Translations under genes and position numbers: made by a program
Shown: positions 1 through 64,000 of the stretch, in pieces
How the letters are laid out: the number at the start of each line of letters is the position of its first letter
Numbering within the stretch: the first letter of the stretch is position 1
Notes under the pieces: model-generated
Told to the model about the DNA's origin: nothing
Seen by the model: only the letters and a program-made list of their open reading frames with translations
Databases searched by the model: none
Assembly: GCA_951406725.2 (NCBI GenBank)
Contig: OX597814.1
Span: 152,024,001 to 152,088,000, forward strand
DNA length: 64,000 bases
From: Octopus vulgaris
Taxonomy: Eukaryota
Direction of reading: 5' to 3'

Positions 1-119
1 GTTAATCAAACATGCCTTTATGTTATGATAAAAACTTATTAAGGAAATAATGAGTTTGATAGTTTTCCCTGGTTAGTTATAACATCAAAATAACACAAAA
101 TTCAAGCGACAATACAAAT

Positions 120-490
120 CAATTTGCAGATTCATTCGACAAATGAATATTGCAACCTGAATCGCTACTCCACTGAACAGAAGCTTAGCGATTGATCTAT
201 AGCTACTTACCATTATATAACTAATTATATATGATCACTCGCAAGTAGTGCCATTGCTGAAGACATGTTGTTCGAAGAGCGTTCGAAGTCACTTACTCGA
301 AGACAGGAAACCTGTATCTATTCAAGATAGCTACATGGCAGATAAGAACACCAAAATATGATGTTCGATATTTGAAACCTGAAAACGATCATAGTATAGA
401 CCAATTGAAGACCATTACTTATGATAGGTTCATGACAAGGCTATCGAAACACGACCAATAGATATCTGTCGATAAAACACTAATCTCAAT
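120..490 (+). pseudogene. Possible highly decayed piggyBac-like transposase fragment
   Basis: Manual translation gives 'LNRYS' and 'RFMTRLSKHDQ*ISVDKTLIS', weakly resembling piggyBac 'TNRYA' and 'LSVDE.MI' motifs; many stops and frameshifts. Confidence 0.25.
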
Positions 491-2696
491 TAATTTGAAA
501 CATAATAATGGTTGATGTGAGTACAAAGACAGTTTTGTGGATAAAAATCTTGCTTTGCAATCAAATAGTTCTTAATTCAATACCATTGCACGGCATTCTG
601 AGTGCCTTCTACCATAGCTTCAAGATGACCATTGCATTGGATTGACTCAGATCTTGTAAGCAAAATAGATTGTATTTAATCTGTATTTCTTTTATATGGA
701 ATCTGGACTTGACAAACTGTCGCTGCTCAAGGATGTTAAGCCTAATACTCTGTTTAACACCATTGGGTGTCTTTAGTTAAGTTTACTGTTATAAACATTC
801 CAGCCAAGCTCCCACTCTTAGAATATGCTATCTGTAATGGTTTCTTCTCCTTTCCTCCATAAGTCTAGGAGGCCCAGAAAATACAATAAAATGTATCCTT
901 TTCTTTTGATGACATTGTACATAACATACAGAGTACCACTCAATTTGAGAAGTATTTGTAATTCGGTCACACTTAACACTCTACGCAGAACGGTTATATT
1001 TATTCATTGACCATGATACATACTTTTAGCAAGTAAAGCTATGGATTACTGGCAGAGTAAGTATTGCTGAGTATATCGAGATAGTAAATATTTCAAATTT
1101 ACAACAAACTGTGGAATAACAGACGTTTTTAGGAAACTTTTATTTAATAGTTCTGGAGAGGTAAGCGTAATCCAACGCTGGGTTAAAACACTACCAGGAT
1201 TAAGTTTCACTGAATGATCCACTTCTTACGGAAATAACGGGGACAAGTTCCTTCGACAAAATTTCCTGTTCTATGAATGTCTGAACGTTAATCCCTTGAA
1301 GATCAGAACCAAGAAGAATGATCTGTAACATTCTTTTTCTCCCACCACACCAGTAATAATTGCGTCCAATATGAAAAATAACACAAAAATATCTGACATA
1401 TGACATATACATTTATAAATGTAAGCTCTAAACTAAAAATTAACCTATAACGTATCAACGCAATATATTATATAGTTTGATGTACCGCAACCAGGGAAGG
1501 TCAAGACAACTTTGGTTTATTGAAGGTTGATTAAATTAGCCTGGCATTTAGTTGTTGTAACAGAAAATATTTGCTTCTTGCGTCAAAACCTTTTTAATAT
1601 CCATCCTTTATGTCACTTAATTAATATTGAACATAAAATACAGAATGTGATGAAACCAGGAAACATTATTTCCTTACATAGGCACAAGACTAAACATGTA
1701 TATTTAAGGGTAATGTTATGTTCGAACATTTACTGGAGGCAATCTTTCAAATTAAGGGAATATAGCTGTCATTTGCACTTATTGGCATCCCCCAAAGGCA
1801 CTAGAATATAATATTTATCAGCTAAAAACTATCAATAAAGGAAATAAACCAAGCAAGCATTTTTAACTTCCTATAGATATTGATCATTTGAACACGCTTA
1901 TGTTTCGATCAAAGCTGCTTATATGCTTAGATGTTTTACATTTATAAACATCAAAGCTTATTCTAAAATAAATATTTATTGCCCAAGGTGTTGTATAGAA
2001 AATCGTTAGCTGCCATTTTGTTTCCATTGAAAATTATCAATGCTATTTATTTATGTTATGCTATTCGTAGAAAGAGTAGACAAACCTAATTGAATTAAAA
2101 TGTAGGTTCGATACTTAAAGCTTCAAATATATTTTTCAATGATGAAATCAAATGTATTTCGATATAGAAGAGCTTATAGTGTAAGTGGACATTATTGCGT
2201 TGTCTGGCTTTGAACACAGAACAAAGCAATAGTATTTGTATGAAATATGCAAATGAGGAAAAGCAAAACTGATGAGTCGATAAAAAAAAATACGGTACTT
2301 AGCTAATCAACTGGTTGCTATGTAGGAATGTAAATGATTGTCATTGAAGTTGACAAAATACACTTCCATTACATGCATGCATATGTGTGTGTGTGTGTGT
2401 GTGTGTGTACACATTGCAGTCACGCTTACTGAAAAACTTGCATATATACATTGATATGTACATATATGTATTTACTGAAACGAAATTTTTTTAAATAAAA
2501 GTTATGTATAGAAAAAAAATTGCAACAGCGGAAGAAAACATAATTTGAACTGAAGTCGTGATTTACATCATTGCTATAAATAGAACATCATCAGTATTTA
2601 CAAGTGACGTAAAACAGTTTAAATGTGATGTGTCTCAATTTTATGAATTTCTAACAAATGTATCGAGACGATGCCACTTTAATTATAATAAATGTC

Positions 2697-3130
2697 GGAT
2701 CTTTTCGGTTTGAACTGCAGTTTTTTCTAGCGGTGTCATATGAAATTGTCACCTATAATTATGACCCTAGTATCGATCTATTGCATTTCAATCTGTTTTA
2801 GGGTTAGTGTTACGGTTAGCGTTAGGGTTAAGGGTGGGGGAAGGGTATCTTTTTCCTTCAGAAATGTAAATAAATCCAATCTGTTTTTTAAACGAGGGAC
2901 ATATTCATACGCCACAGAATGTTTTCACATCAATAGACGTCATTGATTGGTTAAAATTGCAGAAATTGAAGAAAAAAAAACAACAAATATCTTACAAACT
3001 ATAGAAGTTTCTCAATAAAGCCAAGAGAAAAAAATGTTTTATAAACACATTCTACCAGTATACGAAGTTTAAAAGTGTTTAGTTACGTGGAAATTATTTT
3101 TAAAAACGGCCGTTCAAACCGAAAAGATCC
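2697..3130. mobile_element. MITE (434 bp) with GG-terminated TIRs and 8-bp TSD (Merlin- or hAT-like)
   Basis: Left end ggatcttttcggtttgaac is the exact reverse complement of right end gttcaaaccgaaaagatcc; direct repeat taaatgtc at 2689-2696 and 3131-3138. Confidence 0.9.
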
Positions 3131-3183
3131 TAAATGTCCTTTATTTAAATATAAAAGTCATATATTTATGTTTATCCTTTATA

Positions 3184-3356
3184 AGATGGCGAGCTGGCAG
3201 AATGATTAGCGGCATTTTGTTCGTCTTCACATTCTGAGTTCAAATTCCGCCGAGGTCGACTATGCCTTCCATCCTTTCGGGTTCAATAAATTAAGTAACG
3301 GTTGAACACTGAGATCGATGTAATCATTTAGTACCCTTCCCCAAATTTCTGCCAAA
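3184..3356 (+). mobile_element. tRNA-derived SINE family B, diverged copy
   Basis: A-box-like ggcgagctggcagaat, B-box-like gagttcaaattcc, central gcctt(t/c)catcctttcggg motif shared with many copies in the window. Confidence 0.8.
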
Positions 3357-3364
3357 TACTTCAC

Positions 3365-3630
3365 TTCACTGGAGGGATAAAAGTAGAATGGGGTACTATG
3401 GCCTCTTGGCTGAAACAGCTGTAAAATTTTATACTACATTCTATGTTCTACGTTATACATTTTAATAATTACTGATATTTTTATATTTCATAATTTATAT
3501 ATTGTATATGTAAAGTATAGTATGTTATACAAGTATATTGCTATAATTGTCTTTTTTAAAAAATAAATAGACATAATATGTCTATAAGTTGATGAATACC
3601 AACTCTTGATTCCCTCCATTTTCTTATTGC
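3365..3630 (+). mobile_element. Putative Penelope-like element 3' end, related to 9167-9327
   Basis: 3490-3630 aligns by eye with 9175-9327 (atgtcta.aagttg.tgaa..acc...ccctccattttct.attgc); both end at a TA run; hammerhead right half gaaacagctgta near 3412-3423. Confidence 0.5.
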
Positions 3631-3647
3631 TATATATATGTATATAA

Positions 3648-4055
3648 GCGCAGGAGTGGCTGTGTGGTAAGTAGCTTGCTAACCAACCACATGGTTCCGG
3701 GTTCAGTCCCACTGCGTGGCATCTTGGGCAAGTGTCTTCTGCTATAGCCCCGGGCCGACCAATGCCTTGTGAGTGGATTTGGTAGACGGAAACTGAAAGA
3801 AGCCTGTCGTATATATGTATATATATATATATGTGTGTTTGTGTGTTTGTGTTTGTCCCCCCAACATCGCTTGACAACCGATGCTGGTGTGTTTATGTCC
3901 CCGTAACTTAGCGGTTCGGCAAAAAGAGACCGATAGAATAAGTACTGGGCTTACAAAGAATAAGTCCCGGGGTCGATTTGCTCGACTAAAGGCGGTGCTC
4001 CAGCATGGCCGCAGTCAAATGACTGAAACAAGTAAAAGAGTAAAGAGAAAAGAGA

Positions 4056-4056
<1 letters not shown>
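3648..4056 (+). mobile_element. tRNA-derived CORE-type SINE family A, near full length
   Basis: A box tggctgtgtgg, B box ggttcagtccc, CORE-like cttgggcaagtgtctt, internal (TA/TG)n, tail ggcggtgctccagcatggccgcagtc...gaaacaagtaaaagag. Confidence 0.85.
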
Positions 4057-4108
<52 letters not shown>

Positions 4109-5201
4109 CACACACATACGTGTGTATGTATGAATACATACATATATATATATTGATAATTTAATGTTTGTTTTTATGCATTGTTAGTTATAAAACAGTC
4201 AACTAGTAATTAAAGGATCACTAAGTACAAAATATATTTGAAGCTTTAACTATCGAACCTACACAAGAAAAAGGTTGGCAGTGACTACAAAGTTTCGGTT
4301 CAGTTGACTTCATCAGATAGTCTGAAGAAAGCAACTAAGCAAAAGTTATCAAACTGACACACATATTTATAACATTTATATGTATATATGTGTGCGTATA
4401 TATATATGTACATATGTGTGCATATGTACGTACGAGTGCGCGCGCGCGAGTATGTTTGTGTAACACACAAGCTTCCATTCATGCATTTTTGGTTCTTTGA
4501 TTAGATAGATTTGGAAAAAAAATCTATTTATGTATTGAAGTGCTCATATATATCTTTTAACGGCATAACTGGTTAGTACAGTCAGTGTAAGTGCTATATT
4601 TCCGGAACTTTCACCCATTCATTCAGCCATTTTCCTATTAGCGATAATAAAGTTGCGTATCAGTGTGTTAATGTAGGGGTGGATAGAAATCAATATGTGC
4701 GTATGTGAGTATATGTGCATGCGTGTATCTGTGTTTGTGTGTGCATATTTGTGTGTGTGTGTGCGTGGTTAATATCTTTCCTGAACTTTCACTCACACAA
4801 ACAACCAATTTCTATTAGTAGTACTAAAGTAGTGTTACTGAGAGTGGATAGACATTTTACATATATATACATGCATTGATACCTACATACATTCTTACAC
4901 ACACACGTACATATATGCGTATGCATATACACATGCATATATTTATATATATATATCTAAATATTAAATGAATAACAACATACGATGGATAATTGTCTGC
5001 TCATTACATTTGTTTCTTAAGTAACTTTTAATTGAAGAATGAGAACATTACATCATTATAAAAGACCGTAATCATCAGATGAGAAGTAATTTTACAAAAT
5101 ATAGGATTTTTCTACCTACTTAATAATCTTTGCAACCAAGTGAATAATTTCTGCAAACAATTTTATAATAAAAATTTATATAAAAAGAATTGAAAAAAAA
5201 T

Positions 5202-6257
5202 TTATTCAAGAATTATTTCTCGCTTTGCAGAACGTATTAGATACCCCAACATTTTTCTGTAAAAGGCCCCACAGTGTTCGGTTGTTATTCCCCCAAACTT
5301 ATTTTCAATAAACGCCCTAAGATCTACTTCATTAATAGCACCTCCCCTTATCACCAAATTCTTCCAAACAGAGAAAATATTCTCTAATGGGCTGAGGAAA
5401 GGGGAATATGGTGGAAGATACCTAAAGTTATATGTAGCTATTTCCAAATCTTCAGACAACTCCTTGTAGTGATTAATTCTGGCATTATCCATAATAAATA
5501 CTGGATTTTTTTCGAAACAAGCTGCCTTCAACTCTTAGAGAGATCTCTTAAAATCTTCACCATTTACTGCCCTCTCATGGAATTTACGGTATATCATACC
5601 ATTTTTATTCATGCCGCTACGACAGAAATGTTTCTACTTCGCGCAGCAAGTACAGATACATATACTGATTGTCCACTCCTATTACAACCTCTGTTTGGTC
5701 TTGTTACCACCGAAAACACTACTTCATCTAAAAAGACAAAGTTCTTATCATCATAATCCGCTTCAAGATTTCGATAAGCAGTGATATATGCCTCCATGAC
5801 TTCACTTGTGCTTTGACAATTTCTTCGCTCAGGAACGAGCCTGACCCTTTTAAAAGTATAATGAAACTGACGAAGGTTTCTCTCAATAGTACTTATTGTT
5901 ACTTGAACGTCTCCAAGACCTATTTAGAAAAGTTCTTTTTTAAAGTGCTGGTACAATTTTAGCCTACAAAGACAAAAAATTGCTCTTTAACCTCTGAACT
6001 AAGTTTAGAACATCTATCGCCTCCGCGCTTCAAATGGAGTATAGCACCAGTTTTCAGGTATCGTTTTAAATACTGTTAACTGCGTGGTACTTTTTCCCAT
6101 ACATTGAAGCTATATTGGAAACTGAATAGCCCTCCAATGTTTTTGGCACAATTCTCTGTCTGTTATCATTGCAAACTGGTGTTCTCCGATTTTGGGGTTG
6201 TAACTCTGTTATAGGTATTGGATTTTCAATCGCATCGGCGGGATCATAAACACTCAT
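5202..6257 (-). pseudogene. Tc1/IS630-like DD34E transposase pseudogene
   Basis: Fragments contain 'FVFLDE', 'FIMDNARIN' and 'LPPYSPFLSPLE' (34 aa between second D and E) plus an N-terminal HTH-like 'GYSVSNIASMYG'; broken by stops and frameshifts. Confidence 0.9.
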
Positions 6258-7239
6258 AGCAGCAGGGTCATCAGCAACAGGTGGGGGATGCCGCAACGCA
6301 CTCACACTAACAATTAAATATACATATTTAATTAAATATACATATTTGTGTATATGAAAGTGGTGGGTGTTTGTGTATAATTTTTTAATCCGGAAAAGAT
6401 TGATGTTACTTCGAAGTTTCCGCTGTTTAGTATGACTTCCATGAATGCTACATACATCCCTGTATGCGCAGATACATACACAAACACACACACACGTATA
6501 CACAAACACATGTCCACACACATACACGCACATATGTATCCATATATAACTATAACTCTTTTCTGATCACCAAAACATATTTCTAGATATGAATATGCAA
6601 GTAGGTAAAAGTGATTTATATTCTTTCCTGTGAAAATAATGGAATATTCTGATGGAAGAAAATGCTTAACCAGGCATCATAAACCAAGCTAAAAAAGAAG
6701 AAAAAAACAATAAACGAATATTTTTACGATGCCATTCTCAAACTATTTGCCATTAATAATTTTCTAAAAAGGCAAAGAAAATTGCTCGGGTTAACGCTTT
6801 ATTATTCAAGTAATACTTTCATATAAATTAAATACGAGGAAGTTAATAGTTTCATACTACCGCAAAACGTTTATACGAAAAAGATCATGCTAATACGTGA
6901 ATATAGAAAAAAAGTCAAATACCCGTCACTCGCAAGCAAGTATGATTTAGTAGCGTGTACTATGCTGGCGCTCACTGTTTTGGTTTGTAGTCACAAGATA
7001 TAGACAACTCGATCCATTGACTCTAGCTGAGATAGCTAGGAGAAAGGGCTGCATCAATCCTTAGCTAAGTTGACAGGAACAACAGGAAATGAAGTGTCTT
7101 GCCTAAGGGCACAATGCACTGCTCAGTACAGGAATTAGAATACCTAGGAAAACTACTTAATTTCATATTTTGCCACAAAACACAATGGATAACCAAGTAT
7201 TAGTTATGAACCAACGCAGGAGCATCTATGCAGTTATGC

Positions 7240-8015
7240 AATCATCTAGAAATAGCACCCTGATCCAACCCACACGCTACTGCTTTAATGTATATAGGAC
7301 ACATTAAGGAGTATAGATCTAGATGTACAAAAATTACCTGGTTGACTTCCATCATAGGAAGCAAGAGTGCTTCACTTCAAGTGTTTGTCCTTGCGGGCGT
7401 TTGCATCCCGTGCAGAACAAACATAGCACTCTCTTTCAGGGCCGTTCGACTGTGAAAGTAGAAACAACTGCCAAATCTTCCTCACATCGCATCCAACTTT
7501 CTTAAAAAGAAAATAATGCAGTCGATGATAAAGTTCTGGATGCATTATGGATAAAGAAGTCCTCGGGATGGTCATGAACAGCTTTCATAATGGTTCTGCT
7601 CTATCAGGTCTGACGGGGCTAAGCAACAGCAACACACCCTCTTGCTTCTTTGCTATTTTATCGGATGCTTTGTTGTTCCTCACCCATATCTCACTACCCA
7701 CATTCCTCTCGGCGCTGATCAACCGCTCTTTCTCCACTTACCTCATACGCCCCATCTCTCATTTACATCTCAATTCCTTCCTCATCTACCCCATATCTCG
7801 GGCCAAACATTATATTAATTTATAATTCACTTCTGCGGTTATTACTTTAACACAACAATCCAATATTGCTACACCCAAACTGAGGGTTTGCTGATCTAAA
7901 TGTCAATTTTTTTCCAGCTCCCCTTTCGATTTACTAGTTATACATACACAGAAGGGATTGCCACAGTTAGAATGTCTATGATTATATGTCATCTCAATCA
8001 GGGCTGACCTGGAGC
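7240..8015 (+). repeat. Cluster of fragments of an unclassified dispersed repeat (motif tcagggctgacc(t)ggggctaaacaacaac)
   Basis: Related motifs recur near 13190-13370(-), 15050-15230(-), 27640-27760(-), 39290-39430(-), 55370-55500(+) and 55685-55845(+). Confidence 0.5.
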
Positions 8016-8195
8016 TCTATTATCATTTGGTGTCAATGAAAATGCTAGACATTGGGGCTACAGATTTTGTTGTGAATATGAGATGGCCAGGCGTAATAAC
8101 CAGAGAGGATTGAGTCCTAGAATTTGCAACGACTTAGAGGAGTATAATTTCACAGTGTTTAAAACTAGTGAGTATGTTGTATGAAACTAATTCTT

Positions 8196-8257
<62 letters not shown>

Positions 8258-8284
8258 ATACATACATATAATATATATATAGTG

Positions 8285-8800
8285 ATTGTGATTTTGTAGG
8301 AGACATGATTGTCATGTCCCCATTCGATAATATTTTCGAAATTTCTGTTCAAGGGGCCAGCAAAGTGAGGTGTTTAGGTTGCATGTGCATGACATCTGTA
8401 CTCAAAAGGCTAAAGGTAAGCGAATATTGTTATCATTAGCATTAGGTGTGCTTTATTGGGGGTGACATTAAGTGTGCAGGGACTTGGTCGAATCTCGGAC
8501 ACACCTGATTTGATAGAACGTGGCTCAGAGTGAGATCCATCAAAGATAGTGAAGCAGTTTTGCGTGGAGATTTTCGAATTAGACATATTTAAATTATTTG
8601 CTAGTATCAAGTTCAGTGTATGGAACCAGTAGGGCGTGAAAAGAGTATACTTCTAGTACTAGCAAAACGGATTCGCGTTACGGAATCTGCATGATTAGTA
8701 CTTGCGCACGGTGAGAAACTCGAAGCTTTGAAGAAATTACTACTGTCTTTGAGATGTTGGAATCGATATTGATACTTCAATAGTTGTCAGGGTAAAAAAA
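8285..8800 (-). mobile_element. CR1/L2-type LINE reverse transcriptase remnant
   Basis: 'FDGSHSEPRSIKSGVS' resembles 'DG..S....SGVPQG'; decayed YADD ('NAND'); 'LNRNFENIIEWGHDNHVSY' resembles 'LNSDL..I..WG..N.V.FN'. Confidence 0.65.
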
Positions 8801-8869
8801 AAGATATCCTTCTTAGGAGTGAGTTGCGCTTTATCATTTTTTCAAACTTATGTAGACAGTGTAGTTATG

Positions 8870-9063
8870 AGTGTGTGTGCATGTATGTATGTATGTATGT
8901 ATGTTTGTATGTATGTATGTATGTATGTATGTATGTATGTATGTATGTATGCATGCATGCATGCATGTATGTATGTATGCATGCATGCATGTATGTATGT
9001 ATGCGTGTATGTATGTATGTATGCATGCATGCATGTATGTATGTATGCGTGTATGTATGTATG

Positions 9064-9107
<44 letters not shown>
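8870..9107. repeat. (ATGT/ATGC)n followed by (TA)n microsatellite
   Basis: Direct inspection. Confidence 0.95.
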
Positions 9108-9108
<1 letters not shown>

Positions 9109-9327
9109 CAATAGGAATATGAAGGGGATCAATAGGTGGTTCATCAACTTTTAGACATTATATTATATATATTAATATATTTTATATCTTATATGTAAAG
9201 CATGATATGTTATACATGTATGTATATTATTGTAATTGTCAGTTTAGTAAATAAATAAATAAGTTAACATAATATAATGTCTAAAAGTTGCTGAACCACC
9301 TAATAATCCCCTCCATTTTCTCATTGC
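9108..9327 (+). mobile_element. Fold-back element end, putative 5'-truncated PLE with inverted terminal copy
   Basis: 9108-9166 is an imperfect reverse complement of 9269-9327; flanked by TA repeats; body shared with 3490-3630. Confidence 0.6.
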
Positions 9328-9502
9328 AATATAAATTAATGGTAAAATATCTCTTTACCCTCACCCATTTAGTACACCCGGTAATATAATTTCAATGCAA
9401 TAAAAAACACTTGTGTATTAATAATTGGGTATTCTACCAGCCGTATATTGGATAGATATTATCCCTTAGTTGGTTGGATTCACAACCTCTAACTTTCTTG
9501 GA

Positions 9503-9561
<59 letters not shown>

Positions 9562-9564
<3 letters not shown>

Positions 9565-9900
9565 CCTGCCTTTTCGTATACGAGCACAGCTATTGCTAGA
9601 AAGAATGACTGAAATGAGTCACTGTTGATGCAATGTGAGTCCCTTGTATGACGCTTGAGCCCGGGGAAGAATTTGCACATTCTATTGCATAATGCACAGC
9701 TGTTCTGGCTGGCAGAAGGAACAGCTGCCCCAGTATGAACTCTTTTGACACGCGTTTTCGATCCTTCAACTGAGTGGCACACCTTTCCATAGGTTGGACA
9801 TGTTTTCTTGTGAACAATAGCCATATCACAATTCATATATTTCCATCTTTGAATTTCTCTGCATAAAGATCTGAAATGTAAGATCTTCTCTACCATGATG
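9562..9900 (-). mobile_element. RTE-type LINE 3' end with C-terminal zinc-finger remnants
   Basis: ORF 9489-9896(-) includes 'CPTYGKVC...RVH' and 'CALCNRMCK...GLKRH'; runs into a (TA)n tail. Confidence 0.65.
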
Positions 9901-10049
9901 ACGGAGGCTCGTTTTATCCCATGTTGGTTGCATTCATTACGGTTGTATATGGATATCTACTAACATTATCATGGATCTCTGAGCCCCTAGAGAGAGCTGT
10001 TGAACTTATAACACCTTTCTTTCATTCTTTTAATTTTCTCTGTCGTTTG

Positions 10050-10385
10050 TACTCTGTGTAAGTTGGATCTATTAATATAAATGTCTATATATTTGTGCTT
10101 AAACATTCATCGTCTCAAAGTCTCCATCTTTTTGCTTTTCCTCGTTTTTCATGTATACATATATACATATTTTATGTTTCATACCCAAACTATTATATTA
10201 TATTTAATATATCTAATTTGCTTAATCCGCATAGTTACCTCTGCTCAATTTGATCTCTCTTATAGCCACCCTTTACCCTGTGGAATCGATCTTCTGTAAA
10301 GACTTCGGAGTTTAAGCATGAATTATTTTGAGCACTACTAAGTGTGTCTTCTGTACTGAGAATCTCTGGATCTCATTTGTGGACT
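10050..10385 (+). repeat. Dispersed repeat shared with 20721-21205, ending at (ATGT)n
   Basis: tcatcgtct.aaa.tct...ttgcttt and actaagtgt...gagaatct.tggatc.cat.tgt are common to both loci. Confidence 0.7.
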
Positions 10386-10984
10386 ATGTATGTATGTATG
10401 TATGTATGTATGTATGTATGTATGTATGTATGTATGTATGTATGTATGTATGTATGTATGTATGCATGTATGTATACACATATACATACACACACACATA
10501 TATATACACATACATACACAGATTTTTCATATACATGTTTATATATATTCATATATATATATATATATATATCTATGTACATATGTATATATATATGCAC
10601 ACATACATACATATGTATGTATATTTGTGTGTTTGTGTGTATATGTGTACCTCTGTGTCTGTGTACATACGTGTACTCAGAAAGAAAGGGGAGAGAAAGA
10701 GAGAGAAAGAAAGAGAGAGAGAGAGATTATTTACTTCCATTAATGGTTGAATGATTTCGAAACTCAAAGTATATTATTTTCTAGCATAATATAGGAGATA
10801 GTTATCAAAGATAATATATATATATACACGTCAATAGGGTGACAAAAATATAGGTGGATTACTTTGAATGTGGTCTATGTAATGTATGCTTTTTCCGATA
10901 CTGCTGACAAAATAATCACAGTTATTGAGATAGGTTACTTCGAGGTGTGGGGAGAGAGAGACACAGAGACAGAAGGAGCGAGCG

Positions 10985-11026
<42 letters not shown>

Positions 11027-11403
11027 GGAAGGAGAGAGAGAGAGATACAGATACGGACAGACATACAGACAGAAAAATAGAGAGAGGGAGACTGAGAGAG
11101 ACAGAGAGAAGAGTATGTGAATGGAATAGGGTCCTAAGAAAACTATTTTCAAATGTAACAGATGAGAAATCTTTTCTCGCAGCAATAAAAATAACAAACT
11201 GTTAAATACAGCATGTCTAGACTATCGCACTGAGATCATACAATTAATCACTTTATGTGGAAACGTTGAGTATAATCTTCAGCTAAGTAGAAGCATAACA
11301 CTTTTGAAGTGATTAGTTTGTGAACTGCAACTAGCTGTTCGGCTCACAACCTTTGTTCTAGAGGTCTGCTCGATCAGATCTGATCTGAGAGCTAGACAAC
11401 TTT

Positions 11404-11708
11404 CTTTTTGCCATTTACTTGTTTCATTCATTGTACTGCGGCCATGCTGGGACACTGCTTTGAAGGGTTTACTTGAACAAACCGACCCTGACATATATTC
11501 TTAAGTCTAGTACTTATACAGCCGGTCTCTTTTGCCGAACTGATAATGTATAGGAACGTAAACAAGCTAACACCGGTTAACAAGTTGTGGTGATGGACAA
11601 ATACAAATACGCACACATATATACATGATGGGCTTCCACACAATTTCCGCTAACCAGATTCACTCACAAGGCATTGGTCGGTCCGGAGCTATAGTAGAAG
11701 TCACTTGT
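11404..11708 (-). mobile_element. SINE family A copy
   Basis: Reverse complement of 3730-4045 motifs (ctgcggccatgctgg; cactcacaaggcattggtcgg). Confidence 0.8.
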
Positions 11709-12239
11709 CAGATTACAGTTGTTACATATGCATTTTTTTTTTATAGAAAGCAGAAATGAGTAAATTGACCTATACTTGACAAGTACTGATTTTCTCGAAC
11801 CTAGAAAAAGAAAGATATAAAAAGAAAGATATAAATGAAGAACGATATTCAGTAAGTTACTCCTTCCGATTTAGAGTTATATGATACTCGACAAACTATA
11901 ATTTTTTTATCATGAATAATATTCCAAGCAGATAAAAAATGGTTCTAATTTCAAAATGTGAAAGAGGAACAAGATCATCATTGACACTGATACTGGACGA
12001 ACTTATTGTTGGATTAACCAATGACGTGTGTTTTATCTCTTTATGGTGTACTTTGAATTTACTTTAAAGAATGCGTAAGTGTTGTAGAGCTGTAAGCAAG
12101 TTCGTTGTGGCGAGTCGAGTTTTATTGATGGCTGAATCTAGTGCTTTACGATGTATCTGCCCTTGAAACTTGTACGTAAAAGTCCAATTTCCTTTCCCCG
12201 TAAATGCAAAATTTTGTGGTTCGTGTACAGGGGAATTTT

Positions 12240-12575
12240 ATAAGTTTCTTCCAAAGATCATCGAACTAATGACGGGGTGTTACAACAAATAGATGAAAGG
12301 CGACAATTGCTGAATATCGTGAATAACAAAAGCTCATCTATTATGGCTATGCTCAAAGAAGCAGAGTTTTGGAAAACATCATCGTGAAAGGAAGAGTAGA
12401 AGGCAGCAGAGGGAGTAGATCAAGAGGCAGGCATAGAACGCAATGGATGGAGAACATCAAGATCTGGATGGACAATAATGGCAAGGCAACAGGAAAGATT
12501 GCGCTTAGCCGGGAAGACTTTCGTTGTTGAGCCATCAATACACCGCAGGAGTACGATACATGACGACAACGACGG
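12240..12575 (+). mobile_element. RTE-clade LINE 3' end
   Basis: Translates 'DHRTNDGVLQQIDERRQLLNIV...LENIIVKGRVEGSRGSRSRGRHRTQWMENIKIW', typical of an RTE C-terminus; short gac-repeat tail. Confidence 0.8.
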
Positions 12576-13442
12576 CGAAAGCATTCTTGAAAATTACTGC
12601 CTGTCTGTTACTCAAACTGAAATATACTCGTTCGTCGATGATGAAAATTCTATCCTTCCACAGATATTGAGACCCAAATCAGAATAGATTTATGATTTTA
12701 TACTTCCGGCATTATCAGTTTCTGCGCTTCAGTTATAAAATTACATAAATATTATAAGTTGCCTCATAATCCCCATGTGATTATATATATACGGGAAATA
12801 TATCTATACAAGGTCGTAAACATCTAGTTTGTATAAGTTCTACAAGAATGTTATTCAATCTATAGGTTCTAAATTGAAATTAATATTACTCTCACTTAAT
12901 CTTTTGAGATTATTAATGGCAAAGAATCATTATTAATCGTTAAAAGCTCATCAAGATGAGAAAAGTTTGCCAGGCGAATTTATTTAGAGCCAATACAAAG
13001 CCCATGAAGTACAGGAAAACATTAATGTTACTTTTCCCGAGAATCTCATTAAATTCACTCATATATATTAATAAGCATTAACTGAAATACAGAGGAGAAC
13101 TGAAATCAAAGAATCTCATAGGATACTGGGGATTTCCCTACCTTTTGTTAATGTTTCGCTTGTCCCAAGTTAATTCTCATTTAATAGATCTATGATCAAA
13201 GGCTATTTAACGATGACAATCTTGTCTTATTTCTTAATCATAAATAGTACATAAAGGACTGCGTTATGTAATGTGACTTTCCTTTTGAAAAGAGAATTGA
13301 CTATGATTTAGGAAAAAAATTGTGACTGCTATGTGTAGCAGGTCGAACGACTACATAGAGGCCTTCTCATCAGAATGAAAATGAATTGATAAAATATAAT
13401 CGAAGCGGTAAACTATGAAACATTTATTGCAACACTTTATAC

Positions 13443-13510
13443 TCTTCTTCTTCTTCTTCTTCTTCTTCTTCTTCTTCTTCTTCTTCTTCTTCTTCTTCTT
13501 CTTCTTCTTT

Positions 13511-13560
<50 letters not shown>
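13443..13560. repeat. Compound (TTC)n-(ATC)n microsatellite
   Basis: Direct inspection. Confidence 0.95.
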
Positions 13561-13574
13561 GAGCAGCAGCAGTA

Positions 13575-13747
13575 GAGGCAGCTCCTGGCCGAACTGTTAG
13601 AGTATGGTATATAATACTCGGTGAGATCTACTTTGTCCTTCATCCTTTTGGTGTCTTTATAACAAAGTACTAGTGAAGTACAGGATCTCTGTAATCAACT
13701 AAGACCTTTTCCTCAAAAATGCAGGCCTTCTGCTTAAATTAGAAACA

Positions 13748-13797
<50 letters not shown>

Positions 13798-13825
13798 CAT
13801 TATTATTATCATTATTATCATCATC
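13575..13825 (+). mobile_element. Old SINE family B copy with (ATT)n tail
   Basis: ctttgtccttcatccttttggtgtc central motif; aaattagaaacaattattatt tail. Confidence 0.6.
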
Positions 13826-14613
13826 GAAGCAACGTGCTGGCAGAATTGTGTCGGGCAAAATACTGGGAGAGTATTCGATCTCCTGGGGATCGCAAGGTTT
13901 TCATTTTTCTGACTATACAACCGACAACAAGTACGAATCTTCTGGCTGGCACCTTTGCTAAAATATTCATTTCTAATTCTGTGTTGAGCGGAATTAAAGG
14001 TCTTAAATTTTCACTCCCACCCTCTCTTGATTGGATCCTTCCTTAGCAGTGTCATCACTCCTCTCTTTACTAGACTAGGAGTATTCACAGTATGCTGCCA
14101 GCTGCAGTGGACGGCTGCCAAGACAGAAGAGAACAAGTTTAGCATGTAGAAATATAGGTCTTAAGGTAGGCTATCCCATTCTGACGATTTGTGTACCACA
14201 TAGCAACTCAGCACACACGTGACTTCAACTGAACACTTCGCCCGGCGTGCTAACGTTTCTGCTAGCTCGCTGCCTTCAATATTTAAATAGCTATCTATCT
14301 ATATGTATATAGATAGATAGACTGGTGTGAGATGTCTCTTCTTGGCTACCAACTAGTTTCTTTTCTACTCTATTGTTCTCTATAGCGGTCTATATGCTAA
14401 AACTAACATAAGCTTCTATAATTTCTCTTTTTAGAGAAACTCACCATCTGTTGTTGATGATAGCGGACATCAGTTTCCGCTTATCTAGTACACTAATCCG
14501 ATCACCGAAAACTTTCCGCACCGGGACGGATGCCTTCAGTTTCCAATAACCAAATTAATACCTATCTATCTTTTCAAGTTAACTGTAGAGGTCAATAATA
14601 ACAGAGATAGAAA

Positions 14614-14730
14614 CGCAGGCATGGCCAAATGGCCATGCTGTTCACTTCACAATCAGCAGGTATCGGCTTCGAACTCTTTACTTGTAATCTATGGCAAGTG
14701 TCTTTTACTATAACCTCGGAATCGACCAAT
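14614..14730 (+). mobile_element. SINE family A 5' fragment
   Basis: cgcaggcatggccaaatgg...ttcgaactc...ggcaagtgtctttta...gaccaat. Confidence 0.6.
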
Positions 14731-15238
14731 AAGTAGGTAGCTCAGGTGATCAAACAACTGAATTTTCATCGTCGAAACCGACAGAGGATCCAACGTTCAT
14801 AAGTATTTGTCGTTCAGATTTAAATAAAAAATCAAATTCATTCCATTACACCTCGAATGTAAATCGTGAAGTTTCTAATTAAGTGCTGCTGGCATCTCAT
14901 TTCATTCGCAGCCTCTGAGTCAATTCGATTACGTACACAGAGAAAAAATAGGCTTCTAACATTAACTAGATTTGGATTTAAGTAAACTGGCAGAAGGAAA
15001 TGGGAAGTTGAGAAGTTCATTTTGTCTTCGAGAAAAAGAAAATTAGCTGTTTCTGTGCTGTTTAGCCACAGGTAAGCTTGATGGAGCAATCCTCTAATCG
15101 AAAGCAATCCGTTAACGACTTCATCTTTTTACAAATGACTATATATAATGCTCTTAAAACGATATGATATAACTAGAGGGAGAATTTGGTTGAATCTCCT
15201 TCTAGTAGGGCGAGCGACTACGTACAGGCCCTCTTGTA

Positions 15239-15327
<89 letters not shown>

Positions 15328-15399
15328 GTCTGTCTGTCTGTCTGCCTGTCTGTCTATCTGACTGACTGTCTGCCTGTCTGTCTGACTGTCTATACACAC

Positions 15400-15613
15400 A
15401 CGAGAAGGTGCTGAAGAGTCCCTGGTTTTGGGTAAAAAAATACAGGCGAATCGATTAATTATATTATTCAATATATTCCCCTTTCAGATCACACACTTAT
15501 TGCAACCGTCCTTCAATTATTCTAAGCCCTGTAAAAGAACTCGGAAGGTTGGGGTCTCCAACTAGGCCTTTCGGGATACCCTTAGAGCCAGGAACTATTC
15601 AGCACTCCCTCGT
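15400..15613 (+). mobile_element. mariner-derived MITE (about 215 bp)
   Basis: TIRs cgag..ggtgctgaa.agt.cctgg / ccaggaact.ttcagca..ccctcg; homologous copies at 29834-30041 and 61016-61233. Confidence 0.8.
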
Positions 15614-15721
15614 GTTAGAACACCTACATTGCTAGAAATAAAAGCTAACAAGCTCTAATGTTTTAACTACAGCATTAGAACTTTTTAGCTCTTATTTCGA
15701 GCAATGTAGGAGTTCTAACAC
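15612..15721. repeat. 110-bp near-perfect palindrome
   Basis: gtgttagaacacctacattgctagaaataaaagctaacaagctctaatg pairs with cattagaactttttagctcttatttcgagcaatgtaggagttctaacac (5 mismatches over 49 bp). Confidence 0.9.
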
Positions 15722-15740
15722 CCAAGTCATATTTAGTGAG

Positions 15741-15796
<56 letters not shown>

Positions 15797-16642
15797 GTAC
15801 ACATGAATATGTATATGTATGTATGTAAGTGTGTGTATTATATGTGTGTTTGTGTGTGTGTAAATATTAGCAGGTGTTGCAACAATTCCTTATCAAAAGT
15901 ATTCCAGTCATGATCATCTTTTTATTTTCTTCTTTCAGTTATTATGTATCTAAGACTACATTCATGTAGTGCCAATGGCATCCAAGCTGCTAATTTAGAT
16001 GAGGAATTGCAGATAATCTGGCTTCCAAGCCAAAGTCTTCGCTGTTGAAGCGGGATTGAGTGTATTTAGGGTAAATTTGCCTGCTATCTGAGAAAGAGAA
16101 CCATAGCTCTAAAGGTGATGGCAGAAGCAGCCAAAAAAGAGTTCCAACAATGGATCTGGTGAAGGAGGAATGAGAGTGAACTCCAGAAGGTATAATTGAC
16201 CCCATATTCAACTGGCGTGTAGGCCTGCAGCGGTTACAACATCCACAGTATCTTGATCCTAGGGTACCTTGAATACCCAGAGAGATGCAGGGTGAAATGA
16301 GAACAGATGAACAGAGTGTAGCAGCGGAAGAGTATACAGGAGGGGTGATCTGGATGCGGTCCGACCACCTTAGAGTGTTAAGAGTTAAGGACCGCAGTAC
16401 TTGCATGAAGGTTCTCCTTCGCTGAAGAGCTATTCAGCTCCGCCTAGACTTTCTTATCACCTTATAACGAAAGGAACACTATTTTGCATCTAACTATACG
16501 CCAACTTGGTTGCTATTTTTAGCAGATCAGGTGACCAAACTCAAACACTTTTGGCTGTTTTATTTTTTTCTCTCTCTCTGTAAACAAATTAAGAAAATAG
16601 GGTGACGATGCTGGTGGTCGTGGTGTTGGTGTTGATGGAGTC

Positions 16643-16673
<31 letters not shown>

Positions 16674-17941
16674 GTGGTGGTGGATGGTAGAATCAGTAGA
16701 ACGCCGAACAAAAACAAAAATAAATTAATTAAATCCCATCGCCCTCTGGTATTTGTTTACGTCTCTTTAATAACTCAGTTCGAATCTTCAGATCTACGCT
16801 AACTTCCATTCTTTCGAAACCGATAAAGCAAGATTCAGACAAGTACTTGTGTTTATCCAATCAACTAAAAACCCTTGAAGCAGGTGTCCCTGCAAGACCA
16901 CAGTCCACTGAATGGAATCAGTAAAAGAATGACTGCATAAAAGAATGTAAAGGTAACGAAATTCTTTTATTGTTTACCGCTAAGATGTGGAATAATAATG
17001 AATAAAATAAGGACAGAGAGAGAGAGAGAGGAAGAAAACTGAAAAGAAAATGCCATACAAGTTATGATGCACATTGGACACTGTACGAGAGGAAGGCATG
17101 ACACAAGTAAAATACTTCCAAAAGTGTAATTTCCTTTCACTGCAAGCAATTAGTATCAGATAGATAAGTTGATTTAATATTTGTATGTACACACATATGC
17201 ATGTATACATATACGTATATATATATATGTGTCTGTGTGTGTGTATGTGTCTATACATAGGTTTGTATAGATATGTGTATGAGTATATGTATGTATGCGT
17301 GTTTGTATGTATGTATCATGATAAGAATCACTTTCTCAGGGGAGATGACGAAGTCATCAACAGATCTTAGCTTGCCAACCTGATACGATGCTATCAAGTG
17401 TTCTCCTTGGTGCATAATCAATAGATTTCATCTGTCTCCCAGGAACGAATCCGTTAAAGATAGATTCATTGGATAGCTTCAGCAACAAGTAAAGGAAATG
17501 ACAATCATAATCACGATGTTCGGTGGTGGTGGTGATGGTGGTGATAGTGGTGGTGGTGGTGGTGGTGGAGGCGCTGAGGTGTTGGTGGTAATGAGAATTG
17601 AATTGGAAGAGGTTGAAATGATATATTGCTTCTTCTTTGAGCTATCACGGAAACTATAAGTCTCGCAATCTTTGGCACTAATGGCACCTTATTTCGGGGA
17701 AATACTGCAAATGGTTCTATCTTTGGATTTAATCTAAGTCTTTAGTCTTCTGTTTCACCATGAGATTCCCTATTTAACTATACGTTTAACTTCCAAGTCC
17801 CACAGTTTAAGATATTTATACTTCCTAAAATTACCAATATAAATTTATCTAACCTCCTTTTCTTTCACCGTCTCTTCACACACGCTTACACACTCACCTC
17901 TCACACACATATACATTTGGCCATCCATCCATCCATCCATC

Positions 17942-18019
<78 letters not shown>

Positions 18020-18204
18020 TTATCTACGCACACACATATTTATTCATCCATCCTTCCGTCCGTCGGTCTGCCAGCCTTTCTGCCTGTCTGCCTGTCTGCC
18101 TGTCTACCTCTGTCAGTCTGTCTGTCTGTCTGTCTATCTTCGTCTCTCTCACTTCTCTCCCCCTCTCTCTGTCTCTCTTTTTATCTACGTACAGATATAT
18201 GGTG

Positions 18205-18720
18205 GAAGTCAGTTCGTGTCTACGTGTGACAATTTGGGAAGATATAAACTTCTTGAACTTACTATATTCGTTTACAAAGTGAGGGAGCAGCATGGGATTG
18301 CAGGCTAGTTCCAGAATTAGACGAGCTTTGTTTAGACAATCTTTTCTTGGTCCTTTCTGGTGAACATATGAACTGTACTATCTTAAGAAAGAGCTGCTCC
18401 TCGCTATAGATTGGAAAGAAGCGACCAATAAACCAAGACACCAACGTGCAGATTTGAAATTACATACCTAAGATCATAGGTCTCTGTTCCACCACTCCGC
18501 ATAACCTCGGGGCTTTTTGCATTGTGCATTTTCCATGTGTGAAATTAAGCACAATGAGTAAAGCATGCACAGAAATGCACACACGTAGAGATAAGTATGG
18601 CTGAATTGGATCTTGGAGAAATAATGCAAATCCTTCATTCATATGCTACATTTGTTCACGATATGTTGGATTATAAAAAAGATGCAAGACCTTCTTAAGA
18701 TTTAAAGGATGATGGCTAAA
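18205..18720 (-). mobile_element. Probable CR1/L2-type LINE 3' remnant
   Basis: Weak similarity by manual translation to the family at 35330-35720 (aattctggaactagcctg gives 'FWN*P', like 'LWNSLP'). Confidence 0.35.
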
Positions 18721-19829
18721 AAAAAACATTCTACTTCACAACCTTGCTACCAAATCGGTGGTCGGTCAAAATTTACTCAAAAATTAGAAAGAGAAAGAGA
18801 ACATACAAACATACATACATACAAAAAAAATGTAACACTACCTAAAATACTAATCTTGAGAAAGTAGGCTTCTCAAAGCCAGAAAAGAGAAAACTGATTC
18901 GAAGACTACAAATCCAAGCCATGACTAGAACTGCAAAAATCTGTAAAACTTTTCAGAAGTTTATCATTTAAATATATACGGGCATATTTAGACATGTAAC
19001 TATATGCATGAGAATATATACATAAAACAAAACGTACAAATCTGCACACATACATACATACATACATACATACATACATACATACATACATACATACATG
19101 CAAAATGCCCTGTTGATGTTGTTGAAATTACAATGAAGGAGCCTTGGATCTAGGTTAGAAACCGGCTCTCTATTGGCAAGAAATCTTGACATATAACTCA
19201 ATAATTACATAATACATACATACATATATACATACATACATACATATATACAAACATACATACATATTAACACACACACGTATTATGTGCGTACATATAT
19301 ATATACACACAACCACATATCAGAAGGTAATTTAGTTTTTTATCTGTTGCAAACATTTTTTATAAAATTATTATCATTTTCCCTCCCTTCTTCCACAGAA
19401 AAATAACACAAATTTAGATTATCGTTCAGGAACCTTACCCTCAAATTTTTTTCTTATATTCATATTTCTCTGAATTGAATTCAGGACATTTCTAAATTCT
19501 CAGTTGCTATATGATGTCATTAGTTACAAGCTGAAAATAGTCTGTAATCAGTTTTTCTTTTTCCATTTGTTATCACTTAGTGTACGGAAGAAGAAAAGTA
19601 ACAACTATAACCTTTTGAAAACTCTACTAATCAGTGGAATACAAAGTGTTGGGGAAATAGGGAAGTTAGTGCACTAAATTTAGTTTGAACTCTTGTATGT
19701 CAGTGGTTGAAATAAAACAGACAAGGAATAATGTGCTATAAAAGTGTAGAGTGTCAAATATATTTTTTAAGCTAGCATAAAATATAGACTCCACGTTCCC
19801 ATAGATGTATATTAATATATAACGGTAAG

Positions 19830-19924
19830 ATCTAGGGATCAAGGTGTAGCTAGCAGATTACCCCTCGTTTGGGTAGTTACTACTTCCGAGGTTCTGCTAG
19901 CTATGAAACATATGTAGCCTGGAT
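19830..19924 (+). ncRNA. Decayed type I hammerhead-like motif with extended stem II
   Basis: Stem I atctagg/cctggat; stem II gtagctagcaga/tctgctagctat; GAAA; palindromic stem III catatg; GUA site; core reads atcaagg instead of CUGANGA. Confidence 0.45.
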
Positions 19925-20155
19925 TATATATATATATATATATATATATACTACAAAATTAGAGAATGGAGAAACATACTTAAATCAGTAAAACATCAAC
20001 TATCCGATGATACTCAATCCATACTTTAATACACCATTACATATGAGTAAAGGCAATATATAAAATGAAATGAGATATACAGTAATAGTAAAAGTAAAAA
20101 GATAAAGAGATATAAGTAAAAAATTTCAAATATAATATGCAAATAAATCAAAACT

Positions 20156-20195
<40 letters not shown>

Positions 20196-20231
20196 CATAT
20201 AAATACATGCATATATATATGTATATGTATT

Positions 20232-20272
<41 letters not shown>

Positions 20273-20284
20273 GTGTATATATAC

Positions 20285-20322
<38 letters not shown>

Positions 20323-20471
20323 TACATACACACACACACTCACACACACACACACACAACATATATATATTACATACACACGCACACACACACACACACA
20401 CACACAAACATATATATATATATTACATACACATGCACACACTCACTCACACACACACACACATATATATA

Positions 20472-20655
20472 GTTGGAATTTACAAAAAAATAGGACGAAG
20501 ACAGGTGTGTAAACAACAAACGTGTGTATTAATTTAACGCTCGAGAAGGTGAGAAAGTCTTTTACGTTTCGAGCCTACGCTCTTCAACAGAAAGGAACAC
20601 AAGAAAATATACAGAGAGAGAATAAAAAAAAGCTTCAATGGCTAGCGGTCAATCA
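20472..20655 (-). mobile_element. Penelope-like element terminus (pLTR fragment) between microsatellites
   Basis: Contains the hammerhead motif at 20559-20594; bounded by (TA/CA)n and (GA)n. Confidence 0.6.
20559..20594 (-). ncRNA. Minimal type I hammerhead ribozyme (variant core)
   Basis: Minus strand: cttt-CTGTTGA-A-gagc-gtag-gctc-GAAA-cg-TA-aaag; stems I and II perfect, palindromic ACGT stem III, GUA site. Confidence 0.7.
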
Positions 20656-20662
20656 TATATAT

Positions 20663-20720
<58 letters not shown>

Positions 20721-20725
<5 letters not shown>

Positions 20726-20828
20726 ATGGAGATAAATAAATTAAATATCACAGCTTGGTTTTGATATACGAAATATATATAATTGTATATGTATATATAT
20801 ATATATGCGTGTGTGTGTGTGTGTGTGT

Positions 20829-20882
<54 letters not shown>

Positions 20883-21200
20883 ATGCAAACAAAAAGAAAG
20901 CAAGGACCAAAGACTTTCAGAAGGTGAATATTTAAGTATAAATATATAGATATTCATATATTGATAGATCAAACTTACAGAGAGTCATCGTCTGAAAATC
21001 TTCAATCTTTGCTTTCTTTCTGTTTGCAAGTATATCCATTTATATATTTTTCGTATATCATGCCCAACCTGTTATATTTAATTTGTTTATCCACACAATT
21101 GCCTCCTGGTCATTCGGAAAGACATTGCAGTCTAAGTTCGAATCATGAGAACGTCACTAAGTGTTATTTATACCGAGAATCTGTGGATCACATCTGTTGA

Positions 21201-21205
<5 letters not shown>
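20721..21205. repeat. Head-to-head inverted pair of the 10050-10385 repeat family
   Basis: 20884-20927 vs 20985-21028 match at 36/44 as reverse complements; the left arm resumes at about 20721-20795 beyond a (GT)n expansion. Confidence 0.75.
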
Positions 21206-21235
<30 letters not shown>

Positions 21236-21320
21236 TGTATGTATGTATGTATGTATGTATGTATGTATGTATGTATGTATGTATGTATCTATCTATCTAT
21301 CTATCTATCTATCTCTGTAC

Positions 21321-21355
<35 letters not shown>

Positions 21356-21429
21356 TGATAGTAATATATATACATATAAAAAAGTTAAGTTATTGTTAAC
21401 AAAAAGATAGTGAAATTAAAATTGAAATT

Positions 21430-21700
21430 AGAAATACTGATGTTGTATTAGGTCAATGACAATTATTTTGATAAGGTTAGCAAACACAGGAAATAATTCT
21501 GGGAGTTTAGACATCATAAGCGATGCATAGATTTCACTGAACTGTTGTTGAATTTTCAACAGTGATATACCACAAGACGATAAAATAGATAAGCCATCAC
21601 CAAAGTACTCTATTTCCTGAAAGGAAACAGACATTAGATTATGTTTTCTACGAAAAATTCTCAGAATTAAGTTTCTCTTAAAGGTTATCCCGACTACAAA
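21430..21700 (-). pseudogene. Possible hAT-transposase C-terminal remnant
   Basis: 'ELFPVFANLIKIIVI' resembles the start of the hAT dimerization domain ('.LFP.L..L..I.L..P'). Confidence 0.3.
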
Positions 21701-21976
21701 CTATAATATATAGATGATAGATTTCATAGATCACCTTGTTTAACACCACCGCTTAGTCTTTGGTTGCGGCTAAAAATGTCTCCAAACTGTGGCAAGCATT
21801 TGGGCCGGATACCTAGGATTTCAGGGAGAAGGGGTGGTGGCCAAAATGATATCCAGTCGAGGCTGGCTGTCGAAGATTTCCTGTCCATTCAGTATGGAGA
21901 ACGTATACAGACATTAACATAAGTAGAAAAGAGAGAAAGGCAGCAGAAAGAGCTTTTTGTTTTTTAGGGAGCAAGT

Positions 21977-22066
<90 letters not shown>

Positions 22067-22276
22067 ACCAAGAGAGAGAGAATTATTAAGTTGGAAACAA
22101 AGAAGAAAGGATGAGCCGTGATTTAACATCCGGTGGTGACCTATCAACGGGAGGATGTTGTGACTCAGGGTCGAGACACACAACATCCGTTGGGTATTTC
22201 TGACAACATCAGTCAATTCCGCCTTTGTCAAAATTACTTGGAGAAAAGGAGAAGCATCTTCTCTTACATGTAATCA

Positions 22277-22381
<105 letters not shown>

Positions 22382-22439
22382 CATATGCGCGCGCGTGTGT
22401 GTGAGTAAGTATGTGTGCGTGTGTGTGTGCGCCCGTGTA

Positions 22440-22670
22440 TGTACATACCCATGTGTGAGTCCTTGTGTTTGTGCTTGTCCTCCACCACCTCTTGACAACC
22501 GCTGTTGTATTGTTTACGTTCCCGTAACTTAGCGGTTAGGTAAAATAGACAAATGGAATAAGTACCAAGCCTAAAAATAAGTACTGGGGTAGATTTGTTC
22601 GAGCAACCCCTCCCCCCCAACGCTGTGCTCCAGCATGGCTGTAGTTTAATGACTGGAACAAGGAAAAAGA
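22440..22670 (+). mobile_element. SINE family A 3' half
   Basis: cttgacaacc...ccgtaacttagcggtt...gtgctccagcatggctgtag matches 3860-4040. Confidence 0.8.
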
Positions 22671-22697
22671 CACACACACACACTTACACACACACAC

Positions 22698-22742
<45 letters not shown>

Positions 22743-22947
22743 GTGAACAGGCTTGACTGAAACATCATGACGGTTTGAATAAGTTACGGTTGTTTGATCA
22801 AATTGTATTTGTTATACATATGTTATTCTTTTCAGTTAGCAAAAATTAATATATTTATGCCTACAAGTATGACTTATACGTCGTTATAAAATTTTTGAAG
22901 GCTAGTTGCAAAATTGTGCATTATATATTATTATTATGAGCATGATA

Positions 22948-23575
22948 CAAGTTCAAATCCCGACGAGATTTTGTTTCTGGACCGATAAAATAATGTACCA
23001 GTCTAATACTGGGTTAAATGGTATCGATTACTCTACAGTAGTCGATATGCAAAACTGCCTTCAGAACTGTTAACCTTATCTCGAAATCGGAAACAGTTTA
23101 AGCCAGAAGCCACTACTATAATCATGATAAGGCGGTGAGATGGCAGAATCATTAACACACTGCAGAAAATACTTAGCGGCATTATTCCGTCTTTACGATC
23201 TGAGTTCGGATTCTGACTTTGCTTTTCATCATTTCGGGGTCGATAAAATAAGTACTAGTTGAGCATTGGAGTCAGTGAAATCAACTTAACCCCCTCTCTA
23301 AAATTGCTGGTCTGGTGCCAAAATTTGAAATCATTATTACAATCAAGCTAAAGGCGGTGAAATGGCCGAGTCGTTAACAAGTGGAACAAAATGCTTAGCA
23401 GCATTTCTTCCGGTTGAGTTCTGAGCCTAAATTCTCCTAAGGTCAGCTTTACCTTTTTTATATTTTGGGTGTCGATAAAATAAGTAACAGTCAATTCTGA
23501 GGTCGATATAATTGTCTACCCTCCTCTCTCAAATTTTTAGGCTTTTTGCCTATAGTAGAAAAGATTATTGTAATC
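22948..23575 (+). repeat. Three head-to-tail SINE family B copies
   Basis: Heads aaggcggtga at about 23129 and 23351; repeated gtcgataaaataagta motif. Confidence 0.75.
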
Positions 23576-24489
23576 ATTGCAATTTGTTCTCTGCCATCGA
23601 CTTTTTAAATCACGAATTGCAAATATTGTTAGCTCAGCTAATAAAGACAACAGTCAATTATTTGCTTCTTTTCTCTTGCGTAGCTGAATCTTTGTTGAAA
23701 TACGAATTTTAAGTCAATTGAATAAAGTGTTTACAATACATCTATTTTTGTATTTGATATACCATTTCTGTAAACCATTAACGCCTTATTTTCGTAAAAT
23801 TTTGTAGTCCACTTTATATGATTTAATGGTTCGTTGAAGAACAAATTAAACGGTTTGCTGAATAAAAAAAAGAAAAAGAGTAAATGATTAGCTACACAGC
23901 AATTTTATGGCTATATCATATTGTTGTCTCTGAATTACTTTCATATGGCAAGGAAGAATAAGAATTTCAAAAGGCTATCTGTACATAAGGGAATTTAAAA
24001 TAGGTTGTGTCAAAGTCAACTTTTCCTTCATGCCATGGGAAAATAATTCACTTTCTTTTCAGTTTCCCTATCTTAGATATACGTATTTACATTTTGAACT
24101 TAAATTAGCCACTGCATAAAACAGTTCTACAGTGTCATCACATCTTTTTATTCAACTCTGTTTACACATGTCATCCTCAAATAGTTGATATTAAACACAT
24201 CAGCCAGTCACAGATTAATTATTTGATGTACATTTTACTATTCATGAGAACGGATAAAATTGCATGCAGAATTTTAGCTTAAGGAATTCGTAGCTCAACA
24301 CCAGTACCACACATTTTTTAGTAGAAGAATGTAGACAGTTGTATCGAGTCTTGGTATGTTACTAACAATCCTAATTTTCTAAATTTAGGAGGTGTGAGAG
24401 GCGGGATTATAAACCAGGCCGGATACAGCAGAATGCCATATTGATATTTCGTTCGATGCGCTACTAATTCTGCTATCTACATACCATAA

Positions 24490-24718
24490 TATTTTCTAAG
24501 ATAGGTACAAAGCCAAGTATTTAAAGGCACGAGGAACAGTTGATTATGTCGACATAATATTTGACTGGCACCTTATTTTATCGAATCTGTAAAGTTGAAA
24601 GATTGAGTTGACATCGATGAGAATTTAACTCAGAACTTAAAGAAACATAATTAAATACTTCAGGGTATTTTAATCGCGGTTTTGAAAATTTTGTCTATTT
24701 ACTGTCCTCAACAAATCC

Positions 24719-24778
<60 letters not shown>

Positions 24779-24952
24779 CCTTTTTACTATTAGCACAAGG
24801 CCTGAAATTTTGTGGGAGGGGGCCTAGTCCATTACGTCGATCCCAGATCTTGACGCGTACTTATTTCATCGACTCTTAAAGGACGAAAGGCAAAGTCAAC
24901 CTCGGTCACACTTGAACACAGAACGTAAAGAGAGACGAAATGCCGCTAAACC
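24490..24952 (-). repeat. Two SINE family B copies separated by (AAT)n
   Basis: gaaaggcaaagtcaacctcgg and aactcagaac are reverse-complement SINE B motifs; (TAA)n at 24719-24778. Confidence 0.7.
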
Positions 24953-24959
24953 TTTTAGA

Positions 24960-25694
24960 GTCACAAGTGCTTCTCGAGCTATGCTTTCCCTCCGCCTAGA
25001 CTACATGCCCCTTCTGCATTTATCGCCCATGTATAATCAACTACAAACCAGATTACCAGCAAGGTGTCGATGTCGCTACAAATGTCACTCACTGGCAATC
25101 TTGTGTTTCACTGGTCCATATACGCAGAACATGCATAACGGCCATTATATTTGCTTGCAATTTTGTCTTGCTCACGGGCCCAAAAAGCATTCCAGCCAGA
25201 GCATAAGCGTACGAGATCTGCCTCGTTCAACGAACACGATAAGGTCTCACACGTCGATTAGAGCCTCGTTCAATATATTCTTAGAGGGCACATAAAGCAT
25301 CCATTCCTCTTTGGGTTGAATGAATATGTCAATTTCCTTATTCCTCGTTCTTGGAAAGACACATCCCTACCAAAGAATTTTCTTACTGTCTGCGACATTT
25401 GCACAGTTGCGTGTTATTGTCATTATTGTTAAGCAATTTGACAAAATCGCTTTCATTCACATTGTAAACCACACTGCTTTGTTTTACGATATTTTCGTCC
25501 ATTTTATTCTTTCTTGATTTACGCATATTTCATGCAGTTTTCAATGATTTTGTTTGCTCTTTCGGGGTATGGGAGTGTTTGTTTGCTGACATTTTGTGTT
25601 GAATGTCAGCTAACAGAAACAAAAGTTGTGTCCGAATTTTAATCAAAACTAAAGAACCTCAAATAAACTGACACACAAAATGTCATTCAATTCC
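24960..25694 (-). mobile_element. Possible Merlin-like DNA transposon 5' fragment
   Basis: CpG-richer coding-like block; decayed 'VVDY...CRR...LGGG' reminiscent of Merlin 'VVDW..FCRE..IGG.G'; putative GG terminus (ggaattgaatgacattttgtg on the - strand). Confidence 0.25.
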
Positions 25695-25784
25695 AGGGGA
25701 AAAAAATCATAGCGTAACACAGAGACGAAATCACTGTGAAGCACGTCTCCTTATGGCAAAATCCAACAGCAGCAATAACAATAG

Positions 25785-26840
25785 TTTCTCAATTAGAAAC
25801 AGGGCCAATCCTTTTTAAGAGAAGGAGTTTTAGTCGATGCAACTTTTCTCGGTCCTCGATTAATAGTTTATTTTATAAACCCAGAAAAGATGGAAAGCAA
25901 AGTTAGCTTCGGAAGTATTTGAATCCAGAACAAAAAGTACTGGAGCAAGTACTGCAATGCACTATTTCAGGCACTAACGATTCTGTTTGTTTCTTGCTTA
26001 AATGATAAGGGTTTTTAAATTAGGCACACGGCCAGAAATTTTGAGCGGCGAGTTTTGGTTGGTACCACCGAATTCGGAAGTATTTGAACCCAGAGCGAAA
26101 AGTGCTGGAGCAAGTACCGGAAAGGACTTTTCAAACATTCTGACGATTTTGTTAGCTCATTGCTTAAATAATGCTTTTTGATTTAGGCCAGAAATTTTCT
26201 GTGGCGAGTACTGGTCGGTACCACTGATCTCAGGACTTGACGGCTATTTTATTTTGTTGACCCCAAAAGGATAAAAAGCAAAACTGACCTTGGCAGGATT
26301 TGAACTCGGAACATAATAAGCACAGCAGCAACAGAAACAGCAGTAGCAGCAGTAAAAACAATAACAACAATAGTAATGATAATAACTACGACCTTGGGAA
26401 TAATTATGATGATGGCAATATAATAATCATCATGATTATTTTAAAGAATGACTGAAGGCCGTAAATTTATAGAAGGAATATAGTCGATTAAATCGGTTCA
26501 GTATATTACTGGTACTATTCCATCAAGATCGGAAGTATGAAAGGAAAAGTCAGACCCGATTATATATGAATTCAAAACATGAAAGAATGTAATAAATTCC
26601 TCAAAGAACTTTTCAGCTTTCTACTAGCAGAACGCCGCCACCATCGAATAATAAGAATAATGATTTTAGTAATGATCGGATAGGTGAGATAATCGATTAA
26701 ATCGACTCAGAACTTGGCAGGCATTTAATTGATTGACACAAAAGGAAAGAAAAGCGAAATCGATTTCTGGAGGATTTTAAGTCAGAAAGTAAAGAGAAAT
26801 AATTAAATGAGGCAAGGTATTTTCTCCGTTTGCCGGCCTC
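25785..26840 (-). repeat. Array of about five diverged head-to-tail SINE family B copies
   Basis: Repeated (g)atttgaa(c/t)ccagaac and aaaagcaaa...gacct motifs near 25915, 26080, 26290, 26560 and 26770. Confidence 0.7.
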
Positions 26841-27370
26841 CTCTCACACATTAACGCTATGCGTTCACGAAATCTTGCGTTAGCATGAAGTTCTGTAACA
26901 CAAAATGTATTTTTTCCTCTTTGACTTTCATGCTCGTTGACTTTTGTGCGACAAGGAAATCAACAAATAGGTTCCGCTCTACGGAACCCTGTTTTACGGC
27001 AAAAATTCTCAGAGATGCAACTCCTCTGAGCTTTTTACGCTTGCATCTCTAATGCCTTTTGGAAAAGCATGAATGTCACAACATCTAAATCACTTCCATT
27101 ATAATTCAGTATCAAACCTCTAATTAAAAATAAAATTATCAGTCATTTTATTTTATAATAAAATCTAAGACTTAAACATAGACTTTTCTCTATGATTACA
27201 GGTTTTCCTTTATCCAGGTTCACAGGATATATCAAATATACCACATCTGTTGATATACATCTATACTGATCTTATTAATCTAATGTATTTTACTGCAAGA
27301 AGTATACGCACGCACACACACACAAACACACACATAAAAACACAAATAAAAAACACATAAACATATTGAT

Positions 27371-27520
27371 ACTGAAATATCATTAGATTATCGTATCACG
27401 TTGCAATTGAAGTACCATCATACTATCATACGTTGTCTTTGAAGTACCGTTACATTGCATATCATGACGGTACTGAAGTATCACCAGATTGCCATATGTT
27501 GATATTGGAGTATCATTTGG
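27371..27520. repeat. Decayed minisatellite, period about 33 bp
   Basis: tgaa(a/g)ta(t/c)c recurs at 27373, 27408, 27440 and 27474. Confidence 0.5.
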
Positions 27521-28571
27521 ATTCCTCATAAAGAGTAAATAGTTTATCGAAATAATCTTCGATATAAAATTAAATATTACTTTTAACATTATATGTCATG
27601 TTCAAACTGATGATAAGTATATGATGAAATTTCTTTCAGCTATGCTAATCCCATTTTTACCAAATAAGATACTCATGACAACATTATTATACGCACTTCT
27701 GTTCTTTTTAAACAACTGAGTATAAGTTGATGGTGATTTGGTTGTTAATTCCAGCAGGTAGAATTGTTAGTTTGCATTGAAGGGAAATTAAGATTTTACA
27801 AAGGGATTGTGGTGGGTTGGAAAAATCGAACCAAATGCTTTACATTTTATATTCCAATTCCATATTCCGTCCTGGCCAGCTTAACCTTTCATCCTTTCAG
27901 AGTCGATAACATTAAATATCAATGATAGTATCGATATGATATCCCTCCACTAAATTTATGTCCTTACATCTGTTTTAGAAATTTATATTTTTACAAATGT
28001 ACAAGGCTTAGATTTATTAGAAAAAGATAACGTGTGATCGTGGGATGTTCAATACTCTCTCTCTCAAATAGAAGGGAAAAGCAATCACGGGTTAGATTTA
28101 GAAACTGGCCTCTACGTCATTTAAGAACGCTCTATCCAGAAAAATTAGATTTAAAGATAGCAGCTTATAAACTCCATCGTTAACAGCAACACTGTCAGGG
28201 GTTTTCACAATATTAGCAAAGTTCAATTAAATTGTCAATCAAATTGTCAGTCAGTCTAACAATATCTTATTGATTTCCAGTGTGCAATATGAGCACAGTA
28301 ATTCTTCAGTTTATTAATGCATTGGAAGGAAAGAATCAGATGAGCACCGGACAGAATATCATGTGATATTTAGTAACATCATTTTAGGTTATAGACCCAC
28401 GTCCTGCCGTCTTTACGTTAGGAGTTCAAATTCCGCCGTTGTCGATTTTGCTTTTCGTCATTACGGGTCGATAAAATAAGTATTACTTGAGTATTAGAGT
28501 CAGTGAAATAGACATAGAACCCTCCCCTGAAATTGCTGGTCTTGTGCCAAAATTTGAAATCATTATTATAT

Positions 28572-28802
28572 ATTTCTTTACTACCCACAAGGGGCTAAAC
28601 ACAGAGGGGACAAACAAGGACAGACAAACGGATTATGTCGATTACATCGACCCCAGTGCGTAACTGTTACTTAATTTATCGATCCCGAAAGGATGAAAGG
28701 CAAAGTCGACCTCGGCGGAATTTGAATTCAGAACGTAACGGCAGACGAAATACGGCTACGCATTTCGCTCGGTGTGCTAACGTTTCTGCCAGCTCGCCGC
28801 CT
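28572..28802 (-). mobile_element. Young full-length SINE family B copy inserted into an older SINE pair
   Basis: Near-consensus reverse complement of 38989-39223; flanked by ttattata duplication. Confidence 0.9.
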
Positions 28803-29144
28803 TATTATAATCATGCTAAAGGTGGTGATCGTGCAGAATCGTTAGCGAGTCGAACAAAATGCTTAACAGCATTTCCTCTGGCTGAGATATGCTGACGATG
28901 TAGAACTATTTTATGTTGCGGTTTATTGAAGTTCAAAATTTAAATACTTACATTTAAGATAGGGAAACTGAAGAGAAAGTGAATTGCTTTCCCATGGCAT
29001 GAAGGAAAAGTCCTTGCCTTTTCGATAAATGGAAAAGTTCTCGCCTTCGATAACAAAAGATGCTTATCGAGTTTTGGGAGTTGATTTATTTAACTGTTAT
29101 CGCTATAAATTTGTGGCTTAGTACCAATGTTCAAAAGTAATATC

Positions 29145-29226
29145 ACACACACACACATACATACATACATACATACATACATACATACATACATACATAC
29201 ATACATGCATACATACATACATACAT

Positions 29227-29259
<33 letters not shown>

Positions 29260-29466
29260 TACATACATACATACATGCATACATACATACATGCATTCAT
29301 ACATACATACATACATAAATACATACATACATACATACATACATACATACATGCATGCATGCATACATACATACATACATACATGCATGCATGCATACAT
29401 ACATACATACATACATACATACATACATACATACATACATACATACATACATACATACATACATGC
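29145..29466. repeat. (ACAT)n microsatellite with ATGC variants
   Basis: Direct inspection. Confidence 0.95.
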
Positions 29467-29484
29467 ACCAGTCACATAACGTGA

Positions 29485-29812
29485 CACCAAGGATAAGTGT
29501 CTTCTAGTATAGCCCGGGGCCAACCAAAGTCTTATGAGTGGATATAATAGACGGAAACTGAAAGAAGCTCTTTGTATATGTAAACACTAATGGATGTGTG
29601 TCTTTGTATTTGCATTTGACTTCTACCACCGCTTGACAAGCAGTGATGGTCTATTTACGTCCACACAGTTGCGTTCGGCAAAAAGAGACGGAAAGAATAA
29701 GAACCGAGATTATAAAAAAATGTACTGAGGTTGATTTGGTTGACTAATCTCTTCAAGGTAGTGCCCCAGCATGACCGCAGTGTAGGGACTGGAACAAATA
29801 AAAGATCAAAGA
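29485..29812 (+). mobile_element. SINE family A copy (5' truncated)
   Basis: aagtgtcttct...agacggaaactgaaagaagc...gtgccccagcatgaccgcag. Confidence 0.8.
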
Positions 29813-29833
29813 AATACATACAGATTATATGTA

Positions 29834-30041
29834 CGAGGAGATACTGAGAAGTTCCCGGCTTTAAGGGTGTCACAAAAGGCCTGGTTGAGGGCACTACCTT
29901 CCGAATTCTTTCGCAGGGCTTAGAAAAACCGAAGTACTGCCGCAATACGTGCGTGAATCTGAGAGGAGTATATGTTGAGTAAAATCATAATTATCTGATC
30001 GTCCTGTATTTTCTTTTATCCAAAGCCAGGAACTTTTCAGC
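29834..30041 (-). mobile_element. mariner-derived MITE
   Basis: Reverse-orientation homologue of 15400-15613; TA before cgagg; other TIR aaagccaggaacttttcagc truncated by (TA)n. Confidence 0.8.
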
Positions 30042-30079
<38 letters not shown>

Positions 30080-31319
30080 GGTTCAGTAAAATTTAGATTC
30101 AGTTGAATATGGTACTTAAGTTAAAGGCACCAGAATTTAGTATGGTATTATCCATATAATTCAAAATCCTTGTTGCTTATTTTGAATATATATATATATG
30201 TATATATGTATATATATATACACGCACACACACACAATGTGTGTGTGTGTTCCTGTACACACATAAATAATTTTTGTTACATTAATCATTTATATTTTCG
30301 TGAATTTATCCTACAATTTTGGATGTATCTGCGTCTTTACTAAGCAATTCGTGGGTGTTCTCTACAGGCTAGAGAATTACGAGTTCTAAAAGAATTATCT
30401 GGAACTTGACACTTAATGTGCTTTGCTGTCCGGAAATCTTTTGAAAAATATCCTGAAAATAAAACTTAATAAACTTCCAGATAAGCATATTCGTTTGGAA
30501 ATCTAGCTACAAGTCATTCTTTGAAATTTATATAACCTCATAAATGTAATGTGTTTGTTATAATGTACAAACACTATAAATTTAACAGAATAAGTAGTTA
30601 TGGATTTATTAAAAGCTATAAACTATAAATTTTTTAAAACATTGAAGGAAAAGAATATTCTTAATAAAATAAGAAAGGAAGTCTTAAAATTGATATCAAG
30701 ACATATTCCGTATCATTAAAGATAATGAAAGGAAATATATAATAGGAAAAGTCTTAAAATAGTTATTAATACACTACCTACCTTACCTCCAGTTGTGATA
30801 GCTTCCAGCTTTGCTATCTTTTTAAGGCCACCAACGAATTACTAATATCAAATTATTTATCTTGAAACATTGCATATATAACAACATTCAGTTAACTTTA
30901 ATGTCGTTTGAATTCAGTTTGCGTATTTGTGAGACGGTGCTTTGCTGACAAACAATAAAAATAGCATACTTTAAATTCCATTTAGAATATAAGATATGAA
31001 AACACTTGTGTTGTTCGAAATGTAACTGTTTACATATAAAACTAATTATATATTCTTCGGTGAACATTCTAATTCAATATTTAAATAAGTGAAATAAATC
31101 GATCACTAAATATTTTATAACAGTTAGACAACAGACGCTTAGTTCGCTCAACATTTATCTCTCTCTCCCCCCCTCTCTCACTCTTTTATATTTACTGATT
31201 AACTTGCTACTTTGCCTATCCCGCTATCGATCATCTCAAACTCTATCTCTAACACACACACACTCTCTGTCTGTCTGTCTCTGTCTGTCTGTCTCTGTCT
31301 GTCTGTCTCTGTCTCTGTC

Positions 31320-31377
<58 letters not shown>

Positions 31378-31800
31378 GTCCAATGCTACTAGCTTTAATG
31401 CAGCTTCTTGTCCTAACTCGATCCTGGTTCATTTACAGTAGGTGTTTTCAGGTGATAATGATACTTAATTCCCAGTAACTATCAAGTTCAAGTAATTAAT
31501 ATTTAAGTGTCATCACTAACATACTTTAAGTCGTGAATTTTATTCTATTTAATTGATCTATGTGTTCTAAGATGACAGTACAAGCCTATTCTTTATCTAA
31601 AAGAAACCTAGCGACGTGGAAGTGAGAATAGGAATGCAGCCGAGTCTAAGAGAACTTGTTGAGTTGCTTCCCTCCATCGACGGCTTCTTATGTCAACCTT
31701 ATATTTACACTTACTTTCAAAGTTATCGCGCCCAATGTAGTACTTTCTCCTTTAGAGTTGACGATCAAATGCATCAATCATCCACGGGGAAACGCTAATA

Positions 31801-33009
31801 GGGGAGACCGGGTCTTGTTGTTACACGGCTAAGTTGTTACAAGTCCATTGTTTCCAACTTCAAGAAATAGGTGGCACTCGGGTCTCTACCTCTTGAAGGC
31901 CAACTCCATAGCATCATGACTGCACATGTGCATTGCACTGGCGGGCTGTCACCAGGAAAGGTATGGCTCAAAAAACGATTTTTTACTCCAAAAGTGAAAT
32001 TTTGCCACAAAGTTATTTCCTTAACTACTAAAGCACAAGTGGTGTTACTGAAGTTGTTTATGGCTCATTAGGAAGTGTTAGAAGTTGCCTTCGATACATA
32101 AAGGTGTGTCCTGGATGCCATGCATTGCTGGTGCTGTGTACGAGGTAATCCCCAGAAATCCATGGTTGGGGCTAATTGTTACAGTGTATCAACTTACCCC
32201 TTCTATTTCAGTTTAACACGCTATGCCTAGAAATTACAAAAGGAAGACTACAAGGGGAGATATCTCTCCTGATGTCATGGAAAGAGCCGCCAGAAAAGTT
32301 GTGGATGAAAAGAAATTATTACGGGATGTTGCCGTAAAACGGCGCATAGTGGATGAAATAAACGAAAGGAAATCCAAAGCAAAAAAGGCAACTGGTACAG
32401 AAAAGGCAACAAAGTGGAAGGGAAAGTCAACTAAAACAGGTAAAGGCAAAGGGAAGCAACCTCGCAGCAAGCAAGTCACCGATTGGAAATGCCTTGTCTG
32501 CTCAGATTGGTATTCCAACTCTCTTCCAGGTGAAGACTGTGCAATGCATGATCTGTAAAGTCTAGGCACACACTGACTCTACCGATGGACGACAGGACTT
32601 TCTGTGTGATCTGTGTGGTGAGAAGTTAATGGAGGACGATTCCGATTAGATGGCACATGTAATAATGGGGAAATTGGCTGATGAGGACTCTCAGTATCAC
32701 AATTAGGATATGAGATAGTTCAAAGCACAGTTAATAATACTTCCTAGGTGCTTGAAGCAGGAGACGTATCCATTTTAAACTTGTTTGTTAACACCTCGCA
32801 CTCAGGGAAAATTGTTACATCTGACACCACCTCATTAATTAGAACTTGTCTAGTTAATGTTATGTAATTTCTATTTTTTTTTGCTGGTGATAACAATAAA
32901 TAGAGATCTAATTAAATCTGAAAGTAAACTTTAGCTGTGTTCATTTATGTGGGTGCCAAGGCATAAAAAAAAATGAAAACTAAATGTAACAACTAGACCC
33001 GGTCTCCCC
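31801..33009 (+). mobile_element. Internally deleted pogo/Fot1-like (Tc1/mariner superfamily) transposon, 1209 bp
   Basis: 25-bp TIRs ggggagaccgggtct(t/a)gttgttaca with 1 mismatch; TA on both sides; internal ORF with psq-HTH-like start and PHD-like end. Confidence 0.85.
32223..32649 (+). pseudogene. Deleted transposase: pipsqueak-HTH-like N-terminus joined to Lys-rich linker and PHD-like finger
   Basis: MPRNYKRKTTRG...MERAARKVV...LRDVA; CLVC then, after a frameshift, QCMICKV*AHTDSTDGRQDFLCDLC; no DDE core. Confidence 0.75.
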
Positions 33010-33079
33010 TATTAAAGTTTTGAATTCAGAGTACCAGAAAGGTATCATCTTTGAATAGATGATGCAGTTTATATAGCCT

Positions 33080-33990
33080 TTCTCTGTTCATTGGTGTTCT
33101 AATCGCAGGAAAGACTCAAAGCTTAGTCTTCTGCCTTAGTACCAAGTTCCACCAGGAGAATCTGTTTCATAGACCTGGTCAGGTTGAAAGGGACGATCCT
33201 AGATAATGACCGCTACAGATATTTTAGCGTAGGGAAGCCATTTTGGCCGATACGAGATATCTTTTACCATAATCAGGCTTTTGGCTCGCAGAAGAGTAAG
33301 GCATAAACCTTAAAAAGAATTCTCAGAAAAACCTATTTGGAAGTTACTTTGGTTTCTTGGGTTAGATTTTTCTATTCCTCTGAACTATTATGAAAACAGT
33401 ACACCTATTACACAATTAAGTTATTAAGGTATATGATATGACGAGTCAGCGAACACGTTTGGCTTCTTCCAGTCAAGCAAACTAACCCTTTTTCGATCAA
33501 TATCGCCTACGGGATTCACATTGCGTCCTACTGTACAACAACTGCTTCCCAAATCTTCTGCGATAGATAAGCAGTAGCCAAGCCATCATCCATATTTTGT
33601 CATTTGTAAAGTCGTTTACACAAAACTGTGCTGCACCGACTGAAGCAAAGAACATTGCTGAAGTCAGCCACCCTTATTTGAGCTGAAGTAATGTCTTCAA
33701 GACTACAATAAAAATAATAAAGAGTGTCTTCTAGCACTTCCCATCTTACAAATTTTCCAAATTTCAGGAGACTTTTTCGGCTCCTTGCCGACAGAATCTC
33801 TATTAACTTTGCAGACTCCTCCTACCTTCTATATGTTAATCATGATCTATTTCCACAACACAAATTTTCCTAAATTCTCCTTTTTCACGTCACCAGTAAA
33901 CATAGAGACCGTATTAGTAGTTTTACCTCGAGTACAAAGAGTAACCAAATCTCCGGCCGTTTGATGAATGGTCTTGACGGTGTCTCTAAC
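33080..33990 (-). mobile_element. HERO/R2-group (RLE) non-LTR retrotransposon C-terminal remnant
   Basis: Minus-strand 'TRSMKQILLVEL' resembles RLE 'S...KQIILIELT'; upstream 'CRQGA', 'KFVRWE' and 'AYLSQ' resemble 'QGAW.KWE' and 'ALSQGRY'. Confidence 0.5.
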
Positions 33991-33993
33991 ATT

Positions 33994-34365
33994 AGGCGGC
34001 GAGCTGGCAGAAACGTTAGCACGCCGAGTGAAATGCTTAGCGGTATTTCGTTTGACGTTACGTTCTGAGTTCAAATTCCGCCGAAGTCGACTTTCATCCT
34101 TTCGGGGTCGATAAATTAAGTACCAGTTACGCACTGGGGTAGATGTAATCGACTTAATCCGTTTGTCTGTCCTTGTTTGTCCCTTCTGTGTTTAGCCCCT
34201 TGTAGGTAGTAAAGAAATCGGTATTTCGACCATCGCTACGTTCTGAGTTCAAATTCCGTCGAGGTCGACTTTGCCTTTCATCCTTTTGGGGTCGATAAAT
34301 TAAGTACCAGTGAATAGACTAGTCCCCACGCCCCAAATTTCAGGCCTTGTGCTTTGAATAGAAAA
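33994..34365 (+). mobile_element. SINE family B full copy followed by a head-less second unit
   Basis: Full unit 33994-34219; second unit restarts at ggtatttcg (34220). Confidence 0.85.
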
Positions 34366-35329
34366 CATAAAAGATTATTATTAAATAGTGCGACTCAGAA
34401 CTAACTTCTAATCGTACCTAACTAATATTTATCCCGCTACAGTATTTTAATCTGAGATTTATCTTAATATTTGAAAGCATGTCATAGTGAGCTCCATACC
34501 CATGAGGACAATCATTTTCACTTTGCTAACACGAACAATTACTGCTGTTCCCCAAACCCCAAAACCCCAAAATCCCCAAATCGATGAAAACACTTATAAG
34601 TAATCATCTTTATCAATGGTATTGGGTCTCTCATTTTTCATTATTTGGCTTTGTGGATCTCGATCAACTTGTCATGTCGTTCACCAATGGTTGTCTTTTT
34701 CATACGAGTACTGCAGTAAAAATAATGTTGCACTCGAACATCAGTAGACGGTGTCTGTTATTAGACTCCTTTATCCAAGTTGCTCGCTTATAGCTCAAAC
34801 ATATCTCACATGTATTCAATCGGAACTCTCTTGTTAGACCACACCATTATGCCATGTGCTTCTGAGAGCTCTAACTGAATCGTACTTTATTGACTCAGGT
34901 GTATCCTAAGATGTGTTAATTCTCCCACACTCATAATTCTGACCATTTGAACTACGTTTTTTTATTTCTAACAAGATATTCTTCTGTACAGATGACGCGA
35001 GTATACACTTTTCATTAACTTTCTGTACGAAGCTATAATCCAAATTAAATATACCTTTCGTCTAATCTACATTTGCCTTCATGAACAGAGATTTCGGAAG
35101 CATCCGCTAAGGGAGACATTATAACACAGTTACTTTCAACAAAACGAAAACACTATCACTATACATATCAAGGAAACTGTTATCTAACTGAGCCTCTACA
35201 AATAAGCAGCACAATTTCATAAAATCTCTACAAATACTTGACGTTATAATATCAGATAATTTCTCATATATATAGACTCGCCAAAATTACGCCTCTATTT
35301 TAATGGTCAGAAAATCATTTTTCTTTGAG

Positions 35330-35720
35330 TAGTCACTGACCCTCTACGAAGATCAGGTACGATACATATATTTATGGACGGTTCTCCTGTTACACAAACA
35401 AATATCCAATACCTCATCCAAAAGAAAGCGAACCAACAGATCGACACAGATTCGATCCTCAACAACCTAAAACAACTTGGCTCACAGATGCACTGTTTCT
35501 TCTCACCGTCTTGTCTACTACTGCTGCTTTTCCAGACTAGCAAGCTACATGCTACGTCCACTGAAGACAATCTAATCGTATATCTTACTGTCTCCTCCCT
35601 TGATGTCACACGAAATATACCTGTCGCTTTCTTTCCTAGATGGATATGCAATCCTCTCCTCTCTCTCGTATTTCTTGCAAACATTGACCTAAAGTGTTCA
35701 AATTGAATATCATCTATATC
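35330..35720 (+). mobile_element. CR1/L2-type LINE 3' remnant
   Basis: 'DGSPVTQTNIQYLIQKKANQQIDTDSILNNLKQL' and 'AFFPR' resemble 'W.G.....L..LDRIQ.KA.RLI...L.PLAHRR' and 'SFFPR'. Confidence 0.7.
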
Positions 35721-37424
35721 AAAACGTCTTACCAGTCTCGGGGAATATACAAAGGACACAGGGACTGCTCTCTTCTCACTGACAATTGGAAACAATGTAA
35801 ATGGAAGAAATATGTATCTAAATGGTTTTTTTTATCACTATAGCAATTTTCTAAAAATATAAGAAAGTCTGTAGCTGACAAAAAAAATTAAAATACATTT
35901 ATCTAACACATATTGCGTTTTATAAAAACAGAATTTATGGTAGGTTGTAAGTTCTATAAACATATTACATTTCCTTAAATATAGCTGTCATACTATTGTG
36001 GCTGATGAGTTGCTTAGAGAGATATGATATCGAATAGTAGAATAAATTTTTTGATAACAAAAGATAAATTTGTTTTGGTAATCACAGCATCAAGCGGACT
36101 TCAAAAGAATTTCGCTGCCAGATTTCTCAGACACAGTATATTTATTTCGTCAAATACAATAAAATACAATAGGTGCCATTCATGTGTTACTGAAGTTGCA
36201 TTAAAATGAGAGTATAAATCATGGAACTGCATGCTATTTTGATTGTATCTATTATAATTAATACAACACTCTTATTCCTTGATTTACATCTTCCGTAAGT
36301 CTTAGAATCGATAATAAAATTCTAAGCAACGAAGAAATCATTTATGTTAAAATGTAAACAGTTCATTTCAACACTGCCAGTTAGATTCAGACGATTTTTT
36401 CCACAGGAAAAGAAAAAGACTTCTTTTCAACTAAATTCGTATAAAATTTTAAATATTTTATGTATTGAAAATAAATACGAGGCTGCGTTTATAGAAATAA
36501 ATCTCTGGTTTGTAGTAATTTTTTGCTATTTCTACGAAGCATGTAATTCTAATATTTTAAAAGAAAAGAAAGTTGCCTCTCAATGGTTTTAGTTGCTTTT
36601 CGAATAGAAAACTCTGTTCAACCGGAAATTAAAAGCAAATTTTTACATCAGTTAGCCGGAGGTTTAACACCTGCTTTGAAGAAAATCAACAAGAAGTTTT
36701 ATGATTAATGGGTAAATTACCTTTATTTCACACTTATTTGAATAAACTCTGCTAATCATTACATTCGAAATATGTTTGCTTATTTCAATACTCTATATTA
36801 TGAAAGGCTTTTAATGGCTCTCGATATTTTGGTAAAATACCCTTCCATAGCCCAGAGAATTAAAAGAAAGGCTATCATATATAATTCCAACATATACCAG
36901 AATCAGTGGATATATTAAATGCGATGACTAATATGAAATTGTATTTTCCAGTAATAATGAAAATGACCAAAATGACTATTTTGAAGTCTTCCATCTTCAA
37001 AAAATCTTTGAAGATGAAGCCTATATGTTGTTGACTTCATGCAAATGTGCAAGAATGACGGGTTGAATGGCAGAATAGTCGTATATAAGGTGGGCATATA
37101 CTTATTATCGATACAAATAAGGTGATATAAATAATGTCAAACCGGGTTTGGAACGGAATCCCAAATGTACCTCACAGAAGGAAATTACAATCCAATAAGA
37201 TCATAACTTCTCGCGAAGCATGTTTTCTAGAGTTGAAATGAGATGTCACTTTTATTTCTGCAACTGACATTCGTTTGAGACGTTTTCCAATATCATATAC
37301 AATACTGCATGTATGAAAAGAATCCTCAAACCACTGACTCAAAGAAGTTGAAGGATGACAGTTTATGCAAAACGTACAAGATAACACATAAACATTATAC
37401 ATACATACATGAAAACACACACAA

Positions 37425-37472
<48 letters not shown>

Positions 37473-38180
37473 ACATAAATAAAAATATATATTGTGTCTC
37501 GTTGCTATGAAACTTTTGAAGGAAAATCTTTATGATTATGGTACGTGTAATTATTATTTTCATTGTGAATGTGAATGCGTTGATGGATAAGTTTCGTATG
37601 GTAGCAGAACATCCATGGCTCTTCATTCGACTCAAAAGATCAGACATCGCTGATTAGGTATTATGTTTCTCAACATCTTTTTGGCGGTTTCAGTGTCAGA
37701 TGTGTCAAGTGTCGTCGATCAGTAGAATTGGTAGAGCGATGAACAAAATTCTTTGTATCATATAGTTACTTCTCTTAACATTCTAAGTTTAAATTCTGTC
37801 GACATCAACTTTACCTTGGGGTGGAGTGGTAATCAATAAAGTGCCAAGGAAATACGGAGTTATTGTGACTTTATGCTCATATCGGAAGTCCGTATTGAAT
37901 GTAAAGCTGATTAAAACATCTTGAAGATGTTAATACTGAACTGAGACATTTAATTTGAAGAATTAGACACCAAAATTTACTCCTATCCTTCTTCTTCAAT
38001 ACCGAAAACCACTTCACATTTATATATTCCACACAAACATTGATCTGCAAAAGTTCAAATTGTCTATTATTTATATTAATACTAGCCAGATGTTTCTAAA
38101 CTGTAGTTTCAGAGAAATTGGAAAAGCGACAAGAGTTTCATGAATTTCTGACTAAACTAAAAACAGTAAAAGCATTTGCA

Positions 38181-38432
38181 TTCATATCTACAACTTCATA
38201 CTTGGTACTTTTCATATCTACCACTTGGTACTTTTCATGTCTGCCGTTGATATTCTTTATATCTACCTATTGGTACACTTCATATCTGCCTATTGATACT
38301 CTTCATATTTGCTTATTGATAATCTTCATATCTACGTACAGGTACTCTTCGTATTTACCACTTGGTACTCTTCTTAAGTACTTATTGGTACTCTTTATAT
38401 CTACCTATTAGGTACTCTTCATATCTACTACT
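38181..38432. repeat. Degenerate minisatellite of about 23 bp (ttcatatctacctattggtactc)
   Basis: About 11 units visible; duplicated at about 48578-48829. Confidence 0.85.
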
Positions 38433-38988
38433 TGAAATCATTCATAGTTGCAAATCTAGGACATTGCAACTCTTCTATGCATTTTAAAATATTATTTGGA
38501 GCAGCCACAGATTCAAATGTCTCCTTCACTGAAAGTTTATTTGACATTAAGTATTATTGGAAACTTATGAAATCTTTAGGCACATTCATAAAAATATTGA
38601 TGTGAAAATCTCCAGCAATAGATTGAAAATTTAATGCAACTATGGATTAATTAATCAATGAATACAAAGAAACAAACAAAAAAAAAACAGAATTGATTCT
38701 AGCGACAGATGACATAAAATCCATTTGGTCAAATAGTTATACTTTGAGCACTCTCAGTCATACACAGACACATACGCACGCATGAAATAACGGCTAAAAT
38801 ATAATGATAATGATATCAGACAATTTTGTACATCTGCTTATTGATTTTTTCACGACTACTTTCATTAGTATAGTAAATGACAATGCATCACTGACGGGAC
38901 CATTATAAGAACAAAATATACCCGGAGTTGTGACATACAGATTTACTATTTAATTTAGTACTTTGCGCAGTAGGTATGTACAAAAGTT

Positions 38989-39223
38989 AAGGCGGCGAGC
39001 TGGCAGAATCGTTAGCACGCTGGGCGAAATGCTTAGCGGTATCTCGCCTGTCTTTACGTTCTGAGTTCAAATTCTGCCGAGGTCGACTTTGCCTTTCATC
39101 CTTTCGGGGGTCGATTAAATAAGTACCAGTTACGCACTGGGGTCGATATAATCGACATAATCCGTTTGTCTGTCCTTGTTTATCCCCTCCGTGTTTAGCC
39201 CCTTGCAGGTAGTAAAGAAATAA
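38989..39223 (+). mobile_element. Full-length SINE family B with 15-bp TSD
   Basis: gtatgtacaaaagtt at 38974-38988 and 39224-39238. Confidence 0.95.
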
Positions 39224-40090
39224 GTATGTACAAAAGTTTTTCTTGCTGCCTGATGGAGCAGCGATATGATCGAAGTGATTTCAGCTGTTCACCAAGCAAT
39301 CTTTTATATAACATATAGAACTACATTATCCAATGGTTACCATCTCTTTTTAAAGAGAGAAAAGAGTGATTTATGAAAAATTGGCACTTATTTCTAGCCA
39401 GACAAGCGGCCTAGTAGATAACCCCTCATTGACTCGTAGTTGTTCAAGTTCATTGTTACTGATGTATGTGAGGAATACGAATTCACCTGTTGTATTTGAC
39501 GGACGCCGTATTCTGAATTGTAATGATTACAAGACCTCTATTATGTAGTAACTGTAGCTTTATTCATAGTTCCACATAATTTAATGAGTTTTATGGTTTT
39601 ATACTTAAAATATTTCGTTATACTATCCACAAACGTGTTATTAGAGTTGCGATTAACTACGCCAAATCTGATTGAATTAACATCAGGTTGGTGCGTATAA
39701 AATATACTCTTTGGCGAAATGATTTATTAATTGAAATGTTTTATATAACTGGAATAATTATAATAATTTAGCTTACTATAAAGGCTAGCGGCTTTAGCGA
39801 AAACGGTGATATTTATGCGTTGGTGTATATAATAATATATAGTGGAAACCTACCACTTTACAGATTACTCTGTGCGTAGAATTTTCCAAGGAAGAGTTTT
39901 AATCAAGTGTGACTTGTTAGTACCAGTCCAGTTGCACATACTCTGAATAATATCTTTATCAATATATATCAAAAAGCTTGAAAGCTTAAAGTGGTTTGAT
40001 TTAATGCATGTACAATGGTGATATCTATGATAGATTGAAGTTGAACATATACAAAATTATGAAAAGTATGTATGTACATATGCATGCATG

Positions 40091-40168
<78 letters not shown>

Positions 40169-40876
40169 CGTGCATTCATATAAGTTTATGTGTATGTGTG
40201 TGTGTACATGTCGGAATGTATGCATACATATATATTTATATACATATTTATATACGTATGTATATAAATAGGTGTGTATATGTGTATAAATATACATATA
40301 TATATATACAAATATCTGTAGATATATACACACTTTGATGTATGTACGTATATGTATACACGTATACATATAATATTATTGTATATATACAAAAATATGT
40401 AAATATATACATGTGTGTGTATCTGAGTATAATAGCAAAACTGAAACATGATATTTTACAATTTATATAAATTATTGGAGCAAAATAAACCATAACGACA
40501 CTTAAGCGTTAGAATAACTTATTCCCTAATAGGGAGGGTAAACATCAACAACAACAACAACAAAAACAACAACAAAACAATAACCAATCAATAGTTATGT
40601 GAATTTAACTCTGTCAACCACACCTGACTACTTGCTTGTATGTAGCTTTCGTGATATAAAATATCTAAACAGGCAATCACATAACGGATTGCATGGTATT
40701 GGGCAAGATAACATTTTATTCTGTCTCAAGCCTCCAGAAAGAGAAAGAGAGAGATTGAGTAACAAAGGGATATAGGCAGAGACAAAGAGAGGGGAACTTT
40801 ACCAGCTGGATGTTACAATACGATGCATGTATGTATATAGATACGTGTGTGTGTTTCTACATGTGTATGTATACAT

Positions 40877-40945
<69 letters not shown>

Positions 40946-41829
40946 CAAATAGGATGCATAAATAAGTGGTGAAGAATAGTAAGACCGATAACAAGGAAGG
41001 TGCGGTGGACAGGCAACACCTGAGCAATACACTCACAAAATGTACGCATGCGTGTGTGTATGTATGTATGTATTATGTATGTATGCAGGAAATAATATGC
41101 CGTATGCATATGAACGTCAACATGTACACTTTAAACATTACATTTGCTGAAACGAGAAACAATATGATTGTGTTGATTAGTAATAAGAATTGTTTCTCTC
41201 GAAGAAAAGCTTATAATACCAGACTACTGGCCTACTTTGTTTCTTGCGTAGAGTTCCATTAGAAAGTGAGTGGTGAATCATATCGTAGATTCGTAAGTAG
41301 GAAAGAAAAATCAATATCGGAGACACTCTCAGAAAAGTGCTTTAATTATTAGTACAGTATTAGAACGAGATTTTTTTCTTTATTAAGATAAATTTGTCTG
41401 ACACATGACTGTCCCGACGAACGCTGTATATGAGGAAGCACAGAAATGGATCTTCTTAAACAAGGTTTACTCCTCATTTTAACAAACAGTATTATTTTGT
41501 CCTCTTTACTTGCTAATGATTGGTGAAAGAAAGCATGTACGCCACAACGCCCTCTTACTTAGCTTCTCATTCTAATCAACCAGTTATCACACATTCATGA
41601 ATAATACACATCATCATTATTATAATCATCATCGTTGTCGTAGTCGTCGACATCATCATCACTACCATCATCATTATAATCATCATGATGAAATCCTTGA
41701 TATTACTGTTTCGAATCCTAGGACCCGTAAGGTCCGGTTTTCATAGAGTATGTGTGTTACCGGGATCACAATACTCTCCCTGAACAGGACGTCAGTCCCT
41801 CGCAGGCTCATTCATTTACAGCTGATCGG

Positions 41830-41929
41830 NNNNNNNNNNNNNNNNNNNNNNNNNNNNNNNNNNNNNNNNNNNNNNNNNNNNNNNNNNNNNNNNNNNNNNN
41901 NNNNNNNNNNNNNNNNNNNNNNNNNNNNN
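41830..41929. other. Assembly gap (100 N)
   Basis: Exactly 100 N, a usual placeholder for gaps of unknown size. Confidence 1.
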
Positions 41930-42203
41930 TAAGTCGTGAATTTTATTCTATTTAATTGATCTATGTGTTCTAAGATGACAGTACAAGCCTATTCTTTATC
42001 TAAAAGAAACCTAGCGACGTGGAAGTGAGAATAGGAATGCAGCCGAGTCTAAGAGAACTTGTTGAGTTGCTTCCCTCCATCGACGGCTTCTTATGTCAAC
42101 CTTATATTTACACTTACTTTCAAAGTTATCGCGCCCAATGTAGTACTTTCTCCTTTAGAGTTGACGATCAAATGCATCAATCATCCACGGGGAAACGCTA
42201 ATA

Positions 42204-43412
42204 GGGGAGACCGGGTCTTGTTGTTACACGGCTAAGTTGTTACAAGTCCATTGTTTCCAACTTCAAGAAATAGGTGGCACTCGGGTCTCTACCTCTTGAA
42301 GGCCAACTCCATAGCATCATGACTGCACATGTGCATTGCACTGGCGGGCTGTCACCAGGAAAGGTATGGCTCAAAAAACGATTTTTTACTCCAAAAGTGA
42401 AATTTTGCCACAAAGTTATTTCCTTAACTACTAAAGCACAAGTGGTGTTACTGAAGTTGTTTATGGCTCATTAGGAAGTGTTAGAAGTTGCCTTCGATAC
42501 ATAAAGGTGTGTCCTGGATGCCATGCATTGCTGGTGCTGTGTACGAGGTAATCCCCAGAAATCCATGGTTGGGGCTAATTGTTACAGTGTATCAACTTAC
42601 CCCTTCTATTTCAGTTTAACACGCTATGCCTAGAAATTACAAAAGGAAGACTACAAGGGGAGATATCTCTCCTGATGTCATGGAAAGAGCCGCCAGAAAA
42701 GTTGTGGATGAAAAGAAATTATTACGGGATGTTGCCGTAAAACGGCGCATAGTGGATGAAATAAACGAAAGGAAATCCAAAGCAAAAAAGGCAACTGGTA
42801 CAGAAAAGGCAACAAAGTGGAAGGGAAAGTCAACTAAAACAGGTAAAGGCAAAGGGAAGCAACCTCGCAGCAAGCAAGTCACCGATTGGAAATGCCTTGT
42901 CTGCTCAGATTGGTATTCCAACTCTCTTCCAGGTGAAGACTGTGCAATGCATGATCTGTAAAGTCTAGGCACACACTGACTCTACCGATGGACGACAGGA
43001 CTTTCTGTGTGATCTGTGTGGTGAGAAGTTAATGGAGGACGATTCCGATTAGATGGCACATGTAATAATGGGGAAATTGGCTGATGAGGACTCTCAGTAT
43101 CACAATTAGGATATGAGATAGTTCAAAGCACAGTTAATAATACTTCCTAGGTGCTTGAAGCAGGAGACGTATCCATTTTAAACTTGTTTGTTAACACCTC
43201 GCACTCAGGGAAAATTGTTACATCTGACACCACCTCATTAATTAGAACTTGTCTAGTTAATGTTATGTAATTTCTATTTTTTTTTGCTGGTGATAACAAT
43301 AAATAGAGATCTAATTAAATCTGAAAGTAAACTTTAGCTGTGTTCATTTATGTGGGTGCCAAGGCATAAAAAAAAATGAAAACTAAATGTAACAACTAGA
43401 CCCGGTCTCCCC
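42204..43412 (+). mobile_element. Duplicate of the pogo-like element
   Basis: Same TIRs, same flanks and same ORF (42626-42961). Confidence 0.85.
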
Positions 43413-44398
43413 TATTAAAGTTTTGAATTCAGAGTACCAGAAAGGTATCATCTTTGAATAGATGATGCAGTTTATATAGCCTTTCTCTGTTCATTGGTGT
43501 TCTAATCGCAGGAAAGACTCAAAGCTTAGTCTTCTGCCTTAGTACCAAGTTCCACCAGGAGAATCTGTTTCATAGACCTGGTCAGGTTGAAAGGGACGAT
43601 CCTAGATAATGACCGCTACAGATATTTTAGCGTAGGGAAGCCATTTTGGCCGATACGAGATATCTTTTACCATAATCAGGCTTTTGGCTCGCAGAAGAGT
43701 AAGGCATAAACCTTAAAAAGAATTCTCAGAAAAACCTATTTGGAAGTTACTTTGGTTTCTTGGGTTAGATTTTTCTATTCCTCTGAACTATTATGAAAAC
43801 AGTACACCTATTACACAATTAAGTTATTAAGGTATATGATATGACGAGTCAGCGAACACGTTTGGCTTCTTCCAGTCAAGCAAACTAACCCATTTTTCGA
43901 TCAATATCGCCTACGGGATTCACATTGCGTCCTACTGTACAACAACTGCTTCCCCAAATCTTCTGCGATAGATAAGCAGTAGCCAAGCCATCATCCATAT
44001 TTTGTCATTTGTAAAGTCGTTTACACAAAACTGTGCTGCACCGACTGAAGCAAAGAACATTGCTGAAGTCAGCCACCCTTATTTGAGCTGAAGTAATGTC
44101 TTCAAGACTACAATAAAAATAATAAAGAGTGTCTTCTAGCACTTCCCATCTTACAAATTTTCCAAATTTCAGGAGACTTTTTCGGCTCCTTGCCGACAGA
44201 ATCTCTATTAACTTTGCAGACTCCTCCTACCTTCTATATGTTAATCATGATCTATTTCCACAACACAAATTTTCCTAAATTCTCCTTTTTCACGTCACCA
44301 GTAAACATAGAGACCGTATTAGTAGTTTTACCTCGAGTACAAAGAGTAACCAAATCTCCGGCCGTTTGATGAATGGTCTTGACGGTGTCTCTAACATT

Positions 44399-44770
44399 AG
44401 GCGGCGAGCTGGCAGAAACGTTAGCACGCCGAGTGAAATGCTTAGCGGTATTTCGTTTGACGTTACGTTCTGAGTTCAAATTCCGCCGAAGTCGACTTTC
44501 ATCCTTTCGGGGTCGATAAATTAAGTACCAGTTACGCACTGGGGTAGATGTAATCGACTTAATCCGTTTGTCTGTCCTTGTTTGTCCCTTCTGTGTTTAG
44601 CCCCTTGTAGGTAGTAAAGAAATCGGTATTTCGACCATCGCTACGTTCTGAGTTCAAATTCCGTCGAGGTCGACTTTGCCTTTCATCCTTTTGGGGTCGA
44701 TAAATTAAGTACCAGTGAATAGACTAGTCCCCACGCCCCAAATTTCAGGCCTTGTGCTTTGAATAGAAAA
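44399..44770 (+). mobile_element. Duplicate SINE B dimer
   Basis: Matches 33994-34365. Confidence 0.85.
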
Positions 44771-47700
44771 CATAAAAGATTATTATTAAATAGTGCGACT
44801 CAGAACTAACTTCTAATCGTACCTAACTAATATTTATCCCGCTACAGTATTTTAATCTGAGATTTATCTTAATATTTGAAAGCATGTCATAGTGAGCTCC
44901 ATACCCATGAGGACAATCATTTTCACTTTGCTAACACGAACAATTACTGCTGTTCCCCAAACCCCAAACCCCAAAATCCCCAAATCGATGAAAACACTTA
45001 TAAGTAATCATCTTTATCAATGGTATTGGGTCTCTCATTTTTCATTATTTGGCTTTGTGGATCTCGATCAACTTGTCATGTCGTTCACCAATGGTTGTCT
45101 TTTTCATACGAGTACTGCAGTAAAAATAATGTTGCACTCGAACATCAGTAGACGGTGTCTGTTATTAGACTCCTTTATCCAAGTTGCTCGCTTATAGCTC
45201 AAACATATCTCACATGTATTCAATCGGAACTCTCTTGTTAGACCACACCATTATGCCATGTGCTTCTGAGAGCTCTAACTGAATCGTACTTTATTGACTC
45301 AGGTGTATCCTAAGATGTGTTAATTCTCCCACACTCATAATTCTGACCATTTGAACTACGTTTTTTTATTTCTAACAAGATATTCTTCTGTACAGATGAC
45401 GCGAGTATACACTTTTCATTAACTTTCTGTACGAAGCTATAATCCAAATTAAATATACCTTTCGTCTAATCTACATTTGCCTTCATGAACAGAGATTTCG
45501 GAAGCATCCGCTAAGGGAGACATTATAACACAGTTACTTTCAACAAAACGAAAACACTATCACTATACATATCAAGGAAACTGTTATCTAACTGAGCCTC
45601 TACAAATAAGCAGCACAATTTCATAAAATCTCTACAAATACTTGACGTTATAATATCAGATAATTTCTCATATATATAGACTCGCCAAAATTACGCCTCT
45701 ATTTTAATGGTCAGAAAATCATTTTTCTTTGAGTAGTCACTGACCCTCTACGAAGATCAGGTACGATACATATATTTATGGACGGTTCTCCTGTTACACA
45801 AACAAATATCCAATACCTCATCCAAAAGAAAGCGAACCAACAGATCGACACAGATTCGATCCTCAACAACCTAAAACAACTTGGCTCACAGATGCACTGT
45901 TTCTTCTCACCGTCTTGTCTACTACTGCTGCTTTTCCAGACTAGCAAGCTACATGCTACGTCCACTGAAGACAATCTAATCGTATATCTTACTGTCTCCT
46001 CCCTTGATGTCACACGAAATATACCTGTCGCTTTCTTTCCTAGATGGATATGCAATCCTCTCCCTCTCTCTCGTATTTCTTGCAAACATTGACCTAAAGT
46101 GTTCAAATTGAATATCATCTATATCAAAACGTCTTACCAGTCTCGGGGAATATACAAAGGACACAGGGACTGCTCTCTTCTCACTGACAATTGGAAACAA
46201 TGTAAATGGAAGAAATATGTATCTAAATGGTTTTTTTTATCACTATAGCAATTTTCTAAAAATATAAGAAAGTCTGTAGCTGACAAAAAAAATTAAAATA
46301 CATTTATCTAACACATATTGCGTTTTATAAAAACAGAATTTATGGTAGGTTGTAAGTTCTATAAACATATTACATTTCCTTAAATATAGCTGTCATACTA
46401 TTGTGGCTGATGAGTTGCTTAGAGAGATATGATATCGAATAGTAGAATAAATTTTTTGATAACAAAAGATAAATTTGTTTTGGTAATCACAGCATCAAGC
46501 GGACTTCAAAAGAATTTCGCTGCCAGATTTCTCAGACACAGTATATTTATTTCGTCAAATACAATAAAATACAATAGGTGCCATTCATGTGTTACTGAAG
46601 TTGCATTAAAATGAGAGTATAAATCATGGAACTGCATGCTATTTTGATTGTATCTATTATAATTAATACAACACTCTTATTCCTTGATTTACATCTTCCG
46701 TAAGTCTTAGAATCGATAATAAAATTCTAAGCAACGAAGAAATCATTTATGTTAAAATGTAAACAGTTCATTTCAACACTGCCAGTTAGATTCAGACGAT
46801 TTTTTCCACAGGAAAAGAAAAAGACTTCTTTTCAACTAAATTCGTATAAAATTTTAAATATTTTATGTATTGAAAATAAATACGAGGCTGCGTTTATAGA
46901 AATAAATCTCTGGTTTGTAGTAATTTTTTGCTATTTCTACGAAGCATGTAATTCTAATATTTTAAAAGAAAAGAAAGTTGCCTCTCAATGGTTTTAGTTG
47001 CTTTTCGAATAGAAAACTCTGTTCAACCGGAAATTAAAAGCAAATTTTTACATCAGTTAGCCGGAGGTTTAACACCTGCTTTGAAGAAAATCAACAAGAA
47101 GTTTTATGATTAATGGGTAAATTACCTTTATTTCACACTTATTTGAATAAACTCTGCTAATCATTACATTCGAAATATGTTTGCTTATTTCAATACTCTA
47201 TATTATGAAAGGCTTTTAATGGCTCTCGATATTTTGGTAAAATACCCTTCCATAGCCCAGAGAATTAAAAGAAAGGCTATCATATATAATTCCAACATAT
47301 ACCAGAATCAGTGGATATATTAAATGCGATGACTAATATGAAATTGTATTTTCCAGTAATAATGAAAATGACCAAAATGACTATTTTGAAGTCTTCCATC
47401 TTCAAAAAATCTTTGAAGATGAAGCCTATATGTTGTTGACTTCATGCAAATGTGCAAGAATGACGGGTTGAATGGCAGAATAGTCGTATATAAGGTGGGC
47501 ATATACTTATTATCGATACAAATAAGGTGATATAAATAATGTCAAACCGGGTTTGGAACGGAATCCCAAATGTACCTCACAGAAGGAAATTACAATCCAA
47601 TAAGATCATAACTTCTCGCGAAGCATGTTTTCTAGAGTTGAAATGAGATGTCACTTTTATTTCTGCAACTGACATTCGTTTGAGACGTTTTCCAATATCA

Positions 47701-47829
47701 TATACAATACTGCATGTATGAAAAGAATCCTCAAACCACTGACTCAAAGAAGTTGAAGGATGACAGTTTATGCAAAACGTACAAGATAACACATAAACAT
47801 TATACATACATACATGAAAACACACACAA

Positions 47830-47877
<48 letters not shown>

Positions 47878-49385
47878 AAAAATATATATTGTGTCTCGTT
47901 GCTATGACACTTTTGAAGGAAAATCTTTATGATAGTGGTACGTGTAATTATTATTTTCATTGTGAATGTGAATGCGTTGATGGATAAGTTTCGTATGGTA
48001 GCAGAACATCCATGGCTCTTCATTCGACTCAAAAGATCAGACATCGCTGATTAGGTATTATGTTTCTCAACATCTTTTTGGCGGTTTCAGTGTCAGATGT
48101 GTCAAGTGTCGTCGATCAGTAGAATTGGTAGAGCGATGAACAAAATTCTTTGTATCATATAGTTACTTCTCTTAACATTCTAAGTTTAAATTCTGTCGAC
48201 ATCAACTTTACCTTGGGGTGGAGTGGTAATCAATAAAGTGCCAAGGAAATACGGAGTTATTGTGACTTTATGCTCATATCGGAAGTCCGTATTGAATGTA
48301 AAGCTGATTAAAACATCTTGAAGATGTTAATACTGAACTGAGACATTTAATTTGAAGAATTAGACACCAAAATTTACTCCTATCCTTCTTCTTCAATACC
48401 GAAAACCACTTCACATTTATATATTCCACACAAACATTGATCTGCAAAAGTTCAAATTGTCTATTATTTATATTAATACTAGCCAGATGTTTCTAAACTG
48501 TAGTTTCAGAGAAATTGGAAAAGCGACAAGAGTTTCATGAATTTCTGACTAAACTAAAAACAGTAAAAGCATTTGCATTCATATCTACAACTTCATACTT
48601 GGTACTTTTCATATCTACCACTTGGTACTTTTCATGTCTGCCGTTGATATTCTTTATATCTACCTATTGGTACACTTCATATCTGCCTATTGATACTCTT
48701 CATATTTGCTTATTGATAATCTTCATATCTACGTACAGGTACTCTTCGTATTTACCACTTGGTACTCTTCTTAAGTACTTATTGGTACTCTTTATATCTA
48801 CCTATTAGGTACTCTTCATATCTACTACTTGAAATCATTCATAGTTGCAAATCTAGGACATTGCAACTCTTCTATGCATTTTAAAATATTATTTGGAGCA
48901 GCCACAGATTCAAATGTCTCCTTCACTGAAAGTTTATTTGACATTAAGTATTATTGGAAACTTATGAAATCTTTAGGCACATTCATAAAAATATTGATGT
49001 GAAAATCTCCAGCAATAGATTGAAAATTTAATGCAACTATGGATTAATTAATCAATGAATACAAAGAAACAAACAAAAAAAAAACAGAATTGATTCTAGC
49101 GACAGATGACATAAAATCCATTTGGTCAAATAGTTATACTTTGAGCACTCTCAGTCATACACAGACACATACGCACGCATGAAATAACGGCTAAAATATA
49201 ATGATAATGATATCAGACAATTTTGTACATCTGCTTATTGATTTTTTCACGACTACTTTCATTAGTATAGTAAATGACAATGCATCACTGACGGGACCAT
49301 TATAAGAACAAAATATACCCGGAGTTGTGACATACAGATTTACTATTTAATTTAGTACTTTGCGCAGTAGGTATGTACAAAAGTT

Positions 49386-49620
49386 AAGGCGGCGAGCTGG
49401 CAGAATCGTTAGCACGCTGGGCGAAATGCTTAGCGGTATCTCGCCTGTCTTTACGTTCTGAGTTCAAATTCTGCCGAGGTCGACTTTGCCTTTCATCCTT
49501 TCGGGGGTCGATTAAATAAGTACCAGTTACGCACTGGGGTCGATATAATCGACATAATCCGTTTGTCTGTCCTTGTTTATCCCCTCCGTGTTTAGCCCCT
49601 TGCAGGTAGTAAAGAAATAA
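49386..49620 (+). mobile_element. Duplicate SINE B with TSD
   Basis: Matches 38989-39223. Confidence 0.9.
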
Positions 49621-51232
49621 GTATGTACAAAAGTTTTTCTTGCTGCCTGATGGAGCAGCGATATGATCGAAGTGATTTCAGCTGTTCACCAAGCAATCTT
49701 TTATATAACATATAGAACTACATTATCCAATGGTTACCATCTCTTTTTAAAGAGAGAAAAGAGTGATTTATGAAAAATTGGCACTTATTTCTAGCCAGAC
49801 AAGCGGCCTAGTAGATAACCCCTCATTGACTCGTAGTTGTTCAAGTTCATTGTTACTGATGTATGTGAGGAATACGAATTCACCTGTTGTATTTGACGGA
49901 CGCCGTATTCTGAATTGTAATGATTACAAGACCTCTATTATGTAGTAACTGTAGCTTTATTCATAGTTCCACATAATTTAATGAGTTTTATGGTTTTATA
50001 CTTAAAATATTTCGTTATACTATCCACAAACGTGTTATTAGAGTTGCGATTAACTACGCCAAATCTGATTGAATTAACATCAGGTTGGTGCGTATAAAAT
50101 ATACTCTTTGGCGAAATGATTTATTAATTGAAATGTTTTATATAACTGGAATAATTATAATAATTTAGCTTACTATAAAGGCTAGCGGCTTTAGCGAAAA
50201 CGGTGATATTTATGCGTTGGTGTATATAATAATATATAGTGGAAACCTACCACTTTACAGATTACTCTGTGCGTAGAATTTTCCAAGGAAGAGTTTTAAT
50301 CAAGTGTGACTTGTTAGTACCAGTCCAGTTGCACATACTCTGAATAATATCTTTATCAATATATATCAAAAAGCTTGAAAGCTTAAAGTGGTTTGATTTA
50401 ATGCATGTACAATGGTGATATCTATGATAGATTGAAGTTGAACATATACAAAATTATGAAAAGTATGTATGTATGTACATATGCATGCATGTATGTATAT
50501 ATATATATGTGTGTGTGTGTATGTGTGCGTGCATTCATATACGTGTATGTGTATGTGACTGTGTGTGAGTGTGTGTGTGTACATGTCGGAATGTATGCAT
50601 ACATATATATTTATATATATATTTATATACGTATGTATATAAATAGGTGTGTATATGTGTATAAATATACATATATATATATACAAATATATGTAGATAT
50701 ATACACACTTTTATGTATGTACACACGTATACATATAATATTAATGTATATATACAAAAATATGTAAATATATACATGTGTGTGTATGTGAGTATAATAG
50801 CAAAACTGAAACAGGATATTTTACAATTTATATAAATTATTGGAGCAAAATAAACCATAACGACACTTAAGCGTTAGAATAACTTTTTCCCTAATAGGGA
50901 GGGTAAACAACAACAACAACAACAACAACAAAACAATAACCAATCAATAGTTATGTGAATTTAACTCTGTCAACCACACCTGACTACTTGCTTGTATGTA
51001 GCTTTCGTGATATAAAATATCTAAACAGGCAATCACATAACGGATTGCATGGTATTGGGCAAGATAACATTTTATTCTGTCTCAAGCCTCCAGAAAGAGA
51101 AAGAGAGAGATTGAGTAACAAAGGGATATAGGCAGAGACAAAGAGAGGGGAACTTTACCAGCTGGATGTTACAATACGATGCATGTATGTATATAGATAC
51201 GTGTGTGTGTTTCTACATGTGTATGTATACAT

Positions 51233-51303
<71 letters not shown>

Positions 51304-52099
51304 CAAATAGGATGCATAAATAAGTGGTGAAGAATAGTAAGACCGATAACAAGGAAGGTGCGGTGGACAGGCAACACCTGAGCAATACACTCACAAAATG
51401 TACGCATGCGTGTGTGTATGTATGTATGTATTATGTATGTATGCAGGAAATAATATGCCGTATGCATATGAACGTCAACATGTACACTTTAAACATTACA
51501 TTTGCTGAAACGAGAAACAATATGATTGTGTTGATTAGTAATAAGAATTGTTTCTCTCGAAGAAAAGCTTATAATACCAGACTACTGGCCTACTTTGTTT
51601 CTTGCGTAGAGTTCCATTAGAAAGTGAGTGGTGAATCATATCGTAGATTCGTAAGTAGGAAAGAAAAATCAATATCGGAGACACTCTCAGAAAAGTGCTT
51701 TAATTATTAGTACAGTATTAGAACGAGATTTTTTTCTTTATTAAGATAAATTTGTCTGACACATGACTGTCCCGACGAACGCTGTATATGAGGAAGCACA
51801 GAAATGGATCTTCTTAAACAAGGTTTACTCCTCATTTTAACAAACAGTATTATTTTGTCCTCTTTACTTGCTAATGATTGGTGAAAGAAAGCATGTACGC
51901 CACAACGCCCTCTTACTTAGCTTCTCATTCTAATCAACCAGTTATCACACATTCATGAATAATACACATCATCATTATTATAATCATCATCGTTGTCGTA
52001 GTCGTCGACATCATCATCACTACCATCATCATTATAATCATCATGATGAAATCCTTGATATTACTGTTTCGAATCCTAGGACCCGTAAGGTCCGGTTTT

Positions 52100-52290
52100 C
52101 ATAGAGTATGTGTGTTACCGGGATCACAATACTCTCCCTGAACAGGACGTCAGTCCCTCGCAGGCTCATTCATTTACAGCTGATCGGACTGGAGCAATGC
52201 GACATGAAGTATTTTGCTCCAGAACACAACGCATCGACTCGCAAGGTCGAGAATCCAAAACCCTAACCACTAGGACACACGCCCTCACAT
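52100..52290 (-). mobile_element. Old CORE-type SINE (minus strand)
   Basis: actggagcaatgcgacatgaagtattttgctccagaacacaacgc is the reverse complement of a CORE-like head. Confidence 0.5.
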
Positions 52291-52859
52291 CCTTTCATGA
52301 AGCACCATTGTATGTATTCTGCTGTTGCGTAACAAGCTGCAGCCATGATAAACAGAACCTATGAGCAAACGCATGCCAACCATATGCCATTCTTCAATTT
52401 ATCCAGGATTAGACACCTCTGTGCATCTTCCATTTTCCTCTACAGTACGACAGAGGCTGAAGGAAATTTAGCTACTATTTCTAGCAAACCAAGCGTCCCG
52501 GTAAAGACTTCATGGTTGACTTACTAGTTATTCTGTTTGCTTATATTGCACTAGGTAAATAAAATATTGATTGACTGCCATCATAGCAATGTATTTTATG
52601 AAATATTCGGACTGTAGAATCACATAAAAAAAAAAAAAAAATGATAAATCATTAAATTTTGAATTAAATCTAATTATATTGTGAATTTATGGAAAGACTG
52701 TTATTGTCTATTTGATACTGTCTCCCTTGTATTTTAAATATTTATAAATATATTTAGTCGTTGTTTATGATTAATACTTTCAATTGAGTTTTCAAATAAC
52801 ACGACGAACAGCTATGTATTTATTATATCATATATTATATTATATTATATTATATATGA

Positions 52860-52908
<49 letters not shown>

Positions 52909-52961
52909 ATACACACATTCATACATACATAATAATACATACACAAATATATGTATATATA

Positions 52962-53012
<51 letters not shown>

Positions 53013-53489
53013 CATACACAAGCACATAGACACAAATATATATACATATATACACATGCATGCATACATATACATACATATATACACATATACAAAGAGA
53101 GAGAAAGTGCGTAAGAGAAAGAGAGAGAAAAGAGAAAGGGAGAGAGTGTCAGAGAGAGTAGTCATTAGAATTGGTAGGTAAATAATGGTGTGTGTAAGCA
53201 TGAATCGAGCTGCCAGAAATAAAAGAGATGAGGTGCAGTTTGGTTTGCCGATGATACAAAGTAGGGTACTTAACTTGGTCGAAGCTTAGTAGAACGGTAC
53301 AAGTAGAGGGTGAGAAATAGGGTGTAAAAGATGGGAGAATAGAAATCCTGATATGCATCATACGTGTATGTATGTATGTATGTATGTATGTATGTATGTA
53401 TGTATGTATGTATGTATGTACGTATGTATGTATGTATGTATGTATGTATGTATGTATGTATGTATGTATGTATGCATGTGAAAGCATGT

Positions 53490-53785
53490 GACTTAATGAG
53501 GAGAGTATTCGGCGCGCGATCGGTTGCTTCGATTCCCGCCAGCGTGTTGTGTCCTTGAGCAAGACACTTTATTTCGTGTTGCTCCTGTCTATTGAGCTGG
53601 TAAATATGAGTAGTACCTGTATTTCAAAGGACCAGCTTTGTCACATTCTGTGACACGCTGAATCTCCCCGAGAACTACGTTAAAGGTTAGAGTATCTGTG
53701 GACTTCTCAGCCACTTGCACGTTAATTTCACGAGCAGACTGTTTCGTTGAACGGGTCAACTGGAACCCGCGTCGACGTAAGCGAC
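53490..53785 (+). mobile_element. tRNA-derived SINE family C
   Basis: B-box-like ttcgattccc; gtgttgtgtccttgagcaagacactttattt core; distinct 3' part. Confidence 0.7.
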
Positions 53786-55997
53786 TTTGAAAACAAGGAT
53801 GCCGGGGACGAGAATCGCTCGTAATTTGCCAAAAAAATCGTGGATATTTGTAAATATATTCGTTGTTGTGGAACGCCATCCAAATTTTGTTTGTCTACGT
53901 CGTAGGCCTCTTCCTTCCAACTGTCTGTCTCATACCCCTTACTAGATCCAAGTAAAACTCTTCATTCATCATATTACCTCATGGAACAAACTCATGAGGA
54001 TCGACACACTTCCAATAAAAAAAGACAACCAGCATTAACTTTACATTTGAGTGACACTGTCAGGCACTTTTGATCACGGCCACAACTTCCTTGTTTCGAC
54101 ATTGCAGCCGTTCATCTATATTTCCTGTCATCTATTACGACATTTCAGAAAGTTTTCATCAGCATTTGAATGATCACATAGATTCTGATTGACTGAGGCT
54201 CGATTGTCTTTTCGTTCATTTATCATCAGACACGACACCTTGTTTGGTTAATCTTTTACCCGACAACTCACTCCTATACATATTCTCTTGAAAGCTTCAG
54301 TGGATCGTAAAACAGGAGATTATCATCGTATTTATAGTTTTTAACTTCCTGACAGAACACCAGGGCTATCGAAAGTAAAAGTTTTAGAAATTCTGCTATT
54401 TATCCTCAACTTTTCGGTGAACTGAGTCATAAAATAAGCATTATATTCTCAAGAGGAAGTTAGATGAAATAAAACGAAAATGCGAAACGACTGATTGTAA
54501 ATAGGCCCATGTTTATGAACTGGAGAAGTAATAGTAAATTCTGCTCATGGGAAAACAATTGAGGTTATATATTCCATTCCAGTACAATTTTGAATTAGAA
54601 TTTTTATATCAAAAAATAAAATATCTTTATATAAACTTCAAAAGGTTAGCTTTCAGGGTGAGTGCTCGACTCAATCTATATATGTCCCTTATGATCTCCT
54701 ACAATATAACATTACTGTTATCATTCATTAAATTACCCCTTGATGTTCCTCGATATTCATTAAGTTACTGCATGAAACCTAAGCTATGGGTTTAAACTAC
54801 AAATTACCACGAGGAAATATTCCAAACCTACAAATAGTACACTTTTGGTTACATGATGTTGAAAGTATCAATCGTTGCCTGATAAAGAAAGTTGCTCGGG
54901 TTGCGAATATGAGAAGAAAAATTGAGTTGATCTTAGCTAGTTTAGTCTTGGTCCATAATTCACCTCTTTTAGAAACTCGACAGAAACGCATCATCAGTAT
55001 GCGACCTGGTTACAGTATATGAAGATAAACCCTATAGTAGATTGGTTACAGGATATACTTGCACAAACCCAAGTGTACTGAATATTTTAAATGAAAAGAT
55101 TTTAGTGCCTTTACCAGTTACAAAACGACACGACAATATCAAACCATAAATAAATAGATAAATAAATAAATAAATAAATGATATGCTTCCGGTTGATAAA
55201 GTCAGCACTGAAGCATATCACAAAAATCAACTGTTCTTAACCTGCAAAAGTGTTTGGACACATCACCCGTCAAAAAAACAAAAGCTTGCATGAGTCATCC
55301 GATCGATAAGCCCATTACTTCATTATACATTATTATAGACTAAACCAACGATGGAGCTCCAACGTTGTCACTTGCCCGACTAGAGATATCGCCTTAAAAA
55401 TTCTATCTGAAACTACAATAGATAATGTGGTACAAGAACATTTTTGATCATAGGTCTGTTCAATTAAGGCTGACCTAGGTCTAAACAATGACCACAATAG
55501 GAACATTGATTTAAACTATGAAATCTGTTATATCGCAATACTACACAGTGGCTGTGTGAGCAACGAAATCCTCGTCGCCACCGTTATATCGCATGTTCGG
55601 ATGACCTCTACTCAACTCTGACGTCTGGACTTCTCCCTCTATATCTACGTATATCGTCTGGGGCGTCCACACAACACAATCTTCGGTAGAAATAGTTCCA
55701 AAATCTCCCTCAAATCACTGATTGTCGTCTTAAATAAAAGTACACTTTGGGTAATGCAATTCTAGATGTATCTGTAACATTTGATCATTGGTCTACTTGA
55801 TCAGAGCTGACCAGGGCCTAAATAACAGCAGTAACAACAGCAATGATATGGGGCGGGGAGCAATTTCAGAGAATTCGAGGGTTTCAATATCAGTCAAGTA
55901 AGAACATTATTTGAGTACAGAGTTCTAGGTTTGCCGTGGCGTACCCCATTAGCAGTCTGTGCTACATCACTGTGAGAGTTTTGTATTTTTATTTTAT

Positions 55998-56445
55998 AGG
56001 CACAGAAATGATTATGTGGTTCAAAAACTCGCTTTGGAAACACACGGTTTCAATTTTAGTATCACTGTGTGGTACGTCGAGCAAGCCACTTCTACTATAG
56101 CCTCGAGCCGACCAATGCCCTGTGAGTGAATTGGTAGACGGAAACTGTATAGAAGTTCGTCGTACACACACATATATTAGTGTGTGTCTTCGTATCTGTC
56201 TTTGTTCTCCCTTGACACACACACACACATACACACACACACACACCGCTTGACATCTAATGTTGGTTTGTTTACGTCCCCATATCATAGCAGTCCGGCA
56301 AAATAGACCGATAGAATAAGTACCAGGCTTTAAAAGTAAGTAGGTGGGTCGATTTGTTCGACTAAAACCTTTCAAGGCCGTAGGCACACCAGCATGGTCG
56401 TAGTTCAATGATTGAAACACATAAAAAGGTAAAAGATAAAAGGTA
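55998..56445 (+). mobile_element. SINE family A, full-length diverged copy
   Basis: Colinear with 3648-4056. Confidence 0.8.
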
Positions 56446-56992
56446 AAGCATTACCAACAAAGAATGTTAAAATGTTAAAGTGTTTCAGTTGCCTTCATTC
56501 GTGATTCGTTCAGTGGCTTCAGCAAGCCATCGTAAAGTGTAAGAAATATACAGCTCTATATTTCTGAACTAGCTTTAGTCCTTAAGTTGCGGACATGTTT
56601 GAGCAGGGCTTTCAAGACTATTTGGTCGATTGTATCAATTCTAATACTTACGTCATTTACTTATTTTATTGATTTCTCTTTATGGATTAGTTAAGTCAGA
56701 TTGAACATAAAGAGGCGCACACGGATACGCCGGTATAATAAACGGTCATACACTCGCATAAATGCACTTACAAACTCACATGCATACACATATTCATGCA
56801 AGTGATTTCCTTGTCCATGTTTGCATTTAATTGTGTTTATGTGAATGTATTTGCTCATGCATGTACACAATCTTATGCCTATAAGAGATTGCATTATAAA
56901 AGCAGAAACAGAAACTCACCATCAAACACATGATCATACACACACACACTCACACACGCAGACACACACAGACATTCTAACCTCCATTGCAA

Positions 56993-57039
<47 letters not shown>

Positions 57040-57154
57040 TGTAAACGTATATTATGATGTCACGGTATCGATTTGACTATCTTATGTTACGCATAGCTGG
57101 TCAGAAAGCGCTTCGCATTGTTTTAGCATTTGAATGATGCCACTCCGCTGGTTA

Positions 57155-57261
<107 letters not shown>

Positions 57262-57572
57262 CAGGATCACAACACATAAACACACTGCAACATAATTTCT
57301 TTTCCCTACTTAACATTGTCCCAAAACAGGTCAAAGAGGAAAAGGACCCCATTACCTTTAAACTGAGTCTGGAAAATTTTCTTCAAGGAACACCAGATAA
57401 GACACCTATTCCTGGATACAACTCACTAAACAAGAAATCCCTACTCGAACGGACCATGATACCACAAAATTTGACGTAGAAAGGGTTTAGATAATCCTAT
57501 CAGGTGGTGCTATTAAGTTAGACATGGCCTGGACCAATCTTTGGTCGAAGCATATCTAAGTTTATCTAAGCT
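57262..57572 (+). mobile_element. CR1/L2-group (Crack/Daphne-like) LINE 3' end
   Basis: 'LLNIVPKQVKEEKDPITFKLSLENFLQGTPDKTPIPGYNSLNKKSL' resembles 'LFN.LP...FK..LD.FL..IPD.P..PGY'; 3' stem-loop gaccaatctttggtc and tatctaag repeat tail. Confidence 0.7.
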
Positions 57573-57592
57573 AATATATATATATATGTATA

Positions 57593-58833
57593 TTGGGTCA
57601 TCCCATAAATAATGCGGTCTATACTTCTTTAAGTTTTTAGAATTAAGATAAAATTCTTTTTTAATCTAAAATATACTCTCCTTTATTTTTTACAATGCTC
57701 TTCCATCTATCTGGTAGACCTGCAAGGCCCCTCTTTGAAAAATTCACTTGTCCGTGACGAAAAGCACACCTCCAGTACCTCTATAGAATTCATTTTTTTC
57801 TGTCCAAATGATTTTGAAGACAGCGGAATAAATGATACTCCGGTGGCGAATATGGTGGCTGGGGTATCGTTTTCCATTCAAACTGCTCCAGCCTTTGAAA
57901 TGTCATCCTCGCTGTATGTGGCCGAGCATTATCCTGATGGAAGAACACCTTTCGTCTTGAAACCAAAGATGGTCGTTTTCCTTCTCGCACTCACTCAGTG
58001 CTCGCAGTAGACCTTTGCTATCGTTTGGTTTGGGTTTAAAAGTTCAAAGTGAACAAACCCTTTCATATCCCACCATACAGACAGCAACACCCAACGTGGG
58101 TGTAAACCTTCTTTAGCCGGGGGGGGGGGGGTTCTCCTTTCCCTACCCACTGTCGTCGGCGCTTGACATTTTTATAGAGAACCCGTTTCTCGTCACCAGT
58201 CACCATTCGGTCCAAAAAAGGTTCAATTCGTGAGATGTGACAGCAAAGAAAAGCACACATTCACTGCTCCCGAGCGATTAGACTCGGAAAGTTTGTAAGG
58301 AACCTATCGACCTAATTTGCTGACTTTTCCGATAGTACGCAGGTGTCGATGGATGGTTCAATGACCAAATCTAAGCTTGTCTGCTAGTTCCTCAACAGTT
58401 ACGATGGGATTTTGTTCCACCAGGGTCTGCAGGACGTCCTCACCGAGCTCTATAAATCTTCCAGGACGAGGTTCGTCTTCTACCCTGTATTTTCCGGCTC
58501 GGAATTTCTGGAACCAACGTTGACACTGCCTTACGCTTATCGTCCGATCCCCATATATTGCATTAATATTCCTTGCACTTTCCATTGCCTTGTTGCCTTT
58601 ATTGAACTCATAAAACAAAATATGTCGAATATGCTCCTTTGCCACTTCCATTATATCTTTGAAAAATAACTGTTAAAATCGAACAGCACTCTTCAAAACT
58701 TGCGTTAAGAATAAGTACAAGGTAAAATTACTACCTGCTTTTATAGCAAGTTGATACAGGTAGTTTATCCCGCCCCCCCTCCAACTTTTAGTTCATGCAA
58801 TTGAAAAAGCCGCATTGTTTATGGGATGGCCTA
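57593..58833 (-). mobile_element. Near full-length mariner transposon (about 1.24 kb)
   Basis: TIRs ttgggtcatcccataaataatgcgg / ccgcattgtttatgggatggccta; TA flanks; transposase remnant inside. Confidence 0.92.
57661..58651 (-). pseudogene. mariner transposase pseudogene
   Basis: MEVAKEHIRHILFYEF...QRWFQKFRAG HTH; 'VTGDEK'; 'HQDNARPH'; 'PPYSPPEYHLF'; C-terminus 'RWKSIVKNKGEYILD*'; several frameshifts and stops. Confidence 0.93.
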
Positions 58834-59589
58834 TACTGAGTGATCACATAGATATATGTGCAAAAAAATAAGTCTCCCAATTTCCAGGTCTTCCCACTCT
58901 ACTTATGCTCAGCAAATACCATAGATGAAGCACGGACAAACAAAGAAAATACTTTCATACATACAAAAGTACAAACCAAGACTTAACAAACAGAGTATAT
59001 GATAAACTTATGATAAATTTATTCTTTCTTATTTTATTTTTTATTTTTTGGTTTTATTGTATTTATTTTGCTTTTTTGTATTCTTTTTTTGAATTTGTAT
59101 TTATCTTCTGTCATCACTTCATTAATGCACTCCATATATGGTAATTCTAGTATATGTAAAGAGTGAAATCTATTGTCTATGATTATATAACGAAAATATT
59201 TGCTATTTATTAGAGTCTGCTGTTTTAACCTGCTATGAAATTTCTGAAGTGTAGTCTGTTATGTTACAATACAATTATATTTATGGATGTATATATATAT
59301 ATTCAGTTACATAAGTGTAACAGATGATGTAGCTTCGCTCATTGCTTATGTAACTAACACAAATTATGAAACAGCTGTCGGCTAATGGAATGAACATCTA
59401 TTCTCTCACTGCATTTCTCTTAGGTAGCCAATTTTATACATACTCTCTACCATTCATGGGCTTTCAGAACGACGGTAAGGTTACATCCTAGCCTTAATGG
59501 TCTTTCTCGCTAGACATGCACCAGACAGGGGGGCTTACTGTAAGCTCTATTTGATTCTTTGATTCCCTATTCTTTCATTCAGGTATATT

Positions 59590-60147
59590 TCTTATATAAA
59601 ATCCGTTCTGTCTGTCTGACTGTGTGTGTGTGTGTCTTCTCGGACCTCGGGCATCCTCCATCCGATTGTGCTCAAATTTAATATGTAGATACCGACGATA
59701 TCAGGGCGTGTATAAGTCTTGAAAAAATTACAAAAAGCGATTCCAGGTGAGAATGCGATCGATAAAGCCCTTTTTGTCCTGCTTTTCTTCCGTCAACCTG
59801 TACATAACTGCACCTTCTATTTTTTGTTGTTTTTGTACTGCTTAAAGGCACGTTTCTTTCCTGACAAGCTTACTGTTTAAACCATGTTTGTGTTCTCCCA
59901 GTCAATAGCCTTATCATTGCTGGTACTTTAAACTCTTCGGTTGAATATTTGTGTGAATAAAATCGTTTTTTTTTTTTGGAATAGAAAAAAGTCTGTCTTT
60001 ATTTCTTCTTTTGCTGGTGTCTCAAATTTTGGTTAAATCATTGCCTTTTCAAAGGGAGGCCCATGGGACGGTCGCACAACTTTTGAGAAAATTTGGTTTA
60101 AATGTTTGACAACTCACCACCGTCCATTGGATGGGGGGCGTTTGCTC

Positions 60148-60148
<1 letters not shown>
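59590..60148 (+). mobile_element. Non-autonomous Helitron
   Basis: 5' tcttatataaaa followed by (ctgt)n; 3' subterminal hairpin ccgtcca-t-tggatgg then ctcg|t (decayed CTAG|T); no TIR or TSD. Confidence 0.65.
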
Positions 60149-60190
<42 letters not shown>

Positions 60191-61015
60191 TGTGTATACG
60201 CACCTGCTTGCGGGCGTGTGTTTGAATGGGTCCATTAATTTGTACCTAAAGAAAGGTAGGTATGTTTAGAATTATTCCTTTTGAAAGATACAACCTGTGT
60301 CATCTCATGACCTACTCATATTTGTGTATATATTTGTGTTTATATTCATTTTGCAATCTCATCTGGTTTCAATCAATATGTTAACTGACTTATAATTTCA
60401 GAACACACCCACTTTTTTACAATCTCACTTCCATCACACCCTGTCATGTTCTCTCTTCCTCTTTTCATCTTGCCCTTTTTTTCTCTGTATTTTTGGTGTA
60501 TTTATTTATTCTTTTCACTTGTTTATATACTGTGTGTATACGTTTATATTTATATGTTTATATCTTATGTGTTGTATATATATTTTTATCCCTTTAAAAG
60601 TTGTTCAACTTTGTTTTCCTTCCTTTCATTATTTTCCTCTCTTCCTCTTGCCCTATTTCTTTCTCTCTCTCCCTCTTGCTTCCTAGTCTTTTTTTATCCT
60701 TCTCCCTCAATTGCTTTCTTTCTACTTCCCTCTCAAAATGCTTATACAATTCCCCACCATCTACCCAACTCTCAACATTAGTTATACGTAACATAAAGCA
60801 ATAAGGTGTTTCCTGTCGTTTGGTTGTAGTTAAGCCTCCAATTACACATGGAATAAACTATGCAAAGTTCCAAACAACCACAATAGTGAAACGTGCGTTG
60901 GAACAAATAAAACAAACAAACCTGTTTTTAACGGATATTAAGATGATTTTCTTAACATGAAACCATTTATATATATGTATCTACATACATTTACAAATAC
61001 ATATACACATATATA

Positions 61016-61233
61016 CGAGGGGATGCTGAAAAAATTCCTGGCTTTGGGTAAACGAAAATGCGGGAGCATCAGCTAATTATGATTTCCTGCAACATATTCC
61101 TCTTTGAGATTCACACACATATTGCAGCGGTCCTTCAGTTTTTGTAAGCCCTGTAAAAGGACTCGAAAAGTTGTACCGCCAACCAGGCCTTTCACGACAT
61201 CCTTATAGCCTGAGGCTTTTCGGCAACCCCTTG
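61016..61233 (+). mobile_element. mariner-derived MITE
   Basis: ta|cgaggggatgctgaaaaaattcctggcttt...cttttcggcaaccccttg; homologous to 15400-15613. Confidence 0.85.
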
Positions 61234-61785
61234 AGAGTGAGAGGAAGAGGGAGGGAGAGAGACGTATACACATGTGCGCGCACATTCAACCTCTAATATG
61301 TGAAATAATTGAAAGAGCTCACGCTTGCTTACTGTTAGGACAATATGAATTAAGGAAAATGGAAAATACTTCATTTGTGCTGTATTGAATTCTTGATTGA
61401 ACCAAGTTCGTTTTGAATTTTTCTCATCAAGAATTTCATAGAAAGCAACAAACGAAAAAATTTAGATATTTTTCACTATAATGTGTGTAATTACTAGCAA
61501 CAAGTGTAATGAGTAATAGAATTCAGAGGTATATAACAAAAGAGAGATTAATAGTAGGCGTTCTATGCTTGGCGTTCAGTTTATTATGACATGAAGCACT
61601 TACGTTCATTAATAGGAACACAATGCTAACGAGAAAATAAGGACAAACGAAATTGAATTCATTGAGGCCAATTAAAGTCACGTTGCAATGTCCATAGACA
61701 AAGGAGGAGATCGCTTACTTAGAGATCGGTCATACCGCGAGATGAAGAACTTACAAAGAAATACCTACATACATTAACCCTATCC

Positions 61786-61836
<51 letters not shown>

Positions 61837-61868
61837 TTTATTTTAAGCAGCAGAAAATTCAACAAAAT

Positions 61869-61906
61869 CTGTTACTCTGAGTTTCTCGTTGCCGTTCATC
61901 AGACAG
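61869..61906 (-). ncRNA. Minimal type I hammerhead ribozyme in the pLTR
   Basis: Minus strand: ctgt-CTGATGA-a-cg-gcaa-cg-a-GAAA-ctc-a-gag-TA-acag; stem I ctgt/acag, intact core, GUA site. Confidence 0.75.
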
Positions 61907-62911
61907 TTTTTGCTAGAATGGAACATATATATTAATTCAATCTATACTCTTACAAACGCTACACCTTTAAAAAGAAATGGACTTGTTTGATTGGCCCTTT
62001 AGAAAAAACGGTCAATCTTCGAGCGATAAACAAAAAGGTCAAAAATATATGTATATATATATAAAAAACTTATAAAATTATAAAATCCGAGGAAAAAACC
62101 GAGGAAAAAACCTATTGCCGTTAATGAAGACAGTACAAATTAATGCATAGAAATTAAACCTGTTATAAATACTGCAATACATATTTATATTAAAATCCAC
62201 ATATATATATCAACATACACAAAAGGATGCGCGTAAACGCCATACATACATATACAGACGTATGAATATGAATCTAAATTATACACATAAAAGCATGTGT
62301 ACATATATTCACGCAAACCGTCTCGCACGCAAGCTAAAATTCATCTATGTAGCAATTCTCATATACTGAGCAAGGAGGGGGAACGAAAGAAAGGGAAAGA
62401 GAGAAAAAGAAACGAAGGAGGGGTGGGGAAAACTTGTAGCGATATTATTGACATCTATAGAGGCCAGTATACATACACAAGTTTGAATTGATACATATAC
62501 ATACCGTCGTGTGTATGCGTGCTTAAGCACAAGCATACTTTCACTTACACATACACAGATACGCATGCTTACAAATATATATGCTTTGCTATATACAAAC
62601 TTATATAAACATTCTAAATTTGACAACATTGCTTTTTTTAAAAAAAACATTGCTTTTAAAAAATGGGTGCATTAATAAAAATATATACGAAAGACATATA
62701 AAATAAAATATAACATCCTATTTTGGGTCATTTATAAATAATCAAGGTAATATAAATAATCAAGGTAATCTTATGCAATACAATAACATGAAAACAAAGT
62801 TTGTAGGTTTTTCCTAATATATATGTAGAAACAATAAGACTTTGCTATAGTTCCGTCGTAGCGCTCAAGAGTCAAAATCAAAATCAAAAAATCAAAATAC
62901 AAAATATATAC

Positions 62912-63064
62912 AAATATAATTTCAAGTGCAGGCTCTGCTTATTAGAAAAAATGCACATATTATTCAAAGACAATAATTCTTTGAATCAAAGAAGTGAATT
63001 AATGAACTTATGTAGGCACACGGCTAAATTTAAAATGTCGAATATAAATATACCATATGGATAG
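62912..63064 (+). pseudogene. C-terminal 50 codons of a PLE GIY-YIG endonuclease ORF
   Basis: Open frame KYNFKCRLCLLEKMHILFKDNNSLNQRSELMNLCRHTAKFKMSNINIPYG*; matches PLE pattern 'C.LCL.EK..I...LN.RSE....CRH..K'. Too short for the ORF track. Confidence 0.85.
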
Positions 63065-64000
63065 AGTATATATTTTGTATTTTGATTTTTTGATTTTGAT
63101 TTTGACTCTTGAGCGCTACGACGGAACTATAGCAAAGTCTTATTGTTTCTACATATATATTAGGAAAAACCTACAAACTTTGTTTTCATGTTATTGTATT
63201 GCATAAGATTACCTTGATTATTTATATTACCTTGATTATTTATAAATGACCCAAAATAGGATGTTATATTTTATTTTATATGTCTTTCGTATATATTTTT
63301 ATTAATGCACCCATTTTTTAAAAGCAATGTTTTTTTTAAAAAAAGCAATGTTGTCAAATTTAGAATGTTTATATAAGTTTGTATATAGCAAAGCATATAT
63401 ATTTGTAAGCATGCGTATCTGTGTATGTGTAAGTGAAAGTATGCTTGTGCTTAAGCACGCATACACACGACGGTATGTATATGTATCAATTCAAACTTGT
63501 GTATGTATACTGGCCTCTATAGATGTCAATAATATCGCTACAAGTTTTCCCCACCCCTCCTTCGTTTCTTTTTCTCTCTTTCCCTTTCTTTCGTTCCCCC
63601 TCCTTGCTCAGTATATGAGAATTGCTACATAGATGAATTTTAGCTTGCGTGCGAGACGGTTTGCGTGAATATATGTACACATGCTTTTATGTGTATAATT
63701 TAGATTCATATTCATACGTCTGTATATGTATGTATGGCGTTTACGCGCATCCTTTTGTGTATGTTGATATATATATGTGGATTTTAATATAAATATGTAT
63801 TGCAGTATTTATAACAGGTTTAATTTCTATGCATTAATTTGTACTGTCTTCATTAACGGCAATAGGTTTTTTCCTCGGTTTTTTCCTCGGATTTTATAAT
63901 TTTATAAGTTTTTTATATATATATACATATATTTTTGACCTTTTTGTTTATCGCTCGAAGATTGACCGTTTTTTCTAAAGGGCCAATCAAACAAGTCCAT

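Follow-up and report, generated by a model that had tools for sequence, protein, structure and literature searches.

The closest described system to the locus reported here is the Hydra clade of Penelope-like elements (PLEs). According to Craig et al. 2021 (PMC8557442), CxxC and CxH motifs flanking the catalytic E and N of a C-terminal endonuclease are specific to this clade, its members carry canonical hammerheads, and (TA)n is the target in nearly all the families listed there; for Naiads the same source describes an N-terminal endonuclease and the absence of canonical hammerheads. Further characters of the clade are RWK and DKT motifs, a CxCX5C linker and the absence of CCHH and IFD; endonuclease-bearing (EN+) PLEs in general may have a 30-40 bp tail at one end and a target-site duplication. 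The formation of tandem and inverted PLE repeats and the bias towards microsatellites are both named in that paper as unresolved. Judged by title and abstract, it was the only paper concerning the clade among those listed by a literature search on Hydra-clade PLEs, and a search on Penelope, octopus and genome expansion found no paper.

Other described elements share part of these properties. Penelope-13_HM (Repbase, Hydra magnipapillata) carries at the 5' end an inverted copy that is 5'-truncated (nt 1-966), and each of its strands contains a hammerhead; layout and scale are the same as in the locus studied here, from which it differs in host, hammerhead sequence and family. Poseidon PAc from Anolis carolinensis, of another clade, is described by Frangieh et al. 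2024 (PMC11167929) as the sole full-length PLE protein to have been examined in vitro; it cleaves AT-rich DNA on both strands and starts reverse transcription internally, hammerhead cleavage being dispensable, and its hammerhead overlaps the start of the ORF, unlike the 3'-end hammerhead found here. In Octopus vulgaris, 31 Penelope-like families and 336 recently active insertions have been annotated (PMC13282606), and in the available text of that source the word Hydra is never used.

Structure of the hairpin and its 3' end

The window (the whole stretch of 64,000 nt that was analysed) ends in a large hairpin whose inverted arms (61977-62911 and 63066-64000) measure 935 nt each, are 100% complementary and lie 154 nt apart, the right arm being cut by the window edge. 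Inverted pairs of the next size in this stretch, around 235 nt, corresponded to microsatellite matches. The initial annotation had described perfect arms of at least 935 bp and a loop made of a single open frame, and both descriptions were confirmed: the arms are exact reverse complements, and the loop has 50 open codons (62912-63064, plus strand) closed by a TAG at 63062-63064, which we assign to the end of an ORF for a reverse transcriptase (RT) and an endonuclease.

The left arm belongs to a longer unit of 1,076 nt (61836-62911, minus strand), covered along its length by contigs of the same family and interpreted as an inverted, 5'-truncated copy of the element. It comprises nearly the entire 3' UTR, with its 3' end towards an exact (TA)20 microsatellite at 61796-61835 (extended to 61786 by TRF), the likely target site, in such a way that the left end of the element directly adjoins a (TA)n tract, as in insertions of the Hydra clade. 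The right arm (63066-64000, plus strand, limited by the window) is the 3' UTR of the forward copy, as supported by the contiguity of ORF tail and UTR in a contig from a public sequencing run (run X3, record 21); it is predicted to reach around 64141 and to contain its hammerhead at around 64071-64108.

At the inversion junction, a TAC (62909-62911, plus strand, with a partner GTA at 63066-63068) closes the left arm and serves at the same time as a Tyr codon of the ORF. Because this codon is common to both, the ORF reaches back to at least 62909. Its double assignment follows from X3 record 21, in which the frame continues upstream of 62909 with the translation DRAAPYRHGA, which aligns with a relative of the peptide, P0007, just before the CxxC. 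What is seen of the ORF of this family is the tail and around 10 further upstream codons.

The presence of a hammerhead at 61869-61906, near the (TA)n tract, had also been proposed initially. A type I hammerhead descriptor found a single site on the two strands of the window, precisely there and on the minus strand (motif 61906-61869), and none in 60 locally shuffled windows. The motif is minimal, with the core CUGAUGA at 61902-61896, an extendable stem I (CUGU/ACAG), a weak stem II of only 2 bp with a GCAA loop and an A.A flank, and GAAA followed by a palindromic stem III with a 1-nt loop. The edge of the (TA)20 tract (61835) lies 33 nt from the motif and 37 nt past the cut predicted after 61873, at a GUA triplet, and the segment from the cut site to the element end (61836-61872, minus strand) contains an AATAAA at 61842-61837. 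Rfam did not call the hammerhead either at the gathering score or at E<=10, and the minimum-energy fold did not contain the active core (z -1.63). Both results were expected, since minimal PLE hammerheads with a palindromic helix III are thought to require a dimer and to cleave poorly in vitro (PMC4209133). As predicted from these features, the element carries a canonical type I hammerhead near its 3' end with a 1-nt palindromic stem III, as in the Hydra clade (PMC8557442), from which it differs in its 2-bp stem II. By eye, the hammerheads of Penelope-3_HM and Hydra-2_aMil in File S2 of the same paper have the same layout, the latter sharing stem I, core and cut triplet with the window motif, from which it differs by the letter of the stem III loop.

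The loop peptide and the assignment to the Hydra clade

A full HMMER scan (phmmer) with the 50-residue peptide of the loop gave 170 proteins at E<=1e-3 (the best at 2.2e-6, none reaching 1e-10); of the 150 matches listed from them, 133 carried the tail CxxCxxE...NxRxE....CxH. Against a profile of 61 full-length relatives, the peptide scored 41.4 bits, placed at the end of the profile, while the best of 1000 shuffles of the peptide reached 7.9 bits; hhalign gave a probability of 97.8, and the distance of 14 residues from CxH to the stop equals the median of 59 relatives. No match was obtained with Pfam on the peptide or with the tail in word-index protein searches, and PDB sequence profiles gave nothing relevant; among the relatives, Pfam called GIY-YIG in no more than 1 of 53 and 3 of 60. 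A match to P0027, a repetitive protein, was treated as spurious.

The architecture of the relatives was studied through P0007 (713 aa), which matches the peptide at its very end. Its residues 400-713, used as query, gave 2309 candidates, of which 813 were at E<=1e-10 and the 120 best were listed. The fetched relatives of at least 690 aa (n=61) showed an RW[KR]-type motif in 55 cases, DK[TS] in 60, [YF]RDD in 61, CxCX4-6C in 58 and the tail in 59, the endonuclease motifs being partly built in by the query and the N-terminal ones not. The RT motif was N-terminal to the tail in all 59 full-length relatives having both. The model of P0007 (pLDDT 90.8) matched reverse transcriptases, with TERT within the top four. 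P0006, an endonuclease-only match 54% identical to the peptide, gave a model similar to the catalytic domain of I-TevI (Z 10.4, rmsd 2.2, 89 aligned), T4 EndoII (Z 8.5) and UvrC (Z 7.2), the matched range spanning the E and N retained by the peptide. With this endonuclease model Foldseek gave no match at E<=0.001, GIY-YIG enzymes occupying the top ranks. These data support that the loop encodes the putative last 50 residues of a GIY-YIG endonuclease, as the initial annotation had supposed.

In the peptide, the pattern C6xxC9-E12...N25...C34xH36 corresponds to the Hydra-clade tail described in the text of Fig. S7 of PMC8557442. The score of the peptide with RT-GIY-YIG relatives, the hammerhead near the 3' end and the TA target agree with the earlier proposal of a Penelope-like element, and we consider with good confidence that it is a Hydra-clade PLE, young and truncated, with its end recopied in reverse.

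The searches retrieved no full-length member or RT of the window's family, the nearest relative being 50% identical over the tail. A pattern with a longer spacer before the CxxC matched, among 281 stored proteins, P0007 and P0147 only; these two may be closer kin of the window's family, in which the letters upstream of the tail hint at the same long spacer.

The layout of the locus is already on record, and comparison with described members of the clade suggests that the family is new and has an unusually long 3' UTR. This UTR would have around 1,077 nt provided that the right arm is a mirror image of the left one, against approximately 200-280 nt by eye in three Hydra consensi, and because it is so long, a full copy would probably exceed the '<3 kb' given as typical of the clade (PMC8557442). 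Hydra-1_Obim, from Octopus bimaculoides, belongs to the same clade, has a TA target and shows a similar distance from the cut to the 3' end (around 36 nt by eye). Nevertheless, its C-terminus is different, ending in EAVGSCPHFRKFLLQ, its UTR is short and unrelated and its hammerhead is different, so that identity with it was ruled out by eye. The family was not found described: it is set apart from the six new Hydra consensi of PMC8557442, a comparison that left out 21 Repbase families. The O. vulgaris repeat library of PMC13282606 may already hold it.

Copies of the family and origin of the inverted arm

In 20 of the 24 public runs listed, from 10 studies and under four organism labels, at least half of the sampled words of the element were present. 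The best-matching run may be the source sample of the window, and none of the 24 is an RNA run, so they have no bearing on expression. The contigs of four of these runs were aligned to 61840-63130 at 85% likeness, yielding 4312, 6524 and 2619 matching contigs in the three deep runs and 8 in X3, with 1433, 1439 and 749 in the deep runs at 99% or more; these figures indicate many young copies and are not copy numbers. Single contigs reached depths of 751-1689, against 16-49 for unique joints. The family is young and abundant, with many near-identical copies.

Some heterogeneity among the copies was also detected. The U4 of the hammerhead core is replaced by C in 31-65% of the summed contig depth in all four runs, and three different letters occur at the position closing stem II (window positions 61901 and 61886, minus strand); unlike many of these copies, that of the window retains the canonical core. 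Around the hammerhead and 3' end (61845-61924), the summed depth peaks and three joints with short added letters were found, which suggests that very short or rearranged 3'-end copies are numerous. The dominant subfamily differs by run (positions 62956, 62998 and 62851), in such a way that a G at 62998 accounts for 4% in X1 and 100% in X8 and X17, despite the identical organism label of X1 and X8. Recent bursts specific to a lineage are hinted at, unless this is contig-depth noise.

Among these contigs, X3 record 21 runs contiguously through ORF tail and UTR from 62909, with a loose end upstream, and a loose end at the same place was found in X8. The seven joints listed correspond to one normal copy, two same-strand skips within the UTR and four inversions at other positions: 62647>62909 and 62592>62973 in X8, 62661>62968 in X1, and 61942/61992 in X1 and X17. 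These four have a depth of 16-49 and come from three runs, one of them being seen in two. Their sides measure 22-34 nt (under 30 nt in three joints), and because they are short each joint alone constitutes modest evidence. Together with the window's own, there are five breakpoints of the 5' truncation with inverted terminal repeat known from endonuclease-bearing (EN+) PLEs. As the ORF continues upstream of the loop and the joints break at differing points, the arm is the 3' UTR and not a fixed-length pLTR. The pLTR of about 1.1 kb proposed initially is therefore discarded, this figure being the truncation point of the window copy, whereas the reading of the left arm as an inverted 5'-truncated copy was reinforced.

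The insert consists of the ORF tail and the 3' UTR, preceded head-to-head by a second, inverted copy of the 3' UTR whose visible 3' end is on the (TA)n tract. We regard it as probably a dead-on-arrival insertion of a young, abundant Hydra-clade retrotransposon; this copy cannot encode a working protein. In the mechanism that we propose, an intact copy elsewhere would supply the RT-GIY-YIG protein, which would nick the TA tract and start reverse transcription on the element RNA at a point around 37 nt beyond the cut site of the hammerhead. Because the start would lie downstream of this site, the RNA would be uncut at the hammerhead, which appears consistent with the dispensable hammerhead cleavage of the Poseidon element in vitro (PMC11167929). 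Synthesis of the cDNA would then abort after around 1.23 kb, 51 codons into the ORF, and the 3' end of the cDNA would snap back through the 3-nt TAC/GTA match and copy itself, giving rise to an identical inverted arm; finally, the TA tract, being self-complementary, could close the second junction by annealing with the opposite side. A related self-priming on an antisense template has been proposed for head-to-head PLE inversions (PMC3846280). We give snap-back of the cDNA an even chance of being the origin of the inverted arm, the 3-nt overlap in itself being a weak sign, with about 8% expected by chance in a hand estimate.

A dimeric protein could alternatively cut both strands of the TA tract, each of them priming a cDNA, and the two truncated cDNAs could be end-joined head-to-head. 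For the Poseidon protein of Anolis, cleavage and extension of both strands have been described and a dimeric state is predicted (PMC11167929), and among the four other inversion joints two have extra letters and one has no overlap, as in end-joining, the fourth having a 3-nt overlap. The TAC overlap at the window junction goes against this route. So does the T found in both arms at positions 62578 and 62594, at which C accounts for 92-100% of the family depth; these shared rare letters place both arms in one template lineage, although two RNAs of a single donor would give the same result. We hold this route to be a possible one, on which we would not rely. Counting many fresh, independent junctions could separate it from snap-back.

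The hairpin could also be an artefact in which one ordinary truncated copy was folded back on itself during assembly or library preparation. The 100% identity of the arms would fit it, and so would the unmerged 10.3-kb overlap located 10 kb upstream, a sign of imperfect assembly. Amplification chimeras, too, arise at short overlaps. Moreover, an assembly fold-back keeps some room because none of the listed contigs spans the junction (no bridge at 62911|62912 among the 32 contig pieces listed, there being 13,572 more) and the right end lies beyond the window. By contrast, the left arm ends at the natural 3' end of the element on the TA tract, comparable joints are found at further breakpoints in three runs, with one such joint shared by two of these, and the layout is published for the Hydra clade (PMC8557442). 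We consider such an artefact improbable, and the hairpin is very likely real in the genome.

The age of this insertion was estimated from the arms, which differ at 0 of 935 sites. At the divergence of the 10.3-kb upstream duplication, probably two haplotypes (35 substitutions, which predicts around 3 per 935 nt), zero differences would have a P of 0.04, or 0.006 with gaps. At an octopus rate of 0.0036 per million years (PMC13282606), and assuming an octopus host and no polishing or conversion, arm identity gives a 95% bound of around 0.45 million years. Together with the many near-identical copies of the family, this identity sustains the recent activity that had been deduced from the arms. 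Long inverted repeats and short-read polishing can each homogenise arms, so that an older insertion with arms equalised by gene conversion, cruciform repair or polishing was contemplated as well; nevertheless, the window copy differs from the per-run majority at a handful of listed positions in 1,291 nt, its ORF tail is intact and its hammerhead core is canonical, and we find an older insertion very improbable.

The Naiad-type label of the initial annotation has practically no chance of being correct: Naiads share TA preference and tandem or inverted insertions with this element and Naiad remnants exist in octopus, but they have an N-terminal endonuclease followed by a C-terminal RT, CxC and CCHH motifs and no canonical hammerhead, whereas here the ORF ends in the endonuclease tail followed by a stop and the UTR, a hammerhead is found at 61869-61906 and the tail motif is specific to the Hydra clade. 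Because the element is not a Naiad, the associated selenoprotein lead loses its basis; a crude SECIS pattern matched the hammerhead alone, and the tail has no in-frame TGA.

Double-stranded RNA potential and the neighbouring DNA

If transcribed through, and only then, the hairpin would form around 1 kb of dsRNA, with a folding energy of approximately -1,580 kcal/mol; the strong ADAR/RNAi substrate foreseen in the initial annotation depends on such read-through. Penelope repeats are heavily edited in a lizard, and the exceptionally high hyper-editing of octopus has been tied to long dsRNA (PMC5625713), so such hairpins would be candidate substrates for A-to-I editing if the host is an octopus, as the interspersed repeat at about 28572-28805 and a sequence rich in microsatellites and in AT suggest. 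A broader and rather unlikely proposal is that this recently expanded, long-UTR Hydra family routinely integrates by snap-back and closes the second junction through the self-complementary TA target, seeding many perfect hairpins of 0.7-1 kb in the host genome, apparently that of an octopus; if true, they would provide a measurable part of the long dsRNA that feeds A-to-I hyper-editing and small RNAs, and would constitute the first large natural dataset on the formation of PLE inverted repeats. Taken alone, the locus is an ordinary one for its clade; it is of value because it gives access to a family, young and abundant, within a clade that has been little studied. Rfam miRNA-like matches in the arms were far below the gathering score and followed TA/TG runs.

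In the rest of the window, a host-gene domain was found in none of the 150 ORFs covered out of 164 filtered ORFs of at least 58 aa, a survey that omits the duplicated block at 41930-52187 and low-complexity ORFs and misses short exons. The direct duplication mentioned above (31527-41829 and 41930-52187, 10.3 kb, 99.1% identity) directly borders the only 100-N gap (41830-41929), and most likely corresponds to two unmerged overlapping contigs or haplotypes at a scaffold join and not to a real tandem duplication. Transposase remnants of Tc1/mariner type were detected on the minus strand, with HTH_48 and Transposase_1 at 58361-58672 and 57998-58171, respectively, and DDE_3 at 5205-5534 within a remnant spanning 5205-5923. 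Finally, a SINE-like interspersed repeat of around 230 nt, which we take to be typical of octopus genomes, was found at 28572-28805, 33991-34218 and 38988-39222, among other places, several of its copies being 70-91% identical.
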